In this document: positions 1-64,000 of the stretch, one piece after another | How the letters are laid out: each line of letters begins with the position of its first letter | Numbering within the stretch: the first letter of the stretch is position 1 | Origin: an uncultured Pseudomonadales bacterium | GTDB lineage: Bacteria > Patescibacteriota > Microgenomatia > UBA1400 > PJMF01 | Assembly: GCA_964521215.1 (NCBI GenBank) | Contig: CAZFRD010000001.1 | Coordinates: 59,210 to 123,209 of the forward strand | Direction of reading: 5' to 3' | Length of the DNA: 64,000 bases | The notes under the pieces: model-generated | Database searches by the model: none | What the model saw: the letters and a program-made list of their open reading frames with translations, nothing else | Told to the model about the DNA's origin: nothing | Made by a program: the position numbers and the translations under genes

Positions 1-223
1 TGGGATTTTGGCACAAAACACATCGTTTTTTTTAGTCATTTAATCTCCTAACACATTAAAGTGGTGAGATTATATGCTATCAATCAATGAAAAGTAACTA
101 AAAAACCAACACAAAACTTTACTTAACCCGTTTTTTGCGGAAAAAGTTGATGTAGGGTTGACTTGTTTGTATATTTTCTTGCACAAAAGCTTACTTGAAG
201 TTGGAGATTGTGTAACGATTACA

Positions 224-1201
224 CTAACTACAAGAACCCTTGTCTCTCAGGTACTGCTGATAGGCAGTACTGGCACAACCTTCTCTAAAATGGACTGGCT
301 GATACTCGCAACTCCTTAATGTGCTTTGATAATTAGCATCGGCAGTTTTAAAACAGTCTTGTTTGATTTTTACTTCTAACTCAGCGTTACGAGCTGCCTC
401 ATCTGCTGCTGCCTGATCCTGTTTAGCCTGTTCTTCTTGGTAGTATTGATCTTGTCTAAGTAGATAATCATCAAATGCTTGGGAATCTCTTTCTAGATCA
501 GCATAAAAATTAGCTTCAATAGCTGAACATTGGCTTTTAGACATAAAAGAGTAGCTACCATCCAGTGTTTGGCAACAAATCGTCTGGTTACAGTTAGAAC
601 GGGTCATTTCTCTGTAGCCGCCACCACAATTGGGATGGATATTACACCTGACTATTTCATTAGGATCTGGATTTGAGCCTGAGGTGCTCCCCCAAGCAGC
701 GTTAAACTCATCACATTCCTTCTGAGTGGTCTTAAAAGTGACTCCATCAGGTCCAGTGCAGTTGATTTGATTAGAAACAGTTTTGGTGGTGGTTATTGGC
801 TGGTTCGTTTGTGCAGGAGTATTGGAATTTCCCACCTCTGGTGATGAGCTAGCTGGAGCACTAATTACTTGTTTTCGCTCAGGAGGAGAAAAACCTAATC
901 TTGCCTCAACAGTTTCAAAATCATGAAGCAACCAGAAAAAGCTAATAAAAGTCGCTAGAACAACAACTCCATACTTTCTAGCATCTTTGGTTTTTAGTGA
1001 ACTCAACACTTTACCCAATAGTACTAGAAAAACCACTATTCCACCTAAAACAATTATTCCTAAAGTAGTTAACCAAAACATTAGTGTTGTACCAGGATTT
1101 CTATGGATGAAAAACAATGACAAGAAAAACAAAGCCATTGATAGAAACCAAATCCAGTAGAGTTTATTTAGAGAAAGTGATTTTTTCTTCGAGTTTGACA
1201 T
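224..1201 (-). CDS. hypothetical membrane-anchored protein with a Cys-rich extracytoplasmic domain
   Basis: 325-aa ORF. The N-terminus has two hydrophobic helices; a Ser/Thr/Pro-rich linker follows, then a Cys-rich domain and a Gln/Asp/Ala-rich acidic coiled-coil-like tail. No family recognised. Confidence 0.45.
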   Translation of the reverse strand: MSNSKKKSLSLNKLYWIWFLSMALFFLSLFFIHRNPGTTLMFWLTTLGIIVLGGIVVFLVLLGKVLSSLKTKDARKYGVVVLATFISFFWLLHDFETVEARLGFSPPERKQVISAPASSSPEVGNSNTPAQTNQPITTTKTVSNQINCTGPDGVTFKTTQKECDEFNAAWGSTSGSNPDPNEIVRCNIHPNCGGGYREMTRSNCNQTICCQTLDGSYSFMSKSQCSAIEANFYADLERDSQAFDDYLLRQDQYYQEEQAKQDQAAADEAARNAELEVKIKQDCFKTADANYQSTLRSCEYQPVHFREGCASTAYQQYLRDKGSCS

Positions 1202-1267
1202 TGTTGATATTATAAAGCTACAAGGAGAAGCTGTTTAGATTTAGTTATTTCACCCACAATATTTTTT

Positions 1268-1495
1268 GTGGGAACTAAACTTAAAACAACAAAATTACAC
1301 AAGGAGTTTGGAAAACAAATCCAGAAACTACGTAAAGAGCGTGGTTTGACTCAGGAGGATTTAGCTGGTGAGGTTGGTGTTGATCGCAGTTATATGGGAT
1401 TTTTGGAGCGAGGTGAAAAAAATGCCACTCTCGACAAAATTGGTAAAATTGCCAAAGCACTCCATATTAAACTTAAAGAATTATTTGACTTTTGA
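1268..1495 (+). CDS. XRE/Cro-C1 family helix-turn-helix transcriptional regulator
   Basis: 75 aa. Contains the classic HTH_3 motif LRKERGLTQEDLAGEVGVDRSYMGFLERGEKNATLDKIGKIAKAL. It lies immediately upstream of the DGR target gene on the same strand. Confidence 0.8.
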   Translation: MGTKLKTTKLHKEFGKQIQKLRKERGLTQEDLAGEVGVDRSYMGFLERGEKNATLDKIGKIAKALHIKLKELFDF

Positions 1496-1548
1496 TCATA
1501 TCCAGAATTGATGCTAAAGTTACAAAAAAAATCTTGTAAAATAGTGTC

Positions 1549-3549
1549 ATGACGGAAAATACGGGATCTCAATTTCTTGGTGAGCGTTATCCAAGACTTG
1601 CGAAAAGCTCAGAAGTTACTGCAGCAGTAGCACGAACGAAAGCTCGCACTGGAAAAACAATTATAAAAGATCCAGATGAAAGAATTCAAAATTATCTTGG
1701 CAGGTTTAGAGAAATTGTTGAACGCAGCGATCCGCAAGCAAAGGCTCGGGGAATTGTAGCTCTTAAAAAGATTCTAGTCGATCGGTATGTAGTACGAGTA
1801 GAAGATATTCCAAATAGTTATTGGCAGGCACAACTGCGAGTTGTGAGGAATCGAGGAGAATTTGGAGACTGGCAAAACTTACCAGAAGAAGAAGTACTAA
1901 AACTTAAACAAGAACATCTTGCTCAATCTAAAGAAGACCAACAAGGAAGTATCGAAGAATGGATTGATTATCTTGCGTCAGATAGATCTTCATATTTGCC
2001 TGACTATCTAAAATATTGGGTGTTTGCTGGAATGCTTAAGCTTGAAAGATATGAAAAAGCTGAAAAAAACCAACATGGAACAGTTATTAAGCAGGGAAGA
2101 TTTCCTGAGCGTCCTACAGGAAGGCAGCGCACAATTAAGATGTTTCCTGAAGTGAACGAAAGCGGACTCAAGTTCATCGCTTCTGCATACAAGCAACAAA
2201 CGGAAGGAAAAAATATTTACTGGGGATATAACCAGGATATTCCTGCAGATGTTAGACAAACTTTTCTTGACGCTCTTAAGAGGAAAGATTTCCGTGCAGC
2301 ATATGGATGGGTACAAGAACATATTCCTCCAATTACCGATGAAGAAATGCAAATAACAGAGGGCAGAAATTGTGGTTGGGTAACTTTTTCCAAAGATCTA
2401 GGTCATACAGGTCGAGATGTAGCAGTAACACTTGCGGGCAAGGGAACTGGCTGGTGCATTGCGGGCCGCGAAACCGCCCAAGGTAACTATCTAGATCAGG
2501 GAGCAAAACTTCACATATATTACACGCGCGACAAAGATGATAAACAAGCAAACCCTCGTGTAGGAATTGTAGAAATGGGAGGCAAGGTCACTGAGGTCAG
2601 AGGCATAGAATGGGAAGAAAATATTGACGATTATATTAAACCCACAGATGTGATCGAAAAAAAATTGAAAGAACTTCCTGGCGGTGAGGGATTTTTTGAA
2701 ACAGATGTAGATACTAAATATCTAACAGCCATTGATCAGAAGATGCATTGCAATGAGCCATTAAAAAGAGAAGAGTTAATTTTCCTTTATGAGATAGACA
2801 AACCTATTAAATATTTTGGCTACCAACGTGACCCTAGAATCGCTGAACTTCGGGCTCGACGGGATCCAATAGAGGATGCGCCTGTCGTTCTTGACTGTGA
2901 TCCAGGAGAGATTGCTTGGAATCGTCATGAGGTTTCTACTCATACCAAGGCATACATAGGGCCACTCTTCCCTGGAATTTTTGAAGAGTTTAGTGGTTTA
3001 GAACATATCTATACTTCTTTCCCTGAAGGAAAAATTACAGGAGATGAAGTAGTCATTGGTACTAAAGATAGGAAAGAGCTTCTAGAAGCCATGAAGAAGC
3101 AAGGAATTGATACTAGCACATATGCACAGGAAATGATTGAAAGTCCTGATTTTATGCCTACTCAAAGTCGCTTGAGTGGTATCCAAAGACTCTTTAAGGG
3201 AGAAGGATCGCAAACCGCTAAAACAGTTGATGTCATTCGATTAAAAGTGCGAGATTTTGGATTTACCAATTACCCCACCACTACTGAGTTGTTTGCCAAA
3301 GCAGAAGAGTTTGGCTTAGAACTCTGTCCAGCTGAAGTTGGTCCGCAATACCGTTTGCAACAAACTGACCAACCAATGAATGATTGGTTTTATATTGGCA
3401 TGAAACCGCTTGTCGCGTCCGGCGATCCTAGTGTGTTCACGCTCGGACGCTATGGCGATGGCCTGTGGCTCGACATCAGCTGGGCGAGACCAGACAGTCG
3501 TTGGCCTCTAGATGGCGAGTTTGTGTTTCGTTTTCGCAAGAATTCTTAG
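1549..3549 (+). CDS. DGR target protein (variable protein); VR occupies the C-terminal ~45 codons
   Basis: 666-aa ORF. Its 3' end (3405..3540) is a near-copy of a downstream repeat and differs almost only where the downstream copy has adenine. No obvious signal peptide, and the N-terminal region is not recognised. C-terminal tail reads ...MKPLVASGDPSVFTLGRYGDGLWLDISWARPDSRWPLDGEFVFRFRKNS. Confidence 0.7.
   Translation: MTENTGSQFLGERYPRLAKSSEVTAAVARTKARTGKTIIKDPDERIQNYLGRFREIVERSDPQAKARGIVALKKILVDRYVVRVEDIPNSYWQAQLRVVRNRGEFGDWQNLPEEEVLKLKQEHLAQSKEDQQGSIEEWIDYLASDRSSYLPDYLKYWVFAGMLKLERYEKAEKNQHGTVIKQGRFPERPTGRQRTIKMFPEVNESGLKFIASAYKQQTEGKNIYWGYNQDIPADVRQTFLDALKRKDFRAAYGWVQEHIPPITDEEMQITEGRNCGWVTFSKDLGHTGRDVAVTLAGKGTGWCIAGRETAQGNYLDQGAKLHIYYTRDKDDKQANPRVGIVEMGGKVTEVRGIEWEENIDDYIKPTDVIEKKLKELPGGEGFFETDVDTKYLTAIDQKMHCNEPLKREELIFLYEIDKPIKYFGYQRDPRIAELRARRDPIEDAPVVLDCDPGEIAWNRHEVSTHTKAYIGPLFPGIFEEFSGLEHIYTSFPEGKITGDEVVIGTKDRKELLEAMKKQGIDTSTYAQEMIESPDFMPTQSRLSGIQRLFKGEGSQTAKTVDVIRLKVRDFGFTNYPTTTELFAKAEEFGLELCPAEVGPQYRLQQTDQPMNDWFYIGMKPLVASGDPSVFTLGRYGDGLWLDISWARPDSRWPLDGEFVFRFRKNS
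3405..3540 (+). repeat. DGR variable repeat (VR)
   Basis: 136 nt aligned without gaps to 3906..4041. There are 21 mismatches; at 18 of them the TR base is A and the VR base is G, C or T. A fully conserved GC-containing 3' segment (gcgagtttgtgtttcgttttcg) is IMH-like. Confidence 0.8.
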
Positions 3550-3905
3550 TTGCTTGAATTCTTGAAAAAGTGACCCTTTGAATCTATAAAACTATGATAC
3601 TAAATTTTTAAAATTTTTTAGTCTGTTCGGGTTTATTTTGTCTTTTATTTCTATGTCTTTTGCAAATATACTGACAGATGATTGTGTTCTATTGGGTGGT
3701 CATGGCTACCTGAAACGCAGTTGGCATTTGTATATTGAGATCATAAATGGAGAAATTCTTTTTGTGGAGGGAATATAATTTGTCTATAATAAAAAGAAAA
3801 CTTGGTGTGTCGTGCTTGTGGATTTCTATCCCAAATAAATAACAGCCTAATATTTCTTTTCGTCATATTGGCAGTGACTCTAGATGGCACTTCACACATA
3901 GTTTC

Positions 3906-4041
3906 ACCGCTTGTCGCGTCCGGCAATCCTAATGTATTCAAACTCGAACACAATAGCAATGGCCTGTGGCTCAACAACAACTGGGCGAAACCAGACAATA
4001 ATTGGCTTCTAGCTCGCGAGTTTGTGTTTCGTTTTCGAAAG
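3906..4041 (+). repeat. DGR template repeat (TR), non-coding template
   Basis: The TR copy is rich in AAC/AAT codons (ctc aac aac aac tgg; aat cct aat; gac aat aat), a hallmark of DGR templates. It sits between the target gene and the RT gene. The tracked ORF 3802..4089 covering it is probably not a protein. Confidence 0.8.
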
Positions 4042-4056
4042 TACTTCTTTTCCGCA

Positions 4057-4446
4057 CTATTCGTTAGTGCGGTTTTTGTTTTGAGATAACTCTATGTTTT
4101 TTCTCCACCCACCAAGCATTTTCCCCACATCGTTTAATTTAAAAGCGATTTCCTCATATTGTTTATGAGACAGTAATTTAGCTTCCCACGCTATTGACAG
4201 TAAAAATTTAAGTGAATCAAGTAAAATAACACAGCCTGTTACCTTTTTATATTTTGCTTCCTTTTCAGTAAAATAAGATGCATATGTTTTTTCCAATAGA
4301 TCTAAAAAGGTATTTTCTATTCTGGCACCTATTGTGTAGCGTGCTCCTTTAGGCATATGAGGAACAAATCGCAACCAAATCAAATAAGCCTCTTTGAGAT
4401 GGTAAACAACAGAGTTAGTGCTATAAGGAGTAGTCATTTTAATCAT
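4057..4446 (-). CDS. avd: Avd-like accessory variability determinant (four-helix-bundle, 23S rRNA IVS-protein family)
   Basis: About 130 aa. Its layout resembles Bordetella bAvd and the IVS-protein family: YHLKEAYLIWLRFVPHMPKGARYTIGARIENTFLDLL...LLDSLKFLLSIAWEAKLL...IAFKLNDVGKMLGGWRKN. It is encoded on the strand opposite to TR and RT. Start is ambiguous: TTG at 4485, or ATG at 4446 or 4437. Confidence 0.55.
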   Translation of the reverse strand: MIKMTTPYSTNSVVYHLKEAYLIWLRFVPHMPKGARYTIGARIENTFLDLLEKTYASYFTEKEAKYKKVTGCVILLDSLKFLLSIAWEAKLLSHKQYEEIAFKLNDVGKMLGGWRKNIELSQNKNRTNE

Positions 4447-5417
4447 GTCTATGACAATATCATCTCTTTTGATAATTTGCTCCAATCTTGGAAGGATTTT
4501 TTAAATGGAAAAAGAAAGCGCAAAGATGTCATCTTATTTTCCCTAAATTTGATGGATAACATTTTGCAACTTCATCAGGATCTCTTAAACAAAACCTATC
4601 ATCATGGTTTTTATCAGGCTTTAAAATCAATGATCCAAAACCAAGAGATATTCACAAAGCTGAGGTAAAGGACAGGCTAATTCATCACGCAATTTACAGG
4701 ATTCTGTATCCATATTTTGATAAAAAATTTATTTTTGATTCATATTCTTGTCGAAAAGGTAAAGGCACACATCGAGCAATTCAGCGTTTTGTAACATTTA
4801 GCAGAAAAGTTAGCAAAAACAATACCCGCACAGCCTGGGTGCTAAAGTGCGATATTCAAAAATTTTTTGCCAATATAGATCACGATCTGCTCAATCAAAT
4901 TTTAGCTCAGCACATTGATGATCCTGATGCACTTGAGCTATTAAGAGAGGTTATCGGCAGTTTTCGAATTAACCCGTGTGTGTCAGTTGGTTTACCACTG
5001 GGAAATTTAACAAGCCAACTTTTGATAAATATTTACATGAATGAATTTGATCAGTTTGCAAAGAGAACCTTAAAAGCAAAATACTACATCCGTTATGCTG
5101 ATGACTTTGTTTTTCTCCACGAAGACAAACACACTTTGGTTGCTATGGTTCCTCAAATCGAATCTTTTTTGAAGGACAAATTAAAATTGGCTCTTAATCA
5201 GCGCAAAGTCTCTATCAAGACACTTAACTCTGGTATCGATTTTTTAGGATGGGTTAATTTTCCTCATCATCGAGTATTGCGTACAACCACAAAAAGAAGA
5301 ATGTTTCGCAAATTACAAAAAAATCATAGCAGAGAGACTCTTGCGTCGTATTTAGGATTGCTAAGTCACGGCAATGCTTATAAATTAAGATGCAGCATAT
5401 TAAGCAACAATTTTTAG
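4357..5417 (+). CDS. DGR-type reverse transcriptase (frameshifted at ~4620; start uncertain)
   Basis: Two frames (4357..4668 and ~4590..5417) together align with the Bordetella Brt RT. Matching segments include ISFDNLLQSWKDFLNGKRKRK, YHHGFYQA|FKINDPKPRDIHKAEVKDRLIHHA, SYSCRKGKGTHRAIQRF, VGLPLGNLTSQLLINIYMNEFD, IRYADDFVFL and GIDFLGW. The frame change occurs in a T-run (gcTTTaaaa) that also forms a U_UUA_AAA heptamer. The alignment shows that no residues are lost across the junction. Possible starts are ATG 4357, ATG 4399 or TTG 4477; the first two overlap the avd 5' end. Confidence 0.85.
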
Positions 5418-5877
5418 GGAAAACGGACTTTCAGTTGTTTGCCTCATTGACGTTGATATTATTAGCAAGCTATATGCATGATAGTAATCAGAGTAGAGCC
5501 ATCTGTGGCACTGCATGGCTTTATTCGCTCGCAGTTCCATCTACCTCCTTACTTGGTTTTTATTGACCACCCCTGGGGTGGGGGGGGTTCCATCACAGCA
5601 GACATGCAATCATTACACAAAAAAAGAGATAAAAGTTCTCACCGAGAGAAAAATCTCATGCGAAATTAGGCTGAAAACTAGTTTTGAAGCTAGAATTAGA
5701 GATCATACTTGAGGTAAAATAAGTTCTGATATAGTCAATTAGTGCCATCACAACCAGCTGGCAAATCAAACAGTTCATGACGAGCGACGGATGAGAAGTC
5801 AACATGGTCTTTTTCGACTAGGTTATCCTGTTTGGCGAGACCAAATGGGAAATCCTAGCGAGGCATCACCAACCTGT

Positions 5878-7866
5878 TTACTCAAACACGGGACGTGCAT
5901 CTTGTAGTTTTTTGTAATCATCGGGGAACATTTCCTCGATTGCCTTCAGCGCTTTAGCTCTTTCATTTGCATAAAAGACATCAAGTTTGGCGTAAAATTC
6001 TTGATTTAACTCAATCTCCATCAATTGTGCTAGATTGACCGCCATCACCGCAAAAGTGGCATTACGAGAGTTCACCAAACCTCTAAAAGTTATCAATCTA
6101 GCGCGATTGATCTCTGTTTCTCGTCCACTAGCCGTATCACCAAACAAATCATCTAGCTGATCAAAAGCATTGGTAAATTGTTTGTTTGCTTTAATGGCCT
6201 TCCAGCCGGATTCTGAATTAAGCTTTTCTTGTTGAAACGCTTGAACAACTCTGTCATCAATCAATTGATTATGTAGAAGATCCACAAATAGCGCATCAGC
6301 ACCCTTCACAATCTTACTCCATAAAGCACGTTGCTTTTCAGTAAAGTTAGCAAACACCGAGCCACCGTTGAGTACGCCATACAGAGCATTAAACCATTCG
6401 TTGGGACCGGTGGGCATTGTCAACAAATTGAAAGTACCAACTTGAGGCAACATTAGCGGTGCCTCACCAGATTTAACTGCCTCAACCAATACCACTTGTT
6501 CAAGTTGAAGTTTAAGCTGGGTAGTGATGGTAATATCATTAGTTCGGAGTAAAATAATTTTTCCCCTATTTTCCTTAACTTGTTCGATGATTTTCTCAAA
6601 TGAGTTCTCTGCAGTTACCGTAATTCTTACGACATCTGATTGATCTTTATCTAATTCATTGCTCAAACCTTCTATTTTTTTATCTGAATGTTCACCAGTG
6701 AAGAGAAGTAGAGTATAAGGCGAATTTTGGTGAGTTTTTTGATAAGTTCTAAAATGATCAACCATTGTCGCTAACTCTTCCATGTTGGATCCATTGCCTG
6801 AGGTTGATCCCATTATCCATCGGTCAGTTTTCGTATCTTTCCATTTGGCCACCACTTCTTTTTTATTCATGACATCGGCAATCGTGCCGGCCGCATAAGC
6901 TTCAATGCCATAATATTTTTTCATGACTTTGGCCACTAGTTTGCTGGGCGCCAACATTGGCGCACCATGAGTAATTTCTTCAATCAGCAACAAAGGATTA
7001 AATTTTAGAAACTTAAAGATATAGCCTGGATCGACAGGCATGGTTACCAATGCTAACACCTGGCCCAATTTTTTGAAAAATCTGCTCACACGACGCATAG
7101 TGGCGGGGTGAGAACTAAAGGCAAAATTGACGCCCAACTGAGCTCTAATTCTCTCAACTTCTTGACCCATTTCCTTGTCGAATAGTTCGTATTCTAATGA
7201 TGAAAATAATTTAAGTAATCTTCTAGCTAACCATGGGTGAGTACGCAAATACTGTTCAAATGGAGATTCTGACTCAGATTCATCTACCTTGACATTATTG
7301 GTAATGTACTTGATCAGTATTTTTCTTACGTAACCTTTGGGATCGTCAGAAAATTTCTTCGGAATTAAACCCAACTCATCTAAGTGGTCGATAATATCTA
7401 GCTCGTTTTGAACGGCAGAATGGGCATGTCTTTTTACCTCAAAACCTTTGCTAGCTTTGCCCGTGACGATATTTGCCGAAAATACGTAGGTCACTTTGCG
7501 AAAGATTTTAACAACAGCATTAACAAACGCTTGGGTTTCAAAACCATGACCCCAACCTGCCTCAACCAGTTCGCCGGCAGCGATTATGCGATTGATTGCC
7601 TCATCAAGTAATTTTGAGTCACCAAAGATTTCTTTAAATGCTTCTAGGTATTCGATTGCTAAAGGAGGGGGTTCGTCTTCAGGATTAGGATTGTATCGCA
7701 ACAGTCCATGTTGGACCTCATTTCCAACTCTGATTCTTCGGAAAAGGTCTTTGAGACCATTTTTAACACCATTTCTGATAGGATTTTCATTCCACCGTGC
7801 CCGCTGTGGTATTTCAGGAGTCTCTTTTGTTCTACGCCATAGTGACATAGACCTATAATTATACAC
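5878..7866 (-). CDS. hypothetical protein (662 aa, soluble, no family recognised)
   Basis: Long uninterrupted ORF starting at GTG 7866 or ATG 7848. No P-loop, HTH or transmembrane segments seen. It is convergent with the DGR RT gene. Confidence 0.5.
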   Translation of the reverse strand: MYNYRSMSLWRRTKETPEIPQRARWNENPIRNGVKNGLKDLFRRIRVGNEVQHGLLRYNPNPEDEPPPLAIEYLEAFKEIFGDSKLLDEAINRIIAAGELVEAGWGHGFETQAFVNAVVKIFRKVTYVFSANIVTGKASKGFEVKRHAHSAVQNELDIIDHLDELGLIPKKFSDDPKGYVRKILIKYITNNVKVDESESESPFEQYLRTHPWLARRLLKLFSSLEYELFDKEMGQEVERIRAQLGVNFAFSSHPATMRRVSRFFKKLGQVLALVTMPVDPGYIFKFLKFNPLLLIEEITHGAPMLAPSKLVAKVMKKYYGIEAYAAGTIADVMNKKEVVAKWKDTKTDRWIMGSTSGNGSNMEELATMVDHFRTYQKTHQNSPYTLLLFTGEHSDKKIEGLSNELDKDQSDVVRITVTAENSFEKIIEQVKENRGKIILLRTNDITITTQLKLQLEQVVLVEAVKSGEAPLMLPQVGTFNLLTMPTGPNEWFNALYGVLNGGSVFANFTEKQRALWSKIVKGADALFVDLLHNQLIDDRVVQAFQQEKLNSESGWKAIKANKQFTNAFDQLDDLFGDTASGRETEINRARLITFRGLVNSRNATFAVMAVNLAQLMEIELNQEFYAKLDVFYANERAKALKAIEEMFPDDYKKLQDARPVFE

Positions 7867-7934
7867 ATTAAATATGTAAAAATCAACTTTTCACCTTCAA
7901 CTCATTCATCATGTGAGATAATCAGAACTAGATC

Positions 7935-8807
7935 ATGAAATCACAGAAATTCCAAATTTATCTAGAAGATTTGATGACCAAGGGTCTTGGATATTTTATT
8001 GTTTCCCGGCTCAAAAAACATGCAATTACTAGAAAATTAGTTCATTTGATCCATCCTGACTATGTCCTAGTTGAGCGTCATCGGCTTTTTATCAATAAGA
8101 TGGATACAGTTGTATCAGATACTCTGCTGTCAACCGGAACTTGGGAACCATTTGTTGCTTCGCTGTTCATTAAATTAGCAAAAAAAACTCAAACAATCGT
8201 AGACATAGGAGGAAATATTGGTTACTTCACCTTGTTGAGTGCTCTTCATGCTCAACCTAAAGCTAAAATCTTCACTTTTGAGCCTGATACTACCAATTTT
8301 AAATTGCTTGAGAAAACGATAGGCGAAAATAAGTTATTCAATACAACAATAGAGCAAAGAGCAGTTGCGCAAAAAAGCGGACAAATAAGACTATTTGTTG
8401 ACACAAATAACTTTGGTGATCATCGGACTTACGATAGTGGAGATAATAGAAAATCAACACCAGTCAAAACTACCAGCTTGGACGATTACTTTTATTCACT
8501 TTCCATCGATCTCGATTTAATCAAAATGGATATTCAGGGTTTTGAGTACTTTGCTCTGCTTGGTGCCAAACAATTGTTGAAAGCCAAACGAATCAAAATT
8601 ATTCTCAGCGAATTGTGGCCAATGGGTTTGCAATTAGCGGGCTGTGACTGGCAAGAGGTCATCAAGCTCTTAAAACAATCGGGCTTTTCACTCTGGGAAA
8701 TTGACGAAGAAAATAAATCTGTTGGCAAATACCTGATAAGAAATACAAAGCAAAAACTCATGAATGACGCTTCTTACTCGACAAGTATTTTGGCAGTGCT
8801 AAAATAG
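7935..8807 (+). CDS. FkbM-family SAM-dependent methyltransferase
   Basis: Contains IVDIGGNIGYFTLLSA...IFTFEPDTTNFKLLEKTIGEN, consistent with the Methyltransf_21/FkbM signature. Confidence 0.7.
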   Translation: MKSQKFQIYLEDLMTKGLGYFIVSRLKKHAITRKLVHLIHPDYVLVERHRLFINKMDTVVSDTLLSTGTWEPFVASLFIKLAKKTQTIVDIGGNIGYFTLLSALHAQPKAKIFTFEPDTTNFKLLEKTIGENKLFNTTIEQRAVAQKSGQIRLFVDTNNFGDHRTYDSGDNRKSTPVKTTSLDDYFYSLSIDLDLIKMDIQGFEYFALLGAKQLLKAKRIKIILSELWPMGLQLAGCDWQEVIKLLKQSGFSLWEIDEENKSVGKYLIRNTKQKLMNDASYSTSILAVLK

Positions 8808-8836
8808 CTGACAGATATCATTAACAGAAAGGATCT

Positions 8837-9244
8837 ATGAACATCATCAAGGGATTTCGCGATTTCTTATTTAGAGGCAATGTGGTTGATTTAGCAGTTG
8901 CAGTGATTATTGGTGGAGCGTTTGGATCGATTGTTAATTCTTTAGTCAAAGATATTGTTACACCCATCATCGGAGCCATTGGTGGACAACCAGATTTTTC
9001 TGGCATTTATTTCACCGTCAATAATAGTAAATTTATGGTTGGAAGTTTCATCAACGCAGTTATCTCGTTTGCAATGATTGCCGCCGTGATTTACTTTATT
9101 GTTATCTTGCCGATGGATAAAATCATGAAAGCGATGAAAAAAGATGAGAAAAAAGATCCAACTGAAAAAACATGTGGCGAATGCTTAAGCCAAATTCCTC
9201 TCAAGGCCAAGCGCTGTAAATTTTGCACGTCGGTAGTGAAATAG
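8837..9244 (+). CDS. mscL: large-conductance mechanosensitive channel MscL with a C-terminal CxxC...CxxC extension
   Basis: N-terminus MNIIKGFRDFLFRGNVVDLAVAVIIGGAFGSIVNSLVKDIVTPIIG closely matches MscL TM1. The C-terminus ends ...KTCGECLSQIPLKAKRCKFCTSVVK. Confidence 0.9.
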   Translation: MNIIKGFRDFLFRGNVVDLAVAVIIGGAFGSIVNSLVKDIVTPIIGAIGGQPDFSGIYFTVNNSKFMVGSFINAVISFAMIAAVIYFIVILPMDKIMKAMKKDEKKDPTEKTCGECLSQIPLKAKRCKFCTSVVK

Positions 9245-9265
9245 AACAAAAATATTAGGCAAAAA

Positions 9266-9278
9266 CTGCGGTTCGCAG
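9266..9278. terminator. short hairpin in the 40-nt convergent gap between mscL and the antiporter gene
   Basis: ctgcg-gtt-cgcag, preceded by an A-run and followed by aattgatt. Weak candidate for a bidirectional terminator. Confidence 0.3.
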
Positions 9279-9284
9279 AATTGA

Positions 9285-10934
9285 TTACAGACGATTGATT
9301 GCTACTCTGGCGTATTTGCGTTTATCATGACCAAATCGTTCAACTAAACTGCCAAGGGTATCGGCAGCTTGATGGTGAGGAACAATCACGAATGCCGCGC
9401 CAGCTTGATAAAGTTGGTAGGCATCTTGTTTGGATGAGGCAAAAAAGAGCAAAGTAGCTGGCTTGAGTAGTGACTGGAAGTATTTGCAGATCACCAAATT
9501 GATTTCTACCGTGGGTAGGGTTGAGATTACCACTCTCAATGCTTCGGTGGGCAAACTTTGCAAAAACTCCAAATCACTGGCATCCCCATACAGATGCTTG
9601 ACCTTTTTTGCTTCTAGAATCTCAACTTGCTTGGGATCAAAATCAACCACTAATGTCTTGAACTCACGTTGTTTGAGAGATTTGAGCAGTTGCTCGCCCA
9701 CCCGATTGTAGCCGATTAATAACGCAGAATATTGAGTTGGTTTTTTGCTAGTTTGATTGCCAGTTTTTCTTAGTCTCGGTAACAAGGGAATAATTCGTTG
9801 CTCAATTGTTTCTAATTGAGGAATCACTAAACTGGAAATTAGAATTGCAATAATTCCCACGATGGTCGTTAGGGTCACAGCCGAATCGGTGAGCCAGCCC
9901 GTCTTTAACCAAATGGCGACTAAAATAAAGCTGAATTCACTGAGTTGTCCCAAGCTGAGAGCGGTTTTAACGTTGACTCGGCGATGGTAACCAAATTTCT
10001 GCATTAACAAGACGATAATCATTGGTTTGATGACAACTACAAAGAAAACTAATAGCAAGCAAGGAATGATCAGATCGGCAACCGAACTAAAAGAAATGGC
10101 GGTGCCCAAAGTCACAAAGAAAATTAACACAAAAAAATCTCTCAGCGGTTTGAGTCTAGAGCTAATTTCTTCTGCAAAATCGCTGGTCGAAAGTAAAACT
10201 CCTGCAAACAGAGCGCCGATTTCTGGACTGAGGCCGACAAGTGAAAATAAACTGGCAATGGCAAAACCCCAAGCCAAAGAGAAAACAAAGAGAGACTCTT
10301 GATTGCGAGCGATTATTGGCAGGAGCTTGGGTAAAAAGTAAGATTGGATTAGTAATAATGAGCCAACCAACGCCACCACTAAGCCCAACTGAAGAAAAAA
10401 GGAGTAATTGGCAATTAGTATGTGTTGGTTGGCTGAGTTACCCAGAAAAATTAAGGCCAAGCTGACAATGATGTCCTGAATAATTAAAATGCCAATGGCA
10501 ATCCTGGCATGCAAAGATTCCAATTGTTTCGCATCTCCCAATAATTTGAGAACCAAGATGGTGCTACTTAGGGCAAAAGTCAGTCCAAGCAGAATTGCTT
10601 GTAACACTGAAAAATCAAGTAAAAAGAACACCGCCGACCCGATCAGGGTAGACATTGCGACTTGTAAACTACCAATAGCAATGACCCGTATGCCTAACTC
10701 TTTTATAACCGTTGGTGATAAGTGGATGCCAACGATAAAAAGTAAGATAATCACTCCAAATTCGGAAAAGGCGCTAAGCACCTCGGTCGACTGGATTAAT
10801 TGAAGAGCGTTGGGACCGATGAGCATCCCCGTTGCAATGTAACCAAGTAGGGGTGGCAAGCGAAAGCGTTCTAAAATGATTAGCAAAAGCGCAATAAACC
10901 CAAGAATCAGGCTGATTTCTATGAATAAAGACAT
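9285..10934 (-). CDS. monovalent cation:proton antiporter (CPA2, KefB-like) with C-terminal RCK/TrkA-N domain
   Basis: About 12 transmembrane helices are followed by a Rossmann-like segment, LLIGYNRVGEQLLKSLKQREFKTLVVDFDPKQVEILEAKKVKHLYGDASD. Confidence 0.8.
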   Translation of the reverse strand: MSLFIEISLILGFIALLLIILERFRLPPLLGYIATGMLIGPNALQLIQSTEVLSAFSEFGVIILLFIVGIHLSPTVIKELGIRVIAIGSLQVAMSTLIGSAVFFLLDFSVLQAILLGLTFALSSTILVLKLLGDAKQLESLHARIAIGILIIQDIIVSLALIFLGNSANQHILIANYSFFLQLGLVVALVGSLLLIQSYFLPKLLPIIARNQESLFVFSLAWGFAIASLFSLVGLSPEIGALFAGVLLSTSDFAEEISSRLKPLRDFFVLIFFVTLGTAISFSSVADLIIPCLLLVFFVVVIKPMIIVLLMQKFGYHRRVNVKTALSLGQLSEFSFILVAIWLKTGWLTDSAVTLTTIVGIIAILISSLVIPQLETIEQRIIPLLPRLRKTGNQTSKKPTQYSALLIGYNRVGEQLLKSLKQREFKTLVVDFDPKQVEILEAKKVKHLYGDASDLEFLQSLPTEALRVVISTLPTVEINLVICKYFQSLLKPATLLFFASSKQDAYQLYQAGAAFVIVPHHQAADTLGSLVERFGHDKRKYARVAINRL

Positions 10935-11237
10935 TTAACCTGCCCTATTTTTAATCCGTACTCCCACCTGGTCGATCAGTGGGTAACGGAGTTTAACCTT
11001 ATCCCAAAATTTCTCGGCCAATTTTTGAGAATATTGTGCATGTTGGCCTCGTTCCATTCCAGCGCACAAGCGTCGTTCCCAACTTCTAACCACTTCTACC
11101 ACTTTTTGTCCCTCGGTATGAAATTGGGTTTCGTTTGAGCGATCCTCAGAAAATTGTTGATGAATTGGATCAAAAGCATTAAGTAAATCTGCATGTTTTT
11201 CATTCATCAACTGATAGTAGCGGTCATTTTTCGTCAT
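10935..11237 (-). CDS. hypothetical protein, translationally coupled to glgP
   Basis: 100 aa, starting MTKNDRYYQLMNEK... at ATG 11237. This ATG overlaps the glgP TGA stop within the bases ATGA. The longer tracked ORF 10935..11330 lies inside the glgP 3' end in another frame. Confidence 0.4.
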   Translation of the reverse strand: MTKNDRYYQLMNEKHADLLNAFDPIHQQFSEDRSNETQFHTEGQKVVEVVRSWERRLCAGMERGQHAQYSQKLAEKFWDKVKLRYPLIDQVGVRIKNRAG

Positions 11238-12886
11238 AAAGCATAAAGTTTTTCTTGATACTCGCCGAACATGCGTTCGGTGGAAAAACGCTCGAATAGC
11301 TCGATCGATCCCTTCATCCGATTGACCCATTCTTCAGAAAATCCTTGATCGTTTTTTTGAAAATACATATTTTGAGCCTCTTGCAATTTTTCGTTGAGAC
11401 TAGTGGTAAGATCATCATGCTTGAGTATCCAGCCAAGATTATTCCAATCAACCTCGCTGGTCCACCCGTCTTGGACGGTAACTTGTAGTACGCCATTAGC
11501 AATGGCTTTCATGCCAGAAGTACCCGAGGCTTCCTTACCTTTGATGGGAGTGTTAAGCCAAATATCCGAACCCTTAGTCAAAAACTGAGCAATTTCGATA
11601 TTATAGTTCGGAATGAACAGGGCGTAGCCAGCTAGATCGGTAGAAAAATGTTGAATTACTTCTTTGAGCACATCTTTACTATATGAATCACCAAAATGGG
11701 CTTTTCCAGCGACGAGAAACTGGACCTCACGACCGTGTTGAGTAAAAATTCTACGCAGAGCTTCAATATCAGAGAAGAGAGAGCCAAGTTGTTTATAACC
11801 TGCTATCCGCCTTGCCCAGGTTACTACTAAGCGGTGGTGATCGTAACCAAAACCAGTAGTAGCTTGGACGAAGTCTCGTAATTGTTCTTTGAGTTGATAA
11901 TGTCGTTGCCAAAGTTGGTGTGAGTCGGTGGCGCTGGCTTTGATTTGACTATCTTGCCAGGTGGTTCGGTGTACGCCATTAGTAATATTTATCCAGTTGT
12001 AGTCTGGCCAGACTTGCTTACTCAGATCGGTGTGAACTTGGCTAACACCGCTGGCAATATGGGACACGTTAAGTGCAGCAGACGTCACAGAGAAGGAGTC
12101 GGGATTGCCAGCACTCCCCAGAGACAGCAGTTGCTGAGGACTAATTTGCATTTCTTTGGCATAGGGCTCAGCCAGAGGCAGGAGCGCTGATACTGGATAA
12201 GTCATATTGCCCGCCGACACCAGCGTATGATTGGTATAGACAATTTTATTTTTAACTAAACGGAGAGCGCTTTCAGCCACCACCTGGTGTTGTTTCATCA
12301 TGTCTAAAATTAGTTGCCAATGAGCAAAAACTGGTCGTCCTTCATTGAGGTGAAAAAGACGCGGGACAATACCCAATTCGGTCAATAGTTTGATGGCGCC
12401 AACCCCTTGCACAATTTCTTGTTTGAGTTGATAGTCGGTATCGCCAGTGTAAAGAAATTGAGTAATTTTTCGTAAATGAGGGGGATTTTGATCAGTGTCA
12501 GAATCAAGCAAATATAGAATAGTTTGTTCGGAAAAGGTTTTTTTCCAACAGCGGAGCCAAACTGATTCGGCTCCAACTTGGACTGAAATAAATAGTGGTT
12601 GGTCGCCATCCACGTAGACATGTTCCAGCCCGACGGCAACTGGGTCAAAAAGCCATTGTTCTTCTAGTTGTTCCCCGCTAGGCGTAATGGTTTGCTTCAT
12701 GTATTGACCTCGATAAAGCAAACCGACACCCACAAAAGGCAAATGATTGTCTGCAGCCTGCTTCATAGTATCGCCTGCCAGAATGCCTAATCCACCAGCG
12801 TAAATGGGAATGGCGTGGTCAAAGCCAAATTCGGCACTCAAGTAGGCAATGGGTGTCTCCAGGACTGGTAAGTTGGCAGGCAGCAT
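11234..12886 (-). CDS. glgP: alpha-glucan (glycogen/maltodextrin) phosphorylase, GT35
   Basis: N-terminus MLPANLPVLETPIAYLSAEFGFDHAIPIYAGGLGILAGDTMKQAADNHLPFVGVGLLYRGQY. The pyridoxal-phosphate region contains EASGTSGMK. The C-terminus ends FSTERMFGEYQEKLY. Confidence 0.8.
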   Translation of the reverse strand: MLPANLPVLETPIAYLSAEFGFDHAIPIYAGGLGILAGDTMKQAADNHLPFVGVGLLYRGQYMKQTITPSGEQLEEQWLFDPVAVGLEHVYVDGDQPLFISVQVGAESVWLRCWKKTFSEQTILYLLDSDTDQNPPHLRKITQFLYTGDTDYQLKQEIVQGVGAIKLLTELGIVPRLFHLNEGRPVFAHWQLILDMMKQHQVVAESALRLVKNKIVYTNHTLVSAGNMTYPVSALLPLAEPYAKEMQISPQQLLSLGSAGNPDSFSVTSAALNVSHIASGVSQVHTDLSKQVWPDYNWINITNGVHRTTWQDSQIKASATDSHQLWQRHYQLKEQLRDFVQATTGFGYDHHRLVVTWARRIAGYKQLGSLFSDIEALRRIFTQHGREVQFLVAGKAHFGDSYSKDVLKEVIQHFSTDLAGYALFIPNYNIEIAQFLTKGSDIWLNTPIKGKEASGTSGMKAIANGVLQVTVQDGWTSEVDWNNLGWILKHDDLTTSLNEKLQEAQNMYFQKNDQGFSEEWVNRMKGSIELFERFSTERMFGEYQEKLYAL

Positions 12887-12949
12887 TAGATTTCTAGTGT
12901 ATCACGATCCTACTAGTCAATCGAGTCATTCTTTTGCTACTATGTATCT

Positions 12950-14008
12950 ATGAATTATGAAGAAATAGTAGCATTGTTGGGGAGCGAGGCAGAATCACTG
13001 CTCAATCATAGCTGTGAAAAAATTCCCAAAGAGATCATTACCTTGCCTGGTCCAGACAAAGTATTGACGGTGTTTCGAGATACTAATCGATCGAGTCGAG
13101 TGATTGCCAACCTACAAAGACTTTATCATCATGGACGATTGGCTGGCACTGGTTATTTGTCTATTTTTCCCGTTGATCAGGGCCTGGAGCACACGGCGGC
13201 TTATTCATTTTACCAACAACCGCAATATTTTGACCCCCAGGCAATTTTGGAGATGGCCGTGGCCGGAGCATGTAGCGGCGTGGCTAGTTCATTTGGTGTT
13301 TTATCACTGGTTGCAAAAAAATATCAAAATAGGATTCCATTTGTTGTAAAAATCAATCATAGCGAACACTTGACTCTTCCAGAGAAAACCGATCAACTAA
13401 TATTTTCCAGTGTAGATCAAGCAGCAGCAATTGGGGCGGTCGCAATTGGTGCGACTGTTTACTTTGGATCGGACAACTCACACAGACAAATAGAACAAGT
13501 AACTCAAATTTTTGAAAGAGCGCACCAACTAGGTTTGGCCACCATCCTCTGGTGTTACCCAAGAAACGATCAGTTCGTGGAAAATGGTCAATCATATGAG
13601 GATGCGGTGGATATTACCGCTCAAGCGATTCATCTGGGAGTAACAATGGGGGCAGACATTGTTAAACAGAAACTTCCCAGTCACCTTAGGGGATTTCAAG
13701 CCCTAGATTTTTCTAAGTACGACCCCCAAATGTACGATAGATTGTTAACCGATCACCCAATTGATTTGGTACGATACCAAGTGATCCATGCTTATGCTGG
13801 CAGAATTGGATTAATTAACTCTGGAGGCGAAAATTTAGGTGTAGATAATTTACGCTCTGCAGTGAGACAAGCAGTCATCAATAAACGGGCTGGAGGTCAT
13901 GGCTTAATTATGGGTAGAAAAGTCTTCAAAAGTAGTCGGGCAGAGGGTTTGCAACTGCTCAGAGCCGTGCAGGACGTATACTTAGAACCAAAAATCACAA
14001 TTGCTTGA
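12950..14008 (+). CDS. fbaB: class I fructose-bisphosphate aldolase (FbaB/DhnA type)
   Basis: Collinear with E. coli FbaB along the full length: ...LQRLYHHGRLAGTGYLSIFPVDQGLEHTAAYSF...IPFVVKINHSE...ADIVKQK...IDLVRYQ...GLINSGG...AVINKRAGGHGLIMGRKVFK.... Confidence 0.9.
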   Translation: MNYEEIVALLGSEAESLLNHSCEKIPKEIITLPGPDKVLTVFRDTNRSSRVIANLQRLYHHGRLAGTGYLSIFPVDQGLEHTAAYSFYQQPQYFDPQAILEMAVAGACSGVASSFGVLSLVAKKYQNRIPFVVKINHSEHLTLPEKTDQLIFSSVDQAAAIGAVAIGATVYFGSDNSHRQIEQVTQIFERAHQLGLATILWCYPRNDQFVENGQSYEDAVDITAQAIHLGVTMGADIVKQKLPSHLRGFQALDFSKYDPQMYDRLLTDHPIDLVRYQVIHAYAGRIGLINSGGENLGVDNLRSAVRQAVINKRAGGHGLIMGRKVFKSSRAEGLQLLRAVQDVYLEPKITIA

Positions 14009-14030
14009 TCTGCTGATGGAGTTGTTTACA

Positions 14031-15242
14031 CTAAACAGTAAATTGACCATCAGCGTATATTACTTTTGATGTTCCATCGGTCAGCGTGGCAGTAACGGTA
14101 CGATTGGTAGTGCTAATAATGTCGGTGTGCTCTGGCGAGTCGTTGAAACCAAGCTTTTCCCAATCAGCACTAGTTAAACTGGCTTTTTCGCCACGCAGGC
14201 AATCTTTGTAAGCCATACCAATCGCCACATGGGTGTTCCCTTCTGGACCTCCTAGGTTTTCATCATAGAGAGTTTCGGCCATAAAATGAGTAATTCTAGA
14301 TAGGCGCTTATCAGTCAAAGAAAATTCACCCAATTTATTAGCATTTGGACTTTTGATCATTGTCTGCAGCAATGAGTCGCCCTTAGTGGCGGTAGCTTTG
14401 GTGATAATTCCATCTTTAAAGTGAAGTTCAATGCCCTCGAGAATATTGCCGTAGCGGTAGAGTGGTTGATTTAAACGGATATGGCCTTGGGTGCCTCGCC
14501 AATCTGGACTAGTGAATAGCTCGAAGCTAGGTATATTTCGATCCGCGCCACCCTTCCATTGGCGGTTGGCGCCAAGCTGGATGTGCAAATCAACATCTGG
14601 ACCGGTAATGTGAACCTGTTCAATCGATAATGCGTTGAGCTTGTCACGCAGTTCTTGTTGTAACCGTTTCACCTTTCGCCACTCTTCAATGGGATCCGCC
14701 TGATCGAGAAAACAAGCTTTGATAATTTGTTGCCAGTAGTCTTCTAGACTCAAGCCAACGATTTTCGCTTTTGCCTCCACCCCCCAAAGTGCTAGGGTCC
14801 AGGTAAACTTGCCCTGAATTTCCTTATCCATCAACCAATCTCGGTAGGGTTTTTGAGTGTTGCGAGCCAACATAATGGAGTCAGGATCGATATCCTTCAA
14901 TTCTTCGGGATAGGGATCGGCCAAAATGGCAATTGAATGGTCGATTAAGTCGGCGCGAGTCTGCAGATGTTTTTCTGGGAAAAAAGTCAGTTGCTCTTTT
15001 GAAGCAATTGAATAGTAATCCTTGTCGAAACCAGTGGGTAGCAGGCGCATCAGCACATGTGCGCCAGCCTTGAGTAATGTGTTCTGCAAAGCTAGGGCTA
15101 GTGGTTTGGCCACATCGGGAACTAAACATTGAACCACCTCGCCTTCATTGATACCCTCAGTTTGGCCTAAGGCAAAATGCACCAATACAGCTGCATATTT
15201 ATCTAGTATTTCCGCTGGTGGAGAATAAATGCTATCAGACAT
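14031..15242 (-). CDS. M29-family aminopeptidase (AmpS/PepS-like)
   Basis: About 400 aa; likely start MSDSIYSPPAEILDKYAAVLV. The C-terminal half contains ...GANRQWKGGADRNIPSFELFTSP...GEFSLTDKRLSRITHFMAETLYDENLGGPEGNTHVAIG.... Confidence 0.65.
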   Translation of the reverse strand: MSDSIYSPPAEILDKYAAVLVHFALGQTEGINEGEVVQCLVPDVAKPLALALQNTLLKAGAHVLMRLLPTGFDKDYYSIASKEQLTFFPEKHLQTRADLIDHSIAILADPYPEELKDIDPDSIMLARNTQKPYRDWLMDKEIQGKFTWTLALWGVEAKAKIVGLSLEDYWQQIIKACFLDQADPIEEWRKVKRLQQELRDKLNALSIEQVHITGPDVDLHIQLGANRQWKGGADRNIPSFELFTSPDWRGTQGHIRLNQPLYRYGNILEGIELHFKDGIITKATATKGDSLLQTMIKSPNANKLGEFSLTDKRLSRITHFMAETLYDENLGGPEGNTHVAIGMAYKDCLRGEKASLTSADWEKLGFNDSPEHTDIISTTNRTVTATLTDGTSKVIYADGQFTV

Positions 15243-15302
15243 AAGGCATGATTGTACAAATGAAAGCGTTAAACTACAAGTCAAGAAAACTGGATTTCTA
15301 TA

Positions 15303-17423
15303 TTAATGACCCATAATCCGAGCGATAGACCTTGAGAATTTAAAAAGTGATAGCCTCATAGTTTTACCATTGATGATGAATATTCTTGGGAAAATAATTT
15401 TACTCGACGATGGGGCATATAATCTACCATTTATAGCCTGAAGTTTCGGTAAGCTAATTGAGGTGGCTGATCTTGCTATAAATGTCCCATTGATTAACTG
15501 AAGTTCTGGTAAATAGATTGTGGTAGCTGGGTCTGCATTAAAAAACGAACCGATTGACCGAAGTTGGGGCAAATTAATGCTAGTGGCCGAGTCCAGAGAG
15601 AAATATCCGCCGACTGATTGAAGCTGCGGTAACTCGATGCTCGTGACTGACCACAGCCAGAGGTTCTCGCCGACAGATTGAAGCTGCGGTAACTCGATGC
15701 TCTTGACTGACCTCAGCCAGAGGTTCTCGCCGACAGATTGAAGCTGCGGTAACTCGATGCTCGTGGCTAACTCTATCAAGAATTTCCCGCCGACTGATCT
15801 AAGTTGGGGTAATATAATTCTCGTGGTTGACCACAATTCGAAAAACCCAATAACTGAGGTTAGTTTATCATATTGAGAACTTTCCCGTGATTCGTCAATC
15901 AAGTTACCTTTTACCTCGATAAGGAGATTCTTCATTTCTGGCTTAAGCGAAGTGCAGTCAAGAGTAAGACCGGTAACTTTGGCGAGAGCTAAAAGAGTTT
16001 CTTTCTGAGTATTTTCGTTAAAAACTACCTTTCCAACAAATACAGACTTATCCTCTCCATCTAATAATTCGTCAATGGTTTTCTTCTCCCCATTATAGGT
16101 GATTACCTCATCATGTTCTATTTTGATATTATTGGTATCACCAAAACTTCTAATATTAACTTGTGGATTTAAACCCGAGAGTTGTTTGAGAATTCCCAAG
16201 AAATCAGCAAACCACGGTTCTTGACCAGTCAACAACTCATCGTTCTTCTTCTTCATTTGACTTAATTGATTTGAAATCGGTTGGTATTCTATTGTTAAAA
16301 GTGGCTTGCCAGTTCCATCTCTAACTGACCAAATCTCCACTCTACCCTCGATAATATTGTTAAGATAATGATCACTTTTTCCTACACAATGATTCATCCA
16401 AACTGACTCCTGTGCGAGTTGTTGGCGGTTGTTTAATCTAAATAATCTCAATTTACCATATGATGTGAGAAATTCGGGTTGTGATGTGGGGTTGGCTACC
16501 AACTCTTCCCTAAATTTTCTAATTGCTTGCTGAGTTCCTTGTCGATGTTTTTCGATAGTGGCAGCAATTCCCATCTCAGTGCTAATCAGCAATGTGTAGT
16601 TTTCAACAATGGCATCAGCTAGGGATTGCCAACCACCTAGAGGTATATCTCTATTGGCCAATTTTAAGTATCTGTGTACTTTTATTTTGACAACTTTGTA
16701 ATCTGGGTGTGCAATATCAATACCTCTTTCAGCTAATGAGTTTTCGAGTTCTGGGAGGTTAAGACTCTCATTATATTTGCTTTGCTCATCCGATAATTGT
16801 ATTGGCCCATTACTTTGTATGGGATTGTCTGAATTGGTCAGATCAAGGTATAGGTATGGGACAACTATTAAATCACCTCCGCCCGCAATGGTATGCAAAT
16901 CTCTTGCTATTTCAGGTTTAAAACCATATCTTCTCTCAAGAAGCCAATTGAGTGCCTTGTTGAATCCATGAAGTGATATTCTCTCGAAACCTTTCTTTTT
17001 TGCTTTTTTTATTATTTTCTCTATGTTGCCGGTTATTAAATCTGTTGGCGCCTTTCTGTCTTTAAACCTTTTTACTCCGAAGTATTTAAGATCCAATTCT
17101 GGTCCATGAGAAGTTTGAATTTCATCACAAACAAGAAAGCCTATGACATTGCCATCTACTAACCAGAGTTTATTAAATTCTGATGTTCCTGAGTTTAAGC
17201 AACGGACAATATCTCCCACCATTTGCAACGAAATCATAGTGGGAACAACATCATCCATATCCCTAAGTATTTGGGCAATGATTTCATTAGCATTTGAATG
17301 AAGTAGTTCAACAATTTTTTGATGGTCGCCAACAGGCACTATGTCATATGAAGGTTCAATATCCTCTTTCACAATTATAATGATACAAATTTTGATTTGA
17401 GAACACAAGGGGGGGGCTGTCAA
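15303..17423 (-). CDS. large surface-protein candidate: N-terminal PcfJ-like region (tentative) and C-terminal LRR-like 20-aa tandem repeats
   Basis: 706-aa ORF. The central region has WMNHCVGKSDHYLNNIIEGRVEIWSVRDGTGKPLLTIEY. The C-terminus has at least seven repeats of the form TSIELPQLQSVGENLWLRSV. The start is unclear: TTG at 17423, or in-frame ATGs further downstream. Confidence 0.5.
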   Translation of the reverse strand: MTAPPLCSQIKICIIIIVKEDIEPSYDIVPVGDHQKIVELLHSNANEIIAQILRDMDDVVPTMISLQMVGDIVRCLNSGTSEFNKLWLVDGNVIGFLVCDEIQTSHGPELDLKYFGVKRFKDRKAPTDLITGNIEKIIKKAKKKGFERISLHGFNKALNWLLERRYGFKPEIARDLHTIAGGGDLIVVPYLYLDLTNSDNPIQSNGPIQLSDEQSKYNESLNLPELENSLAERGIDIAHPDYKVVKIKVHRYLKLANRDIPLGGWQSLADAIVENYTLLISTEMGIAATIEKHRQGTQQAIRKFREELVANPTSQPEFLTSYGKLRLFRLNNRQQLAQESVWMNHCVGKSDHYLNNIIEGRVEIWSVRDGTGKPLLTIEYQPISNQLSQMKKKNDELLTGQEPWFADFLGILKQLSGLNPQVNIRSFGDTNNIKIEHDEVITYNGEKKTIDELLDGEDKSVFVGKVVFNENTQKETLLALAKVTGLTLDCTSLKPEMKNLLIEVKGNLIDESRESSQYDKLTSVIGFFELWSTTRIILPQLRSVGGKFLIELATSIELPQLQSVGENLWLRSVKSIELPQLQSVGENLWLWSVTSIELPQLQSVGGYFSLDSATSINLPQLRSIGSFFNADPATTIYLPELQLINGTFIARSATSISLPKLQAINGRLYAPSSSKIIFPRIFIINGKTMRLSLFKFSRSIARIMGH
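15421..15840 (-). repeat. seven in-register 60-nt tandem repeats (coding)
   Basis: Units begin at 15421, 15481, 15541, 15601, 15661, 15721 and 15781. Units 15661..15720 and 15721..15780 are about 90% identical; the outer units are more diverged. Confidence 0.85.
17409..17416 (-). repeat. homopolymeric G8/C8 tract at the 5' end of the LRR gene
   Basis: The sequence is ...caagggggggg ctgt... It lies 5-14 nt inside the TTG-started ORF, encoding Pro-Pro, or in the 5'UTR/promoter if a downstream ATG is used. Confidence 0.8.
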
Positions 17424-17450
17424 TGTGTTCGAATGTGAAAAAAAAGTACA

Positions 17451-18059
17451 TTAAATGACAAAAAAATCAGGATGAGTATGCAAATACATTTTAGTTTGCT
17501 CAAGCGCTTTTTGCCGATGAGAATGTTGATTTTTGATATGACTGCCCAACTGAGCAAAAGTTTGGTCAAATCCTGAAGGGATAAAGATTGGGTCGTAGCC
17601 AAAACCAGCTGAGCCTATTAGCTGTGAAGCGATCGTTCCCTCAACCTTGCCAGTGTAACAGACGTTTTGGCGTGATCTCGGGTTGAATAGACAGGCCGAA
17701 CAGACAAATCTAGCAGATCTTTGTGGTTTGCCTTCCATTTTTTTTAGCAAAGCTAGGCAACGGTCGTTATCACTCCCGGAAAGCCAACGAGCACTATTTA
17801 CGCCCGGCTCACCATTTAATGCATCAACCATCAACCCGGAGTCTTCTGCCAGAGTGGGAATACCTGTAAGTTGAGCGTAAGTTTGGGCTTTGATGAGCGC
17901 ATTGGCCTCAAAAGTAGTACCAGATTCTGCCACTGGTTGAATTTTAAGTAAGGGAAGATCGCTCAACGACAAAACTTCGCAATTGAGCGAGGCTAAGATA
18001 GCCTTAGCCTCCACGATTTTTCCCTCATTGGTAGAAGCAAATAGCAACTTGCCAACCAT
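17451..18059 (-). CDS. rdgB: non-canonical purine NTP pyrophosphatase (RdgB/HAM1 family)
   Basis: MVGKLLFASTNEGKIVEAK...FEANALIKAQ...LAEDSGLMVDALNGEPGVNSARW...GFGYDPIF. Confidence 0.85.
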   Translation of the reverse strand: MVGKLLFASTNEGKIVEAKAILASLNCEVLSLSDLPLLKIQPVAESGTTFEANALIKAQTYAQLTGIPTLAEDSGLMVDALNGEPGVNSARWLSGSDNDRCLALLKKMEGKPQRSARFVCSACLFNPRSRQNVCYTGKVEGTIASQLIGSAGFGYDPIFIPSGFDQTFAQLGSHIKNQHSHRQKALEQTKMYLHTHPDFFVI

Positions 18060-18347
18060 TTATTGACCCATTTTGCCCAATAGTCCACCCAAGCCACCAG
18101 TCATACTTTGCAGTTTTTTGGCGGCTAGTTCTTGAGATTTCTTGATTGCTTCATTGAGTACTGAGATAGCATCTTCGCTAGAAATACCTTGAACGGAAAA
18201 CTGTCTGATCTTTTGGTCGCCAGTGATGACTACGCGGATATCACCTTTTTCGATCACAATTTCTTCTTTGGCCAATTCGTCTTGCATTTGCTTGGCTTGT
18301 TGACGGAGCGAGTTCAAATCTCCCAGAGCTTTTAAGGGATTTTGCAT
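18060..18347 (-). CDS. ybaB: YbaB/EbfC nucleoid-associated protein
   Basis: 95 aa: ...LRQQAKQMQDELAKEEIVIEKGDIRVVITGDQKIRQFSV.... It sits in the conserved position just downstream of dnaX. Confidence 0.85.
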   Translation of the reverse strand: MQNPLKALGDLNSLRQQAKQMQDELAKEEIVIEKGDIRVVITGDQKIRQFSVQGISSEDAISVLNEAIKKSQELAAKKLQSMTGGLGGLLGKMGQ

Positions 18348-18367
18348 AGAGTCCTTTCTAAATTACA

Positions 18368-19918
18368 CTAGTTGGATTGTACTACATCTGCAACTGAGTG
18401 GGGATCTGATTGTAATAAGGCTGCCGCAACCCTTTCGGGTAGACTGGCAGGTACTTCATCGAGCAATTCTGCGGCTACTGGTGCGGAAACGACGGAAATA
18501 TCAAAGTGGACATCCCCTCCCACTAGCGAGTGAAGAATTGGCTGAATTGCCGCATAATGCTTGAGATTAACCAGTTGCTCTTTGTGAAATTGGTAGTAGA
18601 CCTCAATTTCTAAATGATGGCGGTCGGCTCTCCTGGGTTGGGCAGAACGAAATAAAGCCGCTAGTGTCGTATTATGATTACCAATTTCGGTCAGAAACTG
18701 CGACCAATTGGCCAGTAACTTATGAGCATCTCCTTTGATGGCAGGTGACTCAGTTTTAATATGAGTAGCTGGTTTGGCGATTTTTGAGCTACCTGATCCA
18801 TTTTCATTCGGTTTGACTTTTTGTTTGGCACGCTCAATGATGTTTAAACAAATTATCTCTAAATTTAAAAAAGGCAGAGGACTTTGATTGTTGGTGGTAA
18901 GTTGAGCAAACTCTTTGAGTAAAAATAGGTTAATCGCCACGGTGCGAGCGGGTTGGTTTTCGGTGGTGGGTAAATAATGGAGCAGTAGATCCTGATGAAT
19001 GGTTTCAAGCAATTGTGTGGTAAATAATTTTTCATCGCTCACTTCTGCCCGCAACGTCACAAATAAGCGACAGATCTCGGCGGAATCTTTGTCTAACAGG
19101 GCTTTAATCAGTTGCTCGATGCTGTTGGAGAAAGAGGGAGAGATAAGCGCTTCGACTAGATCGAGATCGCAGTTGGGGTAAGACGCAATTTTTTGTAAAT
19201 ATTTCACCCCATCGCGGAAACTACCATTGGCGAGTTCGGCAATTCTGGTTACTACTTCATCGGAAAACTCGAGTGATTCACTCAAGGCCACTTGGCGAAG
19301 CGCTGTTTCCAGTTCCGACAGCGTCGCTTGGTGAAAATAAACCACTTGGCAACGAGAGATAACTGTTTCGGGAATTTTTTGCAGTTCGGTAGTGGCGAGG
19401 ATAAAAGTAGTGTGGGCTGGTGGTTCCTCGAGAATTTTTAGCAAAGCATTAAAAGCTGGCGTCGTTAACATGTGAACTTCATCCAGAATAAAAACAGCAA
19501 TCGTGCCCTCAATTGGGGTTAGTTGTGCTTGATCCTTAACTGAACGAACTTCGTTAATCCCTCGATTGCTGGCCGCATCCAGTTCGTGCACAGTAAAAGA
19601 GTTGCCGGCGAGAATTTTTTGGACCAGTGAGTTGCTCAGATCGGGATCATGCAGTGGTTTGGTTGCCGGTTGACGTTGAAGATAGTGTTGATTGACTAGC
19701 GGTTCATTCTGGGGATCGTTGAGTAGAGCGCCAATAATTCTGGCTGAAGTGGTTTTGCCAGTCCCTTTGGGTCCAGCGAAAAGCAGTACTTGAGGAAATA
19801 ACCCTTCTTTTTGGTACTTCAAGAGTTGGTTACGAACCGACACTTGATGTAACTGTGACAGATTAGTCGGGCGATGTCTGCTAGTCCATGCGAGGGCGGA
19901 ATTAAGCTTCTTCTTCAT
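18368..19918 (-). CDS. dnaX: DNA polymerase III subunit gamma/tau
   Basis: AAA+ clamp-loader motifs are present: LLFAGPKGTGKTTSARI, ELDAASNRGINEVR, ILDEVHMLT...FNALLKILEEPP and ISRCQ. Likely start is MKKKLNSALAWTSRHRP. Confidence 0.85.
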   Translation of the reverse strand: MKKKLNSALAWTSRHRPTNLSQLHQVSVRNQLLKYQKEGLFPQVLLFAGPKGTGKTTSARIIGALLNDPQNEPLVNQHYLQRQPATKPLHDPDLSNSLVQKILAGNSFTVHELDAASNRGINEVRSVKDQAQLTPIEGTIAVFILDEVHMLTTPAFNALLKILEEPPAHTTFILATTELQKIPETVISRCQVVYFHQATLSELETALRQVALSESLEFSDEVVTRIAELANGSFRDGVKYLQKIASYPNCDLDLVEALISPSFSNSIEQLIKALLDKDSAEICRLFVTLRAEVSDEKLFTTQLLETIHQDLLLHYLPTTENQPARTVAINLFLLKEFAQLTTNNQSPLPFLNLEIICLNIIERAKQKVKPNENGSGSSKIAKPATHIKTESPAIKGDAHKLLANWSQFLTEIGNHNTTLAALFRSAQPRRADRHHLEIEVYYQFHKEQLVNLKHYAAIQPILHSLVGGDVHFDISVVSAPVAAELLDEVPASLPERVAAALLQSDPHSVADVVQSN

Positions 19919-20300
19919 GATGATATCCAAGTAAATGGAGCAAACCATGTTCTACAAAAAAACAAATTTGGTCGTCCACTAGTCTACCAAAACGCCTCGC
20001 TTGTTCAAGGGCAGCAGGGAAACTGATGACTATATCTCCCAAGTGAGGTGGCATGGAGGCTGGCAAAGGAAAGTCATTCAAATTTTGCTTTTCGTGAAGT
20101 GGAAATGATAAGACATCTGTAGCGCCATCATGACCAAGCCGAGTTTGGTTCAGTTCGATAATTTTTCTTTTGCCTACGATGGAGATATCGACTTGGGCGT
20201 CAACAATTTTATATTCAGTTAGTAGTTTAAGAGCAGCGTCTCGAATTTTCTTCCGGTCAACCGGAAAGCGCGAACCAACATTGAGGTTGATGTAAATCAT
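19902..20300 (-). CDS. ybeY: rRNA maturation endoribonuclease YbeY
   Basis: The C-terminus carries the metal-binding motif HGLLHLLGYHHEEEA (H-x3-H-x5-H). Confidence 0.8.
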   Translation of the reverse strand: MIYINLNVGSRFPVDRKKIRDAALKLLTEYKIVDAQVDISIVGKRKIIELNQTRLGHDGATDVLSFPLHEKQNLNDFPLPASMPPHLGDIVISFPAALEQARRFGRLVDDQICFFVEHGLLHLLGYHHEEEA

Positions 20301-20578
20301 AAGCCTTTATTTCCGTTGACTAAAGCAAACTTGTCGGTGATTTCTCTCAACACTAGCGTGACCTGGGGGATTTGCTGTTGTAACCATTGAGCGATTTGTT
20401 CCGCTGAGCTTGAAGCATTAACGACTTGTGATGCAAATTCACTTTGTTGGTCGGTATCTAGTTGCTCGCCCAGAGCAGTGAGGATTAGTGACAACTGTAG
20501 GTGCTGTGCCATATCGGAATCCGCCCAAACAATGGTCGGTAAGATAGTGGTAAAGACATTGGTTAATTTTGTGTTCAT
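20297..20578 (-). CDS. hypothetical protein
   Basis: 93-aa ORF in the operon with ybeY; its stop overlaps the ybeY start. No family recognised. Confidence 0.3.
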   Translation of the reverse strand: MNTKLTNVFTTILPTIVWADSDMAQHLQLSLILTALGEQLDTDQQSEFASQVVNASSSAEQIAQWLQQQIPQVTLVLREITDKFALVNGNKGL

Positions 20579-20594
20579 ATAAATAAATTAAGGT

Positions 20595-21326
20595 TTAGTT
20601 GATCAATATTCCAGTCTGATGGTTGGCGGTGGAGGAATCGAGGAAAAAAATCGCCGCTAAACCGTTACAGCCGGGAGACCAAAAGCCACCGTCTTTGACG
20701 AGCTGAGGTGTGCCACCAAACTGGTAGCGTCTGGTGTGATAAGGACCCAGATCTACAATTTTGGCCAACAGCGCTTTTTCTAGCACAGGATTAATCACCA
20801 GTACAAAGTTTTCGGCAAACTGTTTTTTTTCTTGCTCTGAAGTGGTCTGCCATTGAGGGAGCTCGTGAAGTGGCAAGGCTACGCCATAGTTTTCGGTTTG
20901 CCAACCAAAGTAGCTTCGTTGCGGCCTGAGCCCAGCTTCCAAGATTACTTGGTGCTCTGAGAGAGCGTCGGTGGGTGACGATTTCAGGTGTGCATGTGCC
21001 TCGATTTGACCGACTAAATAAGGTAGACTGCCAAGACAACTTTCGGCGGATAAAACTAATCCATAGATGTCGCTCAATTGTTGTTCTAGGTAGAGCAAGG
21101 TCTCTTGCTTGATAGAAGTAATTGGTTGACTATTGATGTGACGCAGTTTCTCAAAGATAACTGAACGCTCTGAACGGTTGAGAGCCTGCAATGGTTCGTT
21201 CAATGCTTGGTCGACCGACACTTTATGGCCAGGTGGTTGAAAAAACTGTTGAGCAGAAGGAAAAACCTTTAGTAAATTTTGATAGGCAGTCTCCGCCTTT
21301 GGTGTTAAATCTAGGTTTTGAGTCAT
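20595..21326 (-). CDS. hypothetical protein
   Basis: 243-aa ORF between gltX and ybeY. No family recognised. Confidence 0.35.
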   Translation of the reverse strand: MTQNLDLTPKAETAYQNLLKVFPSAQQFFQPPGHKVSVDQALNEPLQALNRSERSVIFEKLRHINSQPITSIKQETLLYLEQQLSDIYGLVLSAESCLGSLPYLVGQIEAHAHLKSSPTDALSEHQVILEAGLRPQRSYFGWQTENYGVALPLHELPQWQTTSEQEKKQFAENFVLVINPVLEKALLAKIVDLGPYHTRRYQFGGTPQLVKDGGFWSPGCNGLAAIFFLDSSTANHQTGILIN

Positions 21327-21339
21327 AGATGTCTATTGG

Positions 21340-22770
21340 TTAAAGTTGAGCCCTGGCAACTGAGAGTCTTTCTGTGGTTTGTGACTTGCCCATCACTAAG
21401 ATAGTTTCGAACAGTGGCGGAGTGGCTGTTTTACCAGTAATGGCGTAACGCAACAACATGAAATATTGTTTTCTCAGCCAGGAGTTCTTTTCCTGTAGGT
21501 CTCTCATGCTCGCTTCGACTTGTTCGAGGCTCCATTCCGGCAAGTTCTCTAGCTGTTCAATTGTTTGACTAAGTTGGTTCATGACGAGTTCGCTGTTGGC
21601 TTTGGCTAGTAATTTTTCAGTAGTTACTTCAATTGGACGATAGAAAAAGTCGGTCAACGACTCGATTTGATTGAGTTGCTCCAGTCGCTCCTGAATTAAC
21701 GGCAAAATTTCAGCCGCTTTTTCTTTGGGAAAATCGGCAGGTAAAAAAGGTTGAGCTAACAGTAAAAAGTCGGCTGGCGAATATTGTCGAATGTACTGGC
21801 CATTGAGCCAACGCAATTTGGCTAAATCCACAATCGGACCAGTAATGTGTACTGCCGAAAATTTAAACAACTCAATGGCATCCTGCAAAGAAAAGATGTC
21901 TAATTGTTCTGGATGCGTCCAGACGATCGATAAGAGGAAGTTGATCAAAGCTTCGGGCAGAATACCTTCTGAGCGATACCAGGTTACCGATGTGTGACCA
22001 TGACGTTTGGATAACTTTGATTTGTCAGGATTTCTCAGGGTTGGTGTGTGAAAAAATATAGGTTTTTCCCAACCAAAGCAATCATATAACAACATGTGTT
22101 TGGGGGCTGAACTGAGCCATTCCTCACCCCGAATTACATGCGAGATTTCCATTAAGTGATCATCAACCACCACGGCTAGATGATAAGTGGGAAAACCATC
22201 GGATTTGAGTAAAACTTGATCATCTATATCACTGCTTTGAAAACTAATTGCCCCCCTGACTACGTCGTCGACCACGATGGTGGTAGCTGATGGAATTTTT
22301 AATCTAATGACAGATGGTTCATGCTTAGCTTTCTCTCTCGCTTCTGCTGGGGGAAGTGAGCGACAAAGCTTGTCATACATTGGTGGCCGACCGTCTTTTT
22401 GGCATTGATCTCTGACGCTGGCTAATCTTTCTGGTGAACAGAAGCAATAGTAAGCATGGTCGGCATCGATTAATTGTTGAGCATACCGTTGGTATAACGC
22501 TAATCGTTCGGATTGTCGGTATGGACCGTAGTCGCCAGCTTTTTTGGGACTTTCGTCTGGTTGAATTCCCACCCAATCCAAGGCGTCGTAAACAGCTTGC
22601 TCAGCCAGCGGGTCGAGTCTTTTTTGGTCTGTATCTTCAATTCGCAGAATAAATTTACCATTTAACTGTTTGGCGATGATATAGTCTAATAATGCCTGGA
22701 ATATCGTACCTATGTGTGGTAAACCCGTCGGACTGGGAGCGATTCTAGTACGTACAGGAAGGGTGTTCAT
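21340..22770 (-). CDS. gltX: glutamate--tRNA ligase
   Basis: Class I motifs are present: RIAPSPTGLPHIGTIFQAL...LRIEDTDQKR and KLSKRHGHTS. Confidence 0.9.
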   Translation of the reverse strand: MNTLPVRTRIAPSPTGLPHIGTIFQALLDYIIAKQLNGKFILRIEDTDQKRLDPLAEQAVYDALDWVGIQPDESPKKAGDYGPYRQSERLALYQRYAQQLIDADHAYYCFCSPERLASVRDQCQKDGRPPMYDKLCRSLPPAEAREKAKHEPSVIRLKIPSATTIVVDDVVRGAISFQSSDIDDQVLLKSDGFPTYHLAVVVDDHLMEISHVIRGEEWLSSAPKHMLLYDCFGWEKPIFFHTPTLRNPDKSKLSKRHGHTSVTWYRSEGILPEALINFLLSIVWTHPEQLDIFSLQDAIELFKFSAVHITGPIVDLAKLRWLNGQYIRQYSPADFLLLAQPFLPADFPKEKAAEILPLIQERLEQLNQIESLTDFFYRPIEVTTEKLLAKANSELVMNQLSQTIEQLENLPEWSLEQVEASMRDLQEKNSWLRKQYFMLLRYAITGKTATPPLFETILVMGKSQTTERLSVARAQL

Positions 22771-23927
22771 GGTGTTTCGGTTTGGGTAATATTGAGATAA
22801 CTGGGGTCTAGAGCAGAAACATAGCCAAGAAAGCCATCGTCACCAGAAAAGACATAAATCGGTTGCAAGTACATCTGGGGAGCAGTGGAGTCGTAGTAAC
22901 CCAAACTCACTTGACGAATAGTTGCTTGTTCTGACTTGATTGGGTGAGAAATATAGCCTTCCCCACCTTGGAGTATCTCCCAGGCTTGCTTAACGGGTCG
23001 AAGAGGATAGGTATGAATGACTGAGTAATCAATCGGATAATAATAGTAATCAAGTTTGAGTATGTTTTCAATATCTTTGATATTTCCTACTAGTGCATGA
23101 ATTACTCCTTGGCCATCTCGATCCGTATACATTTCGAATTGACCTTCGACAGGCGCCCGATTTAGATCCACGGTGACAAAGTCGGCGTCGGTGACTGCCA
23201 CGGCAGGTATTAACTCAGCCCCAACACTTTTAACAAAGGCAAAACTGCCCGATGCCGTTGCTATATCAGGCTGGAGATCGAGCGCTGATTGGAGAAAGGT
23301 TTTTACCTCACTAATCGCGTCAAATTTCGTCGGTAATTCGGAATCAAGCAACAGCTCCGGACGATTGGCAAAGTCGCTCTGATAACTAAAAACATGATCC
23401 TGAATGTCGTACTCAATCGTAGTAAAAAGTGGTTGAGTTCTTTGCCAGCGATAAGTTCGGGAGTCAATAATTTCTGGCTCAAACACAAAATTAAGCTTAG
23501 TGGCAAATTGTTTGGCTTTTTCTGCATCTAGCAAACCGGGCGAGTTTTTTGGCATGAAGAAGACCAGCGCCCTATCGGAAAATTCCGGTAATCTACCAGT
23601 GGGTGTTTCCAAGATGTATTTACTTGGTTTATCTTCGTCAGGGGTAGTGGGAAATACGGGTGGGGGTAAAATGCCAAAACCCACTGTGGGAGGCGGGGGC
23701 GGCTCTGGGTGAGTGGCAATCCAATAGCGGATAAAAGCTCCGGATGCAAACCAAAAAACCAAAAATACCACTAAACCAACCCCACCAAAGAGAACAAAGT
23801 TTTTGCTAACTGTTTTTGCTTGAGTGAGGGTAAAGACTGATTTTTCTTCTGCCATATCAGGACTGTATTTTTGGAGTACAGTATAATCATACCTGCAAGT
23901 ATTCGCTATGACTAGAAGCTGATGCAA
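22767..23927 (-). CDS. hypothetical membrane-anchored protein with Pro-rich linker
   Basis: 386-aa ORF with a single transmembrane helix, then a PEPPPPPTVGFGILPPPVFPTTP segment and a large C-terminal domain. Its stop overlaps the gltX start. Confidence 0.4.
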   Translation of the reverse strand: MHQLLVIANTCRYDYTVLQKYSPDMAEEKSVFTLTQAKTVSKNFVLFGGVGLVVFLVFWFASGAFIRYWIATHPEPPPPPTVGFGILPPPVFPTTPDEDKPSKYILETPTGRLPEFSDRALVFFMPKNSPGLLDAEKAKQFATKLNFVFEPEIIDSRTYRWQRTQPLFTTIEYDIQDHVFSYQSDFANRPELLLDSELPTKFDAISEVKTFLQSALDLQPDIATASGSFAFVKSVGAELIPAVAVTDADFVTVDLNRAPVEGQFEMYTDRDGQGVIHALVGNIKDIENILKLDYYYYPIDYSVIHTYPLRPVKQAWEILQGGEGYISHPIKSEQATIRQVSLGYYDSTAPQMYLQPIYVFSGDDGFLGYVSALDPSYLNITQTETP

Positions 23928-24560
23928 TTTCGTATTCTTACTACTTTTCCTGAATATTTTGTCAGTCCGTTAAAATCATCGATTATTGGTAGGGCTATGG
24001 TGCAAAAAATAATCAGTATCAATTTGTTGAATATTCGCGATTTTACTCAAGATAAACATCGAACCACTGATGATCGGCCATTTGGCGGTGGCGCGGGTAT
24101 GGTGATGAAAATTGAGCCAATTGATTTGGCTCTTGAGAGTATAAAAATTCCCGATAATCAGAGCAATTTACGTATCCTCTTGTCTGCCAGAGGGAAAAGA
24201 TTTACTCAATTAGAGGCAGTGCGTTTGGCGAAATTTCAATCAATCACCCTAATTTGTGGTCACTATGGTGATGTTGATCAGCGAGTGGCGGAACACTTGG
24301 CTGATGAAGAAATTTCGGTGGGCGATTTTGTGTTGACGGGTGGCGAGCCAGCAGCTTTAATCTTGATCGATGCCGTTACTCGCCTGCTACCTGGAGTCCT
24401 GGGTAATGAACTCAGCACCGATGAGGAAAGTCACACCATTCCTGGAAAACTCAGTCCGCCCAGTTATACCAGGCCGGCCGATTATCAAGGTTGGAAGGTG
24501 CCAGAGGAACTGTTATCAGGCGATCCAAAGTTGATTGGTAAATGGAAGAAAACTAGATAA
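23922..24560 (+). CDS. trmD: tRNA (guanine37-N1)-methyltransferase
   Basis: MQFRILTTFPEYF...RDFTQDKHRTTDDRPFGGGAGMVMKIEP.... Confidence 0.85.
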   Translation: MQFRILTTFPEYFVSPLKSSIIGRAMVQKIISINLLNIRDFTQDKHRTTDDRPFGGGAGMVMKIEPIDLALESIKIPDNQSNLRILLSARGKRFTQLEAVRLAKFQSITLICGHYGDVDQRVAEHLADEEISVGDFVLTGGEPAALILIDAVTRLLPGVLGNELSTDEESHTIPGKLSPPSYTRPADYQGWKVPEELLSGDPKLIGKWKKTR

Positions 24561-24563
24561 GGC

Positions 24564-24579
24564 ACCGTTCCAAAATGGT
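24564..24579 (+). terminator. post-trmD hairpin accgtt-ccaa-aatggt followed by a T-rich segment
   Basis: Stem and CCAA loop with a G-U wobble pair. The ccgttccaaaa motif is shared with the post-gene hairpin at 38209..38224. Confidence 0.35.
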
Positions 24580-24610
24580 TATTTGTCTAAAGATCACACT
24601 ACACAAAATA

Positions 24611-24678
24611 AAAACATAGTTTAGTGTAAAGCACAGCCCTGTCTGGAGTCATGCTCTACACTAAGCTATCAAATAAAA
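24611..24678. repeat. intergenic imperfect-palindromic element, copy 1
   Basis: aaaacatagTTTAGTGTAAAGCACagccctgtctggagtcATGCTctacactaagctATCAAATAAAA. A 13-bp stem (ttagtgtaaagca / tgctctacactaa) encloses a 17-nt loop. A second copy is at 38309..38380. Confidence 0.6.
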
Positions 24679-24838
24679 CTAAGTAGTCGTGTTGTTAAAA
24701 AAATAACTTCACTGCACGAAACGATTGGCTGATTTAAGGTAATTATTTTGTAACGGTCTCTTTAAATAGGAGACTATTCTGAGCACCCATTTACTGGTAG
24801 AGGGACCCTTGGTGGAAAACCGATTGGCGGCAGGATGG

Positions 24839-25732
24839 TTAAAGCTCGCTGACTGTTTTTGATAAGCAGTCAACAATCTTGTCTGGGGTTAGTTTGAGAA
24901 TATTCCAAATCAAAGTGGAATCTAGTGCGGTGTGGGCTTGGTAAGGTCGGTTGGTAGTTTTTAAATAATCAGACAAACTTCCTTTTTTGATTTCTCCCCC
25001 ATAATTCATTAATTGAGCGATGGTTGAGGAAAAATCAAAATCAGTCCAAGTTTCATTATTAGTGGCGTGATACAGTCCGGTTACCTTATTTTCAATTACA
25101 CCCCGGATGATTTTCGATAAACTATCGATATAGGTTGGGCCAAAGGTATGATCGGTGAATTGGGGATAAAGCGTGTTTTGTCGTAACCCCTCGATCACTC
25201 GATGAGCCGTATCAAGTTTGCTAAATGCATCCGGGCGAAAAGGCTGATCGATCCTCAAGATTGTATGTCTGGGATTGATTTCCCGAATCGCTTCCTCTGC
25301 CAAAAGTTTGGTTTGACCATACCACTCAATGGGTCGAGGCTGATCAGACTCGACATAGGGAGTAGTTTTTTCTCCATCAAAAACATAGGCGGTTGATAAA
25401 TGAATGAGGTGAATGTTTTGCTCTTGGCAGACTTGGGCAATATTTTTCGTACCTAACACATTAACCTGGTAACACAATCCGTTTTTGTCACCTGTTTGTT
25501 CCCAGGCCGCAGTCACATTGGTAAAAGCGGCAAAATGTAACAAGGCTATTGGTTGTAAGTTGATGAGCGAGGCTCGAGTTGAGTCAATGTTGGTAATATC
25601 AACCGGGCGAGTTGGTTCGGCAATATCAAAATTAATAAATGAAAAATTGTTTTTCAGTTGAGAGACAAGCCGAGAGCCGACCAAACCATTTAAGCCCGTG
25701 CCAACAATTGTAGGTAACTTATTTTGGTTCAT
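24839..25732 (-). CDS. rfbD: dTDP-4-dehydrorhamnose reductase
   Basis: IVGTGLNGLVGSRL (Rossmann fold) ... YGQTKLLAEEAI (YxxxK). The likely start is MNQNKLPTIVG; the longer tracked ORF runs into rfbC. Confidence 0.8.
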   Translation of the reverse strand: MNQNKLPTIVGTGLNGLVGSRLVSQLKNNFSFINFDIAEPTRPVDITNIDSTRASLINLQPIALLHFAAFTNVTAAWEQTGDKNGLCYQVNVLGTKNIAQVCQEQNIHLIHLSTAYVFDGEKTTPYVESDQPRPIEWYGQTKLLAEEAIREINPRHTILRIDQPFRPDAFSKLDTAHRVIEGLRQNTLYPQFTDHTFGPTYIDSLSKIIRGVIENKVTGLYHATNNETWTDFDFSSTIAQLMNYGGEIKKGSLSDYLKTTNRPYQAHTALDSTLIWNILKLTPDKIVDCLSKTVSEL

Positions 25733-25743
25733 GGCGCTACTAG

Positions 25744-26367
25744 TTATTTCTGGTTTTTGGCGCCAAATTTCTCTGGAAATTTGGCGCGCAGTGAAACAGA
25801 CTGACGATCTCTTTCCGAAACTATCATTGATTTTTTGGCAATCGGCCACTCGACGTTGATATCTTGATCAAACAAGGAAATAGAGATATCACCGGATCGA
25901 TCTCGATCGGCATAGAGCGCATCCACAAAGTAAAGATAATCAACCGGTTCGGATAAGGCCAAAGCTGAGTTGGCGACGCCAGCAGGAATAAATAAAGAGC
26001 CATAAAGTGCATCATCATGGTTGCCCAGATTAAGACTAACAGATTGACCGAAGGTTCGAGATTGAGGCCGAACGTCAACCAGTACACAGTAGCAATAGCC
26101 ATGGACAATTGTGACCAACTTATTCCAATTTTCCGCATGAAAGCCTCTAATCACATTGATGTGTGAGTGAGAGTGATTGATTTGAACTGGGACAAAAGGT
26201 TTTTTGAGTGCCGAATTAAGATCGGGCAATCTCACTAACTCAGCATAATGTCCGCGATGATCTATATGTTTTTGCGATGCAGAAAAAAGCAATCCGGCAA
26301 TTGCTGTCTGGTAAATACCGTCGACAACATGGTTAGCTTCGGTGGGAATAAAATTGTCTGTAGGCAT
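25744..26367 (-). CDS. rfbC: dTDP-4-dehydrorhamnose 3,5-epimerase
   Basis: RmlC cupin fold: ...VRGFHAENWNKLVTIVHGYCYCVLVDVR...SLFIPAGVANSALALSEPVDYLYFVDALY.... Confidence 0.85.
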   Translation of the reverse strand: MPTDNFIPTEANHVVDGIYQTAIAGLLFSASQKHIDHRGHYAELVRLPDLNSALKKPFVPVQINHSHSHINVIRGFHAENWNKLVTIVHGYCYCVLVDVRPQSRTFGQSVSLNLGNHDDALYGSLFIPAGVANSALALSEPVDYLYFVDALYADRDRSGDISISLFDQDINVEWPIAKKSMIVSERDRQSVSLRAKFPEKFGAKNQK

Positions 26368-26373
26368 AATCAG

Positions 26374-27417
26374 CTAGCTCCTCGGCTGTTCATTATACTG
26401 CTTGGAAAAATAAGCTTGGTTGGCAGTTCTGAGTGGTTGCCACCATTGAGGATGTTGAACATACCAGTCGATGGTTAGTTGTAAACCTTGCTCCAAATCA
26501 ACGCTGGGACTCCAACCGAGTTGATCTTGAATCTTTTTCCAGTCAACACGATATTTGAGATCATGTCCAGGGCGATCGCTCACAAATTCAATTTGTTCTT
26601 CTGATTTTTTCATTAGTTTAATGATGAGTTTAATTAACTCAAGATTGCTAATTTCTTTGGTTAAACCGCCAATAAGGTAGGTATTGCCGATTGTGCCGTT
26701 GAGCAAAACTGCTTCAATAGCTCGACAATGATCTTGCACATATAACCAATCTCTAATTTGATTACCCTGACCATAAATTGGTACTGGACGACCCTCGATT
26801 AAATTAGTGATCGCCAGCGGTATTAATTTTTCTGGAAATTGATATTCGCCATAGTTATTCGAACAGTTAGTAATAGTAATAGGCAATCCGTAAGTTTCGG
26901 CATAAGCTCTGACCAAGTGGTCAGAGGCCGCTTTGCTCGCAGCATAAGGGCTTCTGGGGGCGTAGGGAGTTCTTTCATTAAAACTTACGGTGGATTCAAT
27001 GGGTAAGGATCCAAAAACTTCATCGGTAGAAATGTGATGAAATCGAGTCACCTGATGTTTCAAAGCAGATTTCAGCAGAGTGTGGGTACCAATCACGTTG
27101 GTTTGCAAAAAAAGATCGGGATTATTGATGGAGCGATCCACATGAGACTCAGCAGCGAAGTGCACCACGAGGTTGGTCTCGCTCATGAGCTTATCTACAG
27201 TTTCCGCATCATTAATATCGGCTTGGACGAAACGAATCTGCGATTCTTCTTCTAGCTCGGCTAGCGATGAGCGATTACCAGCGTAAGTTAGAAGATCGAG
27301 AATGATAATTTTATCTGCTGGATGTTGTTGGTGCCAATAATAGCAAAAGTTGGTGCCTATGAAACCTGCACCACCGGTAACCAGGATGGTTTGTTGTTTT
27401 TGATTAGTCTTGGACAT
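26374..27417 (-). CDS. rfbB: dTDP-glucose 4,6-dehydratase
   Basis: ILVTGGAGFIGTNF...HFAAESHVDRS...YAASKAASDHLVRAY. Confidence 0.9.
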   Translation of the reverse strand: MSKTNQKQQTILVTGGAGFIGTNFCYYWHQQHPADKIIILDLLTYAGNRSSLAELEEESQIRFVQADINDAETVDKLMSETNLVVHFAAESHVDRSINNPDLFLQTNVIGTHTLLKSALKHQVTRFHHISTDEVFGSLPIESTVSFNERTPYAPRSPYAASKAASDHLVRAYAETYGLPITITNCSNNYGEYQFPEKLIPLAITNLIEGRPVPIYGQGNQIRDWLYVQDHCRAIEAVLLNGTIGNTYLIGGLTKEISNLELIKLIIKLMKKSEEQIEFVSDRPGHDLKYRVDWKKIQDQLGWSPSVDLEQGLQLTIDWYVQHPQWWQPLRTANQAYFSKQYNEQPRS

Positions 27418-27434
27418 AGCTGAGTAATTGTATA

Positions 27435-27698
27435 CTATTTATTATAAGATTGATCAATTAAACGCTGAGTTTCTTCTCTGCCAAGTTGAGTTCTAACGCG
27501 GACAAACATGTCTTCTAACTTAAGATATTTTTTATTTTCCTGACGGTAAAGTTCTTGAAAAAGACCCATGAGCAGTGCAAAAATAACGGTCGTAAGCAGT
27601 AGGATGCGCAGGATGTTTTTTGAATTTGGAAGGGTAATTAGTGGTTTTTGCATAATTAAGCGATCATTATTCAGATGCAAATAATAGCGACTGAACAT
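27435..27698 (-). CDS. small hypothetical membrane protein
   Basis: 87-aa ORF with one hydrophobic helix; it overlaps the 5' end of the LCP gene. Confidence 0.25.
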   Translation of the reverse strand: MFSRYYLHLNNDRLIMQKPLITLPNSKNILRILLLTTVIFALLMGLFQELYRQENKKYLKLEDMFVRVRTQLGREETQRLIDQSYNK

Positions 27699-28737
27699 AG
27701 GTTTTTAGCACCGCACTGTCGGTGGCAATGTAAACCCATTGATTTTGATAGCGCCAGGTAGGTGGGTGATAGAGCACACCATCAGTATTGTTTTTGGTTG
27801 CTATCGGTAAAGAATGGGTAAGCAATTTGGGTCGGATTTGATTTCGTGCTAACTTCAAACCAAGACTAAGTAGTTCGGTGAGCGACCATTGCTTTGAGTA
27901 ATTAAGGTTATACCAAGCAACTAATTTTCCGAGTATTTCTGGGTTAGTTAAGGTTGTTTTTGATTGGAGTTTGTTCAGCAGAGCAGTGATAACTTCTTGT
28001 TGACGTTGAGTGCGGGAATCATCGGTGCCAGTTTCTCCAGCTGCCTGTCGAGACCGAACATATTCCAGAACTCGCTCGCCGCTCATAGTTTGGAGACCTT
28101 TTTCAAAACTAATAGTTTCTTGTAAAACCGACAAATCCGACGTTTCACTTGGGTTTACTCCAGCCCGGGGGTAATGCTCATCAGTAAAAGCTTGCGCAAC
28201 CGTGATTTCTATGCCACCCATAATATTGACGAGTTCAGCTAATTGTTCGAGTGAAACGGGGATCACTTTATCAATAGTGATGCCAGACAGCTCTTCAACA
28301 ACAGTTTTCACAAACTCAGTTGGTTCAGTTGGTGAATTTTGATGACCATAATAATAGAGGGCATTGATTTTGGTTTTGTATTGATCTATCCACAGATCTC
28401 TTGGTAATGAAAGTGAATGAATGACTCCCGTATTTGGATCCAGAGTGATGAGCATAATCGTATCAGTTAAAACAGTTTGGTTTCTTGCTTCTACTTCATC
28501 CAAACCCAAAATCAGTATAGAAATAACACCCTTAGTATCTTGTAGTCGATTTTGCCAAGCTTTACTCGCTATCTCAATTAGTTGTGAAGTGCTCAGACCA
28601 CTAGATTTTTGGAAAATGGAGTATTTGTGCCAAGAGATAAAGGAGAAAAATATGCCAGTCAGCAAAAACAACACTACTAGAAAACCCAGAGTGGCCAACT
28701 GAGCTTTGAGCATGAGTTTGATGAAATCTTTATTCAC
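27667..28737 (-). CDS. LCP (LytR-CpsA-Psr) family cell-wall glycopolymer ligase
   Basis: N-terminal transmembrane helix, then ILILGLDEVEARNQTVLTDTIMLITLDPNTGVIHSLSLPRDLWI. Confidence 0.75.
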   Translation of the reverse strand: MNKDFIKLMLKAQLATLGFLVVLFLLTGIFFSFISWHKYSIFQKSSGLSTSQLIEIASKAWQNRLQDTKGVISILILGLDEVEARNQTVLTDTIMLITLDPNTGVIHSLSLPRDLWIDQYKTKINALYYYGHQNSPTEPTEFVKTVVEELSGITIDKVIPVSLEQLAELVNIMGGIEITVAQAFTDEHYPRAGVNPSETSDLSVLQETISFEKGLQTMSGERVLEYVRSRQAAGETGTDDSRTQRQQEVITALLNKLQSKTTLTNPEILGKLVAWYNLNYSKQWSLTELLSLGLKLARNQIRPKLLTHSLPIATKNNTDGVLYHPPTWRYQNQWVYIATDSAVLKTYVQSLLFASE

Positions 28738-28760
28738 TAGTTGCTATCTTACCATTACTA

Positions 28761-30458
28761 ATGCGGTACAATGAAATGATGCTAAAGAAAATTCTAGCGA
28801 CCTTAGTATTGCTAGTGATATTTTTTGTTTCTTCAAGACAACTATTTTGGGGCAGATTATTTTTTTTACATGATTTTACGCATGCAGCCAGGATAGCAGA
28901 AATGGCTAGGGGACTTCAGGATGGAGATTTTCCCGTACAATGGTCAAGGAACTTTGGTTATGGTTATGGTATGCCTCTCTTTTTATTCTATGGACCATTA
29001 CCATTTTATCTTGGTGCGATCATCTATATTTTGAGCGACTCCATGATTTGGTCAGTGCTGGCATTATTTATCGTGGCTAATTTGGTTACTATTGGAGGCA
29101 CTTATTTATTGGGAAAAACCTTATCGGGAAGAGCGGGAGGCTTAATTTTAACTACGTTGTATGTGTTGGCTCCCTATCGAGCAGTAAACTTATTTGTGAG
29201 GGGAGCCCTCAATGAACTCTGGGCCATGGCACTTTTACCCTGGTTACTCTTGGGCTGGCTTTGGCTGATTAAAAAAAATAAGTTCGGCGGACTACTAATT
29301 ACAATCAGCACAGCGGCAATTATATTAACTCACAACCTATCTGCAATCTTTTTTTTACCCTTCGGCCTGCTGGTTGGCGTCGCCTTATTGTTTTGGTTGA
29401 CTGACGCTACTGAAACCAATCATCGAGCATGCTTTTCAGTCATAACGCAGGGTTTGCTGAGTACGGGTTTGGGAATTGGTTTGAGTGCTTTTTATGCTCT
29501 ACCCGCAGTGATGGAAAAAGCTTATACCCGACTAGACCGTCAGGTGCTCACTGGCTATTTTGATTTTCATAATCACTTTTTGTATTTACGTCAATTTCTG
29601 ATCGACAGTTGGACCTACGGTGGTTCCGCTTGGGGACCGGAGGATGGCATTAGCTTTTTCCTTGGCTATGGTTTGCTTTTTGGCTTAATCATGGTATTAG
29701 TTTTACTGGTTAGCAGACAATTATTACTGAAGAAAAAAAACCAACTTGTAGCCATCAGCATTTTATTTTTGTTAGTCACTAGTTTAATTTTATTAACGAC
29801 TCAAAAAACACTCTGGATTTGGGAGCACTTAACAATATTGAAGTACTTACAGTTCCCCTGGAGATTGCTCAGTCTAATTTCTTTTGGTTTGGCTCTGATT
29901 GTGACACTCGTGACGTCGTGGTCTTTCAGGCGAAAAAGTATTGTTTTGTCAGTAATTATTTTAGTCACCTTAGTTACTTCTTACCGATACTTTTCACCTG
30001 TCGAATACTATCAAGACTCAATGGGACCTTACCACTATGAAGAAAAGCAAATCCAAATTGATATGAGTGGTATTCTGCCAGATTATCTGCCCAACTCTTT
30101 TAATTCTGAAATTGCTCCTTTCCAAAAAATCATAACCGATACTGACAAGATCAAATCTGAGGTGCTTAAGGATGGTAGCTCAGAGAAGCTAATTAGTTTA
30201 GAGGTCAAGCAAGAGCTGACTCTCGAACTTTCTATAGCTAATTTTCCAGGTTGGAAGGCTTATTTGGATGGCAAGGAAACCGTTATTGAGACCACAAGTG
30301 ATGGTCTAATGACAATCCAACTGCCTTCGGGTAAACATTTGCTCAGCCTTGCCTTTGAATCAACAGGGATCAGACAAATTGGCTATTTGATTAGCTGTGT
30401 TTCGCTGGTGCTTATCATGGCAGGGCAATTTATAATTCAGCGCAAGATCCAACTCTAA
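28761..30458 (+). CDS. polytopic membrane protein, 6-pyruvoyl-tetrahydropterin-synthase-related (PTPS-related) family; putative GT-C-like glycosyltransferase
   Basis: HDFTHAARIAEMARGLQDGDFPVQWSRNFGYGYGMPLFLFYGPLPFY, followed by many transmembrane helices. It is a paralog of 48551..50242. Confidence 0.5.
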   Translation: MRYNEMMLKKILATLVLLVIFFVSSRQLFWGRLFFLHDFTHAARIAEMARGLQDGDFPVQWSRNFGYGYGMPLFLFYGPLPFYLGAIIYILSDSMIWSVLALFIVANLVTIGGTYLLGKTLSGRAGGLILTTLYVLAPYRAVNLFVRGALNELWAMALLPWLLLGWLWLIKKNKFGGLLITISTAAIILTHNLSAIFFLPFGLLVGVALLFWLTDATETNHRACFSVITQGLLSTGLGIGLSAFYALPAVMEKAYTRLDRQVLTGYFDFHNHFLYLRQFLIDSWTYGGSAWGPEDGISFFLGYGLLFGLIMVLVLLVSRQLLLKKKNQLVAISILFLLVTSLILLTTQKTLWIWEHLTILKYLQFPWRLLSLISFGLALIVTLVTSWSFRRKSIVLSVIILVTLVTSYRYFSPVEYYQDSMGPYHYEEKQIQIDMSGILPDYLPNSFNSEIAPFQKIITDTDKIKSEVLKDGSSEKLISLEVKQELTLELSIANFPGWKAYLDGKETVIETTSDGLMTIQLPSGKHLLSLAFESTGIRQIGYLISCVSLVLIMAGQFIIQRKIQL

Positions 30459-30464
30459 TCGTTT

Positions 30465-31931
30465 ATGATAGACACCACCCAGCAAGCAGAATTACAAACT
30501 ATCAAGAAACGCTCGATCTCAGGAGCATTATCTTACTTACTCCGAACTGTTGTGTTGCAAGGCATTGGTTTTCTTTCTTTGGCTATTTTAAGTAGTTTAT
30601 TTGCACCTGAAGACTTTGGTGTCTACGGGTTTGTTGTTGTCATCATTGGTTTATTAACTTTTATTTCCGATATTGGTCTTGCTGCCGCCCTCATCCAGAA
30701 GCAAACAGAACCGACCAGAGATGAATACCAGACCGCCTTTACCATTCAGCAGTTGCTCGGTTGGATAATTGTGGGTCTGGCTGTCATCTTGGTGCTATCT
30801 GGCATAGTTGCCCAAAAAACTGGTTGGGCAGGAGATTGGATTCTGCTTACCCTCGCCCTGTCTTTTCCACTTACGACTTTGAAAACAATTCCTTCTGTTA
30901 AATTGGAGAGAAAACTTGAGTTTTCCAAATTGGTTATTCCCCAGATTGCTGAACAGCTGGTGTTCCACGGAGTTTTAATCATTCTGGCCTACCAACGCTG
31001 GGGCGTGATTAGTTATGCCTATGCGATTATGGCCAGAACCCTAGTCGGAATCGTGATAATGAACTTGATCCAGCAGTGGGAATTTGGCATTACCATCACC
31101 AGACCCGCCATCAAAACACTGCTCTCATTTGGAGTCAAATTCCAACTCAACGATTTGTTGGCCAGAGTTAAAGATCAATTATTTTACTTAGTTATCGGAT
31201 TAGTCATGCCTTTGAGGGAATTTGGCTACATCCAATGGTCCAAAAATTGGTCGATGTATCCCTACACACTCACGGTGCAAAACGTCATGGCGATCACTTT
31301 TCCGACTTTTTCTCGGTTGCAAAATCAAAAAGCAGCTTTAGCTAAAGGGTTGGAACTATCTTTGTTTTGGATTACTTTGGCCATCTTTCCTCTGATAGTT
31401 GGTATGGCTTGTTTTATTTCTCCACTCCTAACGGTTTTTGCTAGCACATATGGCAAGTGGTTACCCGCAGCTTTGAGTTTTGCTCTCTTTAGTTTGAGCA
31501 TTGGGTGGAGTGCTATATCAACTCCTTTGACCAACCTCCTGACTGCCATGGGAAAAATTAATCAAACACTAAAATTGATGGTCATGTGGACGTTGCTGAC
31601 TTGGATTTTAACGCCACCCCTCCTTTGGTGGTTTGGTTATAATGGGGTGGCGATTGCAGCGCTCCTGATTAGTTTTTCATCAGTCGCCGCCGTTCGTATG
31701 GTTCAAAAAGAAATTCAGTTCGATCTGTGGTCTCAGATTTGGCCGCAACTAGTTGCGGCCAGTGCCATGGCCCTCACTGCTATTGTTGGACGCTCATACT
31801 GGCAACAAAATATCGTTTGGTTATTGGGTGGCATGAGTTTTTCGCTAGTCGTGTATGTACTGGCTTTTTATTTGCTTGCCAAAGACCGATTAATGCGTAA
31901 TATTATGTATCTGAGAAACAACAACCACTAA
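30465..31931 (+). CDS. polysaccharide/oligosaccharide flippase (Wzx-like, MOP superfamily)
   Basis: About 12-14 transmembrane helices. The N-terminus RSISGALSYLLRTVVLQGIGFLSLAILSSLFAPEDFGVYGFV is typical of the Polysacc_synt family. Confidence 0.7.
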   Translation: MIDTTQQAELQTIKKRSISGALSYLLRTVVLQGIGFLSLAILSSLFAPEDFGVYGFVVVIIGLLTFISDIGLAAALIQKQTEPTRDEYQTAFTIQQLLGWIIVGLAVILVLSGIVAQKTGWAGDWILLTLALSFPLTTLKTIPSVKLERKLEFSKLVIPQIAEQLVFHGVLIILAYQRWGVISYAYAIMARTLVGIVIMNLIQQWEFGITITRPAIKTLLSFGVKFQLNDLLARVKDQLFYLVIGLVMPLREFGYIQWSKNWSMYPYTLTVQNVMAITFPTFSRLQNQKAALAKGLELSLFWITLAIFPLIVGMACFISPLLTVFASTYGKWLPAALSFALFSLSIGWSAISTPLTNLLTAMGKINQTLKLMVMWTLLTWILTPPLLWWFGYNGVAIAALLISFSSVAAVRMVQKEIQFDLWSQIWPQLVAASAMALTAIVGRSYWQQNIVWLLGGMSFSLVVYVLAFYLLAKDRLMRNIMYLRNNNH

Positions 31932-31933
31932 CT

Positions 31934-32839
31934 ATGATCAAACTAACTGCCATCGTTAATACAAAAAATTCGGCTAAATATTTAGAGTCGTGTTTACAGT
32001 CACTCTCATTTGCTAACGAAATTATTGTGGTTGATATGGAGAGTAAAGATGAAACAAAAGCCATAGCCCACAAGTATCACGCCACAATTATTAGCATACC
32101 CCAGGCTACCTACGTTGAGTTAGTCCGTAACGACTCAATTAAATTGGCGACCAATCCTTGGATTCTGTTGGTTGATCCAGATGAAGTAATTTCTCCAAAG
32201 TTGCAGGAAAAGATCTTGGCCACCATTTCTAATCAAGACTCATCGATTGTGGCTTATCAGATTGCTCGCAAAAACCTCATTTTTGCCAAATGGATTCAAC
32301 ATAGCGGTTGGTGGCCTGATTATCAAATTCGCCTCTTCAAAAAAGGTAAAGTTAAATGGAGCGGTGTCATCCATCAAAAACCTGATCTGGATGGAGCAGT
32401 GGCGACTCTACTCCCCGAAACTGAGTATGCGATTGATCATGACAATTATCAATCGATTGATGAATATTTTGAAAAAATGCTACGTTACACTCTGGCCGAG
32501 GTTGACCAACCAGCGGCAAAAAAACCTTCTAAATTTACCTCCAATGATTTGCTGAAAGCTTTCTTTGATGATTTTTTCCGTCGTTATTATCAAAATAATG
32601 GTGATCAAGATGGTCTGCATGGTACCACCCTGGCGTTGCTTCAAAGTTTTTACCAGGTGACTACCAAACTCCGAGCTTGGGAAAAGCAACAGTTTCCTCA
32701 GTCAAACAGCTCATTGAGTACTGCCGTTGTGGATCAAATCATGAGTGATTGGAAATATTGGCAAGCTTCTAGCAAAGCGCAGAGGGCAACTGGTTGGCGC
32801 AGATTTTATTGGCTACTGAGAAAATATTTACGAGTTTAG
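31934..32839 (+). CDS. family 2 glycosyltransferase
   Basis: LTAIVNTKNSAKYLESCLQSL...EIIVVDMESKDET...LLVDPDE. Confidence 0.75.
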   Translation: MIKLTAIVNTKNSAKYLESCLQSLSFANEIIVVDMESKDETKAIAHKYHATIISIPQATYVELVRNDSIKLATNPWILLVDPDEVISPKLQEKILATISNQDSSIVAYQIARKNLIFAKWIQHSGWWPDYQIRLFKKGKVKWSGVIHQKPDLDGAVATLLPETEYAIDHDNYQSIDEYFEKMLRYTLAEVDQPAAKKPSKFTSNDLLKAFFDDFFRRYYQNNGDQDGLHGTTLALLQSFYQVTTKLRAWEKQQFPQSNSSLSTAVVDQIMSDWKYWQASSKAQRATGWRRFYWLLRKYLRV

Positions 32840-32854
32840 GCTATAATAGAAGCT

Positions 32855-33772
32855 GTGAAGCACGTTTCTGTAATTTTAGTTCACTACAATAATATTCGAA
32901 CTACCAATACCTGCATCAGATCTTTGGTATCGTTGGTACACCCTGGCTATGCTTGTCAGTTTCTGATCGTCGACAATGGTTCGGTGCGGAACTATGTGTT
33001 GCCCAAGCAACTCCGATCTTCAAAAAAATTCAAGGTAATTAGGTCCGATGCCAATCTAGGCTTTACTGGAGGAAATAACTTGGGTATTCATTTTGCAGTA
33101 GAAAATAACAATTCTCAGTATATCTTTTTACTCAATAACGATACAACTATCGAAAGAAATGCTCTACGGAATTTACTCAAAGTCTTAGAGGATCAAGCCG
33201 AGGTCGGAATTGTTAGTCCCAAAATTTATTTTACGTCCGGCAAAGAATTTCACAAACAAAGTTATAAACCATCCGAACGGGGACAGGTGCTTTGGTTTGC
33301 AGGTGGCACTATTGACTGGCAACATTTAATTGCTTTTCACCGAGGGGTAGATGAGGTAGATCTGGGTCAGTTTGATCATACAACTCAGACCGATTTTGCC
33401 ACTGGGTGTGCCATGTTGATACGCAGAGAAGTGTTAGAAAAAGTCGGTTTTTTGGATAAGCGCTATTTTATGTATTTTGAAGATGTAGATTTGAGTTTAC
33501 GTGCAATAAAGGCGGGGTACAAAATTGCTTTTTGTCCCCAGGCTAAGGTCTGGCATGACAACGCCGGCTCCTCGGGTGGTTCCGGTTCCGCGCTTCATGT
33601 TTACTACCAGGAAAGAAATCGTTATTTACTTGCTTTTACCCAAGGGAACTACTTGGTGATACCAGTTATCTTGCGCTTGCAACTGCAAGCGCTCTTATCA
33701 GGCAATCGCTTTCGTCGAAAAGCGGTGCTAGACTTTTATATGCGCTCATTTGGCAAACAGGCACTCCTATGA
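32855..33772 (+). CDS. family 2 glycosyltransferase
   Basis: VSVILVHYNN...LIVDNGS...GFTGGNNLGI...FLLNNDTTIE...FFMYFEDVDLSLR. Confidence 0.75.
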   Translation: MKHVSVILVHYNNIRTTNTCIRSLVSLVHPGYACQFLIVDNGSVRNYVLPKQLRSSKKFKVIRSDANLGFTGGNNLGIHFAVENNNSQYIFLLNNDTTIERNALRNLLKVLEDQAEVGIVSPKIYFTSGKEFHKQSYKPSERGQVLWFAGGTIDWQHLIAFHRGVDEVDLGQFDHTTQTDFATGCAMLIRREVLEKVGFLDKRYFMYFEDVDLSLRAIKAGYKIAFCPQAKVWHDNAGSSGGSGSALHVYYQERNRYLLAFTQGNYLVIPVILRLQLQALLSGNRFRRKAVLDFYMRSFGKQALL

Positions 33773-34587
33773 AAAAGCTTTCGGTGACAGCAATTATTTT
33801 GGCTAAAAACGAAGAAGCAATGCTCCCAGGATGTTTAAAAACTCTCAGTTGGTGTAAGGAGATTATCTTAATTGATGATGGATCGACGGATAAAACAGCG
33901 GAAATAGCCGAAAGTGCTGGCGTCAAAGTCATTGCTTTTAAGCACCAATCGTTTGCCAGACTCAGAGAAGAGGGGGCCAAGTACGCCAGCCAAGACTGGT
34001 TATTTTATATTGACTCCGACGAGCGAGTGACGCCTCAGTTAGCTCAAGAAATTCAGGTTAATCTGGAAAATAATAAAAACCTAGCTTTTCAAATTAACCG
34101 AGAAAATATTTTCTTTGGCAAATTATTTCAGCATGGGGGTTGGGAAACCGATCCCGTCACTCGCCTGATCAAGGCCAACGCTCTCCGTGGCTGGAGGGGA
34201 GCGATTCATGAGTCTCCGCTGATCACTGGTAAAACATCAACGCTTGAGTCACCTTTGTTGCATTTTTCCCATCGATCAGTGGCGGAGGGTCTAGTCAAAT
34301 CTGCCGCTTGGACACCAGTGGAAGCTCAACTAATTGCTAAAGCCAGTAATATGTCAGTCACCTTTATGATGATAGTAAGAAAAGGCATGGGGGAGTTTTG
34401 GCGCCGAGCAGTCAAGCATAAGGGCTACCAAGATGGCGAGGCAGGATTGATGGAGAGTTTGATCCAAGCCATCAATCGGATGTTAGTTTACTTGCAAGTC
34501 TGGGAACTCCAACAAACTCCACCCATCAAAGATTTATATGCGGTAAAAGAAAGAGAAGTAGAAATACTGTGGGAACAGGTAAAATAA
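33769..34587 (+). CDS. family 2 glycosyltransferase
   Basis: VTAIILAKNEE...EIILIDDGSTDKTAEIA...FYIDSDERVT. Confidence 0.75.
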   Translation: MKKLSVTAIILAKNEEAMLPGCLKTLSWCKEIILIDDGSTDKTAEIAESAGVKVIAFKHQSFARLREEGAKYASQDWLFYIDSDERVTPQLAQEIQVNLENNKNLAFQINRENIFFGKLFQHGGWETDPVTRLIKANALRGWRGAIHESPLITGKTSTLESPLLHFSHRSVAEGLVKSAAWTPVEAQLIAKASNMSVTFMMIVRKGMGEFWRRAVKHKGYQDGEAGLMESLIQAINRMLVYLQVWELQQTPPIKDLYAVKEREVEILWEQVK

Positions 34588-34593
34588 ACTATT

Positions 34594-35706
34594 GTGAAAG
34601 CCGTCTTTGTCTCTCCCTATTTGAAACATGTGCATACCGGCGGTGGTGAAAAACATCTGTTTGATGTGGCACTCGCCTTACCCAGGCATATTCAGCTGTA
34701 CTTCGCACTGCCCACCGAAGCAGATGTGACAGATGCCGAATTTCTTGATTATGTGGCAAGATGTAGGAACGATTACCAAGCATTTTTGGGTAAATCTTTA
34801 AAAAGAATTGAGTTTATCAGGTCGCCACTGTTTACTCAGGCTCCCTGGTATAAGAAACTACTTTGGACTCGAGAATTTGATTATCTTTACTATGTGACTG
34901 ACGGTAGTCTGTTTTTTAGTTTGGCTAGAAATAATTTACTTCATATTCAAACGCCATTGCGCAATAATCATCCTAATTTTGTGCAATCAATCAAGATAAA
35001 ACAGTGGCGCTCAGTCAACACTAATTCGGAATTTACTAAGCAAGTGGTTGAAAATGATTGGGGTATCAAGGTCAACCAGGTTCTTTATCCAGAAATTGAT
35101 GCCACATTATTAGCCACTAGAACGAAAAAAACTAATCTCATACTGTCTGTCGGTCGTTTTTTTCCTCAACTACATAGTAAAAGACAAGATATTCTGGTTG
35201 AAGCGTTTGCCCGGTTGTTAAAAGAGCAATCAAGTTTAATGAAAAACTGGCAACTAGTTTTTGTTGGCTCGGTAGAAAACAAGCTTTTTTATGACCAAAT
35301 TGTCCAGCAGGCGAAAGGCTTGGCCATTAGCTTTCAAACTAATCTTGACCACCGGGGCATCACTGATCTTTATGCGCAAGCCCGCATATTTTGGCATGCC
35401 ACTGGTTTTGGCATAGACCAGGAGAAAAACCCAGAAAAGGTTGAACATTTTGGCATTGCCACCGTCGAAGCGATGGCGGCTGGAGCGATACCGTTAGTCA
35501 TTACCAGTGGCGGGCAATCGGAAATTATTCCTTCAGCATTGAAGCCATATTGTTGGCAGAGCGTGACGGAGTTAGTGACCAATACTGCTCAACTTTTACG
35601 CGATCCCAGTAAAGAAAGTCAATTACGTAAAATTGTGCGAGCTCGAGCGGCAGATTTTTCTCATGAACAATTAGAAAGAAATGTTCGGAAATTTTTTAAT
35701 GTCTGA
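34594..35706 (+). CDS. GT4-type glycosyltransferase (Glycos_transf_1)
   Basis: The C-terminal domain has EHFGIATVEAMAAGAIPLVITSGGQSEII. Confidence 0.7.
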   Translation: MKAVFVSPYLKHVHTGGGEKHLFDVALALPRHIQLYFALPTEADVTDAEFLDYVARCRNDYQAFLGKSLKRIEFIRSPLFTQAPWYKKLLWTREFDYLYYVTDGSLFFSLARNNLLHIQTPLRNNHPNFVQSIKIKQWRSVNTNSEFTKQVVENDWGIKVNQVLYPEIDATLLATRTKKTNLILSVGRFFPQLHSKRQDILVEAFARLLKEQSSLMKNWQLVFVGSVENKLFYDQIVQQAKGLAISFQTNLDHRGITDLYAQARIFWHATGFGIDQEKNPEKVEHFGIATVEAMAAGAIPLVITSGGQSEIIPSALKPYCWQSVTELVTNTAQLLRDPSKESQLRKIVRARAADFSHEQLERNVRKFFNV

Positions 35707-36601
35707 TGCCCTAACTGTGACTACCATCATCCCCACTTATAACGGCAGAAAACTGCTAGAAAAAAATCTGCCTTCCGTCCTACGTTCATTAAGAAATGGG
35801 GATGAGTTAATTATCATCGATGATGCCAGCCAAGACGAAAGTTGCAATTGGTTAAAATATGGTTTTCACCTCACTCAGCAACGCAAACCAAATCTTTCAG
35901 ATAAGCATGGTGAGTTTGAGTTGTTTCAGGGATTTGTAGTATTGAAACATAAGAGAATTGCAATTACTTTAATTGAAAATGCTCGCAACCTCAGGTTTGC
36001 CGCTAGTGTTAACCGAGCGGTTGGGTTAGCAACAAAACCCTTGCTCTTTTTGCTCAACTCGGATGCATCGGTTCAACCAGATACAGTTGATTGTTTGGTG
36101 AAGGCATATCAGAATAACGCTCAGCCCATTTTTGCTATTGGTTGCTTGGAATATGAAGGCGAAATCAACCAAGACCTAAAAAGTTTACCTACGGCAGGAA
36201 AAAACAAACTTTGGTTTGAACGTGGCTATTTTATGCACAGCAAAGCTAGCACCGATGCCTCGGGCGAAACGGTCTGGGCGAGTGGGGGGAGCGCGCTGTT
36301 CAACCGCGAAAGATGGCTAGCATTGGGGGGATTTGACGAGCGTTTCGCCCCGGCTTATTGGGAAGATATCGATCTTTCCTATCGTGCTAAAAAGAAAGGT
36401 TGGCAAGTCTTGTTTGAAAGATCGGCCGTTGTTTTTCATCAGCATGAATCAACTAACCAGCGTGTATTTTCAGAATCGGAAGTTCAACAACTCAGTTGGA
36501 AACACGCCGCCTACTTTGTGCAGAAACATGGCTCTTTTTGGCAAAAGCTAGCTTTTGTCTTATGGCAACCATATTGGTTATGGAAAAGATCTCGCCAATG
36601 A
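35699..36601 (+). CDS. family 2 glycosyltransferase
   Basis: VTTIIPTYNGRKLLEKNLPSV...LIIIDDASQDES...FLLNSDA...YWEDIDLSYRAKKKGW. Its stop overlaps the next gene's start within the bases ATGA. Confidence 0.7.
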   Translation: MSDALTVTTIIPTYNGRKLLEKNLPSVLRSLRNGDELIIIDDASQDESCNWLKYGFHLTQQRKPNLSDKHGEFELFQGFVVLKHKRIAITLIENARNLRFAASVNRAVGLATKPLLFLLNSDASVQPDTVDCLVKAYQNNAQPIFAIGCLEYEGEINQDLKSLPTAGKNKLWFERGYFMHSKASTDASGETVWASGGSALFNRERWLALGGFDERFAPAYWEDIDLSYRAKKKGWQVLFERSAVVFHQHESTNQRVFSESEVQQLSWKHAAYFVQKHGSFWQKLAFVLWQPYWLWKRSRQ

Positions 36602-38193
36602 AAAACAAGCAATCATTAATGTTATTGTTCTTAGTCTTGTTAGCTGGAATAATTAGATTTTGGCAACTTGGTACCATACCTTCGGGACCCAACTGGGATG
36701 AAGCTGCGATTGGCTACAATGGCTGGTCGGTTTGGCAGACCAGAAGAGACGAGTGGTTGGAAAAATTGCCAACTTCTTTTCGCTCTTTTGGAGACTACAA
36801 AGCTCCGTTAGCGATATATCTTAATGGTTTGTTTACCTCACTTTTTGGATTAGAAACATGGGTAATTAGATTGCCTTTTGCCTTATCGGGAGTAATTGGT
36901 GTGGTGGGATTTTATTTTCTACTCAAGTCAATTTTTAACTTTTCACCCAAAGGGAGTACTTATCTTTCTTCTGCCTGGTTAGCGTTACTGGGTACTGGAA
37001 TGCTCACGATCTCTCCGTGGCATATTTTATTTACTCGAGCTGGTTTTGAAAGCGGCCTAGCCCTAAGCGAAGTCGTCTGGGCCACAACTTTGTTTTTATC
37101 TTCATTACAGCTGAAAAAGAAAAACTGGCAATACTTTTGCTGGCAAATTACTGCTGGAATACTATTTGCCAGCACTTTTTATACTTACCACAGCGCCAAA
37201 GTGATGGTACCACTTTTTCTTTCACTTTTATTTTTATTGCTCAGCCGCAAAAAGTTGATTGCAATCAAACAGGTTGTGATTTTTTCAGCCGGCGTGCTCA
37301 TCTTAATCATTCCATTTTTAATCGACTCATTATTGGGTGAGGGTCTCACTCGGGCTAATGTCACTATCTTCGCTCATACCCAATCATTGGCTTATCTTCC
37401 ACTATTATTGATTAAAAATTTGCTGGCTCACCTCAGTCTCTCGTTTCTCTTATTGGGTAAAGCTGACTCAATTCGTCACTCAATTGGTACGATGGGAGTA
37501 TTGTTTCCCACCACTGCATTTTTATTCGCCTTAGGATTGGTGGCAAGATACAAAAAAAACTATATATTTATTTGGTCTTTCGCCACAATTTGGGTTGTAG
37601 CGGGATTGGCACCCGCCATCATTGGGATTGAAGTCCCTCATCCCAATCGTGCCTTACTCGCCCTGCCAGGTTTCTTACTTTTTGCCTTACTGGGAATTGA
37701 CTTGATAACTGAAAACATCTCAAAACATACACGTCAACCCGCCAAGTACCTCAAAATATTTATTGCTAGTTTGGTCATTATTAACATCATTCAAGCTAGT
37801 TATTTTTTATCTCAATATTTTGGCGTTTATGCCAAGCAATCTAGCCCATATTTTCAAGATGGTTACCGGGAAATGTTTACTGAAGTTTGGTCTTACTACG
37901 ATGGTAAAGATGGTCGGCATTCTGTTGATCAAATTGTTATCACGAGCGAATATGGTCAACCGTATATTTACGCTCTTTTAACCAGGAAAATTTCCACTTT
38001 TCAGTACCACAATGGCGCATTGATCAACTTTATTTTCCCCGATGTAGTCCAGTTAAGCGATCTTGATCGGCCCAATGCTTTGATTGTAGCTGGTGAAAAA
38101 AGTGATCTAGTTAATCGCACGCAAGCTTTTAAAGTGATATATACCAAAGACGGTAAACCAAGATTTTGGTTGTTTGATACCGACCAACTTTGA
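36598..38193 (+). CDS. GT-C glycosyltransferase, GT39/PMT-ArnT-like (paralog 1 of 5)
   Basis: IIRFWQLGTIPSGPNWDEAAIGYNGWSV...FGDYKAPLAIYLNGLFTSLFGLETWVIRLPFALSGV, followed by about 11 transmembrane helices. Confidence 0.75.
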   Translation: MKNKQSLMLLFLVLLAGIIRFWQLGTIPSGPNWDEAAIGYNGWSVWQTRRDEWLEKLPTSFRSFGDYKAPLAIYLNGLFTSLFGLETWVIRLPFALSGVIGVVGFYFLLKSIFNFSPKGSTYLSSAWLALLGTGMLTISPWHILFTRAGFESGLALSEVVWATTLFLSSLQLKKKNWQYFCWQITAGILFASTFYTYHSAKVMVPLFLSLLFLLLSRKKLIAIKQVVIFSAGVLILIIPFLIDSLLGEGLTRANVTIFAHTQSLAYLPLLLIKNLLAHLSLSFLLLGKADSIRHSIGTMGVLFPTTAFLFALGLVARYKKNYIFIWSFATIWVVAGLAPAIIGIEVPHPNRALLALPGFLLFALLGIDLITENISKHTRQPAKYLKIFIASLVIINIIQASYFLSQYFGVYAKQSSPYFQDGYREMFTEVWSYYDGKDGRHSVDQIVITSEYGQPYIYALLTRKISTFQYHNGALINFIFPDVVQLSDLDRPNALIVAGEKSDLVNRTQAFKVIYTKDGKPRFWLFDTDQL

Positions 38194-38233
38194 TGTTTCA
38201 AAGTCGGAGCCGTTCCAAAACGATCTTTTTTTT
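38180..38233 (+). terminator. hairpin spanning the stop codon plus a ccgttccaaaacg hairpin and T8 tract
   Basis: ccgac-caa-ctttga-tgtt-tcaaag-tcgg, then gagccgttccaaaacgatc followed by tttttttt. Confidence 0.5.
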
Positions 38234-38308
38234 GATTCTCGATGAGAATATTTTACCCAAAAATCACAACTGTATTTTTATTAACATTTGAGAAACACTC
38301 TACTAATA

Positions 38309-38380
38309 AAAAATATGGTTTAGTGTAAAGCACGTCTCCAGACGGGGCCATGCTTTAGTGTAAACCCCCATCAAATAAAA
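38309..38380. repeat. intergenic imperfect-palindromic element, copy 2
   Basis: aaaatatggTTTAGTGTAAAGCACgtctccagacggggccATGCTttagtgtaaacccccATCAAATAAAA. The central 16 nt are the reverse complement of the copy-1 centre, while the outer flanks are in direct orientation. Confidence 0.6.
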
Positions 38381-38513
38381 AGCACGTAGCTTGGGGTAGC
38401 AATTAGCGATACTTCATAAGTCAGTTCAATAGTTTGCAGAACCATTAGTCTTTTTCTAGGATTTCTTTCTAATCAAACAAAGAAAATAACCGTTGGGAAT
38501 GGTATCCAAAAAG

Positions 38514-40058
38514 TTATTCGATCAAAAAATCACTACCACTTTCACCTTGATAAATATACCCAGTCGTATCTAGAGTAGCATCAGAGTTGCCGATCGTGCC
38601 AATAATGACTTGAAAGGGCACTCGACCAAAACGATGACTTTGTTGTTGGTATTGCGAATCGAGCTTAAAAAGAGCTACCTTGGAGTAAGCTAATGAATGC
38701 CGACAGGCAGGGAAGATATCCCAAGCGCAGATCTCTCGATTGTTACAGATATCAACCACCGTGGTGGCTGTTTCATCAATGGTTAAAGTAGAATATTGTT
38801 TAACGCCAAAAAACACATTATTGATAAAATCATCATCGTGGAAAATAAAGCGAATATTTTGCCCAGGTGATTTGGCTTGAATAAACTCAATTGTACTTTG
38901 TAACTCTGCCAAATCGTTATAGCTATGCCATTGACTAATATAGATTCCCGAAGAAAAAAACATCAAGCCAAATATGCTGAGAATGACAAACTTGGAGCGA
39001 GTGGCTGACATTAAACTCGCCAGAAAGACAAAAGGTAAAAAGAAAAGGGTGCTGAAAAAATAATCCAACTTATCTCCCCTGAAAACTCTGAGCATTATAA
39101 AAATACTGAAAAAATAGAACAAGATTATTATAAAAGAAAGATTCTTAGTTTTCCGATAATGTGCAATCAGGGAAAAGATTCCACCAAAGTAAATAGAGAG
39201 ACCAAAAATTGAATAAAGAGTCTCTTTGCCGAATAATACTCGGTCAAAAAATGCCGGAAAGTAGGTGAAAACATATGTTGGCTTAGAGATTCGTTCAAAA
39301 TACCTCGAATGTTCTTGAGTAAAGTAGTTCAATATCGCTCGGGAGTTGGAAAAATTAGAAGTAATTTCCGCATAGAAATATGGCAGTAAGATAAGAGACA
39401 TTATGATTATGCCACTCGCCCAAAATAGTAGTAGTCGCTGAGAAAAATTGTTTTTGATAGAGTAAATGAAACAAAAAGCAAGCAGGGGTAGTAAGACAGC
39501 AGCTTGATAATGAAACTGAAAAGCGACAATAAATGAAAAACAAGCTATTGGAATAAACCACAGCTGATGGTATTTAACTACTCGGATAGATGAATAGACA
39601 AGAAGCAAAGAGAAAAAAGGAATCATGTTGGGATTCCAGGCCGTCGTACCATACTGCAGGGGAATTGGTGCCACGATATATAACAAACTAGATAATGTTG
39701 CTAACTTGATACCAAATAATTCTTTAATAATCAGAAATAATAAGACCGGACTTAAGGCTTCAACTATGGTCACAACCCACTTCATGACCAGAGGATCATT
39801 GTTGGTGAATAGCGAAAAGATCACATGAATTTGGTAATAAAGTGGAGGCAAATAGAAATTGCCTATGCCCACTTTTGGCCCATAGTCAACTATGATCTGA
39901 TCAAATTTTATTCGTTGACTCATAAGCCATGAGTCTCGAGCAACATCTTGTCCAAACGAAATATGGGTAGAGGAGAAAATCAGGCGGGTGCTCAGACTGA
40001 GAATCAAGATGAGAAGGACTACTAGTGTATTACTGGTCTTGAGCTTGCTATGATACAT
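38514..40058 (-). CDS. polytopic membrane protein, GT-C-like candidate (unnamed family with D-x-x-R-D...WNP motifs)
   Basis: FGQDVARDSWLM...TAWNPNMIPFFSLLL with about 12 transmembrane helices. Related to 51171..52883 and 52904..54319. It is the only minus-strand gene inside the GT39 array. Confidence 0.45.
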   Translation of the reverse strand: MYHSKLKTSNTLVVLLILILSLSTRLIFSSTHISFGQDVARDSWLMSQRIKFDQIIVDYGPKVGIGNFYLPPLYYQIHVIFSLFTNNDPLVMKWVVTIVEALSPVLLFLIIKELFGIKLATLSSLLYIVAPIPLQYGTTAWNPNMIPFFSLLLVYSSIRVVKYHQLWFIPIACFSFIVAFQFHYQAAVLLPLLAFCFIYSIKNNFSQRLLLFWASGIIIMSLILLPYFYAEITSNFSNSRAILNYFTQEHSRYFERISKPTYVFTYFPAFFDRVLFGKETLYSIFGLSIYFGGIFSLIAHYRKTKNLSFIIILFYFFSIFIMLRVFRGDKLDYFFSTLFFLPFVFLASLMSATRSKFVILSIFGLMFFSSGIYISQWHSYNDLAELQSTIEFIQAKSPGQNIRFIFHDDDFINNVFFGVKQYSTLTIDETATTVVDICNNREICAWDIFPACRHSLAYSKVALFKLDSQYQQQSHRFGRVPFQVIIGTIGNSDATLDTTGYIYQGESGSDFLIE

Positions 40059-41768
40059 AATATGCGTAATTTCTCGATTGCTACAATCATTATCTTAGCA
40101 GTCGTTTTTCGTTTCTTCCAGTTGGGAAACCTACCTCCCTCACCTTATTGGGAAGAGGTGGCTCTCGGTTATGATGCCTATTCTATTCTGCAAACTGGTC
40201 GGGATCACCATGGTCATTGGTTTCCTATTGTGGCTTTTGAATCTTTTGGTGACTGGAAGCCCGGCTTTTATATTTACTCGGTTATTCCTAGCATTTTTAT
40301 ATTTGGCTTAAATACTTTTGCCGTGCGTTTACCATCGGCGATAGCTGGTATCGCCATTGTGATTGGTTCTGGCGTTTTGGCCAACTTGTTGTTTTTGACA
40401 AAAAAAACTGCCGACCAACCAGTTGAACAAACTGATCGCTGGTTGCCACTACTAGTCATGTTGGTAGCCGCAGTCGAACCCTGGGGGATTATCTTTTCTC
40501 GTGGAGCCTGGGAGGCTAACTTGGCCAGTGCGTTAATACTCTGGGCAATTATCTGTATCTTCCAACAAGCAAAATTCAATCAAAAGTCAAAGATGGCTGG
40601 CAATTTATTTTTTTCGGCGATACTGACAGCTTTGGCTATGTACACCTATCATGCAGCTCGGATTGCCGCCCCGCTAATGGTCGGGGCGGCATTTATTTTT
40701 CAAGAACTAGAAAATAAAACCATTTGGATCAATGCCAAACAACGAGCGAAACGCTGGCGACAACTAGTTGTGCCCATCATCGTCTTTATCTTGATGTTGT
40801 CACCACTCATAACCAATATTTTTACCAACCAAGTAACCAATCGTTTTGTCACTACCTCGATCTTTTCCAATCTAGAAATTATTATCCAAAGCAACCAACT
40901 GAAAGAAATTGCGGGCAACAACTTATTAGCTCGCTTGTTTTATCATCGATATTTATTATTTGCCAAAGAAATCTCCATTAATTTTGTCAAAAACTTTGAT
41001 CTGGGATATCTTTTCCTCCATGGTGATACCAATCCTCGTCACTCAATTCAGTATTTTGGCCAGTTCTTTCCACTTAGCTTGATACTAATTATTATTGGTA
41101 TGACGGTATTATTTTTTAAACATCGATCCAAAACTTTACTATTTTTGCTTTGGTTTATTGTCGGTTTACTGCCCTCTACTCTAGTAATCGGATCACCGCA
41201 TGCAGTCAGAACGCTGATGATTTTACCCTTTTGGTTCATCATTATTGGCTTAGGTTTGCATCGATGTATTGATTGGTTGTCTCGTGTTAATCAACCAAAA
41301 CAAACCATTGTAACGTTAGTTTTTTCTTTTGTTTTGATAGCGCAGATCAGCATCTTTTGGATCTATTATAGTCAGATCTATCCAGCTAAATACGAACACG
41401 AATGGCAGTTTGGTTATCAACAACTGGTATCAGAGGTCAATCAGTTGGCCACGGCGTTTCCCGATGATCAAATTTATATTACCAGAGAGCAGGGCAGGCC
41501 CGCCATGTACTATTGGTTTTTCTCTCAAACAGATCCACGCTTAGTGCAAGCATATGAAAAGACCGCTTACAAGGATCAAGGCGAATTTCTTCAATTTGGA
41601 AGACTGCATTTTATTGACAAAGCAGACCAAGTATCAACCAGCTTTGGCATCTTAGCCGCATCTCCCTCTTTTACTGCCGATGTGGGACTGGCTACCGATG
41701 GTGATAACGTAACTATAGTTGATTCATTCGGCAAGCCTATTTGGGTCGTCCAACATTATGAAAAATAA
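40050..41768 (+). CDS. GT-C glycosyltransferase, GT39/PMT-ArnT-like (paralog 2)
   Basis: VFRFFQLGNLPPSPYWEEVALGYDAYSILQTGRDHHGHWFPIVAFESFGDWKPGFYIY...AVRLPSAIAGI. Confidence 0.75.
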   Translation: MIHNMRNFSIATIIILAVVFRFFQLGNLPPSPYWEEVALGYDAYSILQTGRDHHGHWFPIVAFESFGDWKPGFYIYSVIPSIFIFGLNTFAVRLPSAIAGIAIVIGSGVLANLLFLTKKTADQPVEQTDRWLPLLVMLVAAVEPWGIIFSRGAWEANLASALILWAIICIFQQAKFNQKSKMAGNLFFSAILTALAMYTYHAARIAAPLMVGAAFIFQELENKTIWINAKQRAKRWRQLVVPIIVFILMLSPLITNIFTNQVTNRFVTTSIFSNLEIIIQSNQLKEIAGNNLLARLFYHRYLLFAKEISINFVKNFDLGYLFLHGDTNPRHSIQYFGQFFPLSLILIIIGMTVLFFKHRSKTLLFLLWFIVGLLPSTLVIGSPHAVRTLMILPFWFIIIGLGLHRCIDWLSRVNQPKQTIVTLVFSFVLIAQISIFWIYYSQIYPAKYEHEWQFGYQQLVSEVNQLATAFPDDQIYITREQGRPAMYYWFFSQTDPRLVQAYEKTAYKDQGEFLQFGRLHFIDKADQVSTSFGILAASPSFTADVGLATDGDNVTIVDSFGKPIWVVQHYEK

Positions 41769-43446
41769 AATACTTTTAGCAATCATTATTATAATTGCTG
41801 CTGGACTGCGCCTCTTTGATTTAGGATCTATTCCCATTGCCCTGAATCGTGATGAAGCCTCGCTGGGATACACCGCCTATTCCTTGTTAAAAACTGGAGC
41901 AGACGAATATGGTAAAAAATGGCCGTTAAATTTGGAGTCTTTTGGCGACTGGAAATTACCCGTATATACTTGGTTCACTATTCCCAGCGTTGCCCTGTTT
42001 GATCTTTCAGCTTGGTCAGTTAGATTACCTTCGGCTTTGGCAGGCATTGCGGCAGTGGGGCTAATTTACCATTTATCATTATTGCTAATCTCTCAGAGTC
42101 GCTACCGCTACCAGTTTGCATTACTGACGGCACTACTGCTGGCAATTTCACCCTGGCATCTCCACTTTTCTCGTCTGGCCTATGAGGCCAATCTCGGTTT
42201 AACCCTGCTGTTAGCAGGCATGCTCTTGCTGTTTAAATATTTTCGCCAGCCAAAAGGCGTGCTAATTATTTTGAGCGCCATGTTCTTTGGACTGACCATG
42301 ATTTGTTATCATGCCTTACAGTTAGTGACGCCACTAATCTTAGTGACAATCATTTTTCTATTTGCAAACAAATTAATTAAAAAACAAACAGCTCGCTTAA
42401 TCGTTTTGCTTGTCGCCAGCGCCTTTGTACTACTACCAATGATCTTTTTATCAACGGTAGCTACCCAACACAGCAACAATGTAAAATTATCAGGCATTTC
42501 TATTTTTGACAAAGAATCATATTTCCGCAGGTCACAGGCTAAACGCCAATATTTTAATAATGATCATTGGTTAATAGCAAAATACTACACCAATATTCCG
42601 CTCGAATTTATCCGTCAATTATTGGTGAATAGTACGACTGCTATCAATCCCGACTTTTTATTTATCAATGGCGCTGGTCATGGGTCGCACGATATCAGTG
42701 GTATCGGCAAACTTTATAGTGCGACCATACCTTTTTTGGTCTTGGGTTTAATGACAATTTTTAGCCGTAACTCTTTATTCAATCGTCAGGTAAGACTTTT
42801 TGTTTTTGGCTGGTTAATAATTGGCTTGCTTCCCGCACTAATTACTTGGCAATCAGCCCATGCCACTCGTTCATACGTTATTGTCATTCCCCTGATATTG
42901 ATCACAGCCCAAGGCATTTTTTGGCTATTTCAGCAACTCAAGAAGCAAAACCCCAAACTGCTCTGGGCGAGTCTGATATTTACATTCGTCGTTTTATTTT
43001 TTCAACTCGGTAGCATGATGATTACTTATTTTATTGTGGCACCACAAAGAGATAGCGAGAACTGGTCGTGGTATGCCCAAGACATGGTGAAGTTTTTGTC
43101 CTTGGCTCGAACGCAAGTCGATCACGTTTATGTTCAGGGTTACAGCTGGTCTCCATATATCTACTACTTATTTTATGCCAAAGTCGATCCACAGTACGCC
43201 CAAACTCATTTAAATCATTTGTCCGCTGATGTTGAGGGCTTTCGACACGTCAATCAATTCGACTCAATCGACTTTGGCGATGTGCCTTTTCAACATTTGA
43301 TTGAAGCGGGTAGTTCGTATGCGGTGTTTGCTCCCAAGAGTCAACTCCCCACTAATTTCAGTCAGGATCCGACTCAATTTGATTATTTTGAAGTATTAAC
43401 CAATCCAAATAGCAGGGAAACCTATGTGGCAGTCTTTAAAAAGTAA
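41758..43446 (+). CDS. GT-C glycosyltransferase, GT39/PMT-ArnT-like (paralog 3)
   Basis: GLRLFDLGSIPIALNRDEASLGYTAYSLLKTGADEYGKKWPLNLESFGDWKLPVYTW...SVRLPSALAGI. Confidence 0.75.
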   Translation: MKNKILLAIIIIIAAGLRLFDLGSIPIALNRDEASLGYTAYSLLKTGADEYGKKWPLNLESFGDWKLPVYTWFTIPSVALFDLSAWSVRLPSALAGIAAVGLIYHLSLLLISQSRYRYQFALLTALLLAISPWHLHFSRLAYEANLGLTLLLAGMLLLFKYFRQPKGVLIILSAMFFGLTMICYHALQLVTPLILVTIIFLFANKLIKKQTARLIVLLVASAFVLLPMIFLSTVATQHSNNVKLSGISIFDKESYFRRSQAKRQYFNNDHWLIAKYYTNIPLEFIRQLLVNSTTAINPDFLFINGAGHGSHDISGIGKLYSATIPFLVLGLMTIFSRNSLFNRQVRLFVFGWLIIGLLPALITWQSAHATRSYVIVIPLILITAQGIFWLFQQLKKQNPKLLWASLIFTFVVLFFQLGSMMITYFIVAPQRDSENWSWYAQDMVKFLSLARTQVDHVYVQGYSWSPYIYYLFYAKVDPQYAQTHLNHLSADVEGFRHVNQFDSIDFGDVPFQHLIEAGSSYAVFAPKSQLPTNFSQDPTQFDYFEVLTNPNSRETYVAVFKK

Positions 43447-45148
43447 AATACTTACCAAATCATTCATATTTTACTGCGCTATTATCTTTGGCATTGGCTT
43501 GCGCCTGATCCAATTTGGTCAAATACCGGTGGGCACCTATTGGGACGAGACGGCAATTTTGATTGATGCGACTACCGTGGCCGAAACTGGACATGATATG
43601 CATCGCAACTCTTGGTTGCAGGCAATCTTTCCCTCATATGGAGATTATAAATTGCCAGTTTATATTTGGTTGAGTAGTCTGGTAGTCAAAGTCATCGGCA
43701 GTCATGAAATTGCCGTCAGACTGCCTAGTTTGGTGGCAGGTTTGGGTACGATTGTTTTAGCGGCAGCCTTAGCGGGTGAACTAGCAAAATACTGGCCCAG
43801 AAAACAACGCCTGGTCTTCCAGTTGGCTGCCGCTAGTGTCGTATCGCTCTCATACTGGGCGATTCTATTTTCTAGAGTTGGCTTTGAGGGACACCTGGCT
43901 CAACTTTGGTTGGGTATTTCATTTTTGCTACTGCTCAAATCAAAGCAAAAAGCTATTTATTGGCCACTAGCTGGTTTATTTGGAGCTCTCGCTTTATTCA
44001 CTTATTACGCTACACGATTTATTTGGCCGGCGCTGTGGTTGCTGATGCTGTTACCAATCCTTTATCAAATGATCAGCAAATCAAATCAGCGCCGGTCGCT
44101 TGTGACCTCTCAGTTGCTGCCGGCAGTTTTATCATTCGCTATTTTTAGTCTGAGTTTATTGGTGATGATTCGCTCGCCGTTATATCCGGCGAGCGAACTT
44201 TTTCGACTCAGTTCTGACTCCATTCTCAATCAAGCGCCATTTGTGGCCCAAGCCAATTTGGCCCAACAAATAGAAGGGCCCACACTGATTGGCAGAGTAG
44301 TACTCCATCGACATATTTTTCAAGCTCAAGCCCTACTCAATCATCTGTCGGCCCATTTTTCTTTAGATTATTTATTTTTCCATGGCGACGCCAACCTGCG
44401 CCACGGCACGAGCCTGCATGGATTATTTCCCGTTTTTTTTCTACCTTTTCTTCTGCTTGGAATAGTCAGCCTTTTTAGACATCACAAAAAAGTCTTCATT
44501 TTCCTCATTTTTTGGTGGGTAATTGGCTTAATTCCTGCTTCGGTACCATATGAAGTGCCTCACTCATTGCGTTCTTTGAATAGTTTATTGCCATTATCCC
44601 TGATTTTTGCCTATGGTTGCTCGGTACTATTTTTGTCTGTCAACCGCACTGCTAAAATCGTACTTAAAATACTAATAGTTGGCGTCGGTTTTGAGTTAGT
44701 TGCATTTAGTTACTTTTTATTTACCACCTACCCCAAGCTGTCAGCTTCCGAATGGCAGGCGGGATACAAACAATTAGCTCAACATGCAATTCAGCACCAA
44801 GCTGACGTCAATAATCTTTGGATCAACTCGGGAGATGGCAGGTTTTACTTATGGTTGTTGGCTTACGGCAATCTGAGCACCCAAGAGATTCAGAAGCTAA
44901 ACTGGCAAAATTACCAACTCGCTACCATCGACAATATCAACCTGCAGGATTTCGTCTATAGTTATGAAGATCTACCTAATACTCCATTTGCCTTAGCGGG
45001 TCGCAGAAAAGAAATCCTAAGTAATTTAGCGATACTCAAACTGACACCGCAAGTGGTAGTACCAATTTATGACGCCAACCAACAGGAACAATTTATTGTG
45101 ACTTACTTCAACCTAAATCAGGAAAGAGCCATTGATGTTACAAAATAA
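43424..45148 (+). CDS. GT-C glycosyltransferase, GT39/PMT-ArnT-like (paralog 4)
   Basis: GLRLIQFGQIPVGTYWDETAILIDA...FPSYGDYKLPVYIWL...AVRLPSLVAGL. Confidence 0.7.
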   Translation: MWQSLKSKILTKSFIFYCAIIFGIGLRLIQFGQIPVGTYWDETAILIDATTVAETGHDMHRNSWLQAIFPSYGDYKLPVYIWLSSLVVKVIGSHEIAVRLPSLVAGLGTIVLAAALAGELAKYWPRKQRLVFQLAAASVVSLSYWAILFSRVGFEGHLAQLWLGISFLLLLKSKQKAIYWPLAGLFGALALFTYYATRFIWPALWLLMLLPILYQMISKSNQRRSLVTSQLLPAVLSFAIFSLSLLVMIRSPLYPASELFRLSSDSILNQAPFVAQANLAQQIEGPTLIGRVVLHRHIFQAQALLNHLSAHFSLDYLFFHGDANLRHGTSLHGLFPVFFLPFLLLGIVSLFRHHKKVFIFLIFWWVIGLIPASVPYEVPHSLRSLNSLLPLSLIFAYGCSVLFLSVNRTAKIVLKILIVGVGFELVAFSYFLFTTYPKLSASEWQAGYKQLAQHAIQHQADVNNLWINSGDGRFYLWLLAYGNLSTQEIQKLNWQNYQLATIDNINLQDFVYSYEDLPNTPFALAGRRKEILSNLAILKLTPQVVVPIYDANQQEQFIVTYFNLNQERAIDVTK

Positions 45149-46724
45149 ACCACTTTTACTTAGCTTGTTGGTCATATTTTTGCTGGGTTTATTTTTTCGG
45201 TTCTTTCAACTCTCCACTACCGCACCCATACTCAATCGTGATGAGGCGGCTTTGGGTTATAACGCCATGTTGCTCAAAGAGACAGGCAGAGACGAGTGGG
45301 GCATCAGTTGGCCGATTACGCCCAGATCTTTCGGTGACAGCAAGCTGATTGGCTACCCACTACTGTTAGTCGGCCTGTTTCAGTTTTTGCCCCAAGCTGA
45401 CTGGGTTGTTCGCTTGCCAGCCATCATTGCGGGCTCATTACTATCCATTCTAGTATATTTTTTTGCTCGACAATTAGGTGTAACCAAAAGTTTCGCTCTT
45501 TTAGCCTCACTGAGTATTGCCGTCAATCCCGTGTTCATCCATTTTTCCCGGTTTGCTTACGAAGCCATGGTAGCTTTGACGTATTTTGTCGCTGCCACTA
45601 CGTTAATCCTTTGCCCCACCAAGCAGTTCAAGCGCAGGCTAGTTTTTGACTTGGTGGCAGCGTTACTCTTTTTTGCCAGTTTGTTGACCTACAACACTCC
45701 ATTGCTATTATTGCCACTTTTGATTTTACTTATTCCAATTCAACGAGGAATGTTTCCCGTTAAGATCTGGCTGAGTTCAGTTGCGATTTTGAGTCTCACC
45801 TGGGTGATTGCACTAGCATTGCTGTTTCCCATGCTGGCGCAAAAAAGTGGCATTTCAATTTTTTCGGATCAAACATACATCCAAGCGTATCCACAGTTTC
45901 GTGCTTCATTTAACACCTTGCTCCGGCCCCTGTTGGGGAATCAATATATTTACTACGGCAAATCAATCCTGACACAAATGTTGAAAAGTTTTTCTGCTCA
46001 TTTTATCGTTACTGCCGGTGGCACCCATCCTTGGCACACGCTCAGAAATCATGGTCATCTCAGCTGGATCATCTATCTTGGTTTTCTCATCGGCATTATC
46101 TCTTATGGAACTAAACTCATTAGACGTGATCGTAGATTAAGCAAAAATAATCATTTTCTAATGCTTTTGTTGATTGGCTCATTAATTCCCGCCAGTATTA
46201 CGGTAGATGCACCCCATGCAACTCGGAGTTTATTATTTTTTGTTTTAGTGACTGTTATCGCCGTTTACGCTTATCAACAATTATCAGCTCATATTCACTT
46301 GTCACTACTGGGAAGATTTACAAAGCGACTTATCATATTGGGAATGCTTGCCACAACTCTCATTGGCGGTCTCTCTTTCTTCACCCAGTATCTAGAAAAC
46401 TATCCTGCCCAAGCTGCTCGGGTTTACCAAGCTGGTTTCGATCAAATAATTACTACTTTAAACAAACAATATCCCAATTCCAATATTGCAGTGGTAGATC
46501 CCGGTGGATTTCAGTATATATTGTTGGCTTGGTACGCCAAATATTCTCCTGCAGAATTTTTTCAAACAATAGTCAAACAACAACCCAACACAATTGGTTT
46601 ACAATATGGTGAAAGTCTCGGTCGCTACCATTTTATTATGCAAGCTTCAGATCAGTCACCGGTGGAGGATATCTTAGTATTTTGGAATGAGTCGACTAAT
46701 CAATGGCAGTACTTACGATCATGA
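45132..46724 (+). CDS. GT-C glycosyltransferase, GT39/PMT-ArnT-like (paralog 5)
   Basis: FFRFFQLSTTAPILNRDEAALGYNAMLLKETGRDEWGISWPITPRSFGDSKLIGY...VVRLPAIIAGS. Confidence 0.7.
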   Translation: MMLQNKPLLLSLLVIFLLGLFFRFFQLSTTAPILNRDEAALGYNAMLLKETGRDEWGISWPITPRSFGDSKLIGYPLLLVGLFQFLPQADWVVRLPAIIAGSLLSILVYFFARQLGVTKSFALLASLSIAVNPVFIHFSRFAYEAMVALTYFVAATTLILCPTKQFKRRLVFDLVAALLFFASLLTYNTPLLLLPLLILLIPIQRGMFPVKIWLSSVAILSLTWVIALALLFPMLAQKSGISIFSDQTYIQAYPQFRASFNTLLRPLLGNQYIYYGKSILTQMLKSFSAHFIVTAGGTHPWHTLRNHGHLSWIIYLGFLIGIISYGTKLIRRDRRLSKNNHFLMLLLIGSLIPASITVDAPHATRSLLFFVLVTVIAVYAYQQLSAHIHLSLLGRFTKRLIILGMLATTLIGGLSFFTQYLENYPAQAARVYQAGFDQIITTLNKQYPNSNIAVVDPGGFQYILLAWYAKYSPAEFFQTIVKQQPNTIGLQYGESLGRYHFIMQASDQSPVEDILVFWNESTNQWQYLRS

Positions 46725-47527
46725 AAATCAACTCTTGCCAGCTATCGGTAGTCCTTGCGATTTACAACGAAGCGCATAACTTAACTCGCTGTTTAGAGTC
46801 CGTCGCCAGCATCGCCGATGAAATCATTGTGGTCGATGGAAATTCAACCGATAATTCTGTAGCCATTGCTCGATCGTTCAAGGCAAAAATCATTTCTACT
46901 TCCAACAAAGCCAATTTTCACATCAATAAACAGCAAGCGATTGATGCGGCAAAAGGACAATTAATCCTTCAGCTTGATGCTGATGAGGCAGTCTCTTGGC
47001 AATTGGCCAAATTCATCAGCGAAATAAAGACCCAGCCAACCAAATATCAAGCCATTGCTGCTTGGTGGTTGATCCGAAAAAACTATTTTCTTGGTCATTG
47101 GCTAAAGAAAGGTGGGCAATACCCAGATCCGGTTATTCGTTTGTTTTGGCGAGGTAAAGCTCAATTACCGCAAAAAGATGTCCACGAGCAAATGCGAGTC
47201 AAAGGCATAATTGGTTGGGCAGAAGGGCACCTAGATCATTTTAGTACACCAACTCTAACTGAGTACGCAAGAAAAATGAACGCTTATACTAGTTTTAAAG
47301 CTAACCAACTGGCAACCGAGAAAATCAAGATTAATGTTCCTAACTTGATAAAATATTTTTTTTATTTGCCAACGCTGACATTTTTTTCATTACTAATTCG
47401 TCACAAAGGTATTCTTGATGGTTGGGCGGGCATGCTTTTTGCTGGACTCAGTAGCGCCCATTTTCCCCTACAATATCTTAAGTTATGGGAAATCTATGAA
47501 ACTCACAAACTCAAACATCAAAGTTAG
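46721..47527 (+). CDS. family 2 glycosyltransferase
   Basis: LSVVLAIYNEAHNLTRCLESV...EIIVVDGNSTDNS...LQLDADE. Its start overlaps the upstream gene's stop within the bases ATGA. Confidence 0.7.
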   Translation: MKINSCQLSVVLAIYNEAHNLTRCLESVASIADEIIVVDGNSTDNSVAIARSFKAKIISTSNKANFHINKQQAIDAAKGQLILQLDADEAVSWQLAKFISEIKTQPTKYQAIAAWWLIRKNYFLGHWLKKGGQYPDPVIRLFWRGKAQLPQKDVHEQMRVKGIIGWAEGHLDHFSTPTLTEYARKMNAYTSFKANQLATEKIKINVPNLIKYFFYLPTLTFFSLLIRHKGILDGWAGMLFAGLSSAHFPLQYLKLWEIYETHKLKHQS

Positions 47528-48554
47528 ACTGGATACGTCACCACTCCAATCGGGACACGAGCTAAGAGGTATTGGTGTTTATACCAGGTTATTGGTACAA
47601 TATTTGTCGGCTGAACCAACCATCATACTAACCACCAACAACACAAACAATAGTCAAGTCGAGCTGGTTCACTACCCCTTTTTTGATTTCTATTTTCCCA
47701 CTTTGCCAATTAAACCCTGGCAGAAAACGGTGGTGACAATTCATGACGTAATTCCTTTAATTTATCCGAATCAATATCCTGCGGGAAAAAAGGGAACAAT
47801 ATATTTTAAAAAACAACTATTGGCTCTTAAATTTATCTCAGCAGTAATTACTGATTCCGAAGTTTCAAAACAAGATATTCATCAATACTTGAAAACGCCA
47901 CTAGCAAGAATATTTGTCGTTCATTTAGCTGGTCAGCCAGAATTGTCTCCAGCCAATGAAGAAGCAATCAGCCATGTCAAAAAGAAATTTGGTTTAAAAA
48001 AACCATATGTCTTGTATGTGGGCGATATTAACTTTAATAAGAATTTGCCCCAACTGATTAAGATGCTTAAATATTTGCCAGATGAAATACAACTTGTTTG
48101 TTTTGGTAAAGCGATGAGAGAAAGTGATATACCCGAATGGAAAGCCATCATCACCCAAGCGGCACTGAGCAATGTTGAATCTCGGATCTGTTTTATTTCC
48201 GATATCCCGCATGACGACTTTTCCACCTTGGCCGCTCTTTACTCTGGCGCATTGTGCTATGTTCAACCATCGCTATATGAAGGCTTTGGTTTACCGGTGT
48301 TAGAAGCCATGCAATGCGCCACCCCAGTCGTCGTCTCCAACTCCGCTTCACTGCCAGAGATAACTGGTGAAGCTGGTTTGTTGGTTGACCCAGACGCAGC
48401 AGCATTGGCCGACGGTGTCTTAAAAGTGTACAACTACTCAAATTCTACCCGTCAAAAAATTATTTCTCTCGGCTTAAGTCATGCCAATACATTTTCTTGG
48501 AAAAAAACCGCCCAGCAAACTATTGAGGTCTACCGAAAGGTACTAGCCAGATGA
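47499..48554 (+). CDS. GT4-type glycosyltransferase (Glycos_transf_1)
   Basis: LYEGFGLPVLEAMQCATPVVVSNSASLPEITGEAGLLVDP. Confidence 0.75.
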   Translation, partial: KLTNSNIKVRLDTSPLQSGHELRGIGVYTRLLVQYLSAEPTIILTTNNTNNSQVELVHYPFFDFYFPTLPIKPWQKTVVTIHDVIPLIYPNQYPAGKKGTIYFKKQLLALKFISAVITDSEVSKQDIHQYLKTPLARIFVVHLAGQPELSPANEEAISHVKKKFGLKKPYVLYVGDINFNKNLPQLIKMLKYLPDEIQLVCFGKAMRESDIPEWKAIITQAALSNVESRICFISDIPHDDFSTLAALYSGALCYVQPSLYEGFGLPVLEAMQCATPVVVSNSASLPEITGEAGLLVDPDAAALADGVLKVYNYSNSTRQKIISLGLSHANTFSWKKTAQQTIEVYRKVLAR

Positions 48555-50242
48555 GACGTCTATCACTGTTTGTCTTCATAGCGGTTTTAGTTGTCACTCG
48601 TTTTTTCTGGCTAAACAGTGGCGTACCTTACACCCACGACGGTGAAAATCACTTAGCTCGTTTCGCTAACTACAAATTAGCCGTCAAAGAAGGTCAACTG
48701 CCCCCTCGTTTTTCGCCAAATTTACATAATCGCTATGGCTATCCAGTTTTTAACTACAATTATCCGTTAGCCAACATTTTATCTCTACCTTTTAGCCTAT
48801 TCAAAGTTCACTATGAACTGACCTTCGAGCTAATTATTTTTTGGGCCCTGGTGGTAGGTAGCTTTGGTTTAATTCGCTGGCTGAAGCCCGATGCGACCAG
48901 CAATCGGCCGATTTTAGCCGCTTTAATCGCTTACTTATCTGGGCCACCCCTCATTTCTACCCTGCTTTTTCGGGGAAGTATTGGCGAAATACTGGCCTAT
49001 GCGCTTTGGCCATGGCTGTTTGTCAGCGTCAGAGCATTATCAAAAAGATTAAACATTAAATTGTTGGTGCTAAATATTTTTATTTGGTCAACTTTTTTAT
49101 TAGCTCACAATATTAGTGTTTACCTAGCTGTATTTATCATCTCAATCTATAGTTTGTGGCAACTAGTTGTTACTCAGCAAAAAAAATTATTCATTTTGCA
49201 AATGAGTGTCATCTTGATTGCATCAATTGGTTTGACTCTTTGGTTTTGGCTGCCTGCGATTACCGAAATGAAAGAGGTTGTGGTAGCGCAGGCAGCCAAC
49301 CAGCGAGAGTATTTATTACATTTTCCCACTCTCAAGCAACTTATCTACAGCCCCCTAGCTTTTGGTTATTCGTATCCCGGGCCAGTGGATACGCTCAGTT
49401 TTTGGTTAGGCTGGGTGATTCCAGCTGTATTGATTCTATTATTGGCTTTAGCGATTGCAAATATATGGTTCAAGCAACTGAAGATTAAATCATTAATAAA
49501 CAGTCTTAAATCAAAACCCTGGCTGTTTTTTACTTGTTTGCTATTTCTCAGTCTATATTTGCAAACATCTAACTCTAGTGATATTTGGCAACTAATACCT
49601 AATTTTCGATTAATTCAATTTCCCTGGCGATTTGGTCTGATTTCAACTGTTTTTAGTTTACCCTTACTTGTTTGGTTACTAGAAAGTAAAAATAGCATCA
49701 TTACCAGAATTATTTGGTTGGTGATTTTCATTCAACTAGTCGTTGTACTATCCGCTCATCCAGTTGATTATGTGGCTAAACAAAAATATGAATACGATCT
49801 CCATGGTGGCACCACTTCCACTCAAAACGAAAATATGCCACCGGCTTTTCGTTATTTATTAATCGCCGATTGGCAACCCTCACCCTCCATATTGGCTGGC
49901 GACGCGCAAATCGCCAAAGTCGAATTATGGAGTGGTTCACAGCATCTGTACCGAATTAATGTCGCTACCACAGCCACTATTGTTGAACCAACGATGAATT
50001 TCCTAGGTTGGGAAACTAGGGCGCGATCAATCATCGGCGCCGACTCTACCAATAGCTTGGTTAAGTATATCGACTCCGATGAGATTCAGGGGCGAATTGC
50101 CTACGTGCTTGCACCCGGTATTTACCAAATAGAAACCAAATTTACTCAAAATACTCCAGCTAGACAAATCGGCAACGCTACTCTAGTCATCACAATCGCG
50201 TCCATATTTGGCATATTTGTCTGGCGTAAACTCCGGTTGTGA
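48551..50242 (+). CDS. PTPS-related polytopic membrane protein (paralog of 28761..30458)
   Basis: HDGENHLARFANYKLAVKEGQLPPRFSPNLHNRYGYPVFNYNYPL. This parallels the HD..H.AR....G.FP.....YGYP.F...PLP motif of the other copy. Its start overlaps the upstream gene's stop within the bases ATGA. Confidence 0.5.
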   Translation: MRRLSLFVFIAVLVVTRFFWLNSGVPYTHDGENHLARFANYKLAVKEGQLPPRFSPNLHNRYGYPVFNYNYPLANILSLPFSLFKVHYELTFELIIFWALVVGSFGLIRWLKPDATSNRPILAALIAYLSGPPLISTLLFRGSIGEILAYALWPWLFVSVRALSKRLNIKLLVLNIFIWSTFLLAHNISVYLAVFIISIYSLWQLVVTQQKKLFILQMSVILIASIGLTLWFWLPAITEMKEVVVAQAANQREYLLHFPTLKQLIYSPLAFGYSYPGPVDTLSFWLGWVIPAVLILLLALAIANIWFKQLKIKSLINSLKSKPWLFFTCLLFLSLYLQTSNSSDIWQLIPNFRLIQFPWRFGLISTVFSLPLLVWLLESKNSIITRIIWLVIFIQLVVVLSAHPVDYVAKQKYEYDLHGGTTSTQNENMPPAFRYLLIADWQPSPSILAGDAQIAKVELWSGSQHLYRINVATTATIVEPTMNFLGWETRARSIIGADSTNSLVKYIDSDEIQGRIAYVLAPGIYQIETKFTQNTPARQIGNATLVITIASIFGIFVWRKLRL

Positions 50243-50274
50243 CCGTAATTGTTTGTCATTACAATAACTAATAT

Positions 50275-51192
50275 ATGAATTCACAACCACTACGTATCAT
50301 TGTGACAGGCGGATCTGGTTTCTTGGGACATCATTTAATTCGCTCATTCTTACGAGAGGGGCATCAAGTACGCAATATTGATTTGCGACCCAATCCAGAG
50401 CATGAAACGCTCTTGGCCGATGTTCGTGACCAAAACCGCATGCAGGAATTAGTCAAAGATGCTGACGTGGTTTTCCACCTAGCTTCACTGATAGAAGCTG
50501 GTGAGTCGGTCAAAGAACCTGCTAAGTATTTTGACAATAACTTAGTGGGCACCCTATCAGTTCTCGAAGCCATGCGTCAAAATCAAATCAACAAAATTAT
50601 TATTTCTAGTAGCGCTGCCATTTACGGTGAGCCACTGCGCACACCAATATTAGAAGATGACCGCACCTTACCCATCAATCCCTACGGTGTCACAAAATTG
50701 GCGATGGAAGGTTTGTTGCGATCTTATGTAGCGTCGCATGGATTTACCGGTCTAGCACTTAGATACTTCAATTTGTACGGACCCGAGGAGCATCATCAAC
50801 CAGAAACCCATGCTATTCCCAGGTTTATTAAGCAAATATCTAATGAAGAGGAAGTCACTGTTTGGGGTGACGGGGGACACCAGCGAGACTATGTCTATAT
50901 TAGCGATATCGTTGATGCTCACTTACTTGCCCTAACCTATGTGCTTGATCATCCCCAACAATATCACTACTTCAATCTTTCGGCCGAACAACCCACTTCT
51001 GTCCTGGAAATTATTAAACATTTAGAAAAATTCATAAATAAAACGGCTAATATCAAGTTCTATCCCGACCGTCCTGGTGACCCACGGATTTTAGTGGCTG
51101 ATGCTTCCAAGGCAAGGACAGAGCTTGAATGGCAATCTTCGGTAACGATAGAGAAAGGACTGGAACGCACATGTCAGTATTTTCTTCATTAA
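50275..51192 (+). CDS. NAD-dependent sugar-nucleotide epimerase/dehydratase (SDR, GalE-like)
   Basis: IIVTGGSGFLGHHL...SSSAAIYGEP...YGVTKLAMEGL. Confidence 0.8.
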   Translation: MNSQPLRIIVTGGSGFLGHHLIRSFLREGHQVRNIDLRPNPEHETLLADVRDQNRMQELVKDADVVFHLASLIEAGESVKEPAKYFDNNLVGTLSVLEAMRQNQINKIIISSSAAIYGEPLRTPILEDDRTLPINPYGVTKLAMEGLLRSYVASHGFTGLALRYFNLYGPEEHHQPETHAIPRFIKQISNEEEVTVWGDGGHQRDYVYISDIVDAHLLALTYVLDHPQQYHYFNLSAEQPTSVLEIIKHLEKFINKTANIKFYPDRPGDPRILVADASKARTELEWQSSVTIEKGLERTCQYFLH

Positions 51193-52883
51193 GAAAACAA
51201 TGGATAATATTATTTGTCCTATTTATACTTGGCTTTGGTTTGCGTAGTTTTAACTATCAATCATTTCCGCTAGGATTTGATCAAGTTATTTTATTAGAAA
51301 ACGCCGAGAAGATCTTATCTGGACGACCGGTTTTGATTGGCCCCAAGACCGGTTACGCGGACATCTTTATCGGTCCATTGACTTACTATCTAACAGCTGT
51401 GGCGATGCTATTTTCTCACTCAGCCTATGCTTTAGTAATTTATCAGTTAGTGATCGTATCGATTACGATGTTGATTATCATCACTTTGTCGCTGCGTTAT
51501 TTACCCAAATATCTCGGTTGGACCGTTATCATTCTTTGGATGTTTTCTCCTTTTATTTTGCATTTTGATCGTATGCCCTGGAATCCCAGTCTGCTCAATC
51601 TTGCCTCTATCCTTACCTTGTTCCCACTGCTTTCAACAAAAAAATTTGGCTGGATGGAATGGACACTTGTTGGCGCTGGTTGCTTTTTGGGTTTTCAGTC
51701 ACATTTCTCGGGTATCTTCTTGCCCCTCTTAACGCTCTTACTGACAATCAAATCAAATCGACCAGGTACATGGATGATTAGAGGCTCGGCCATTTTTGGT
51801 TTTTCCATTGGTTATTTACCACTTTTAGCATTTGATATTAGACATCAATTTATGAATCTTAACGGCTTAAAAGCTCTGTTACTTGGGGGAAATAGTTCTG
51901 GATCAATGTTTGATCTGGGAGTGAATATTTTACGCAGCACTCAAATTACTGTAGAAAATACCGGTAAGATTCTGTTTTTTAATACCAACGCGCCTTTGTT
52001 TATTGTTGCTGGGATAGCAATACTGATTACTGCGTTTATTATATTTTATAAGCATAAACATCACACCTTACTGATTTCATTGAGTTGGGTGATCTTAATT
52101 GGGCTTTTTTATGGTTTTTACAAAGGTCCTCGACCAGAATACTATTATTTAATTCAGTTTCCAGGAATAATATTGGTGCTAGCTCATGTTTTCAATCATT
52201 TTCAATTAACACATATCAAGCTCTTGTTGGCCATAATTTTAGGTTCGACTGTATGGTTGCATACCATCATGTATTCCAACTCATCTAGTCTCAATATTGA
52301 TAATTTACTGGCGATTTCTTCTTATGTCCACAAAATAGAGTCTCAATTTGGTGTTAGTCAACTTTCATTAGATATGTCTTTAGCAAATAGAGACGGATTG
52401 GCCTACTTATTGCGTGATATTGATCTTCACTTAGGTGGGAAACAAATTCATATTAGTTATCCTGACAGAGTGCCTTACTCTGATACCAAATATTTTGAAG
52501 GCATTAGTGTTTGGACTGATCCAAGATTATCGGGCTTACACTTAACTGAACCAAATTACATAATTTTATATCAGTCTCCACTTGGTATTTATAAATCGTT
52601 TTCCAACGATCAGGATTTTGGTCAGCCTTTTAGCTATGTGGTGTTTAATAACGATAATCTTCTTGGCAAGATCTATATTATTGATAAAAAGACCTCAGAA
52701 AAAGAATGGCAACTAATTATTGAAGGATGTATTGACAAGCCCTGTGAGGGTGGTTGGCAGCCACTGAGTTTGAATGGAAAAAGTGGATATATTATTTTGT
52801 TCAAAGAAAATGCATTCTTTTTTGTGGCTAATGAATTAGAGAATTTTCAACGGTCTAGCCTAGCAGGAATTAGCTTTTATTAG
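51171..52883 (+). CDS. polytopic membrane protein, GT-C-like candidate (same unnamed family as 38514..40058)
   Basis: Likely start MSVFSSLRKQWIILFV. Contains ...FDQVILLENAEK... and MPWNPSLLNLASILTLFPLL, with about 12 transmembrane helices. Confidence 0.4.
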   Translation: MSVFSSLRKQWIILFVLFILGFGLRSFNYQSFPLGFDQVILLENAEKILSGRPVLIGPKTGYADIFIGPLTYYLTAVAMLFSHSAYALVIYQLVIVSITMLIIITLSLRYLPKYLGWTVIILWMFSPFILHFDRMPWNPSLLNLASILTLFPLLSTKKFGWMEWTLVGAGCFLGFQSHFSGIFLPLLTLLLTIKSNRPGTWMIRGSAIFGFSIGYLPLLAFDIRHQFMNLNGLKALLLGGNSSGSMFDLGVNILRSTQITVENTGKILFFNTNAPLFIVAGIAILITAFIIFYKHKHHTLLISLSWVILIGLFYGFYKGPRPEYYYLIQFPGIILVLAHVFNHFQLTHIKLLLAIILGSTVWLHTIMYSNSSSLNIDNLLAISSYVHKIESQFGVSQLSLDMSLANRDGLAYLLRDIDLHLGGKQIHISYPDRVPYSDTKYFEGISVWTDPRLSGLHLTEPNYIILYQSPLGIYKSFSNDQDFGQPFSYVVFNNDNLLGKIYIIDKKTSEKEWQLIIEGCIDKPCEGGWQPLSLNGKSGYIILFKENAFFFVANELENFQRSSLAGISFY

Positions 52884-52903
52884 TTTATTTAAATCGTCGC
52901 TGT

Positions 52904-54319
52904 TTAAATTCGCTGAATTATAACTGACCAAAGTTTATCAGAACAAAATATTTCATTTATTTGTTTCGATTCGCCAAACTGCGTCAACTCATTATACGCA
53001 GTTTTTCCATGCTCATACTTAGAGTGATCGACAATCACCACCATTGTATTTGCTCCATCAATTTGAGTATCTAATTCTTTAATCACGCAGCCACTACGTG
53101 CCAACAAATACTTCCACTCCATACCATTGTGATAAGGATGTATATCTGATTGCACACTTAAAAATACCGGAACACTCAAACTGCTGCATATTTTCTCTGC
53201 GCACTGCAAGCTTTGACTAAATGAGCGATATGAAGGAGAAAAGTAGGTATTTAATTGAGTGGGTCTGATCCAATATGCTATCAATAAACAACTTAATGGA
53301 ATAAACAGCTTTATCTTTAATAAAGAAGTTGTAAATATTGCTACAGTTAAAACGGCAAAAATATAGTGAGCTTGGATTGATATTGGAATTACCAAGGTGA
53401 TCATTACTGTAAGTGCTAGAACTAGAACAGAAGGATAAAAGAAAGAAGAAAATAGTTTGTATTTTGAAAAATAGTGAACAAATATACAAATAACTAAACA
53501 TATACCTACGATAAACTGTACTTCTAAAGGAATACTCGTCATAGCTAGTGAAATTAACTCTAGAGTCTTTTCATACCAACCAGTGGTTGTTTGTGTTAGT
53601 TTTTCTCCGTTGATCAGTAAGTTGGTTAGTAAAAAATGATGACGTAATTCAAAGACTATTGTCGGAATATTCCAGAATATTACAGAGACGAACGTCATTC
53701 CGGCAAACCACAGCGTTTTAATTTTTGAACGAAATATGAGAGCAGAGGAGATAATAAATGCCACGAGAGCTGGTCCCGCTGAGTAATTTAAAGATGTGGC
53801 TAATGAAATTGAGAAAGTCGCGATAAATAAGTATTTCAACTTCCAATCTTTTAGTAACAGAAGCCATGATACTAAAGCAATCAAGATTAAGATGGGTAAA
53901 AATGATGGATTCCAAACAAACCGATTTTGAATGATGATTTGGGGATGAATGCTGATAATCAACAAAGAAATAAGTATGGGAAGTTGTAGTTGCTTGGTAT
54001 TTTTTGTTAGTTTATAAATTAATGCTATTCCCGATAGGTAAAAAATAATTAGAGTCATGACTGAAGCGTATGGAGACTGACCAGACAATAAAAACATGGG
54101 CATCAAAAGATAAAAATAGACAGCGCTCTGATTGTAGGGTAATGCGCTGGTTTGAGGTCCAAGTAAGGGAGGCTTCCAAGACTGTTGCCAATTAAATAAA
54201 ACCCAATAATCACGACCAATATCATTGAAAAACAACAAGGATTGATTAAGTTGAAATAATCTTAAAAAGATAAATATAATGCAGACAGCTATCAAAGATA
54301 GTAGGTAATGATTTTTCAC
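52904..54319 (-). CDS. polytopic membrane protein, GT-C-like candidate (same unnamed family)
   Basis: FFNDIGRDYWVL...FVWNPSFLPILILIAL with many transmembrane helices. It is convergent with the preceding paralog across a 20-nt gap. Confidence 0.4.
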   Translation of the reverse strand: MKNHYLLSLIAVCIIFIFLRLFQLNQSLLFFNDIGRDYWVLFNWQQSWKPPLLGPQTSALPYNQSAVYFYLLMPMFLLSGQSPYASVMTLIIFYLSGIALIYKLTKNTKQLQLPILISLLIISIHPQIIIQNRFVWNPSFLPILILIALVSWLLLLKDWKLKYLFIATFSISLATSLNYSAGPALVAFIISSALIFRSKIKTLWFAGMTFVSVIFWNIPTIVFELRHHFLLTNLLINGEKLTQTTTGWYEKTLELISLAMTSIPLEVQFIVGICLVICIFVHYFSKYKLFSSFFYPSVLVLALTVMITLVIPISIQAHYIFAVLTVAIFTTSLLKIKLFIPLSCLLIAYWIRPTQLNTYFSPSYRSFSQSLQCAEKICSSLSVPVFLSVQSDIHPYHNGMEWKYLLARSGCVIKELDTQIDGANTMVVIVDHSKYEHGKTAYNELTQFGESKQINEIFCSDKLWSVIIQRI

Positions 54320-54432
54320 TTATTCAATCATACAATATAAAAGAGGCAGCCGCGTGAAAACAAAACAAGTCTAATAATCGGATAGTGCCAATTATGGCGC
54401 TAGAGTCGATGTTATGCAACATCCGTGAGCAT

Positions 54433-55476
54433 TTATTCAGTTGATTTTGGCCAATTTCTTATTGCGAGAATCAGTAAATAAGCAATAACGGAAAAACCAA
54501 GGTCATCGTTCAGAGCTTTAATAATATCCGCTCTCTCACCAGAAAGTGACTGAAGCAGAGCAACGACTAACAACGTGATGAAAGGGGATAGAGACACGCG
54601 AACTTCACGATAAGTTTTACCAAGAAATATCTTTTTAATTCTTCTCATCTCTTCATTGGGCACCTTCTCAGTAGGTTCAGCACTATCTGGATTTGACTCC
54701 TGAGTTTCATTTTCGATAGGAATGGTAGGGTTCTGATTACTTTGAAATTCATCTATTTTTAAGTAAGTGCGAATAGCTAATATCATTTTTGCGATAGTCA
54801 AGAGCGCCATTGGATCACTTCTGAGATGATCATCAAAGCGATAGTATGTTTGTGCGCGAGTGTCACTGAAGCATATTTTTATTTCATTCCTTACGATCAG
54901 TAAATCAACAAGGTAGCCTTCTAACTTGTAGTTAGCTACTATCTGATGAAGTGTACTAATTATCTCGCTTGCTCCATTAAAATTCACTGGACTAGTTTCA
55001 TCATCTATTTGATAACTTAAAACAAAATTTTTCTTGTGGAATGACCGTATTTCATTTACTAAATCACTTTTGAAGTAGAATTTTAACTCTGCAGGAGCTA
55101 AGTACAGTCCATCGTCCCTGACTACTAATGAATCAGTTGTGAGACTAATTGCTGAAATTATGTCACTAAGTTCTTCAACAACCTTCTGCGAAGTTAAGGC
55201 GAGTGTTCTTGCGACAAGATCTTCACTATCTAAATCAATGAATCTAACTCCGACTGCCTTCAAAAACAGATTGAAGAAGAGGGCATGCTCTAGATCAACG
55301 GTTGATGAAGTGGATGTCACTTGCCCATATAAATAATTAAGAATCCGACTAATAACTTCTTTTTTAAGAGAATTGCTTAAACTCTCCAATTTTTCAGTTT
55401 CATCTTCGGATAAACCCGATAATTCAACATGGGCGTTTAAATCAATTATTTTTTCTGTGTCTGTGTTTGTAGCCAT
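54433..55476 (-). CDS. hypothetical protein with C-terminal membrane anchor
   Basis: 347-aa ORF with an acidic N-terminal region and two C-terminal hydrophobic helices. No family recognised. Confidence 0.35.
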   Translation of the reverse strand: MATNTDTEKIIDLNAHVELSGLSEDETEKLESLSNSLKKEVISRILNYLYGQVTSTSSTVDLEHALFFNLFLKAVGVRFIDLDSEDLVARTLALTSQKVVEELSDIISAISLTTDSLVVRDDGLYLAPAELKFYFKSDLVNEIRSFHKKNFVLSYQIDDETSPVNFNGASEIISTLHQIVANYKLEGYLVDLLIVRNEIKICFSDTRAQTYYRFDDHLRSDPMALLTIAKMILAIRTYLKIDEFQSNQNPTIPIENETQESNPDSAEPTEKVPNEEMRRIKKIFLGKTYREVRVSLSPFITLLVVALLQSLSGERADIIKALNDDLGFSVIAYLLILAIRNWPKSTE

Positions 55477-55957
55477 ATTGGATTGAAATTATAATCCTTA
55501 TGAGTAATATGTCAATAATATTATGCTATATATAATACAATATATTACAATGTTCTAGCTTTTTGAGAAGGTTTCAAGCACCTGCTATGCAAGCTAAAAA
55601 ATCATCATATTTTTTGACCAGTCATCGATCTTCCATAAGTTCTTATCGGTTTTGGAAGAAAAATGGTAAATATTGAGCATATGGAGCTAACTCGCGTTCA
55701 AATAGTGTCAATAATTTAAGCAAATCTTTGCGAATTAGGTTAGCAGTTAAAATATCCACACCTTGTTCCAATATTTGCTTTCCGGATTTTATCCGTTCGT
55801 TAAAATTGTTCATCTGTCGCTTTCTAGCAGTGGAATGCTACTCACTGTTATATTAGGTATCAATATATTACAGCCAACAACACAATTCAAGTATAAATAC
55901 TTCTATTTTGACTTCCGTACTTCTTTCAACCCAACTTTACCAGTACAATACCACTGT

Positions 55958-56731
55958 ATGATCGGCATCTTTACGAAATACCATGAACTCCTGAGCGAAT
56001 TGACTAAGCGTGAGGTGAAGCAACGTTACAAGCAATCTGTGCTCGGATATGCCTGGGTGATGCTGAATCCGTTTTTTCAGATGTTAGTGATGGCGTTTGT
56101 TTTTAAATTTTTACTCAGAGTGCAAGACTTGGGCGTGCCGTATGCCATATTTTTGTATGCGGGACTGCTACCTTGGACGCTTTTTGCTAATTCGCTCGGT
56201 AGTAGTGTCAACGCTCTAGTGGGTAACGCTGGCTTACTGACCAAGATCTATTTTCCCAGAGAAATATTCATCATGAGTACAATTTTGGCGAAAATGATCG
56301 ATTTTTTCTTAGCTTCAACGATTTTCCTTGCTATGATGGTCTGGTACCAAATTCCTATTACTTGGAACGTGCTCTGGTTTGTGCCGATCTTCCTGATCCA
56401 GATGCTTTTCACCTACGGTTTGTCGTTGATTGTGGCCGCTTTCAATCTGTTTTACCGGGATATTCAATATATTTTGGGTTTATTGATTATGGTATGGATG
56501 TATCTCACGCCCGTGATTTATCCCACCGAAATGTTTCCCGAAAACTACCGCTTTATTTTTCAGCTTAATCCCATGGCGGTGTTCGTTAACGCCTACCGTC
56601 AAGTAATTTTAGCGGGTGGTGCCCCCAACTTTTTCAGTTTGGGTATAGGCTTATTGGTGTCAGTCTTGCTCACCATTATTGGTTATGTTATTTTCAAAAA
56701 ATTGGAAGGTCAATTTGCTGATGTAGTCTAA
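55958..56731 (+). CDS. wzm: ABC-2 type polysaccharide/teichoic-acid exporter permease (Wzm/TagG-like)
   Basis: YHELLSELTKREVKQRYKQSVLGYAWVMLNPFFQM... with six transmembrane helices. The tracked ORF begins at 55763, but the family start is near ATG 55958. Confidence 0.75.
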   Translation: MIGIFTKYHELLSELTKREVKQRYKQSVLGYAWVMLNPFFQMLVMAFVFKFLLRVQDLGVPYAIFLYAGLLPWTLFANSLGSSVNALVGNAGLLTKIYFPREIFIMSTILAKMIDFFLASTIFLAMMVWYQIPITWNVLWFVPIFLIQMLFTYGLSLIVAAFNLFYRDIQYILGLLIMVWMYLTPVIYPTEMFPENYRFIFQLNPMAVFVNAYRQVILAGGAPNFFSLGIGLLVSVLLTIIGYVIFKKLEGQFADVV

Positions 56732-56982
56732 GATCGCTTCATATTTTGAAACGATTTTACATAGTGGTCTAACAGATTACGAATCATCCGTTGATAAGAT
56801 CCACCCAACTTTTCCGCCTCGTCCTTAAAAAAGCTCAGCGTCTTTTGATCCAAATTGATTGTAATTTTGATTGCTGGGGGTCGCAAAATAAGTTCTTCTG
56901 GAGGGGGTAAAAAATCAGGTACCCTAACCATCTTACCGAAGGTGCCTTCAAATACTTGATTATTTTGTTGTATTCTTTTCAT
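56728..56982 (-). CDS. brnA: BrnA-like antitoxin (CopG/RHH-like, DUF4415 type)
   Basis: Small protein immediately downstream of brnT and overlapping it. The C-terminus ...LDQKTLSFFKDEAEKLGGSYQRMIRNLLDHYV is typical of BrnA. Confidence 0.55.
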   Translation of the reverse strand: MKRIQQNNQVFEGTFGKMVRVPDFLPPPEELILRPPAIKITINLDQKTLSFFKDEAEKLGGSYQRMIRNLLDHYVKSFQNMKRS

Positions 56983-57262
56983 ATAATTTTCTTTCTTTTC
57001 TCCAAAACCCAGCTCCAATGATTCTCAGTATCCGATTTCTAATCACAAATCTTACTGTACAAACATCATCATCGACTTGCCCAATACAATACCAACGTTG
57101 TTCAACGTCAGTCGAATGACTGACATCTGCATAAATAAGTCTTTTTTTGTCATAGAATGCTCGTATTGCGTCTTTAAACCTAATGAAGTGTTTTTCATAA
57201 TTACGTTGATCTTTATTTGCATCCCACTCAAATTCGAGTATCTGAATATATGGTACTTTCAT
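56960..57262 (-). CDS. brnT: BrnT toxin (DUF497 ribonuclease family)
   Basis: FEWDANKDQRNYEKHFIRFKDAIRAFYDKKRLIYADVSHSTDVEQRWYCIGQVDDDVCTVRFVIRNRILRIIGAGFWRKERKLYE. Confidence 0.7.
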   Translation of the reverse strand: MKVPYIQILEFEWDANKDQRNYEKHFIRFKDAIRAFYDKKRLIYADVSHSTDVEQRWYCIGQVDDDVCTVRFVIRNRILRIIGAGFWRKERKLYEKNTTK

Positions 57263-57265
57263 ATG

Positions 57266-57287
57266 TATAAAATGTCAATATTTTATA
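57266..57287. promoter_or_regulatory. perfect 8-bp inverted repeat, tataaaat-gtcaat-attttata, 4 nt upstream of the brnT start codon
   Basis: Located in the divergent promoter region between brnT and the 57475 gene. Candidate BrnA (RHH) operator. Confidence 0.4.
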
Positions 57288-57474
57288 TGAATTTGAAATG
57301 TTAGTTTAAACCTTGATGCTTGCACTAACCGTAATTAGCTTAAGAAGCTTTTGTAGCATTCAACTAGTGGAATATTTGATTATTATATGTGACAATGGAC
57401 AACATCGAGATTGATTTATATATAAATTACTAGTATAATAATTTATTGATATATCGATTATTTAATCAAATACT

Positions 57475-57780
57475 ATGTCAACCGATTTCACTTCTTCAAA
57501 TCCGCCACAGACCGTTATCCAGGCTCTATGGTCGGCAGACTTAAACGCATTAGATTTGGCAAAACACAAAAAATACATCGTTCATCAAGTTCTACAGTTT
57601 GGAGATTTACAAGCAATAGCCTGGCTATTTTCAGTTTATGGAAAAACGATAGTTAAAAACCTGTTTGTTGCTCAAGCAGAAAAAGTCTATACGCCTCGAT
57701 CATTTAATTATATAACCAAATATGTTTTGGGTCTTGTTCCAGATTCTTTAAATCAAAAGTTGTATGTTTCAAATATTTAA
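57475..57780 (+). CDS. hypothetical small protein, possible antitoxin partner of the downstream AbiEii-like gene
   Basis: 101-aa ORF overlapping the next gene's start by 17 nt. No family recognised. Confidence 0.3.
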   Translation: MSTDFTSSNPPQTVIQALWSADLNALDLAKHKKYIVHQVLQFGDLQAIAWLFSVYGKTIVKNLFVAQAEKVYTPRSFNYITKYVLGLVPDSLNQKLYVSNI

Positions 57781-58417
57781 ACAGGCAATTACCGATCAAC
57801 ACGAACAAGTCATGTTCCAACTTGCCAACTTGTTTGACGGCCAAATACTCATTGGGGGAACAGGTTTAGCCTTACAAATAGGGCATCGCAAATCGGAGGA
57901 TTTAGATTATGTAATTAAACAACCAGTTGCCGAAAATATCACTTCGTTGCTTACTATAGCTACGGGTGCAAGTCAATGGCAACACCAGATGCAAAATTCT
58001 CAACAATATACTGGTTTTTGCTCTGGAATCAAAGTGACTTTTTTTCACGATAATGTTCAGTTTCTGCATCCAACTCACGAATTCGCTGGAAACCAAATTG
58101 CCGATATATCAGATATCTTTTCCTCAAAACTATTCACCATTAGTAGAAGAGCGGTATGGAGAGACTATGTTGATATAGCAGTACTTCTCGATAAAGAACT
58201 ACTATCACTGAAGGATGGAATTGTAGATGCAAAAATTCGCCACCAGGTTGATGAAAAATGGATTCTTGAGCCTCTGACCTATTTTGAGGATATAACCTAC
58301 GCTCCAATTGATTATTTGGAAAAGTCATATTCAGATGCGGAAATCAGAAATATTTTGGAGACTGAAGCTATGCAATACACTGATTTAAGATTATCATTAG
58401 CAAGTTTTGAGACTTAA
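57764..58417 (+). CDS. nucleotidyltransferase, AbiEii/AbiGii-like (short form)
   Basis: LIGGTGLALQIGHRKSEDLDYV resembles the GGTAL...R.SEDLDF motif of DUF1814/AbiEii. Confidence 0.45.
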   Translation: MFQIFKQAITDQHEQVMFQLANLFDGQILIGGTGLALQIGHRKSEDLDYVIKQPVAENITSLLTIATGASQWQHQMQNSQQYTGFCSGIKVTFFHDNVQFLHPTHEFAGNQIADISDIFSSKLFTISRRAVWRDYVDIAVLLDKELLSLKDGIVDAKIRHQVDEKWILEPLTYFEDITYAPIDYLEKSYSDAEIRNILETEAMQYTDLRLSLASFET

Positions 58418-58421
58418 GCGT

Positions 58422-59174
58422 ATGTTGAATACCACCAAAACTACCAGTGCTGTAATTCATATCTTCCATGTTTCCAAGCTTTTTCGTAAGCAAAAACAGA
58501 AGACGTTTAAGGAGTTTTTACCGGCATTGTTTGGCGGTCAGTCAACGAGTGAGACTTTTTGGGCGCTCAGCGATATTGATCTGGAAATTAAAAAAGGGGA
58601 GACGTTTGGCATTATTGGTCCCAATGGTAGCGGCAAAAGCACCTTGCTCAAACTGATTGCAGGGGTGACCAAGCCCACCAAAGGCTCAATAAAGGTCAAT
58701 GGTCAGATCGCACCTCTAATTGAGTTGGGCGCCGGTTTTCATCCGGAATTGACAGGTAGAGAGAATGTAGTCTTGAATGGGGTGATCTTGGGGATGAAGC
58801 GGGTTGAGGTGGAAAAGAAATTTAAAGATATTGTGGATTTTGCCGAATTGTGGGAATTTATTGATCAACCCGTCAAACACTACTCGTCAGGCATGTACTT
58901 GCGTCTCGCATTTGCGGTGGCGGTGCATACCGATCCCGAAATTTTGTTGGTGGATGAAATCTTGGCCGTTGGTGATGCAGCGTTTCAAGCCAAGTGTATA
59001 GCAAAAATGAATGAGTTTCGTGAGCAGGGGAGGACGATTATTATCGTGACTCATGCTTTAGATACAGTCAAAAGTTTTTGTGGGCGGGCGGCTTTCTTGC
59101 TAAAAGGCTCACTGCAACAAATTGGCGAAGCATCTCAAGTAGTAGAAGCCTACAAAACACATGGTCAGCCTTAG
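58422..59174 (+). CDS. wzt: ABC exporter ATP-binding protein (Wzt/TagH-like)
   Basis: Walker A GPNGSGKSTLLK, signature YSSGMYLRLAFAVA, Walker B ILLVDE, and H-loop VTHAL. Confidence 0.8.
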   Translation: MLNTTKTTSAVIHIFHVSKLFRKQKQKTFKEFLPALFGGQSTSETFWALSDIDLEIKKGETFGIIGPNGSGKSTLLKLIAGVTKPTKGSIKVNGQIAPLIELGAGFHPELTGRENVVLNGVILGMKRVEVEKKFKDIVDFAELWEFIDQPVKHYSSGMYLRLAFAVAVHTDPEILLVDEILAVGDAAFQAKCIAKMNEFREQGRTIIIVTHALDTVKSFCGRAAFLLKGSLQQIGEASQVVEAYKTHGQP

Positions 59175-59220
59175 CCACACCATTGCAAAAATAAGTATTT
59201 TGTTTTAGAATTACTACCAT

Positions 59221-59877
59221 ATGAGTAGTATTACGCAAATGAAAGACACTTCAATCGTTTCCCAAAAGCCCTACCTAACCAGGCCGGAGTTGGGTTTGTT
59301 GTGGAGCAAAACTGGTCGTAATTTAGATAAATCAATCTTGAGTGCACTCAATAAAAAGGAGTTAATTGCACTAAAAAAAGGCATGTACGTATTTGCTAAT
59401 AGAATAAATTTGAATGACCAAAATCATACAGAGTTTATTGCCAATTCGCTTTGTTATCCTTCATATTTATCTTTAGAATACATTCTCCAATTAGAGAAAG
59501 TTATACCAGAATCGATTTTCGTGATGACGTCAATTACTGTTGGAAAAACCATCTCCTACACCAACGCCCTAGGTTCTTTTCAGTATCGATCAATTAAGCC
59601 AACCTTATTTATTGGATTCGCCAGGACTGACTACCTACAAGACTACCAAATCAAGCGGGCGACGTTAGCCAAAGCCCTATTCGATTGGCTCTACTTACAG
59701 CCTTTTCCCCGATCATTGAGAGGTAAACTCCGGGTATTACGTGATGCTCGCCTGAATTACACCAGTATTACTCACTCAGATCTGGAAGAGCTAAAAAAGT
59801 ATATCAAGACTTCCCAGTCGTTTAAAATGACCCAATTGTTGCAAATCTTAGAAGAGGAGATAAATCATGTTGATTAA
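59221..59877 (+). CDS. abiEi: AbiEi-like antitoxin (type IV TA)
   Basis: The N-terminal domain has ...LTRPELGLLW...LIALKKGMYVF.... It overlaps the downstream AbiEii gene by 11 nt. Confidence 0.55.
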   Translation: MSSITQMKDTSIVSQKPYLTRPELGLLWSKTGRNLDKSILSALNKKELIALKKGMYVFANRINLNDQNHTEFIANSLCYPSYLSLEYILQLEKVIPESIFVMTSITVGKTISYTNALGSFQYRSIKPTLFIGFARTDYLQDYQIKRATLAKALFDWLYLQPFPRSLRGKLRVLRDARLNYTSITHSDLEELKKYIKTSQSFKMTQLLQILEEEINHVD

Positions 59878-60691
59878 TGCCTTACAACAGGTGGTTGACG
59901 ATAATCGTCACCAGCCTTTTTTATACCAAAGAAACCTGCTCAAAGAAACTATTCAGGCTTACATTCTAAATTTTGTCTACTCCTCAGCCTATGCTGAGCG
60001 TTTCCTTTTCAAGGGTGGCACCTGTCTCAGGTTTTGCTTCGATCTACCTCGCTTATCAGAAGATCTGGATTTTGATGTAGTAGACCTAGTTGATGATGAC
60101 TATCAGAACTTAGTCGATGATTTAGCTGAATATATTCTTAAAAAACTTCGGTATGAACAAATGAACAGCTCGATCAAAGGTAAAAATAGAATCATTTACT
60201 TACAATTTCCCGTTTTAGCCAAGCTTGGTCTAAGTTCTGATTTGGCGACTCATTCAGACCAAGTTTTACACGTCAGGATTGACTTAGCGCCAATCAGGGG
60301 TCAGGGATTTACTCAAGAAGTGTCTCTGCAATCCACACCTGATTTTGCCTTTTTAATTCGTCGCTATGGTCTAGCTGATTTGTTTGCTGGTAAAGTAGCG
60401 GCTGTTTTGACCAGAGAAACTCTGGAAGCGGGGGTGATAGAGCCTAGATTTAAAGGTAGGGACTTTTTTGATATTTGGTGGCTACAATCAAAAGGAGTGG
60501 AATGGAATGAAAAATATCTAGAGTCGCTGGTTGGTGTGACTTCGCCAGCTGAGATCAAATCAGCTCTAAACGCCAAAATTATACAGGCCGCTGAAAAACA
60601 GCAGCTAATCAAGCAAGACCTACTACCATTCTTCTCCGAGCCCCAATTTGTGATCGATTTCGTCACCCATCTCGACCAGTTGCGGTTTTGA
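59867..60691 (+). CDS. abiEii: AbiEii/AbiGii nucleotidyltransferase toxin (DUF1814)
   Basis: FLFKGGTCLRFCFDLPRLSEDLDFDV. Confidence 0.75.
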   Translation: MLINALQQVVDDNRHQPFLYQRNLLKETIQAYILNFVYSSAYAERFLFKGGTCLRFCFDLPRLSEDLDFDVVDLVDDDYQNLVDDLAEYILKKLRYEQMNSSIKGKNRIIYLQFPVLAKLGLSSDLATHSDQVLHVRIDLAPIRGQGFTQEVSLQSTPDFAFLIRRYGLADLFAGKVAAVLTRETLEAGVIEPRFKGRDFFDIWWLQSKGVEWNEKYLESLVGVTSPAEIKSALNAKIIQAAEKQQLIKQDLLPFFSEPQFVIDFVTHLDQLRF

Positions 60692-60877
60692 TTAGTATTA
60701 CTATACCAGCACGCTTTTCATCAAGCACTTGATTTATTTTCCAATTAAAACTCATTCCGTTTTGGTTGCATCGATGTATCGCAGTCTTAAGTGATCAGCA
60801 AGACGATCGAGCCTTAGAGTCAGATTAGACACTTCCCGAAGATGAATAATTTTTTGGTATTTTTGCGGTATACTTGA

Positions 60878-62080
60878 GTGGTGAAAACTGCTTCAAAGAA
60901 GATTGTCTACTTCGTGCATTGCTATCCACCAGCTTTGGGTGGTTTAGAATTTTTAAGTGGGGAGATTGTTAAACAGCTTCGTGATGCGGGTCATGATGTC
61001 CAAGTTATAACGGGCAAGGGTAGTACCCTAGATAGCTACAAAACGTTTGATAAATGGGTTGATGAAGCAGCAGATCCTACCTTTATTCATCGTTTACCCC
61101 TGAATACGTTCGTACAAAGGCTGGCTAATAAATTTCTGAATAAGGTTATTTTTCTCACTGGTTCAGTTTCGCCTTGGTATTTTGGTCCGCTTCTTGAGTA
61201 TGATAAAAAGACACTAGATCTAATCCAGTCAGCCGATGTGATTATTGGCGCCGGTATGCCCACAATGATGTTTTACGATGCTTATCGGTTTGCCAGGCAG
61301 TATCAGAAGCGACTAATTGTTATACCAGCATATCATGATGTGAACTATTACAATCGCTCAGTACCATTCCAAAATGTTTTGAGTTTTGCCCATAAGGTGT
61401 TATTTCTTTCTCCGTTAGAAAAAAAACAATTACAAAAACACTATCGGATTGATTCCAAGAAGCTGGCGCAATATACGTATTGCCCATATACGAAAGCAGA
61501 AATGGAGTCGGCTCAGAGTAAATATGAAAAAAAACTAGTGGAGATTGAGCAAAAATTAGAGAAGGGTGAGGTAATAACAATTGGCTTTGTGGGGCAAATT
61601 ACATTACGGAAGAATTTTCAGTTTTTTGCCGATTTTATTCGGAATAATGGGGCAGAACTAAAGAGCAAAAAGGTTAGATTGAGATTTCTATTTGCTGGTG
61701 CACGGACTAATTCTTCTCCGCAGGTAGAATCACTGTTTAAAGATCTAGATGTGGATTTAAAGTTTGTGTATGATTTTGTAGATAAGAATGAAATCTACAA
61801 ACAAATAGATATTTTTATCAATCCATCAGAGGAGGAAAGCTTGGGACTAGTCAATTTTGATGCACTGGCACAGGGATTGCCGGTTTTTGTGCATACGGAT
61901 AGTGCGTTTGCATCAATATTAATTAATAATCGTACTCCAAATAATAATAGGGTAATACATAAGTTTAATAACGAACTGAAATTGTTACAATCATTGAACT
62001 ATATTCTAATCAGCAAATTAATAGAAACTCATGTAGACAAACAAACTTTATCCCATAAAATCATTAGTATTATTAATTAA
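60878..62080 (+). CDS. GT4-type glycosyltransferase
   Basis: The N-terminus IVYFVHCYPPALGGLEFLSGEIVKQLRDAGHDVQVIT is Glyco_trans_4-like. The C-terminus has DIFINPSEEESLGLVNFDALAQGLPVF. Confidence 0.55.
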   Translation: MVKTASKKIVYFVHCYPPALGGLEFLSGEIVKQLRDAGHDVQVITGKGSTLDSYKTFDKWVDEAADPTFIHRLPLNTFVQRLANKFLNKVIFLTGSVSPWYFGPLLEYDKKTLDLIQSADVIIGAGMPTMMFYDAYRFARQYQKRLIVIPAYHDVNYYNRSVPFQNVLSFAHKVLFLSPLEKKQLQKHYRIDSKKLAQYTYCPYTKAEMESAQSKYEKKLVEIEQKLEKGEVITIGFVGQITLRKNFQFFADFIRNNGAELKSKKVRLRFLFAGARTNSSPQVESLFKDLDVDLKFVYDFVDKNEIYKQIDIFINPSEEESLGLVNFDALAQGLPVFVHTDSAFASILINNRTPNNNRVIHKFNNELKLLQSLNYILISKLIETHVDKQTLSHKIISIIN

Positions 62081-62127
62081 TTTTGTATGTTATCGATTAC
62101 ATTGTAATAAAATACTTAGGGCCTATT

Positions 62128-63039
62128 ATGATTAGCTGTAATATTTGTAGTAAGAAGGATTTTGATTCAAAATGGTACAAGAAGTGGTGCGAGGAATTTA
62201 ATGAAAAACCAAGATACCATCGTAAACAATGGGAGCACTGTATAATTGCTGAAATTTTATCAGAGAGAGGATTACTGAAATCGGGTAAAAAGGGATTGGG
62301 ATTTGCAGTGGGTGAAGAACCATTACCATCTCTTTTCGCAAAGTGGGGCGTTAAGGTTTTAGCAACGGATATTGACCCAAAGTCAAAAACTGCTAAGTTG
62401 TGGGATAACGGCCAGTTATTAAAGAATAAAAATAAACTTTGGAAAAATATTGGATCAAAAAAACAGTTTAATGAGCTTGTTTCTACTAGTTCAGTAGATA
62501 TGAACAATATTCCAAAAGAATTATTAAAACACAAATTTGATTTTAATTGGTCATCATGCTCATTTGAACATTTGGGCTCAATTCAAAAAGGTATTGAATT
62601 TATAATTAAACAAATGGATTCTGTAAAAGAAGGAGGCTGGTCAATACATACTACTGAATTGAATCTCTCGTCCAATCAGAGCACTCTTGAGAATGAAAAT
62701 CTGGTTGTTTATCGTTTAAAAGATATATATCGTATGATAGATAGACTAGAAGCAAAAGGCTGTATAGTAGAACCACTTATACTTACCACAGGTACTTCAA
62801 AGATCGAAAAGTATGTTGATTTACCTCCATATGTTCAATCTCCACACCTTCGGTTATTGTTGGCTAATTTTGTATCGACATCAATAGTCTTAATAATTCA
62901 AAAACGAGCTACATTTAATAACTCTTTTAGAAGAATTTACAGACTCTTTGAGTATTACTACAATCTATTTGTACTAAAATTCTACTATTACGCTTTTTTG
63001 AGAGCCCCGTTAAAACAAAGGTTAGCAAATGCCAAATAA
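62128..63039 (+). CDS. putative SAM-dependent methyltransferase
   Basis: GLGFAVGEEPLPSLFAKWGVKVLATDIDP is motif-I-like. The start is uncertain. Confidence 0.35.
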   Translation: MISCNICSKKDFDSKWYKKWCEEFNEKPRYHRKQWEHCIIAEILSERGLLKSGKKGLGFAVGEEPLPSLFAKWGVKVLATDIDPKSKTAKLWDNGQLLKNKNKLWKNIGSKKQFNELVSTSSVDMNNIPKELLKHKFDFNWSSCSFEHLGSIQKGIEFIIKQMDSVKEGGWSIHTTELNLSSNQSTLENENLVVYRLKDIYRMIDRLEAKGCIVEPLILTTGTSKIEKYVDLPPYVQSPHLRLLLANFVSTSIVLIIQKRATFNNSFRRIYRLFEYYYNLFVLKFYYYAFLRAPLKQRLANAK

Positions 63040-64000
63040 TAAACTTAACAATCGAAAAAGAAAACTCGATCTTATTTCAGAAATACACAAACTAGATAGC
63101 GATCTAATTCCAACATTTTTACAAGAGCTTGACTCGCTCCCATCAGACTTCAAGCAAGACCTTAATAATCAACAAAGAATTGAATTAATTACTGCAATTA
63201 AAGAGCATTACTACACATTTTCCCCATCTGCAAAAAATAAGAAGTTTGGATTTCTTAAAGAATTTGTTTATAAGCAATTATTTAAATATTTGCACAAGCA
63301 AATTCATTTCAATGATTATATAAAATCGCTCTTAGTGATACATGATTCATATATCACTAATTTACTGCAGTTATGTGAGAGTTTAGAGAGTCGGTTAAGT
63401 AATTTACAGATAGAAAATACTCCGAACAAACAACCATATGATTTTCAGTTAGTTACGCAAAATAAACTAAATTCAGTCTATGAGATGATGAAACTAACAA
63501 TAATAGATGATAAACATATTCCTTATAGCAGCGGAGATAAAATCTATTATTCTCAATTTGGGGAGGATGAGTGGCTTATCAATAATTTAAAACTTCCAAA
63601 ACTGGGTTATTTTGTTGATATAGGTGCAGCCGATGGTATTACTTTTTCAAATACTTATTATTTTGAAAAAATTGGCTGGAATGGCATTTGTTTCGAGCCA
63701 AATCCAGAAAACTATGAGTTGGCAAAAAAGTTTAGAAAGAATGTCATCCCATTTGCAGTATCAAGTGGGTCTGGTTCTAGAACTTTTTGTATAGATTCTT
63801 CATCACCTGACTGGTCCCATCTTGTTCCGGTATCGAATAATCAAACTAAAATAAAGACGAATAATCATAACATTTCAGTTAAAGCGGTTAGCTTAAGACA
63901 AATTGTCGAAGAAAACAATATAAAACAAATCGATATACTCAGTATTGATACTGAAGGTACAGAGATTGATGTTCTTAATTCATTTAATATACGCAAGATT
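63029..64000 (+). CDS. FkbM-family methyltransferase (3' end beyond window)
   Basis: FGEDEWL...GYFVDIGAADGITFSNTYYFEKIGWNGICFEPNPENYELAKKFRKN...DILSIDTEGTEIDVL. This ORF is not in the supplied track because it runs off the end of the window. Confidence 0.65.
   Translation, partial: MPNNKLNNRKRKLDLISEIHKLDSDLIPTFLQELDSLPSDFKQDLNNQQRIELITAIKEHYYTFSPSAKNKKFGFLKEFVYKQLFKYLHKQIHFNDYIKSLLVIHDSYITNLLQLCESLESRLSNLQIENTPNKQPYDFQLVTQNKLNSVYEMMKLTIIDDKHIPYSSGDKIYYSQFGEDEWLINNLKLPKLGYFVDIGAADGITFSNTYYFEKIGWNGICFEPNPENYELAKKFRKNVIPFAVSSGSGSRTFCIDSSSPDWSHLVPVSNNQTKIKTNNHNISVKAVSLRQIVEENNIKQIDILSIDTEGTEIDVLNSFNIRKI

Follow-up and report, generated by a model that had tools for sequence, protein, structure and literature searches.

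The diversity-generating retroelements (DGRs) of the Patescibacteria (CPR) were reportedly first surveyed by Paul et al. in 2017. To our knowledge, the B3 clade to which many of them belong has no experimental model. The B3 architecture, with the order TR-(avd)-RT (template repeat, accessory variability determinant and reverse transcriptase), was assigned to 90% of CPR DGRs by Wu et al. (2018, PMC5758913). In the classification of Roux et al. (2021, PMC8144416) it is equivalent to DGR clade 2, and the targets of CPR DGRs typically have no recognizable domains (PMC8144416). The prototype, the DGR of Bordetella phage BPP-1, has the order mtd-avd-TR-brt. For priming and stopping cDNA synthesis, the Bordetella DGR depends on RNA that flanks the TR at either end, namely avd-derived and spacer RNA elements. 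In BPP-1, a hairpin that follows the variable repeat (VR) marks the recipient (PMC3240598), and 34% of DGRs have a GC-rich hairpin or cruciform repeat downstream of the VR (PMC5758913). Weinberg et al. (2017, PMC5737381) described the Rfam "RT" RNA motifs, which lie near RT genes; the BPP-1 spacer RNA is represented among them as RT-10. Handa et al. (bioRxiv 10.1101/2023.10.23.563531) give predicted Avd-binding stem-loops just 3′ of the TR in 207 out of 278 DGRs.

We analysed a 64-kb stretch of DNA, 93% coding and henceforth referred to as the window, that carries a locus of this kind. We favour, with moderate confidence, its interpretation as a chromosomal Patescibacteria (CPR) B3 DGR that wrote its VR in the past and is now impaired and probably inactive. 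The gene order is that of B3 (target, TR on the plus strand, avd on the minus strand, RT on the plus strand), and the B3 unit is kept in about 45 of 81 related genome loci and across RT-anchored metagenome loci. In several loci, the entire cassette is inverted relative to the target. The locus also resembles CPR B3 DGRs in its inverted avd, its chromosomal site in a Patescibacteria-like genome, the lack of recognizable N-terminal domains in the target, the C-terminal VR and the concentration of TR adenines in AAY codons. It differs from them in the frameshift of its RT and in the five adenines missing from its TR. A reading made from the sequence alone (the sequence-only reading) had described a complete DGR; every component was indeed identified, but a 1-nt deletion interrupts the RT and the TR is damaged. 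Compared with BPP-1, an antisense avd follows the TR hairpin here, whereas BPP-1 has a 140-nt spacer; the GC-rich hairpin lies on the TR side, with none conserved after the VR; the IMH-like stretch is not GC-rich; and the element is cellular whereas BPP-1 is phage-borne. The features of the locus are listed in the table.

Features of the DGR locus and its immediate surroundings (positions within the window)
Feature	Position	Strand	Remarks
XRE-family HTH regulator, 75 aa	1268..1495	+	Pfam HTH_3 at 1e-14
DGR target (variable protein) gene, 666 aa, intact	1549..3549	+	VR at 3′ end
VR (variable repeat)	3405-3540	+	ungapped pairing with TR; ends 9 nt upstream of target stop codon
Fixed VR-side C opposite TR A4038	3537	+	C in 26/28 related loci with TR A in that column
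Weak 8-nt periodic CTT[T/A]G-type array after VR	3543..3585	+	TTCTTAGT TGCTTGAA TTCTTGAA AAAGTGAC CCTTTGAA
Conserved structured RNA leader directly 5′ of TR	3784..3891	+	RNAalifold, 26 loci
TR (template repeat)	3906-4041	+	non-coding; 37 adenines, mostly in AAY codons in the target reading frame
Corrupted TR tract	4006..4016	+	AAT CTA GAT AAC -> CTT CTA GCT CGC; five adenines replaced
GC-rich stem-loop and U-tract	4052-4072, 4073-4082	+	CCGCACTA-ttcgt-TAGTGCGG; terminator scan
avd (accessory variability determinant)	4057..4446	-	Pfam bAvd PF22296, 54.4 bits, cut-off 40
DGR RT, interrupted	4399..5417	+	two ORFs, 4399-4668 and about 4560-5417, in different frames

A repeat search and an ungapped comparison showed that VR and TR form a 136-nt direct repeat with 85% identity and 21 mismatches. 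Both strands of the window were searched for further VR or TR copies and none was found. At 18 of the mismatches the TR has adenine (13 A>G, 3 A>C and 2 A>T in the VR), and when substitutions are tabulated by TR base, 18 of 37 adenines are mismatched compared to 3 of 99 other bases (Fisher p=1.2e-9). The gapless alignment, the number of differences and the adenine bias reported in the sequence-only reading were thus all reproduced. Across 37 related loci, mismatches occur at 740 out of 1,477 TR adenines and at 24 out of 3,461 other bases. The VR has been written in the past by DGR-type mutagenesis. The adenine-site differences are confined to 3424-3500, or to 3424-3515 if the ancestral TR (see below) is the reference. 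The three non-adenine mismatches (TR>VR, in VR coordinates T>C at 3506, C>A at 3512 and C>G at 3514) fall in columns that have A in nearly all related TRs. The 3′ part of the repeat had been noted as identical and IMH-like, and about 21 nt are identical up to a single A/C difference (4038/3537). Because the VR-side C recurs in almost all related loci with a TR A in that column, this is a fixed family-wide difference, not random mutagenesis, and the C at 3537 may be an IMH/IMH*-like marker that tells recipient from donor.

The proteins of the cassette agree with this assignment. The ORF proposed to be of the Avd family was borne out by Pfam bAvd and by PHROG 3206 ("Avd protein of DGR", 2e-17); it scores 63 bits with the NCBIfam equivalog, under the cut-off of 80, and is 97% identical to the Avd of the two close relatives L004 and L005. 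Translation probably starts at the ATG at 4437 or at 4446, and the ORF is open up to 4485. The 5′ ends of avd and RT overlap by about 39-48 nt. The opposite strand and the overlap had been noted previously as unusual points; both hold, but the inverted avd is an ordinary trait of the B3 layout (PMC5758913). The reconstructed RT (339 aa) matches PDB 8ub7 at 2e-43 over residues 15-308, spanning the break described below, while the next best matches, group II-like and retron-type RTs, are at 1e-21. The 8ub7 record is a 328-aa "Reverse transcriptase", which we take to be the Bordetella phage bRT. There were 176 phage records among the RT matches, the best at 38-40% identity, and these include Bordetella, Bacteroides, Faecalibacterium and crAss-like DGR phages. 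The RT has YADD and LGNLTSQ motifs, the latter fitting [ILV]GxxxSQ, a hallmark of DGR RTs. Judged by E-values and motifs, the RT belongs to the DGR clade and not to the group II intron, retron or defence RTs. The Brt-like RT proposed earlier is therefore a DGR RT by similarity, but it is encoded in two frames and not in one ORF.

We considered whether the locus could hold no DGR, and instead be a drifted tandem duplication of the 3′ end of the gene beside an unrelated retron or group II RT. The bare repeat alone would allow this, and the best NCBIfam model for the RT is the group II RT TIGR04416, although at 143 bits it is below the cut-off of 300; a model for DGR RTs is lacking in NCBIfam, and with the retron St85 RT model the protein scores 59 against a cut-off of 235. 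This explanation is almost certainly wrong, and we rejected it on the adenine bias, the Avd and the RT similarity: the extreme bias (p=1e-9) is seen again in 37 loci, Avd is present, and the RT is 22 orders of magnitude nearer to 8ub7 than to group II or retron-type RTs. Intron RNA domains were not found, and the window has no matches to Rfam intron or retron RNAs.

The history of the TR was examined by comparison with the relatives. Over about 160 nt, the sole differences between the window TR and the TRs of L004 and L005 are five changes from A to another base at 4006-4016. These represent five of the nine window-specific changes in the conserved block 3791-4367. The affected columns have A in 32-35 of 36 family TRs, and the window shows the largest loss of core TR adenines among the loci compared. 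The ancestral TR and the order of events were derived by parsimony from L004 and L005 and the family consensus. Relative to the ancestral TR, the VR has 22 differences and all 22 are at adenines; it was therefore the TR that changed, and no rewriting of the VR has followed. Homing after the TR change would have erased the three non-adenine differences, and the VR keeps bases that only the older, intact TR could have given. The present TR allows 17 codons to be recoded (about 10^17 protein variants) and the ancestral TR 20 codons (about 10^20).

The same three mismatches could also stem from low-fidelity reverse transcription of an unchanged TR. CPR DGRs often have several non-adenine substitutions, for which a lower RT fidelity was suggested (Wu et al. 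2018, PMC5758913). For this locus, we consider such an origin highly improbable: 26 of the 37 family loci are without any non-adenine mismatch, the three sites are exactly those at which the window TR differs both from its counterparts in L004 and L005 and from the A of the family consensus, and no non-adenine mismatch is left when the VR is compared with the ancestral TR. The damage is best explained either by self-homing, with cDNA that carried adenine mutations being wrongly directed to the TR, or by gene conversion of a short TR stretch from a VR-like sequence. The locus may preserve a case of natural DGR self-mutagenesis of the template, in which five TR bases, all adenines and all towards the 3′ end, were changed. 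The GC hairpin beside the TR in the B3 clade may favour such self-mutagenesis.

Three-frame translation located the break in the RT. The N-terminal part is in frame 1 (4399-4620), where reading on leads to a stop at 4666-4668, and the remainder, in the frame of 4620-5417, joins it only after one base is added near 4618-4620. DNA alignment to L004, L005, L002 and L001 showed that the Ala codon at 4618-4620 lacks a single C. As sequenced, the gene is thus not the intact, expressible one that would be needed to call the DGR complete or putatively functional. The RTs of about 29 genome loci are single unbroken matches, as are 80 out of 80 metagenome RTs in a set selected by score. This deletion aside, the three genes (RT, avd and target) are undamaged and show good conservation, and therefore any inactivation is recent. 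Overall, the element looks recently disabled by the RT frameshift and the loss of five TR adenines.

We note that the frameshift could be a rare assembly error. The DGR would then be complete and active, and it is true that every component is there and otherwise intact, and that just one base is absent, adjoining a T3A4 run. We regard this as unlikely because the absent base is part of a CC/CT run of 2 nt and not of a long homopolymer, no other split gene was found in the 64-kb window, and VR and present TR differ at three non-adenine sites independently of the RT. Another possibility is that the RT is made by -1 frameshifting and the DGR works at a reduced level. The deletion places TTTAAAA in the X_XXY_YYZ register, which gives positions 4620-4626 (T_TTA_AAA) the look of a -1 slippery heptamer. 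Slippage at this site could restore the RT, with a product reading ...YQALKINDPKPRD, one residue off the YQAFKINDPKPRD of the relatives, and some RT may therefore still be made. A working DGR of this type nevertheless seems distinctly unlikely to us. The arrangement is not conserved, with a one-frame RT in all relatives examined; to the eye, neither an SD-like element upstream nor a stimulatory structure downstream is obvious; and it is left unexplained why the altered TR was never copied into the VR. We thus retain the reading of a genuine DGR of a kind known from CPR, of which this copy is probably decaying.

The TR is flanked by RNA elements on both sides. The leader has an invariant CTTGGTG (3801-3807), a closing helix (3811-3816/3886-3891) and two hairpins, B (3820-3823/3828-3831) and C (3841-3853/3865-3876); TATAAT at 3785-3790 is a candidate -10 box. 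In the alignment, 92% of the cells are paired, compared to 31-46% with slid partners, and there are 94 double-change cells where 32 are expected; 0 of 500 shuffles attained the observed value. The covariance model of the leader (R1) has a single match in the window, at 87 bits, and matches 58 out of 80 RT-anchored metagenome loci (59 matches), some with a different target. The leader shares with the Rfam "RT" motifs a conserved RNA structure and physical linkage to a DGR RT and TR; unlike them, it has no counterpart in Rfam 15, where no family matched even at E<=1. On the other side, the GC-rich stem-loop begins 10 nt past the TR and overlaps the last avd codons on the other strand. It is kept in nearly every related locus, with a conserved CCGC/GCGG base and a fifth pair that covaries (GC in 12 loci, AU in 12 and GU in 4). 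It resembles an intrinsic terminator that would end the TR RNA, a stem-loop bound by Avd, or both at once. The three-helix 5′ domain and the GC hairpin with its U-tract may stand in place of the avd-derived and spacer RNA elements of Bordetella. We found no account of the leader RNA, the fixed A/C marker or the CTTWG array in the literature that we consulted.

By analogy with the Bordetella phage DGR, a plus-strand non-coding RNA would consist of the three-helix leader, the 136-nt TR and the GC hairpin with its U-tract. A complex of Avd and RT would reverse-transcribe the TR with misincorporation opposite adenines, and the cDNA would replace the VR at the 3′ end of the target, recoding about 17-20 codons on the C-type-lectin-fold domain. 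The 1-nt RT deletion and the five adenine-specific substitutions in the 11-nt tract near the 3′ end of the TR would now impair this process. We infer the transcription of the RNA, its 5′ and 3′ ends and the roles of leader and hairpin. The combined proposal of a B3 template RNA (~285 nt, with a covarying 5′ domain and a 3′ hairpin) and of a DGR that mutagenised its own TR here is tentative, and we hold it with low confidence.

As this is one more, probably decaying, member of a catalogued Patescibacteria clade, the DGR call itself matters little. Two by-products could be of interest to DGR specialists. The leader, with strong covariation over more than 80 loci, is a concrete and testable upstream RNA for the B3 clade. 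The damaged TR, set against two otherwise identical TRs, indicates that the template itself can suffer adenine-specific damage, which would be a route of DGR decay, and a TR change as seen here offers an alternative to low RT fidelity as the source of non-adenine mismatches.

The C-terminal ~110 aa of the target are a C-type-lectin-fold domain that carries the VR, in agreement with one of the folds suggested for it earlier. No function was assigned to the N-terminal ~550 aa; the absence of a known N-terminal domain had been listed as unusual, but it is typical of CPR DGRs (PMC8144416). The target family is present in at least 471 genomes, and the protein collection has no sequence >90% identical to the target (its cluster has one member). 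Of note, the target gene is a recombination mosaic. The XRE regulator reported immediately upstream is present, with 99% identity in L004 and 39-50% in L001 and L026, but it is an inconsistent partner, found beside the target in only 3 of 81 related genome loci. We treat it as a neighbour, and at most as a candidate DGR component.

No conserved hairpin or cruciform was found downstream of the VR among related loci (mean z -0.4). The weak array at 3543-3585 shares sequence with an AT-rich 9-bp inverted repeat (3537-3564). Over 36 loci, CTTTG was counted 76 times in the first 120 nt downstream of the VR, compared to 5.5 expected. Its occurrences peak at +25 to +100 nt, with a spacing of 8 in 20 cases and of 16 in 10, and the CTTWG array is also present after target homologs without the cassette.

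All parts of a diversity-generating retroelement (DGR) are present in the window, with the reverse transcriptase (RT) frame broken and five adenines missing from the template repeat (TR), and the element is a new member of an already known DGR clade and is probably decaying. A repeat search and an ungapped comparison delimited a 136-nt direct repeat formed by the TR and the variable repeat (VR) of the target gene. The two copies differ at 21 positions, and the TR has A at 18 of these (13 A>G, 3 A>C and 2 A>T). The adenine bias described in the sequence-only reading was thus borne out by tabulation: 18 of 37 TR adenines are mismatched vs 3 of the 99 positions with another base (Fisher p=1.2e-9). 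Of the 18 adenine mismatches, 15 fall in the first or second position of a codon of the target ORF; the three non-A mismatches are at VR positions 3506, 3512 and 3514. No further copy of the VR or of the repeat was found on either strand of the 64-kb window when the TR adenines were set as wildcards.

Features of the window, with coordinates along its full length
Feature	Coordinates	Strand	Description
Orphan gene	224-1201	-	325 aa, N-terminal membrane segment, Cys-rich C-terminal half
XRE-type HTH gene	1268-1495		Upstream of target
Target gene	1549-3549		666 aa
VR	3405-3540		3′ end of target gene
CTT[T/A]G array	3543-3585		Weak copy
Leader	3784-3891	+	Directly 5′ of TR; A-rich tract, invariant CTTGGTG, closing helix round two hairpins
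TR	3906-4041	+	Aligns to VR without gaps
GC-rich stem-loop and U-tract	4052-4082	+	10 nt after TR; terminator scan
avd	4057-4485	-	Avd ORF
RT, first ORF	4357-4668	+	N-terminal part
RT, second ORF	4839-5417	+	Different frame
Orphan gene	5878-7866	-	662 aa
Glycan locus genes	24800-63000		dTDP-rhamnose (RmlD, RmlC, dehydratases), LytR_cpsA_psr, Wzx-like flippase, several GT1, GT2 and GT4
Tandem paralogous membrane proteins	36496-52883		Seven to eight, about 510-585 aa, PMT_2 or YfhO/PTPS-related

The same pattern holds across the target family. A TR was paired with a VR in 37 related loci, with a pair length of 129-141 nt in all but one (L032, 91 nt). Over these 37 loci, 740 of 1,477 TR adenines are mismatched vs 24 of 3,461 other positions, 26 loci have no non-A mismatch at all, and A>G accounts for 59% of the changes. 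The differences within the window show past adenine-specific transfer of information from TR to VR in its lineage. One difference, A4038 in the TR and C3537 in the VR, is fixed, with the pairing kept in 26 of 28 loci, and is a donor/recipient marker resembling IMH*/IMH (the marker stretches at the 3′ ends of donor and recipient repeats). Its fixation suggests that cDNA synthesis starts 5′ of the marker.

We compared the TR with those of two close relatives, L004 (a Woesebacteria MAG) and L005, which served as the reference for the ancestral TR. Over about 160 nt the three are identical save at five sites (4006, 4007, 4013, 4015 and 4016), all of which are A in both relatives and non-A in the window, changing AAT CTA GAT AAC to CTT CTA GCT CGC. 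Only four further window-specific differences occur in the conserved block 3791-4367. The changed columns are A in 32-35 of 36 family TRs, and the window TR has lost more of the “core” adenines than any other locus. The three non-A mismatches coincide exactly with changed TR sites, and when the VR is compared with the ancestral TR, 22 of 22 mismatches are at adenines. The VR was therefore apparently written from an intact TR, which then acquired adenine-specific changes. Because later homing would have put T, C and C at 3506, 3512 and 3514, we infer that no rewriting of the VR followed the damage to the TR and that the element is now impaired. Recodable codons fell from 20 in the ancestral TR to 17 in the present one. 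The changed tract is short and adjoins the 3′ end of the TR, and so fits a 3′-anchored patch of mutagenized cDNA sent to the TR itself. An alternative source of the damage is short gene conversion from some VR copy; the present VR was not the donor, since it agrees with the new TR bases at only two of the five sites.

The RT is broken as well. The ORF listing splits it over two ORFs, and three-frame translation places the N-terminal YDNIISFDNLL…HHGFYQA in one frame and FKINDPKPRDIHKA…YADD… in another. DNA alignment shows that one C of an Ala codon is missing, the window reading CAGG-CTTTAAAATC vs GCC or GCT in four relatives. The RT had been read from sequence as a DGR-type enzyme in a single ORF; the type stands and the single frame does not. 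The reconstructed 339-aa RT matches PDB entry 8ub7 (a 328-aa “Reverse transcriptase” which in our reading is the bRT of the Bordetella phage) at 2e-43, in an alignment of residues 15-308 that spans the break, and group II-like and retron-type RTs at about 1e-21. It also matches 176 phage genome records at ≤40% identity (tblastn), including Bordetella, Bacteroides, Faecalibacterium and crAss-like DGR phages. Its sequence contains LGNLTSQ and YADD, and the motif [ILV]GxxxSQ is a hallmark of DGR RTs.

About 29 of the genome-locus RTs are single unbroken matches, as are the RTs of 80 out of 80 RT-anchored metagenome loci (a set selected by score), and the frameshift in the window appears to be an outlier among related loci. 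No other split gene was found in the 64-kb window, which is 93% coding, and an indel-prone assembly is therefore unlikely; overlapping same-strand ORF pairs, considered as possible signs of one, are separate complete genes. A single error at the RT break is possible. Through the deletion, T_TTA_AAA (4620-4626) comes to lie in register as a −1 slippery heptamer. Slippage at this site would give …YQALKINDPKPRD…, which might allow leaky RT expression. The arrangement is not conserved.

The minus-strand ORF next to the TR scores 54.4 bits against Pfam bAvd (cut-off 40), 2e-17 against PHROG 3206 (“Avd protein of DGR”) and 63 against NCBIfam Avd, which is under the cut-off of 80, in keeping with the earlier call of an avd gene on the opposite strand. 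The gene immediately upstream of the target does encode an XRE-type HTH protein, as had been noted; of the 81 loci surveyed, only 3 have it beside the target, and it was rejected as a consistent DGR partner.

The 666-aa target had no match in Pfam, NCBIfam or PHROG, nor in a profile search of PDB, and no weak Pfam signal recurred among 42 target-family members. There are at least 883 full-length homologs, all without annotation and from Patescibacteria wherever the source is named, and at least 471 species-level genomes have target relatives. We surveyed 81 genome loci with a target homolog for a cassette within 5 kb downstream. An avd and/or RT match was present in about 45 of the 81; about 35 had no cassette within this distance. 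The order TR(+), avd(−), RT(+) is kept in every locus with all three parts mapped. A TR-(avd)-RT layout with inverted avd is architecture B3 (Wu et al. 2018, PMC5758913), the layout of the window DGR, and the Patescibacteria-restricted DGR clade 2 typically has targets without recognizable domains (Roux et al. 2021, PMC8144416). The inverted avd and the domain-poor target, listed as unusual in the sequence-only reading, are therefore ordinary hallmarks of a known clade. As a whole, the unit has the opposite orientation to the target in L028, L038, L041, L077 and L079 at least, and probably in L037 and L057; in flipped cassettes the TR lies on the strand opposite its VR and the A-only mismatches are kept (L038: 22 A, 0 non-A). 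Decayed cassettes, with avd or the RT split or with remnants of an RT, occur in other relatives (L017, L041, L046, L012 and L058), so DGR decay beside this target family seems common.

The TR is flanked by two predicted RNA structures. For the leader on its 5′ side, 22 pairs are predicted by RNAalifold, and compensatory changes occur in 16. By pair counting, 92% of the leader cells are paired vs 31-46% with slid partners, and 94 double-change cells were observed vs 32 expected, a value reached by none of 500 shuffles. No Rfam family matched, even at E≤1. With our covariance model, the window yields a single match; in genome loci, matches lie beside mapped TRs and also in several loci without a mapped cassette. 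Of the 80 RT-anchored metagenome loci, 58 are matched (59 matches), some with an unrelated target; the leader thus belongs to the cassette and not to the target. Targets or leaders are duplicated in some relatives: in L043 a leader match of equal score follows each of two copies of the target, and L026 has two leader matches.

The hairpin after the TR, present in nearly every related locus, keeps CCGC/GCGG at its base and shows covariation at the fifth pair. On the opposite strand, the final codons of avd (…KNR…) overlap it. The U-tract, 3′ arm and loop, read in reverse complement (4057-4085, minus strand), encode the Avd C-terminal tail (…QNKNRTNE and stop), so the same bases are under both protein and RNA-structure constraint. 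For 207 of 278 DGRs, those of CPR among them, an Avd-binding stem-loop has been predicted shortly after the TR (Handa et al., bioRxiv 10.1101/2023.10.23.563531), and the hairpin could be such a stem-loop, a TR-RNA terminator, or both. The recipient is marked in phage DGRs by a GC hairpin after the VR (PMC3240598), whereas in the window the hairpin lies after the TR. Across related loci, no conserved hairpin or cruciform was detected after the VR (mean z −0.4); the AT-rich inverted repeat of the window (3537-3564) has counterparts only in L004 and, imperfectly, in L005.

Long-range pairing around the TR was also considered. By RNAduplex, a cPRT-Stop-like duplex between the upstream and downstream sides scored no better than shuffled sequences (mean z about 0). 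In consensus, the A-rich tract that precedes the leader is complementary to the U-tract after the hairpin, but no covariation is seen by eye in this register, and the pairing was rejected as probably trivial. The leader CTTGGTG (3801-3807) is the exact complement of CACCAAG (4107-4113), about 65 nt after the TR; the latter is antisense of the conserved Avd GKMLGGW codons, and hence fixed by them. The two could pair in a TR RNA that continues past the hairpin. On the model of the Bordetella system, the leader-TR-hairpin RNA would be reverse-transcribed by Avd/RT, adenines would be miscopied and the cDNA would replace the VR, with leader and hairpin taking the place of that system's avd-derived and spacer RNA elements. 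Only the leader RNA and the proposed self-damage of the TR might be of specialist interest.

A CTT[T/A]G array with an 8-nt period lies 25-100 nt after the VR, past the target stop codon, in the related loci. CTTTG occurs 76 times after the VR vs 5.5 expected, at spacings of 8 and 16 nt. The array also follows many target homologs without an adjacent DGR cassette, and might serve as a target-site element or to bind a protein.

Compared with relatives, the target gene and its surroundings (1208-5387) are a recombination mosaic. The XRE gene and the first ~30 nt of the target (1208-1578) match L004 at 91% nucleotide identity, and the C-terminal third of the target with TR, avd and RT (2815-5387) matches it at 84%; the N-terminal two-thirds of the target (1595-2823) match another relative, L001, at 79% and are unalignable to L004. 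An invariant FGY..DPRI motif lies at the breakpoint (about 2815-2823). TR and avd (3800-4400) are 94-100% identical to L004 and L005, vs only 63-85% for the RT and 51-58% (protein) for the targets, which suggests very strong constraint on the TR/avd block or its recent exchange. The two orphan genes flanking the DGR have no Pfam or PHROG match and no counterpart in any related locus. A phage origin was rejected: a target relative occurs in only two IMG/VR loci, and the neighbors in the window are chromosomal (gltX, a DNA pol III subunit and envelope glycosylation genes). The window also contains a large cell-envelope glycan locus.

Follow-up and report, generated by a model that had tools for sequence, protein, structure and literature searches.

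Probable inactivation of a CPR-type DGR by a recent one-base deletion in its reverse transcriptase gene

The DGR cassette

The window, that is, the whole stretch of 64,000 nucleotides analyzed here, contains a DGR cassette with the following features.

1549..3549, + strand: intact 666-aa target gene of the DGR, whose C-terminus contains the VR (reading-frame translation; synteny)
3405..3540, + strand: variable repeat (VR), 3' end of the target gene (repeat pair with the TR)
3906..4041, + strand: template repeat (TR), a 136-nt direct repeat of 3405-3540 with 85% identity
4052..4072, + strand: terminator-like hairpin and T-run, 3' of the TR (consensus scan only)
4057..4446, - strand: accessory gene avd, 129 aa, intact (Pfam bAvd)
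4399..4620, + strand: 5' segment of the reverse transcriptase (RT) gene, frame 1 (translation; 8000 homologous CPR RTs, up to ...Y.A)
4618..4626, + strand: junction with the site of a one-base deletion, GC[N] before TTT AAA ATC (comparison with the DNA of relatives)
4620..5417, + strand: 3' segment of the RT gene, -1 frame, from Phe75 to the stop codon TAG at 5415-5417, with motifs 1-7
4666..4668, + strand: stop codon TAA of frame 1, which ends a shortened product of 89-103 aa

The order of genes (HTH gene, target gene, TR, avd on the minus strand, and RT on the plus strand) recurs in the closest relatives, and syntenic target genes of 635-636 aa are found in the relatives L001, L003, and L088-L090. 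The VR ends 9 nt ahead of the stop codon of the target gene. Differences between the two repeats are mostly of the adenine type: 18 of the 21 mismatches fall at TR adenines (A-to-N) and three are located elsewhere, at 4007, 4013, and 4015, all three positions being A in the TR of a sister haplotype described below. The 666-aa target protein has no Pfam match, and neither does the neighboring 662-aa protein (5878-7866). A protein search with the C-terminal 149 aa of the target yielded 10 distant relatives with 39-58% identity; the target itself was not returned.

The accessory protein scores 54.4 bits with the Pfam bAvd model, above the cut-off of 40, and 63.2 with the NCBIfam equivalog DivGenRetAVD, below the cut-off of 80. 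Its exact 129-aa sequence belongs to a 32-member cluster at 90% that includes a Candidatus Woesebacteria protein. The avd gene is located head-to-head with the RT gene and overlaps the 5' end of the latter. Its start is either 4446 or 4437, and the 5' coding overlap with RT comprises about 48-90 nt (4357-4446 of the window). The N-terminal RT extension 'MRxNxxPxQISLFD/E', observed in 11 of 28 relatives, is the antisense of the Avd stretch 'YLIWLRFVPHM'; this conserved extension may be an antisense by-product and not the real RT N-terminus. The hairpin 3' of the TR (CCGCACTA-ttcgt-TAGTGCGG, then TTTTTGTTTT) shares sequence with the avd stop codon. Possibly, it acts as a bidirectional terminator setting the 3' end of the TR RNA.

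The cassette contains RT motifs of the DGR clade, an adenine-type TR/VR pair, a VR at the 3' end of the target gene, and Avd. The reading frame of the RT, on the other hand, is interrupted at 4619/4620. By descent the element is a DGR; as encoded, it is predicted not to be active.

The interrupted RT gene

Translation of the RT gene can begin in frame 1 at ATG 4399 (the nearest in-frame start) or at ATG 4357 (the farthest). The N-terminus, ...YDNIISFDNLLQSWKDFLNGKRKRKDV...NKTYHHGFYQA, is typical of a DGR RT, and the last homologous codon is that of Ala74 (gct, 4618-4620). Past Ala74, frame 1 continues with 15 unrelated codons, LKSMIQNQEIFTKLR, before it reaches TAA. The homologous sequence resumes in the -1 frame, which is open from 4560 (being preceded by TAA at 4557-4559) and from the ttt at 4620 reads FKINDPKPRDIHKAEVKDRLIHHA...; both frames are open over 4560-4665. 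This second frame contains LPLGNLTSQ, with SQ at 5013-5018, and YADD at 5094-5105. Direct reading thus confirms to the base the change of frame at 4618-4620 that was claimed in the original prediction.

The split RT matches the profile RVT_1 with an E-value of 4e-24, and the match to a group II RT model crosses the junction. When the two segments are joined, the best match among solved structures is Brt (PDB 8ub7; E-value 2e-43, residues 15-308). The alignment is gap-free at the junction, in agreement with the earlier statement that no residue is missing in comparison with Brt, and the alignment with the 28 closest relatives is also gap-free there. Because the joined RT can be aligned to Brt and to RT profiles without gaps, exactly one nucleotide is missing.

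The -1 frame contains no ATG, GTG, or TTG at 4560-4838; the first candidate start is GTG at 4839, past motifs 1-2. Therefore, the catalytic part of RT cannot be translated alone with motifs 1-2, and a split protein with separately made halves is ruled out. The N-terminal product of 89 aa (from ATG 4399) and a C-terminal fragment of 192 aa are on record in Logan assemblies, while the 103-aa product from ATG 4357 is not on record.

RT genes of related elements

A protein search found 8000 CPR relatives of the RT, the best full-length relative having 79% identity. For the analysis of the junction we used 200 relatives: 120 best protein hits, checked for motifs, and 80 genome loci that were recovered at the DNA level and thus are independent of gene callers. 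The RT is uninterrupted at the junction in all of them (120/120 proteins and 80/80 genome loci), as well as in 28/28 aligned relatives; in each of the 80 loci it forms a single tblastn segment in one frame. The Phe residue at the junction position is invariant in the 200 relatives and is also present in Brt of the Bordetella phage. Comparison with orthologous RTs, proposed along with the original prediction, thus speaks against a frameshift used for expression, with 0 of 200 relatives having an interrupted RT.

The window is located on an NCBI contig of 126,895 bp, and the genome nearest to it belongs to a MAG of Candidatus Woesebacteria (DAOQVB010000006.1). Contigs encoding an Avd with at least 90% identity represent the same relative with the 79% identical RT (DAOQVB01 and two ENA contigs), and the RT is present in all of them, so that they add no nearer sequence for comparison. 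An exact-pattern scan, with the junction either as in the window or longer by one base, gave no match in GTDB species genomes or JGI metagenome contigs. Likewise, when the repaired RT, beginning at either start, was looked up exactly among approximately 15 billion proteins, no intact allele was found.

The lost base and the slippery heptamer

At the junction, the window reads CAG GC- TTT AAA ATC, with a run of three T at 4620-4622. The three closest relatives have CAA GCC TTT AAA ATA (L001/L002 and L008) or CAA GCC TTT AAG ATT (L003/L004), and GCT TTT AAA is observed in 6 of 70 more distant genome loci found by a motif pattern. Judged from these sequences, the lost base is the wobble (third) base of the Ala74 codon, which may have been C or T. 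The initial suggestion of a T missing from a TTT(T) run is thus correct in that one base is missing, but a T4 origin is not required, as the closest relatives have GCC TTT.

The slippery heptamer noticed earlier is indeed located at the junction and in register: T_TTA_AAA at 4620-4626 has the X_XXY_YYZ phase relative to frame 1 and lies inside the overlap of the two frames. Once the base ahead of TTTAAAA is deleted, this string necessarily enters the X_XXY_YYZ register. Of the 70 intact genome loci in the motif-pattern set, 17 have the same string in frame, as plain Phe-Lys-Ile/Asn codons, and in the window it occurs 25 times compared to 47.5 expected from shuffles. The heptamer is thus a by-product of the deletion ahead of the conserved Phe-Lys codons TTT AAA. 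More generally, the mere position of a deletion can place a slippery heptamer where two frames meet.

No stimulatory signals were observed around the heptamer. By MFE folding compared with shuffles, without explicit pseudoknot modelling, the 101 nt from the heptamer (4620-4720) have an MFE of -8.1 kcal/mol and z of +1.84, with 195 of 200 shuffles folding at least as well, and the 54 nt after the heptamer (4627-4680) have an MFE of -3.9 kcal/mol and z of +0.91. The downstream stem-loop that was proposed as a further check on the prediction was therefore not observed as a stable structure. Direct reading also revealed no Shine-Dalgarno-like element 8-14 nt upstream of the heptamer.

Transcriptional slippage and phase variation are ruled out, since the runs at the junction, T3 and A4, are far too short; these processes are supported by runs of at least 7-9 nt.

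Reproducibility of the deletion

At the contig level, the NCBI contig and the Logan assemblies of two runs share the same gap, which is present in two haplotypes; the Logan contigs possibly were built from the reads of the deposited assembly, and so, although assembled independently, may not come from independent samples. The Logan contig L005 (SRR8893621, 1124 nt) is 100% identical to window positions 4372-5495, including the junction. The contig L007 (SRR9038830, 2 samples, 3362 nt) covers 3512-6878 with 35 differences and represents a second haplotype. It encodes an identical 89-aa stub and hence has the same one-base gap.

These observations weaken another explanation, an error of sequencing or assembly, in which the RT is intact and the consensus lacks one base beside a short run (GCC/TTT or T4). 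A single-base gap adjoining short runs, in a gene whose remainder is perfectly conserved, could arise in this way, and sequencing error has been raised as an explanation for apparent RT point mutations (Schillinger et al., 2012; PMC3521204). However, the gap is common to the NCBI contig and the Logan assemblies of two runs, the haplotypes being 35 positions apart; the runs are only 1-4 bases long; and no intact copy of this RT exists among the 15 billion proteins. Moreover, six suspicious pairs of adjacent same-strand ORFs elsewhere in the 64 kb show no sign of split genes, and thus the assembly is not full of indels. The pairs were tested by Pfam and included rmlC/rmlD, GT2/PMT_2, GT2/GT4, epimerase/unknown, and phosphorylase/131-aa ORF, the phosphorylase pair being also compared with PDB. 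An error of this kind is therefore unlikely.

Frameshifting as an alternative

If the deletion is real, the RT could still be expressed by ribosomal slippage at U_UUA_AAA. Tandem or P-site slippage would yield Ala-Leu-Lys-Ile, that is, a protein with Leu replacing the invariant Phe (200/200 relatives and Brt). Two versions of this scenario can be distinguished.

In the first version, slippage is adventitious: the deletion happened to create a shift-prone heptamer, and -1 slippage supplies a trickle of full-length Phe75Leu RT that keeps the DGR weakly active. In E. coli, loss of ribosomal protein L9 loosens frame maintenance. Microgenomates lack this protein (PMC7304191), and low-level 'compensatory' frameshifting after indels has been documented elsewhere (PMC5009743). 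On the other hand, heptamers without stimulators in E. coli cause frameshifting at only about 2-10 times the background of approximately 0.05% (PMC4066793), so that an efficiency well below 1% would be expected here, and the product would contain Leu at the invariant Phe position. The sister haplotype (L007) has lost the RT C-terminus and avd, that is, the element apparently is not maintained, and the TR/VR pair of the window contains three non-adenine mismatches. Overall, we regard weak activity by adventitious slippage as quite improbable. If it did take place, the deletion would be a 'dimmer' rather than an off-switch: diversification of the target would go on, but far more slowly. A DGR RT expressed by way of a frameshift would be without precedent and would represent a new throttle on targeted hypermutation.

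In the second version, the -1 frameshift is programmed, that is, selected for, and ensures low dosage of the RT, with both the stub and the full-length enzyme being made. A canonical X_XXY_YYZ heptamer is located exactly where the frames must join, the shift is present in both known haplotypes, and the rest of the RT seems to be under constraint. However, none of the 200 relatives is frameshifted, and the heptamer is explained by the Phe-Lys codons, being found in frame in 17 of the 70 intact relatives; the window has no excess of TTTAAAA. Most shuffled controls fold more stably than the RNA downstream of the heptamer, and the shifted product would have Leu at the invariant Phe position. The presence of the shift in both haplotypes adds little, as their RTs have no substitutions and differ only by a deletion at 5317, which makes their agreement uninformative on selection. 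The suggestion that programmed frameshifting regulates RT dosage thus is not upheld: the relatives are uninterrupted, no downstream structure is observed, and the product would carry the Phe-to-Leu change. It is a very doubtful explanation of the data.

Recent inactivation of the RT

Thus, of the possibilities raised originally, the evidence favors recent pseudogenization that switches the DGR off: the gap is reproducible, relatives are intact, and signals for frameshifting are absent. A genuine and recent one-base deletion that disabled the RT is most likely the explanation of the split gene. From the sequence data we infer both the loss of RT function and its timing.

The most likely scenario is as follows. 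This lineage has lost the third base of the Ala74 codon, directly 5' of the conserved TTT AAA. The deletion splits the RT into an N-terminal stub of 89-103 aa and a catalytic part without a start codon of its own. With no full-length RT, cDNA would not be made from the TR, and the 666-aa target gene would no longer, or hardly ever, receive mutagenized sequence in its VR by homing. The lesion is probably recent, as the window shows no other damage to the RT, and avd, the TR/VR pair, and the target gene remain intact there.

The state of the remaining RT sequence is consistent with a young lesion. With the 28 relatives as a reference, the repaired RT retains 84 of 85 invariant positions and 136 of 138 positions conserved at 90% or more. 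Both departures are Asp for Glu, and intact relatives show 2-12 departures. Since the repaired RT is as conserved as its intact relatives, the lesion is likely to be young; however, an undamaged remainder of the RT would be equally expected if the enzyme were still in use. In the window, there are no signs of relaxed constraint in the RT, and the TR/VR pair contains three non-A mismatches. The TR of L007 has two non-adenine mismatches, different from those in the window.

The sister haplotype has accumulated further damage. In the RT of L007, an A7 to A6 deletion at 5317 removes the conserved C-terminus SYLGLLSHGN. In avd, two one-base deletions at 4251 and 4258, with a net change of -2, truncate Avd. 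A further deletion, of 2 nt, is located at 4077-4078. This additional damage suggests that the shared RT frameshift may have come first and was followed by drift of the cassette. The differences between the haplotypes are distributed unevenly. The tract 3972-4294 (about 320 nt), which extends from the TR (3' part) into avd (3' half), contains most of them and is approximately 10% divergent, with 15 synonymous and 8 non-synonymous substitutions in the avd part, and outside it, in about 3 kb compared, the sole difference between the window and L007 is the one-base deletion at 5317. This mosaic pattern suggests recombination between related DGR cassettes, the tract having the appearance of an import. 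As the extra indels of L007 are partly located in this probably recombined tract, they do not provide a clean clock of decay.

Comparison of the TRs themselves (3972-4016 of the window and 461-505 of L007) reveals seven differing sites. Five of them are clustered at 4006-4016, where L007 has A at all five sites and the window has C, T, C, C, and G. This pattern could reflect either allelic divergence within the recombined tract or overwriting of the 3' end of the window TR by adenine-mutagenized cDNA or VR conversion.

In annotation, this DGR should be scored as (recently) inactive, and its RT is better described as a pseudogene with a frameshift than as a pair of genes or a case of recoding. 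DGR decay in CPR bacteria thereby gains one documented example, with two haplotypes at different stages.

Comparison with known systems

The DiGReF survey (Schillinger et al., 2012; PMC3521204) described DGRs with a clean TR/VR pair in which the RT had been cut short by a frameshift, a nonsense mutation, or insertion of an IS; its authors interpreted these cases as very recent inactivation or possibly sequencing error. As in these cases (e.g., Bacteroides sp. 9_1_42FAA), here the RT is truncated by an indel, the TR, VR, target, and accessory gene remain, and TR/VR mismatches are still almost all at adenines. Unlike them, the lesion considered here is observed in several assemblies and two haplotypes, the sister haplotype has decayed further, and the host is a CPR (Woesebacteria-like) bacterium. 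The present case is therefore most likely another inactivated DGR RT, of the CPR type, and the evidence for a real lesion is somewhat better here. Loss of the RT by a frameshift is an ordinary fate of DGRs that has been described already.

Among the DGRs of CPR/Patescibacteria, with thousands of RT members, the same cassette is observed, with a target of about 635-666 aa containing a C-terminal VR. The closest of these elements (DAOQVB010000006.1) has a 79% identical RT, and Avd is at least 90% identical to cluster members. The difference is that the base is missing only in this lineage, while every relative examined has an uninterrupted RT.

The BPP-1 DGR has a homologous RT with conserved Phe75, PKPR, SQ, and YxDD, as well as an Avd-family accessory protein. 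In both elements, TR and VR differ specifically at adenines and the target gene ends with the VR. It differs from the present element in gene order and orientation (here, avd is antisense and overlaps the start of the RT gene), in the target protein, and in that the RT ORF is broken here.

Finally, the junction resembles the -1 sites of dnaX and of orfAB in IS3/IS911, which also have an X_XXY_YYZ heptamer where the frames meet. In contrast to these sites, no stimulatory hairpin or pseudoknot is apparent from MFE folding, there is no upstream SD, and the arrangement is not conserved in homologs. Furthermore, the 0-frame product here has no plausible role, and the shifted product alters an invariant residue. 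In the literature, including a review of frameshifting (PMC5009743), we encountered no DGR RT for which programmed frameshifting had been reported.

Other features of the window

The RT gene is separated from a convergent 662-aa ORF by a non-coding gap of 460 nt (5417-5878). Within it, at 5567-5587, there is a G/C inverted repeat, CCACCCC / GGGGTGG, followed by a run of eight G, which is unusual at about 40% GC. Rfam and tRNA scans of the window, including this gap, gave no match. A neighboring 290-aa protein is not on record.

Further downstream, the plus strand contains seven tandem ORFs of approximately 530-585 aa at 36496-52883. Two of them were scanned: the ORF at 36496-38193 matches PMT_2, and that at 51129-52883 has no Pfam match. 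These ORFs are interspersed with genes for GT2, GT4, an epimerase, and dTDP-rhamnose (rmlC/rmlD, 24.8-26.4 kb). By its gene content, the region resembles a large gene cluster for glycosylation of the cell envelope, in which one family of paralogs has expanded.

Follow-up and report, generated by a model that had tools for sequence, protein, structure and literature searches.

What is the palindromic unit of about 84 nt that occurs twice in this DNA, each time between two convergent genes, and how did it come to lie there? Genomes of Patescibacteria (CPR) are very compact and are thought to be poor in repeats and mobile elements. In the window, by which we mean the whole 64,000-nt stretch analysed, most gaps between genes are shorter than 30 nt and the other convergent gaps range from -33 to 40 nt; the two gaps that hold the copies measure 278 and 320 nt. 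The best explanation, to which we give a probability of about 0.55, is that the unit belongs to an undescribed, clade-restricted, low-copy family of palindromic insertion elements of Woesebacteria-like Patescibacteria, which would supply a terminator and undergo hairpin-driven inversions. The evidence is set out below, from the two copies themselves to their relatives, the history of the two loci, the inversions and the candidate function.

Two copies of one unit

Both palindromes are present where the first-pass annotation had placed them, at 24611..24678 and 38309..38380, and the strings TTTAGTGTAAAGCAC, ATGCT and ATCAAATAAAA that it described as common to the two are found in both. The pairing that it proposed for the left arm of copy 1 also holds, with tgctctacactaa as the partner and one A·C mismatch. 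Local alignment of the two copies and a covariance model (CM R1), built on the common orientation of the family, delimit the full homologous units as 24596..24679 for copy 1 (about 84 nt) and 38295..38381 for copy 2, both on the minus strand. The gaps around them are convergent, as claimed: trmD and an rmlD-like gene converge on copy 1, and two PMT_2 glycosyltransferase genes converge on copy 2. In the Logan contigs L013 and L014, copy 2 is identical to the window.

With one copy as the query against the 64-kb window, nhmmer found the other at E = 5e-6 to 6e-5 and no further match better than E = 9. The local alignment (24596-24679 versus 38295-38381) confines the similarity to the ~84 nt of the units, so the copies are not parts of a longer duplication, and outside the units the two gaps are unrelated except for an 11-mer, CCGTTCCAAAA. 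That the window holds just two copies would suit an intergenic segment duplicated locally or a likeness due to chance. This explanation is practically untenable, refuted by homology E-values of 1e-5 to 1e-19 across the nhmmer and covariance-model searches, by the copies in other genomes and by the abrupt end of the likeness at ~84 nt.

The 11-mer merits separate description. As the first-pass annotation had noted, CCGTTCCAAAA follows plus-strand stop codons; the distance is 5 nt at 24565 and 17 nt at 38210. Exact matches to CCGTTNCAAAA in the window number three, at 24565-24575 and 38210-38220 on the plus strand and at 24746-24756 on the minus strand, each within ~100 nt of the hairpins; the loci of relatives contain zero occurrences. 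Both plus-strand genes have a small CCGTTCCAAAA hairpin of their own, followed by T-rich sequence. The one at 38210..38220 (plus strand), which lies past the stop of the 565-aa PMT gene and is followed by T8, is likely a weak terminator of that gene; the stretch that carries it is missing in the related locus L027. Directly past the trmD stop, ACCGTTCCAAAAT (24564..24576, plus strand) folds as a small hairpin with T-rich sequence next to it, and it is also the left arm of a 13-nt inverted repeat around copy 1, whose right arm is ACCGTTACAAAAT (24745..24757, minus strand). In a 22-nt convergent gap, a solitary 11-mer, TTTAGTGTAAA (14025-14035, minus strand), overlaps the stop of a gene for an M29 peptidase; it is probably a chance occurrence, since five of its bases are conserved stop or coding sequence in the related locus L021.

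Hairpin architecture and a common orientation

The copy 1 hairpin (24616..24669, minus strand) reads ATAG, CTTAGTGTAGAGCAT, a 16-nt loop, GTGCTTTACACTAAA and CTAT, and its stem is almost perfectly paired, with a fold of -23.5 kcal/mol. The copy 2 hairpin (38315..38371, minus strand) folds at -18.5 kcal/mol and contains a GGG bulge and a 3x3 internal loop with CAC opposite CAC; the internal loop arises from a GTG in the right arm, where pairing would require CAC. ATRG/CYAT pairs lengthen the hairpin to 54-57 nt. Each arm, together with its neighbours, makes up a 19-bp quasi-palindrome, ATGSTTTA-NNN-TAAASCAT, and two such 19-bp sites enclose a conserved 16-nt centre, RRCCYYKTCTGGAGWC. The complete unit of ~85-90 nt thus consists of a T-rich flank (TATTTGATRG), the hairpin and a second T-rich flank (CYATGTTTTT...).

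These flanks lie on one strand and define a common orientation of the family. The strand with TATTTGATRG before the hairpin and CYATGTTTTT after it is the minus strand in the window and the plus strand at two loci of other genomes, L005 and L008. CM R1 gives copy 1 a score of 91.9 bits on the minus strand versus 45.8 on the plus strand, and copy 2 a score of 87 versus 39.6; across four independent loci the scores are 87-97 bits on the common strand versus 40-54 on the opposite strand. The orientation of copy 1 is set by its T-rich flanks, which match the family on the minus strand, and its 16-nt loop is the reverse complement of the loop in copy 2 and in all other copies.

The centres of the arms vary in a similar manner. 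The two 3-nt centres are GTG/CAC, and hence paired, in copy 1; they are CAC/CAC in copy 2 and the related loci L026 and L027, and GTG/GTG in L005 and L008. The unpaired combinations give five of the seven copies a stem with a 3x3 internal loop. The centres flip as whole triplets (GTG/CAC) and the half-sites stay constant, a pattern of constant half-sites around freely oriented 3-nt centres that hints at DNA recognition by a symmetric protein. At the ends of the unit there is a weak outer pairing, ACACTA...TAGTGT, whose register varies among the copies; we rejected it as an outer stem or terminal repeat on account of this shift from copy to copy. The arm may resemble the terminal repeats of the IS6 family, at 10/16 positions.

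Family members in other genomes

When 185,579 reference genomes were scanned with a gapped pattern, five stretches matched, approximately the number expected by chance; two of the five are real: L007, from a Ca. Woesebacteria MAG, and L005, on contig CAYNWG010000018 of GCA_964400865.1. A metagenome scan contributed L008, which is the L007 sequence with 12 kb of context. Identity is 85% between L005 and L008 (89 nt aligned) and 90.7% between L008 and copy 1 (43 nt aligned), and the element is the sole nucleotide similarity among the window, L005 and L008. At L008, the unit begins ~2 nt past the ruvB stop codon and the hairpin ~20 nt past it; at L005, a 374-aa gene that is unannotated ends ~90 nt before the hairpin, and a small winged-helix gene follows downstream. 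Neither locus is orthologous to those in the window, and the alignments show the unit at unrelated loci of different genomes. The first-pass annotation had proposed a search of related genomes, and would have given up its repeat family had there been only two copies within longer duplicated intergenic DNA. The search yields further members beyond the two in the window; these lie at non-orthologous loci, and the window loci are empty in relatives.

The family is of low copy number. The strict pattern, which matches all four good copies, finds the element in two GTDB representative genomes, once in each, so there are approximately 1-2 copies per genome. A covariance-model scan of ~230 kb, comprising the window and the related loci, detected no additional, weaker copies. 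Most of what the genome and metagenome pattern scans returned was chance matches (L003, L004, L006 and L009-L012). Among them, L011 contains at 2100-2320 a tandem repeat with a period of ~84 nt, on a metagenome contig of 29% GC; it has GCTTTAGTGTAAAGCATTAAT in common with the element, scores only 21 bits with the covariance model and is unrelated to it. Directly past the element in L008, at 12006-12045, is a second hairpin, CCCAC...GTGGG followed by T7, which leaves ruvB with two consecutive terminator-like structures.

The best named relatives of the TrmD encoded in the window are in Woesebacteria, Microgenomates and Patescibacteria. The assembly GCA_964400865.1 is titled 'uncultured Pseudomonadales bacterium', and its 41-kb contig L028, of ~42% GC, shares the gene order of the window, with PMT_2 63% and TrmD 67% identical. 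Given that gene order, the Pseudomonadales label looks wrong: the assembly, or at least its L005 and L028 contigs, is Patescibacteria-like.

Insertion between abutting genes

Relatives of the copy 1 locus, obtained via TrmD homologues, conserve the gene order and reveal several states of the trmD/rmlD junction. L018 (TrmD 88% identical) has a gap of 15 nt and is without the element; L019 (84%) has a gap of 111 nt with a decayed copy that scores 25.9 bits; L020 (82%) has an L019-like flank, and its contig ends within the left arm; and in L021-L025 (69%) there is no gap but a 28-nt overlap of the two genes. For the copy 2 locus, L026 (PMT_2 95% identical) has the PMT_2/PMT junction as in the window, L027 (84%) carries the element within a 194-nt gap, and in L028 and L029 (63%) the genes are 2 nt apart. 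The L028 contig, with its empty site, is from the same assembly as L005, which bears the element elsewhere. Since the gene pairs of these relatives abut or overlap, the ancestral state at both loci is a pair of abutting convergent genes, as is usual in the window, and the comparison shows the unit as inserted between formerly abutting gene ends. As judged from the same alignments, element-bearing DNA was gained in the clade of the window and later lost or degraded in some of its members. The orthologous copy in L019 is decayed, yet non-orthologous copies of distant genomes are well kept.

Presence and absence vary at orthologous sites, as is expected of a MITE. When filled sites (window, L027) are set against empty ones (L018, L028), no clean direct repeat is found that would represent a target-site duplication, and the T-rich flanks belong to the unit itself, because they are conserved between different loci. 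The ends of the neighbouring genes have changed as well. A 14-nt stretch of the copy 1 gap, GAGACTATTCTGAG (24762-24775), matches the 3' end of rmlD in L019; the rmlD of the window ends ~65 nt further, in unrelated sequence (24776-24852), and its C-terminus has therefore been remodelled. All relatives differ in the trmD C-terminus after ...QWK, and the L019 ORF extends into the flank of the element.

These observations bear on the claim of the first-pass annotation that the copies represent a REP/MITE-like family. The dispersed family stands, with members in other genomes at non-orthologous loci and with empty sites in relatives; the copy number is far from that of classical REP or MITE families, and a target-site duplication, a clear terminal inverted repeat and a transposase or RAYT gene were not found in the window or the fetched loci. 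Given the very low copy number, the 'mobile element' reading rests on only four or five loci. With respect to mechanism, the unit could have spread to other loci either by transposition in trans by an unseen enzyme or by horizontal transfer followed by recombination.

A Pfam scan of ~29 window ORFs and the gene tables of the fetched loci revealed no RAYT/Y1 transposase, other transposase or recombinase, and no terminal inverted repeat linked to a known IS was found. BLAST against phages and plasmids gave no match to the element; three pattern scans of viral contigs returned nothing or chance matches only, with covariance-model scores of zero, and viral scans with the arm sequences returned chance matches only. 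A literature search for the sequence string of the element produced one irrelevant match, and a search of the literature on MITEs in Patescibacteria found nothing relevant. Integron attC sites, dif/Xer sites, parS, CRISPR repeats, uptake-sequence pairs and retron msr/msd were considered, in comparisons drawn from general knowledge, and do not fit by anatomy and copy number. Two other systems are present in the window. A diversity-generating retroelement occupies 1549-5417, with a variable repeat (3405-3540) at the 3' end of the gene 1549-3549, a template repeat (3906-4041) that has A at 18 of the 21 mismatches between the two, and a reverse-transcriptase ORF (4839-5417; RVT_1, 5.7e-17). Two AbiEii-like nucleotidyltransferase toxin ORFs of the type IV toxin-antitoxin class (57764-58417 and 59867-60691) adjoin an ABC transporter pair.

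The insertion history also admits a simpler view, in which the unit is a selfish or neutral palindromic insert that has no host function, takes its T-rich flanks from target sequence or its duplication and survives only where it does no harm, between gene ends. Loss in L018, decay in L019 and ancestral gene pairs that required no spacer agree with this view, as do the T-rich sequence that precedes and follows the hairpin on a single strand, the similar flanks of copies 1 and 2 (TTTTATTTG/TTTTTATTTTG), which are what a target duplication would leave, and the absence of covariation in the shuffle test described below. However, the flanks are conserved across loci, as expected of unit sequence and not of local target DNA; an identity of 85-91% in genomes whose proteins are ~56-67% identical requires selection or recent transfer; and no transposase is seen. 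We regard a purely selfish or neutral insert as unlikely.

Inversion in place

A rearrangement is seen at the copy 2 locus. An intergenic block of ~200 nt that holds copy 2 (38268..38470) is reversed in L027 relative to the flanking genes: the block aligns window plus to L027 plus, with ~80% identity and a score of 242, and the gene ends around it align window plus to L027 minus only. The covariance model registers the same change of strand, with its match on the plus strand in L026 and on the minus strand in L027. Taken together, the alignments show a unit that was inverted in place.

The borders of this block may carry a trace of the event. A 16-nt imperfect inverted repeat has one arm at 38163..38178 (plus strand), formed by the 3'-terminal coding sequence of the 565-aa PMT gene, and its partner at 38472..38487 (minus strand), a degenerate inverted copy of the PMT 3' end that adjoins the end of the inverted block. 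The arms match at 14/16 positions, a score reached by 1/500 shuffles (p = 0.002), which suggests an inversion with a duplicated breakpoint. An inverted copy of the PMT_2 3' end to the left of the copy 2 block was not significant (p ~0.07). The inverted repeat around copy 1 (24564-24576 versus 24745-24757) matches at 12/13 positions, with a shuffle p of 0.01. L027 is without the bracketing repeat sequences.

Copy 1 has been rearranged on a smaller scale. Against L019, its loop aligns directly, whereas its flanks give the better alignment with the reverse complement, so that part of copy 1 is flipped relative to L019. The first asymmetric base of the copy 1 palindrome lies at 24619/24620, precisely where two Logan contigs from different runs, L001 and L002, end, and L020, from a related strain, ends within the left arm of a copy 1-type hairpin. 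Such contig ends could reflect mixed orientations in the population or an assembly artefact. Copy 2 is read through identically in SRR8893623 and SRR9038830, in a single orientation, and in a close relative from SRR25788007 it is read through in the same orientation with minor differences only.

Kelchner and Wendel reportedly described, in 1996, small inversions associated with hairpins in plastid non-coding DNA. Small inversions between short hairpin-forming inverted repeats are now established in plastids, where they measure 4-50 bp and are recurrent and homoplastic (PMC12371153). By analogy, we infer that inversion of the plastid type accounts most economically for the present case: the loop, the 3-nt centres and the ~200-nt block may all have been flipped by intrastrand template switching or by recombination within nested inverted repeats.

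A more elaborate alternative would make the unit a DNA-level module for protein binding and recombination that acts as an invertible switch, its 19-bp sites of 8-3-8 form (ATGSTTTA-NNN-TAAASCAT) being bound by a dimeric protein. Whole-triplet flips between constant half-sites look like a symmetrically read site, not an RNA stem; the copy 2 block is inverted between lineages, and the flank and loop orientations of copy 1 are discordant; both blocks are bracketed by inverted repeats, which would allow a one-way terminator to be flipped reversibly; three Logan contigs end at a copy 1-type hairpin or within it, in two cases exactly at the first asymmetric base; and the setting is a polysaccharide/glycosyltransferase cluster. 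Against these points, neither the window nor the fetched loci contain a recombinase, copy 2 gives no sign of a second orientation in the three runs just named, the bracketing repeats are short, modestly significant (p = 0.002 and 0.01) and missing from L027, and the contig breaks may have other causes, as L017 ends in a homopolymer. The invertible switch is, on balance, distinctly improbable.

Candidate function

The conserved flanks give the hairpin the appearance of a terminator on one strand. Directly 3' of the copy 1 hairpin lies the T-run GTTTTTATTTTG (24604..24615, minus strand), and directly 3' of the copy 2 hairpin lies ATTTTTTATTAG (38303..38314, minus strand), each with 8 T in 10 nt versus 1 on the other strand. 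We propose that GTTTTTATTTTG may be the U-tract for the rmlD-like gene at 24839-25732 and ATTTTTTATTAG that for the PMT_2 gene at 38514-40058. Throughout the family, hairpin energies on the common strand are -14 to -24 kcal/mol, and the 10 nt past the hairpin have 4-8 T on the common strand versus 1-2 on the other in 6/7 copies. The anatomy is that of an intrinsic terminator, a stable stem-loop and then a U-tract downstream of a gene; a simple scanner for the terminator consensus misses the element because it allows loops of 3-8 nt only. A compensatory change from ATAG/CTAT to ATGG/CCAT (n = 1) extends the stem right to the T-run. Because either orientation faces a gene in a convergent gap, only L005 and L008 test orientation, and at both loci the element points the same way as the gene upstream of it.

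According to the preferred reading, that of an insertion element which supplies a terminator, transcription of the T-run strand would yield a one-way Rho-independent terminator or a 3'-end stabiliser for the upstream gene. In the window, the genes served by the predicted terminator would be the minus-strand rmlD-like and PMT_2 genes. Several points stand against a terminator role. First, the hairpin is much longer than typical terminators. Second, the genome otherwise copes with convergent gaps of -33 to 40 nt. Third, the frequent 3x3 mismatch in the stem (5/7 copies) is not what a pure hairpin or RNA-stem function would favour. Base-pair covariation gave no signal, since 191/500 shuffles reach the observed score, and there is no sign of selection on one RNA strand, because G·U and A·C cells are balanced at 9 versus 10.

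The first-pass annotation had also suggested a small structured RNA gene, and the related possibility of a cis-regulatory RNA motif may be considered with it. An independently transcribed small regulatory RNA would account for the conservation of the sequence across genomes, including its 16-nt apical part, and for a stable hairpin with a terminator-like tail. Yet Rfam gave no match to the whole window at gathering thresholds and only noise at E <= 10, namely miRNA and snoRNA models of 6-18 bits against thresholds of 43-100, and no promoter-like site was found on the relevant strand. Moreover, the L008 unit begins ~2 nt past a stop codon, covariation and strand asymmetry are both absent, some close relatives have the element and others do not, and one orthologous locus carries it in reverse. 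The suggestion of an RNA gene is hence not borne out, and we consider a regulatory RNA of either kind very improbable.

Two bolder ideas may be considered. The element could be a reversible flip of a one-way terminator between convergent surface-glycosylation genes, in which two symmetric protein-binding sites within the terminator hairpin would be bracketed by short inverted repeats; alternatively, an undiscovered recombinase or transposase would target abutting gene ends, with the element as its non-autonomous partner. Either is a long shot, supported only by the repeats that bracket the blocks, by inversions between lineages and by the three contig breaks at copy 1-type hairpins. If the flip module were true, it would switch which gene terminates and which reads through antisense, and would amount to terminator-based phase variation in ultra-small CPR bacteria.

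An insertion element that supplies a terminator is of interest for several reasons. It indicates that terminator-like DNA of ~85-300 nt can insert between abutting CPR genes, be kept nearly unchanged across genomes whose proteins are ~60% identical, and be turned in place. It offers a concrete case for terminators possibly acquired as mobile modules, and a case of nested hairpin-driven inversions in bacteria. If the inversions are reversible, they would represent a new type of switch in organisms whose surface glycosylation probably mediates host attachment.

Relation to known elements

REPs measure 20-40 nt, number tens to hundreds per genome, carry a conserved head of the GTAG type and are accompanied by a RAYT gene. 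The element resembles the REP/BIME sequences of Proteobacteria in being an imperfect palindrome in intergenic DNA without target-site duplication. Those sequences typically sit at 3' ends and between convergent genes, as the element does, and their RNA hairpins can terminate or stabilise transcripts, the role predicted here. Unlike a REP, the element has a hairpin of 54-57 nt within an extragenic unit of ~85 nt, approximately 1-2 copies per genome (two in the 64 kb of the window, with no more in ~165 kb of related loci) and no RAYT/Y1 transposase seen near it.

The Neisseria Correia/NEMIS elements, the pneumococcal RUP and the enterobacterial ERIC/IRU share with the element a size of ~100 nt and an inverted-repeat architecture. 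As with bacterial MITEs generally, insertion is intergenic and presence or absence varies between close relatives, and some MITEs serve as terminators or RNA processing sites, comparable to the predicted role of the element. In contrast to MITEs, the element is without a target-site duplication and an identifiable parent IS, its copy number is very low, and its inverted repeats are central in the unit, not clearly terminal.

Like an intrinsic terminator, the element lies past a gene and combines, on one strand, a stable stem-loop with an adjacent U-tract. It differs in that the same ~85 nt recurs, whereas unrelated loci and genomes do not share the sequence of an ordinary terminator; such terminators also have shorter stems and loops of 3-8 nt, compared with a 16-nt centre and, in 5/7 copies, a 3x3 mismatch.

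As in the small inversions of plastids, the loop between short inverted repeats is reverse-complemented among homologues. The element differs in being a bacterial insertion element with three nested levels of inversion (the 3-nt centre, the 16-nt loop and the ~200-nt block), the largest of which is linked to an inverted duplicate of a gene 3' end. Invertons, such as the capsule promoters of Bacteroides, likewise consist of an intergenic segment with bracketing inverted repeats at a surface-polysaccharide locus, found in both orientations. Unlike invertons, the element has neither a recombinase gene in view nor an internal promoter, lies between convergent genes and is seen in its two orientations only between lineages, not within one population.

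We file the element in neither REP/BIME nor MITE, because its copy number does not fit and neither a target-site duplication nor a transposase or RAYT is in view. By architecture and behaviour it belongs with the REP/BIME sequences and with the MITEs that double as terminators. Its nested inversions are unusual, and the element is best called an addition to the small palindromic intergenic insertion elements, none of which we found described in its phylum.

Follow-up and report, generated by a model that had tools for sequence, protein, structure and literature searches.

A lineage-wide set of GT-C-type glycosyltransferase paralogs in a patescibacterial glycan cluster

Introduction

The Patescibacteria, most of them uncultured, are a numerous group of episymbionts whose genomes are very small (about 1 Mb), and next to nothing is known of their envelope chemistry. 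The window analysed here, a stretch of 64,000 nucleotides, contains five related genes for membrane proteins (paralogs A to E), which a sequence-only reading had taken for five tandem GT39/PMT- or ArnT-like enzymes of a single operon, serving protein O-glycosylation or the decoration of lipids or glycopolymers. To which family do these proteins belong, is each of them an enzyme in its own right, and what do they build?

Organisation of the array

The five plus-strand ORFs all encode multi-pass membrane proteins of about the expected 530–575 aa (Table 1), and the deposited gene calls on the 126,895-bp NCBI contig agree exactly with them, these starts included. Several of the genes do overlap, by 11 nt at B/C, 23 nt at C/D and 14–17 nt at D/E, and the array is joined to its neighbours by a 4-nt overlap of GT2d with A and one of 4 or 22 nt between E and GT2e. 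However, the five are not consecutive: between the stop codon of A (38193) and the start codon of B (40062) lie a spacer and a minus-strand gene, X. Since X interrupts the array and only 3 nt separate its start codon from the divergent one of B, a single operon from A to E is not evident here. To call the array five tandem genes of a single operon is thus inaccurate, and with an antisense gene in between, co-transcription of A with B–E is uncertain in this genome. A promoter and terminator consensus scan of positions 35500–48000 did not outperform shuffled sequence (36 sites against 30.4±4.1 and 17 against 11.6±3.5), and neither tRNAs nor Rfam families were found in the window.

That X might be a spurious antisense ORF was ruled out by 44 conserved homologs, a PMT_2 match, a confident GT-C model and an AT skew as expected for a membrane gene on the minus strand. 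X owes its place between A and B to a lineage-specific insertion. The spacer that separates it from A holds a hairpin element with two TTTAGTGTAAA copies (38317–38366); two relatives (L002 and L006) have no such spacer, and there A and X meet end to end.

Table 1. Positions of the array genes and of the adjoining glycan genes in the window
Feature	Position	Strand	Description
rmlD, rmlC, rmlB and LCP (LytR-CpsA-Psr) glycopolymer ligase	24839..28737	-	Pfam; divergent from the cluster
Conserved upstream block	28761..36601	+	Pfam and NCBIfam; same order in related loci
Y1	28761–30458	+	YfhO/PTPS_related GT-C type
MOP/Wzx-type flippase	30465–31931	+	
GT2a	31934–32839	+	
GT2b	32855–33772	+	
GT2c	33769–34587	+	
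GT4a	34594–35706	+	
GT2d	35681–36601	+	
Paralog A	36598..38193	+	GT-C glycosyltransferase, 531 aa, orthogroup A; PMT_2 36.1 bits
Spacer	38194..38513		320 nt, non-coding, between convergent ends of A and X
X	38514..40058	-	Sixth GT-C glycosyltransferase, 514 aa, different subfamily, between A and B
Paralog B	40062..41768	+	GT-C glycosyltransferase, 568 aa, orthogroup B (most conserved)
Paralog C	41758..43446	+	GT-C glycosyltransferase, 562 aa, orthogroup C (presence and position variable); PMT_2 34.7 bits
Paralog D	43424..45148	+	GT-C glycosyltransferase, 574 aa, orthogroup D; PMT_2 23.5 bits, below cut-off
Paralog E	45135..46724	+	GT-C glycosyltransferase, 529 aa, orthogroup E; PMT 18.5 bits, weak

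Family membership and fold

All pairs of A–E align by blastp over nearly their full length, with E-values of 3e-13 to 2e-50 (1e-28 to 3e-42 for D against A, B and C; 3e-13 to 4e-31 for paralog E against A–D). Their identity of 24–30 % lies within the 20–35 % given earlier. In Pfam, the PMT_2 model (PF13231, gathering cut-off 26.1 bits) is matched above its cut-off by A, C and X (32.4 bits for X) and below it by D, while B and E have no PMT_2 match and B has no Pfam match above cut-off at all. As B, D and E are homologous to A and C along their full length, the whole family lies at the edge of this model. The PMT model (PF02366, cut-off 22.7 bits) is matched by paralog E only, below the cut-off, and none of the five matches PMT_4TMC (PF16192) or MIR. 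A–E therefore lack the features by which CAZy GT39 is recognised, namely PF02366 and PF16192 above their cut-offs and, in eukaryotes, a MIR domain in the large lumenal loop. Similarly, the NCBIfam ArnT models gave no match at E ≤0.01, and A–E show neither the specific model match or clear similarity nor the arn-type context that mark GT83/ArnT. Sequence searches of the PDB with B alone, with a profile of the five paralogs and with a B-orthogroup profile returned nothing significant; a 58-sequence profile spanning all five orthogroups reaches ArnT over residues 71–237, at a marginal E-value of 9.6e-4. The assignment to GT39/PMT or ArnT that the sequence-only reading had made is consequently not established. 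Homologs of these proteins already carry the name “GT family 39/ArnT-like” from annotation pipelines.

The predicted structures of B and X yield high-scoring matches to GT-C enzymes only, with ArnT as the best Foldseek match, and B is structurally about equally distant from ALG12, ArnT, AglB/STT3 and Pmt (8–14 % identity). The model of B is polytopic, with the long helix-bearing first extracytoplasmic loop (EL1) common to ArnT, STT3, PMT and ALG enzymes, and has no beta-rich domain inserted between the TM helices. That A–E are transporters or other polytopic membrane proteins rather than glycosyltransferases is refuted by these matches and retains next to no probability; an unrelated transporter family was the outcome that the earlier assignment had itself named as fatal to it.

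The N-terminal motif noticed earlier was found in all five paralogs as R-[FL]-x-x-[LF]-[GS], [WR]-[DE]-E, T-x-x-D, S-[FY]-G-D-x-K and [IV]-R-L-P, with WEE instead of WDE in B. When conservation was counted over 282 family members, the second residue of the [DE]-E dyad was Glu in 282/282 and the first Asp or Glu in just as many; the Lys of SFGDxK is conserved in 99 %, and the Glu of FSRxxxE and the Arg of PHxxR in 100 %. The dyad, which all five window paralogs have, follows TM1 by about 14 residues and opens the first EL1 helix, and the PHxxR Arg of the family marks the N-terminal end of a late TM helix. GT-C/PMT enzymes have in common a catalytically essential acidic dyad (DD or DE) in EL1 and an Arg before TM10, which OSTs and TMTCs also carry; in ArnT, K85 binds the lipid phosphate and D158 contacts the acceptor (PMC7801869). 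In the 58-sequence profile the family Lys and Glu align with ArnT chain indices 88 and 161, which, given a consistent +3 offset, are K85 and D158. To judge from position rather than alignment, the dyad would be the equivalent of ArnT D55/E56, and the PHxxR Arg, placed by position only, is probably the phosphate-binding Arg before TM10. The acidic residues of loop 1, whose conservation had been proposed as a check, are thus kept in every paralog together with the other catalytic or ligand-binding positions, and by fold, acidic dyad and basic residues A–E belong to the GT-C fold superfamily. Residues conserved in an orthogroup-specific manner amount to only 5 positions under strict criteria, too few to address specificity.

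Orthogroups and gene order in relatives

For comparison, 79 related loci from Woesebacteria, Pacebacteria and Beckwithbacteria were used, and gene presence was counted in 48 full loci. Each of A–E constitutes a separate orthogroup across the related loci: the neighbour-joining clades hold one member per locus (81 loci for B, 59 for A, 50 for E, 49 for D and 15 for C), and the best hit to the cognate paralog scores about twice the second-best. With one orthogroup per paralog across about 50–80 genomes, the duplications are indeed old, as had been supposed. Orthologs of A, D and E are found in 42, 40 and 38 of the 48 full loci, respectively, and C-like best hits in 26, at differing positions; C and X come and go while the other paralogs are retained. 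Several non-redundant GT-C paralogs are therefore conserved across the lineage, and they would act on a single glycan.

Conservation extends to the arrangement of the genes. The order Y1-Wzx-GT2a-GT2b-GT2c-GT4a-GT2d-A-B-(C)-D-E-GT2e-GT4b-Y2-GalE is kept among loci that are only 35–45 % identical in protein, and GT2a to GT2d are each present in 83–94 % of the 48 full loci. Family members on the same strand are tightly packed in the relatives (junctions of ≤30 nt in 101/146, overlapping in 76). Surface-polysaccharide loci are normally hypervariable, so that a glycan cluster of fixed order at this level of identity is unusual. Its near constancy across many ultra-small Patescibacteria suggests a conserved surface glycan and, together with the some 6–10 large GT-C genes that so small a genome (about 1 Mb) devotes to it, an essential, conserved wall polymer. 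A literature search for GT-C enzymes of the CPR/Patescibacteria envelope found nothing relevant, which does not prove the array to be undescribed.

The surrounding glycan cluster

The upstream and downstream genes bring the cluster to seven Leloir glycosyltransferases, five GT2 and two GT4, since E is followed by GT2e, GT4b, a second YfhO-like gene (Y2) and then a GalE-like epimerase. The best matches of GT2a, GT2c and GT2e are GmaR and SunS, and Y1 weakly matches the PgfM1 and PgfM2 models. On the divergent side, rmlD, rmlC and rmlB represent the dTDP-rhamnose pathway and the ligase matches the NCBIfam LCP model with 94 bits; the adjacency TrmD-RmlD-RmlB-LCP-Wzx recurs in five related loci (L004, L032, L035, L049 and L059). 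No polyprenyl-phosphate-sugar synthase of the GtrB, DPMS or ArnC type was identified among GT2a–e or elsewhere in the window, which likewise yielded neither a recognisable Wzy-type polymerase nor an initiating phosphoglycosyltransferase, and the cluster contains no ArnA/B/C/D-type or lipid A pathway neighbours. As to the roles first proposed, the flippase, the GT2 and GT4 enzymes, LCP, rmlBCD and the YfhO-like genes favour a wall or envelope glycopolymer over protein O-mannosylation.

What the array may build

We lean towards the view that A–E are catalytically competent, non-redundant GT-C enzymes of one Patescibacteria-specific family, which carry out polyprenyl-phosphate-sugar-dependent steps in the extracytoplasmic assembly of a conserved envelope glycopolymer. 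The GT-C fold, the conserved catalytic positions, the ancient one-to-one orthogroups, the conserved order and the tight packing were all seen in this analysis; what follows on the donors, the acceptor, the sequence of steps and the end product is inferred. Like other GT-C enzymes, A–E would reside in the cytoplasmic membrane with the active site on its outer face, each drawing on a polyprenyl-phosphate-linked donor to supply a sugar to the growing glycan. Cytoplasmic GT2 and GT4 enzymes would make a lipid-linked oligosaccharide, with dTDP-rhamnose among the donors, and the MOP/Wzx-type flippase would export it (lipid-linked donors being the alternative cargo). Outside the membrane A, B, D and E, with C and X as accessory enzymes and the YfhO-like Y1 and Y2, would contribute one distinct residue or linkage apiece, much as in the ER relay of ALG3/9/12/6/8/10 and with the mycobacterial Emb/Aft enzymes, before the LCP enzyme joins the product to the wall. 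Against this view stand the failure to recognise a donor synthase, a Wzy-type polymerase or an initiating phosphoglycosyltransferase, the interruption of the array by X, and the PMT/PMT_2 names and GmaR/SunS-like GT2s, which also fit protein glycosylation.

These names and GT2s count in favour of a different proposal, in which the paralogs are PMT- or Pgf-like protein O-glycosyltransferases, each serving different secreted or surface proteins, e.g., pilins or the S-layer, via polyprenyl-phosphate sugars. Besides the Pfam PMT_2 and PMT matches and the three GT2s closest to protein or peptide glycosyltransferases, the weak PgfM1/PgfM2 matches of Y1 and the epimerase after Y2 speak for it; the two genes recall the Pgf operon for protein glycosylation in Streptococcus mutans. 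However, PF02366 stays below its cut-off, PMT_4TMC and MIR are absent, B is as far from Pmt as from ALG12, ArnT and AglB, and the LCP ligase, the Wzx-type flippase, rmlBCD and seven Leloir glycosyltransferases are typical of wall glycopolymer synthesis, which leaves protein O-glycosylation a serious but rather unlikely contender. It is less probable still that the paralogs form one or more hetero-oligomeric GT-C complexes, comparable to Pmt1-Pmt2 or EmbA-EmbB, that share a single step and in which some members are mainly structural. The stop/start overlaps do suggest coupled, stoichiometric expression, A, B, D and E are strictly retained together across genomes, and heterodimers are known among GT-C paralogs (6p25, 7bvf). 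Nevertheless, C and X are gained or lost without loss of the others, and none of the five has lost any of the conserved catalytic or ligand-binding residues, which speaks against subunits of a purely structural kind. An ArnT-like modification of membrane lipids or glycolipids, for charge or resistance, has very little to recommend it even though ArnT is the best Foldseek match and the sole significant PDB sequence match, and sources call the homologs “ArnT-like”: identity to ArnT is 11–12 %, neither an NCBIfam ArnT match nor ArnA/ArnC/ArnD-type neighbours are present, and one lipid modification hardly explains five conserved paralogs.

The cluster of about 25 kb, with A, B, D and E as its core and C, X and others as variable parts, might tentatively be regarded as the machinery for an undescribed Microgenomates-wide cell-wall heteropolysaccharide, mostly built outside the membrane by a GT-C relay, with lineage-specific decoration supplied by whatever occupies the variable position from B to D. 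Such a heteropolysaccharide would be the counterpart in ultra-small CPR bacteria of mycobacterial arabinogalactan or of the streptococcal rhamnose polysaccharide, and the decoration could be relevant to host attachment. The enzymes are ordinary in kind, having the GT-C fold, and the gain lies in the pathway context rather than in a new mechanism. The four universal orthogroups (A, B, D and E) offer concrete targets that could be expressed heterologously, studied by structural glycobiology and followed in metatranscriptomes, and they form a marker set to annotate the pathway in metagenomes.

Comparison with known systems

Pmt (GT39; yeast Pmt1/2/4 and actinobacterial Pmt) differs from the array, which has no PMT_4TMC or MIR, matches PMT below its cut-off and lies in a polysaccharide-type context. 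The ALG3/9/12/6/8/10 enzymes show 10 % identity and are eukaryotic ER proteins without a C-terminal soluble domain, whose genes are unclustered. ArnT, the undecaprenyl-phosphate-L-Ara4N:lipid A transferase (GT83; PDB 5ezm/5f15), is of similar size (about 540–570 aa) and likewise has a small C-terminal extracytoplasmic domain; the family SFGDxK Lys, VRLP Arg, FSRxxxE Glu and a Tyr-His align with its K85, ARLA Arg, D158 and K203, so that a Tyr-His pair takes the place of K203. Yet identity is as low as given above and the ArnT models are unmatched, ArnT is one enzyme where there are five paralogs here, and no arn operon or LPS pathway genes lie near the array.

The three-component GtrABC systems and the PPPRS-MATE-GT136 systems of Kelly et al. 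2024 (PMC11127046) modify glycans outside the cytoplasm. They combine one GT-C enzyme with a recognisable donor synthase, whereas 6–10 GT-C-type genes and no identified synthase are found here; shared with them are a GT-C enzyme and a MOP-superfamily flippase in a glycan locus and, as proposed for this cluster, the addition of sugars after export from polyprenyl-phosphate donors. The mycobacterial arabinofuranosyltransferases EmbC-EmbA-EmbB (the embCAB tandem operon) and AftA-D are far larger (about 600–1400 aa) and carry big C-terminal carbohydrate-binding domains, and no equivalent of their UbiA-type DPPR synthase was recognised in this cluster. On the other hand, they too are several GT-C paralogs, partly in tandem and conserved throughout a lineage, which make non-redundant, distinct linkages in a wall polysaccharide on the outer side of the membrane. 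An LCP enzyme links this polysaccharide to peptidoglycan, and A–E may act on a comparable polymer in Patescibacteria.

The five paralogs and their fold

With the starts used in the table, the five plus-strand genes A to E coincide in every case with an exact NCBI gene call on the 126,895-bp contig, and all ten pairs are homologous over approximately their full length (24–30 % identity, E 3e-13 to 2e-50). Their alignment bears out the shared N-terminal motif reported by the sequence-only reading (R-[FL]-x-x-[LF]-[GS], [WR]-[DE]-E, T-x-x-D, S-[FY]-G-D-x-K, [IV]-R-L-P) and contains additional invariant positions (F-[ST]-R-x-x-x-E, Y-H, P-H-x-x-R). The loop-1 pair which that reading took to be catalytic, the [DE]-E dyad, is acidic at both positions in 282 of 282 family members from 80 genomes, the second residue always being Glu. 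Conservation among the same members is 100 % for the FSRxxxE Glu and the PHxxR Arg, 99.6 % for the T-Y-H Tyr, 99 % for the SFGDxK Asp and Lys, and more than 96 % for R17, D48, R89 and R147; the five paralogs of the window retain all these residues, dyad included.

A profile over all five orthogroups matches ArnT (5ezm, E 9.6e-4), the family Lys aligning with chain index 88, the VRLP Arg with that of ARLA, the invariant Glu with index 161 and the Tyr with index 206. Judging by the consistency of three positions at a constant +3 offset, indices 88, 161 and 206 would be ArnT K85, D158 and K203. K85 binds the lipid-carrier phosphate and the D158–K203 pair contacts the acceptor (Eisenhaber et al., PMC7801869). 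GT-C/PMT enzymes have in common a DD/DE dyad in EL1 and an Arg immediately ahead of TM10 (PMC7801869). In the AlphaFold model of B (58 aligned sequences as input; pLDDT 93.5, pTM 0.94) the dyad sits at the start of helix 30–45 and the PHxxR Arg at the N-terminus of helix 381–406, the places corresponding to these two elements. Taken together, the conserved catalytic positions, the ArnT alignment and the placement of dyad and Arg in the model make it likely that A to E are all active glycosyltransferases.

GT-C membership is firmly supported by the predicted structure: a Foldseek search of the PDB with the B model gives ArnT as the top match (E 6e-8), with STT3/AglB, Pmt4, ALG9/12, Emb and AftD next, identities being 8–14 %. 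These matches being GT-C enzymes, an unrelated transporter family is refuted. The narrower assignment to GT39/PMT or GT83/ArnT is not firmly supported, since it is not borne out by the PMT-specific Pfam and ArnT-specific NCBIfam models. A and C exceed the Pfam PMT_2 cut-off and D stays below it, E has a weak PMT match, B has only a weak match to DUF6541, and no NCBIfam model scores above cut-off against any of the five. Several GT-C families lie at roughly the same distance from the B model. B homologs carry annotations such as Patescibacteria group, Pacebacteria, "glycosyltransferase family 39 protein" or "ArnT-like".

Gene X and transcription of the array

The five homologous plus-strand genes had been described as consecutive and as one operon. 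They are present, but a non-coding spacer of 320 nt after the A stop (38193) and the minus-strand gene X separate A from B. X is a real gene: it is an exact NCBI gene call, has 44 homologs and passes Pfam PMT_2 (32.4 bits, cut-off 26.1), and it is only remotely related to A to E. A single A-to-E operon would require antisense transcription through X and is not evident here; a scan for promoter and terminator consensus sequences did no better than shuffled controls. The X start codon (40058-40056) lies 3 nt from the B start (40062) on the opposite strand, which leaves B without intergenic space for a promoter. A and B adjoin or overlap in most genomes compared, so that X is a lineage-specific insertion, and its lower GC content (0.37 vs 0.41–0.43) fits this origin.

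Features of the window (presence refers to 48 related loci with full 10-kb flanks)
Feature	Coordinates	Strand	Remarks	Presence
A	36496/36598-38193	+	ORF listing; start 36598, 531 aa; GT2d/A overlap 4 nt	88 %
X	38514-40058	-	514 aa; between A and B	8 %
B	40050/40062-41768	+	ORF listing; start 40062, 568 aa; B/C overlap 11 nt	100 %
C	41719/41758-43446	+	ORF listing; start 41758, 562 aa; C/D overlap 23 nt	54 %, variable position
D	43424-45148	+	ORF listing; start 43424, 574 aa; D/E overlap 14-17 nt	83 %
E	45132/45135-46724	+	ORF listing; start 45135, 529 aa; E/GT2e overlap 4 or 22 nt	79 %
rmlD, rmlC, rmlB (dTDP-rhamnose pathway), LCP (LytR-CpsA-Psr glycopolymer ligase)	24839-28737	-		
Two gene blocks	28761-38193 and 40062-52883	+		
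GT2a, GT2c, GT2e	31934-32839, 33769-34587, 46721-47527		three small paralogous GT2 genes	
Y1, Y2, GalE-like epimerase	28761-30458, 48551-50242, 50275-51192		Y1, Y2: YfhO/PTPS_related GT-C-type paralogs	
ABC-2 permease	55763-56731			
ABC ATPase	58407-59174			
AbiE-type pairs	57475-58417, 59221-60691		DUF6922 + AbiEii; unknown ORF + AbiEii	
TTTAGTGTAAA/hairpin sites	14025-14035 (-), 24616-24668 (+), 38317-38366 (+)			
bAvd-like ORF	4057-4485	-		
Reverse-transcriptase ORF	4839-5417		short; RVT_1	
Large ORFs	1549-3549 (+), 5878-7866 (-)		unannotated	
706-aa ORF	15303-17423	-	weak PcfJ-like Pfam match	

Orthogroups and gene order

In a species-level genome collection the closest genomes are Candidatus Woesebacteria (69 % identity), and further ones at 35–46 % belong to Pacebacteria, Beckwithbacteria, Microgenomates and unclassified Patescibacteria. 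Searched against 1.84 billion proteins, the five-paralog profile retrieves 5,094 cluster representatives at E <=1e-30. The title "uncultured Pseudomonadales bacterium" stands on many MAG records with this locus of Patescibacteria type (e.g., L006, L007, L018-L024), and Methylococcaceae or Limisphaerales on single ones; these titles are almost certainly placeholders or mis-binned labels.

In the 48 full loci, the ±10 kb around the B ortholog contain 2–6 family members (median 4). The best-match score to one window paralog is about twice the second-best, and neighbour-joining yields separate clades with one member per locus for B (81 loci), D (49), E (50) and C (15); clade A covers 59 loci, ten of them with an extra member. 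The duplications, which the sequence-only reading already called old, are thus older than the split between these lineages, and the retention of each copy argues for non-redundant functions.

The conserved order is striking: Y1-Wzx-GT2a-GT2b-GT2c-GT4a-GT2d-A-B-(C)-D-E-GT2e-GT4b-Y2-GalE, where Wzx is a MOP/Wzx-type flippase. Five related loci (L004, L032, L035, L049, L059) have the alternative arrangement TrmD-RmlD-RmlB-LCP-Wzx-(C)-B-E-D-Y2-Y1-GT2a-c. What occupies the B–D interval varies: C, other GT-C-like ORFs, ORFs of unknown kind and even argS are seen in this slot. This arginyl-tRNA synthetase gene lies between the B and D orthologs, on the same strand, in four loci of Pacebacteria-type genomes (L033, L036, L063, L076; at about 11.6–13.6 kb in each locus), a position which suggests that expression of the array resembles that of a housekeeping operon.

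Other elements in the window

Four copies of the 11-mer TTTAGTGTAAA are present where 0.11 would be expected, each lying between the ends of convergent genes. The site at 24616-24668 forms a strong hairpin (-24.7 kcal/mol, z -5.35), after which comes CUAUCAAAUAAAA, and the A/X spacer holds a related hairpin. Rfam has no match to the element, perhaps a small intergenic unit resembling a terminator or a REP. Elsewhere, a bAvd-like ORF adjoins the reverse-transcriptase ORF in what looks like a diversity-generating retroelement, and the two large ORFs flanking the pair could be its targets. The 706-aa ORF with a PcfJ-like match (23 bits, below cut-off) lies amid housekeeping genes. Two AbiE-type toxin-antitoxin pairs sit as insertions within and behind the glycan-export gene pair of ABC-2 permease and ABC ATPase.

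Interpretation

In the best-supported reading, A to E would catalyse non-redundant GT-C reactions on the extracytoplasmic side during assembly of a conserved envelope glycopolymer. The window yielded no recognisable Wzy polymerase or initiating phosphoglycosyltransferase. Protein O-glycosylation by A to E is a serious rival. The top PDB sequence matches of GT2a, GT2c and GT2e are GmaR (E 3e-7 to 2e-13) and SunS, both of them protein or peptide glycosyltransferases. Y1 and Y2 are 26 % identical (E 6e-21), Y1 weakly matches the PgfM1 and PgfM2 models, and the GalE-like gene follows Y2, an arrangement that recalls the Pgf protein-glycosylation operon of Streptococcus mutans. The three GT2 proteins themselves show no likeness to GtrB, DPMS or ArnC, and no donor synthase of this kind was recognised in the window. 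Modification of lipids by A to E is less likely, as is their assembly into a hetero-oligomeric GT-C complex.

The fold and general chemistry are already known, and pipelines label these proteins GT39/ArnT-like. Our literature search found no description of a distinct GT-C family like A to E, of its four or five ancient orthogroups, or of the conserved cluster that houses them throughout the Microgenomates lineage; all three appear undescribed in the literature searched. In their logic, the GT-C steps proposed for the envelope glycopolymer would parallel those of the Emb/Aft enzymes, of the ALG relay and of systems that act by modification after export (PMC11127046).
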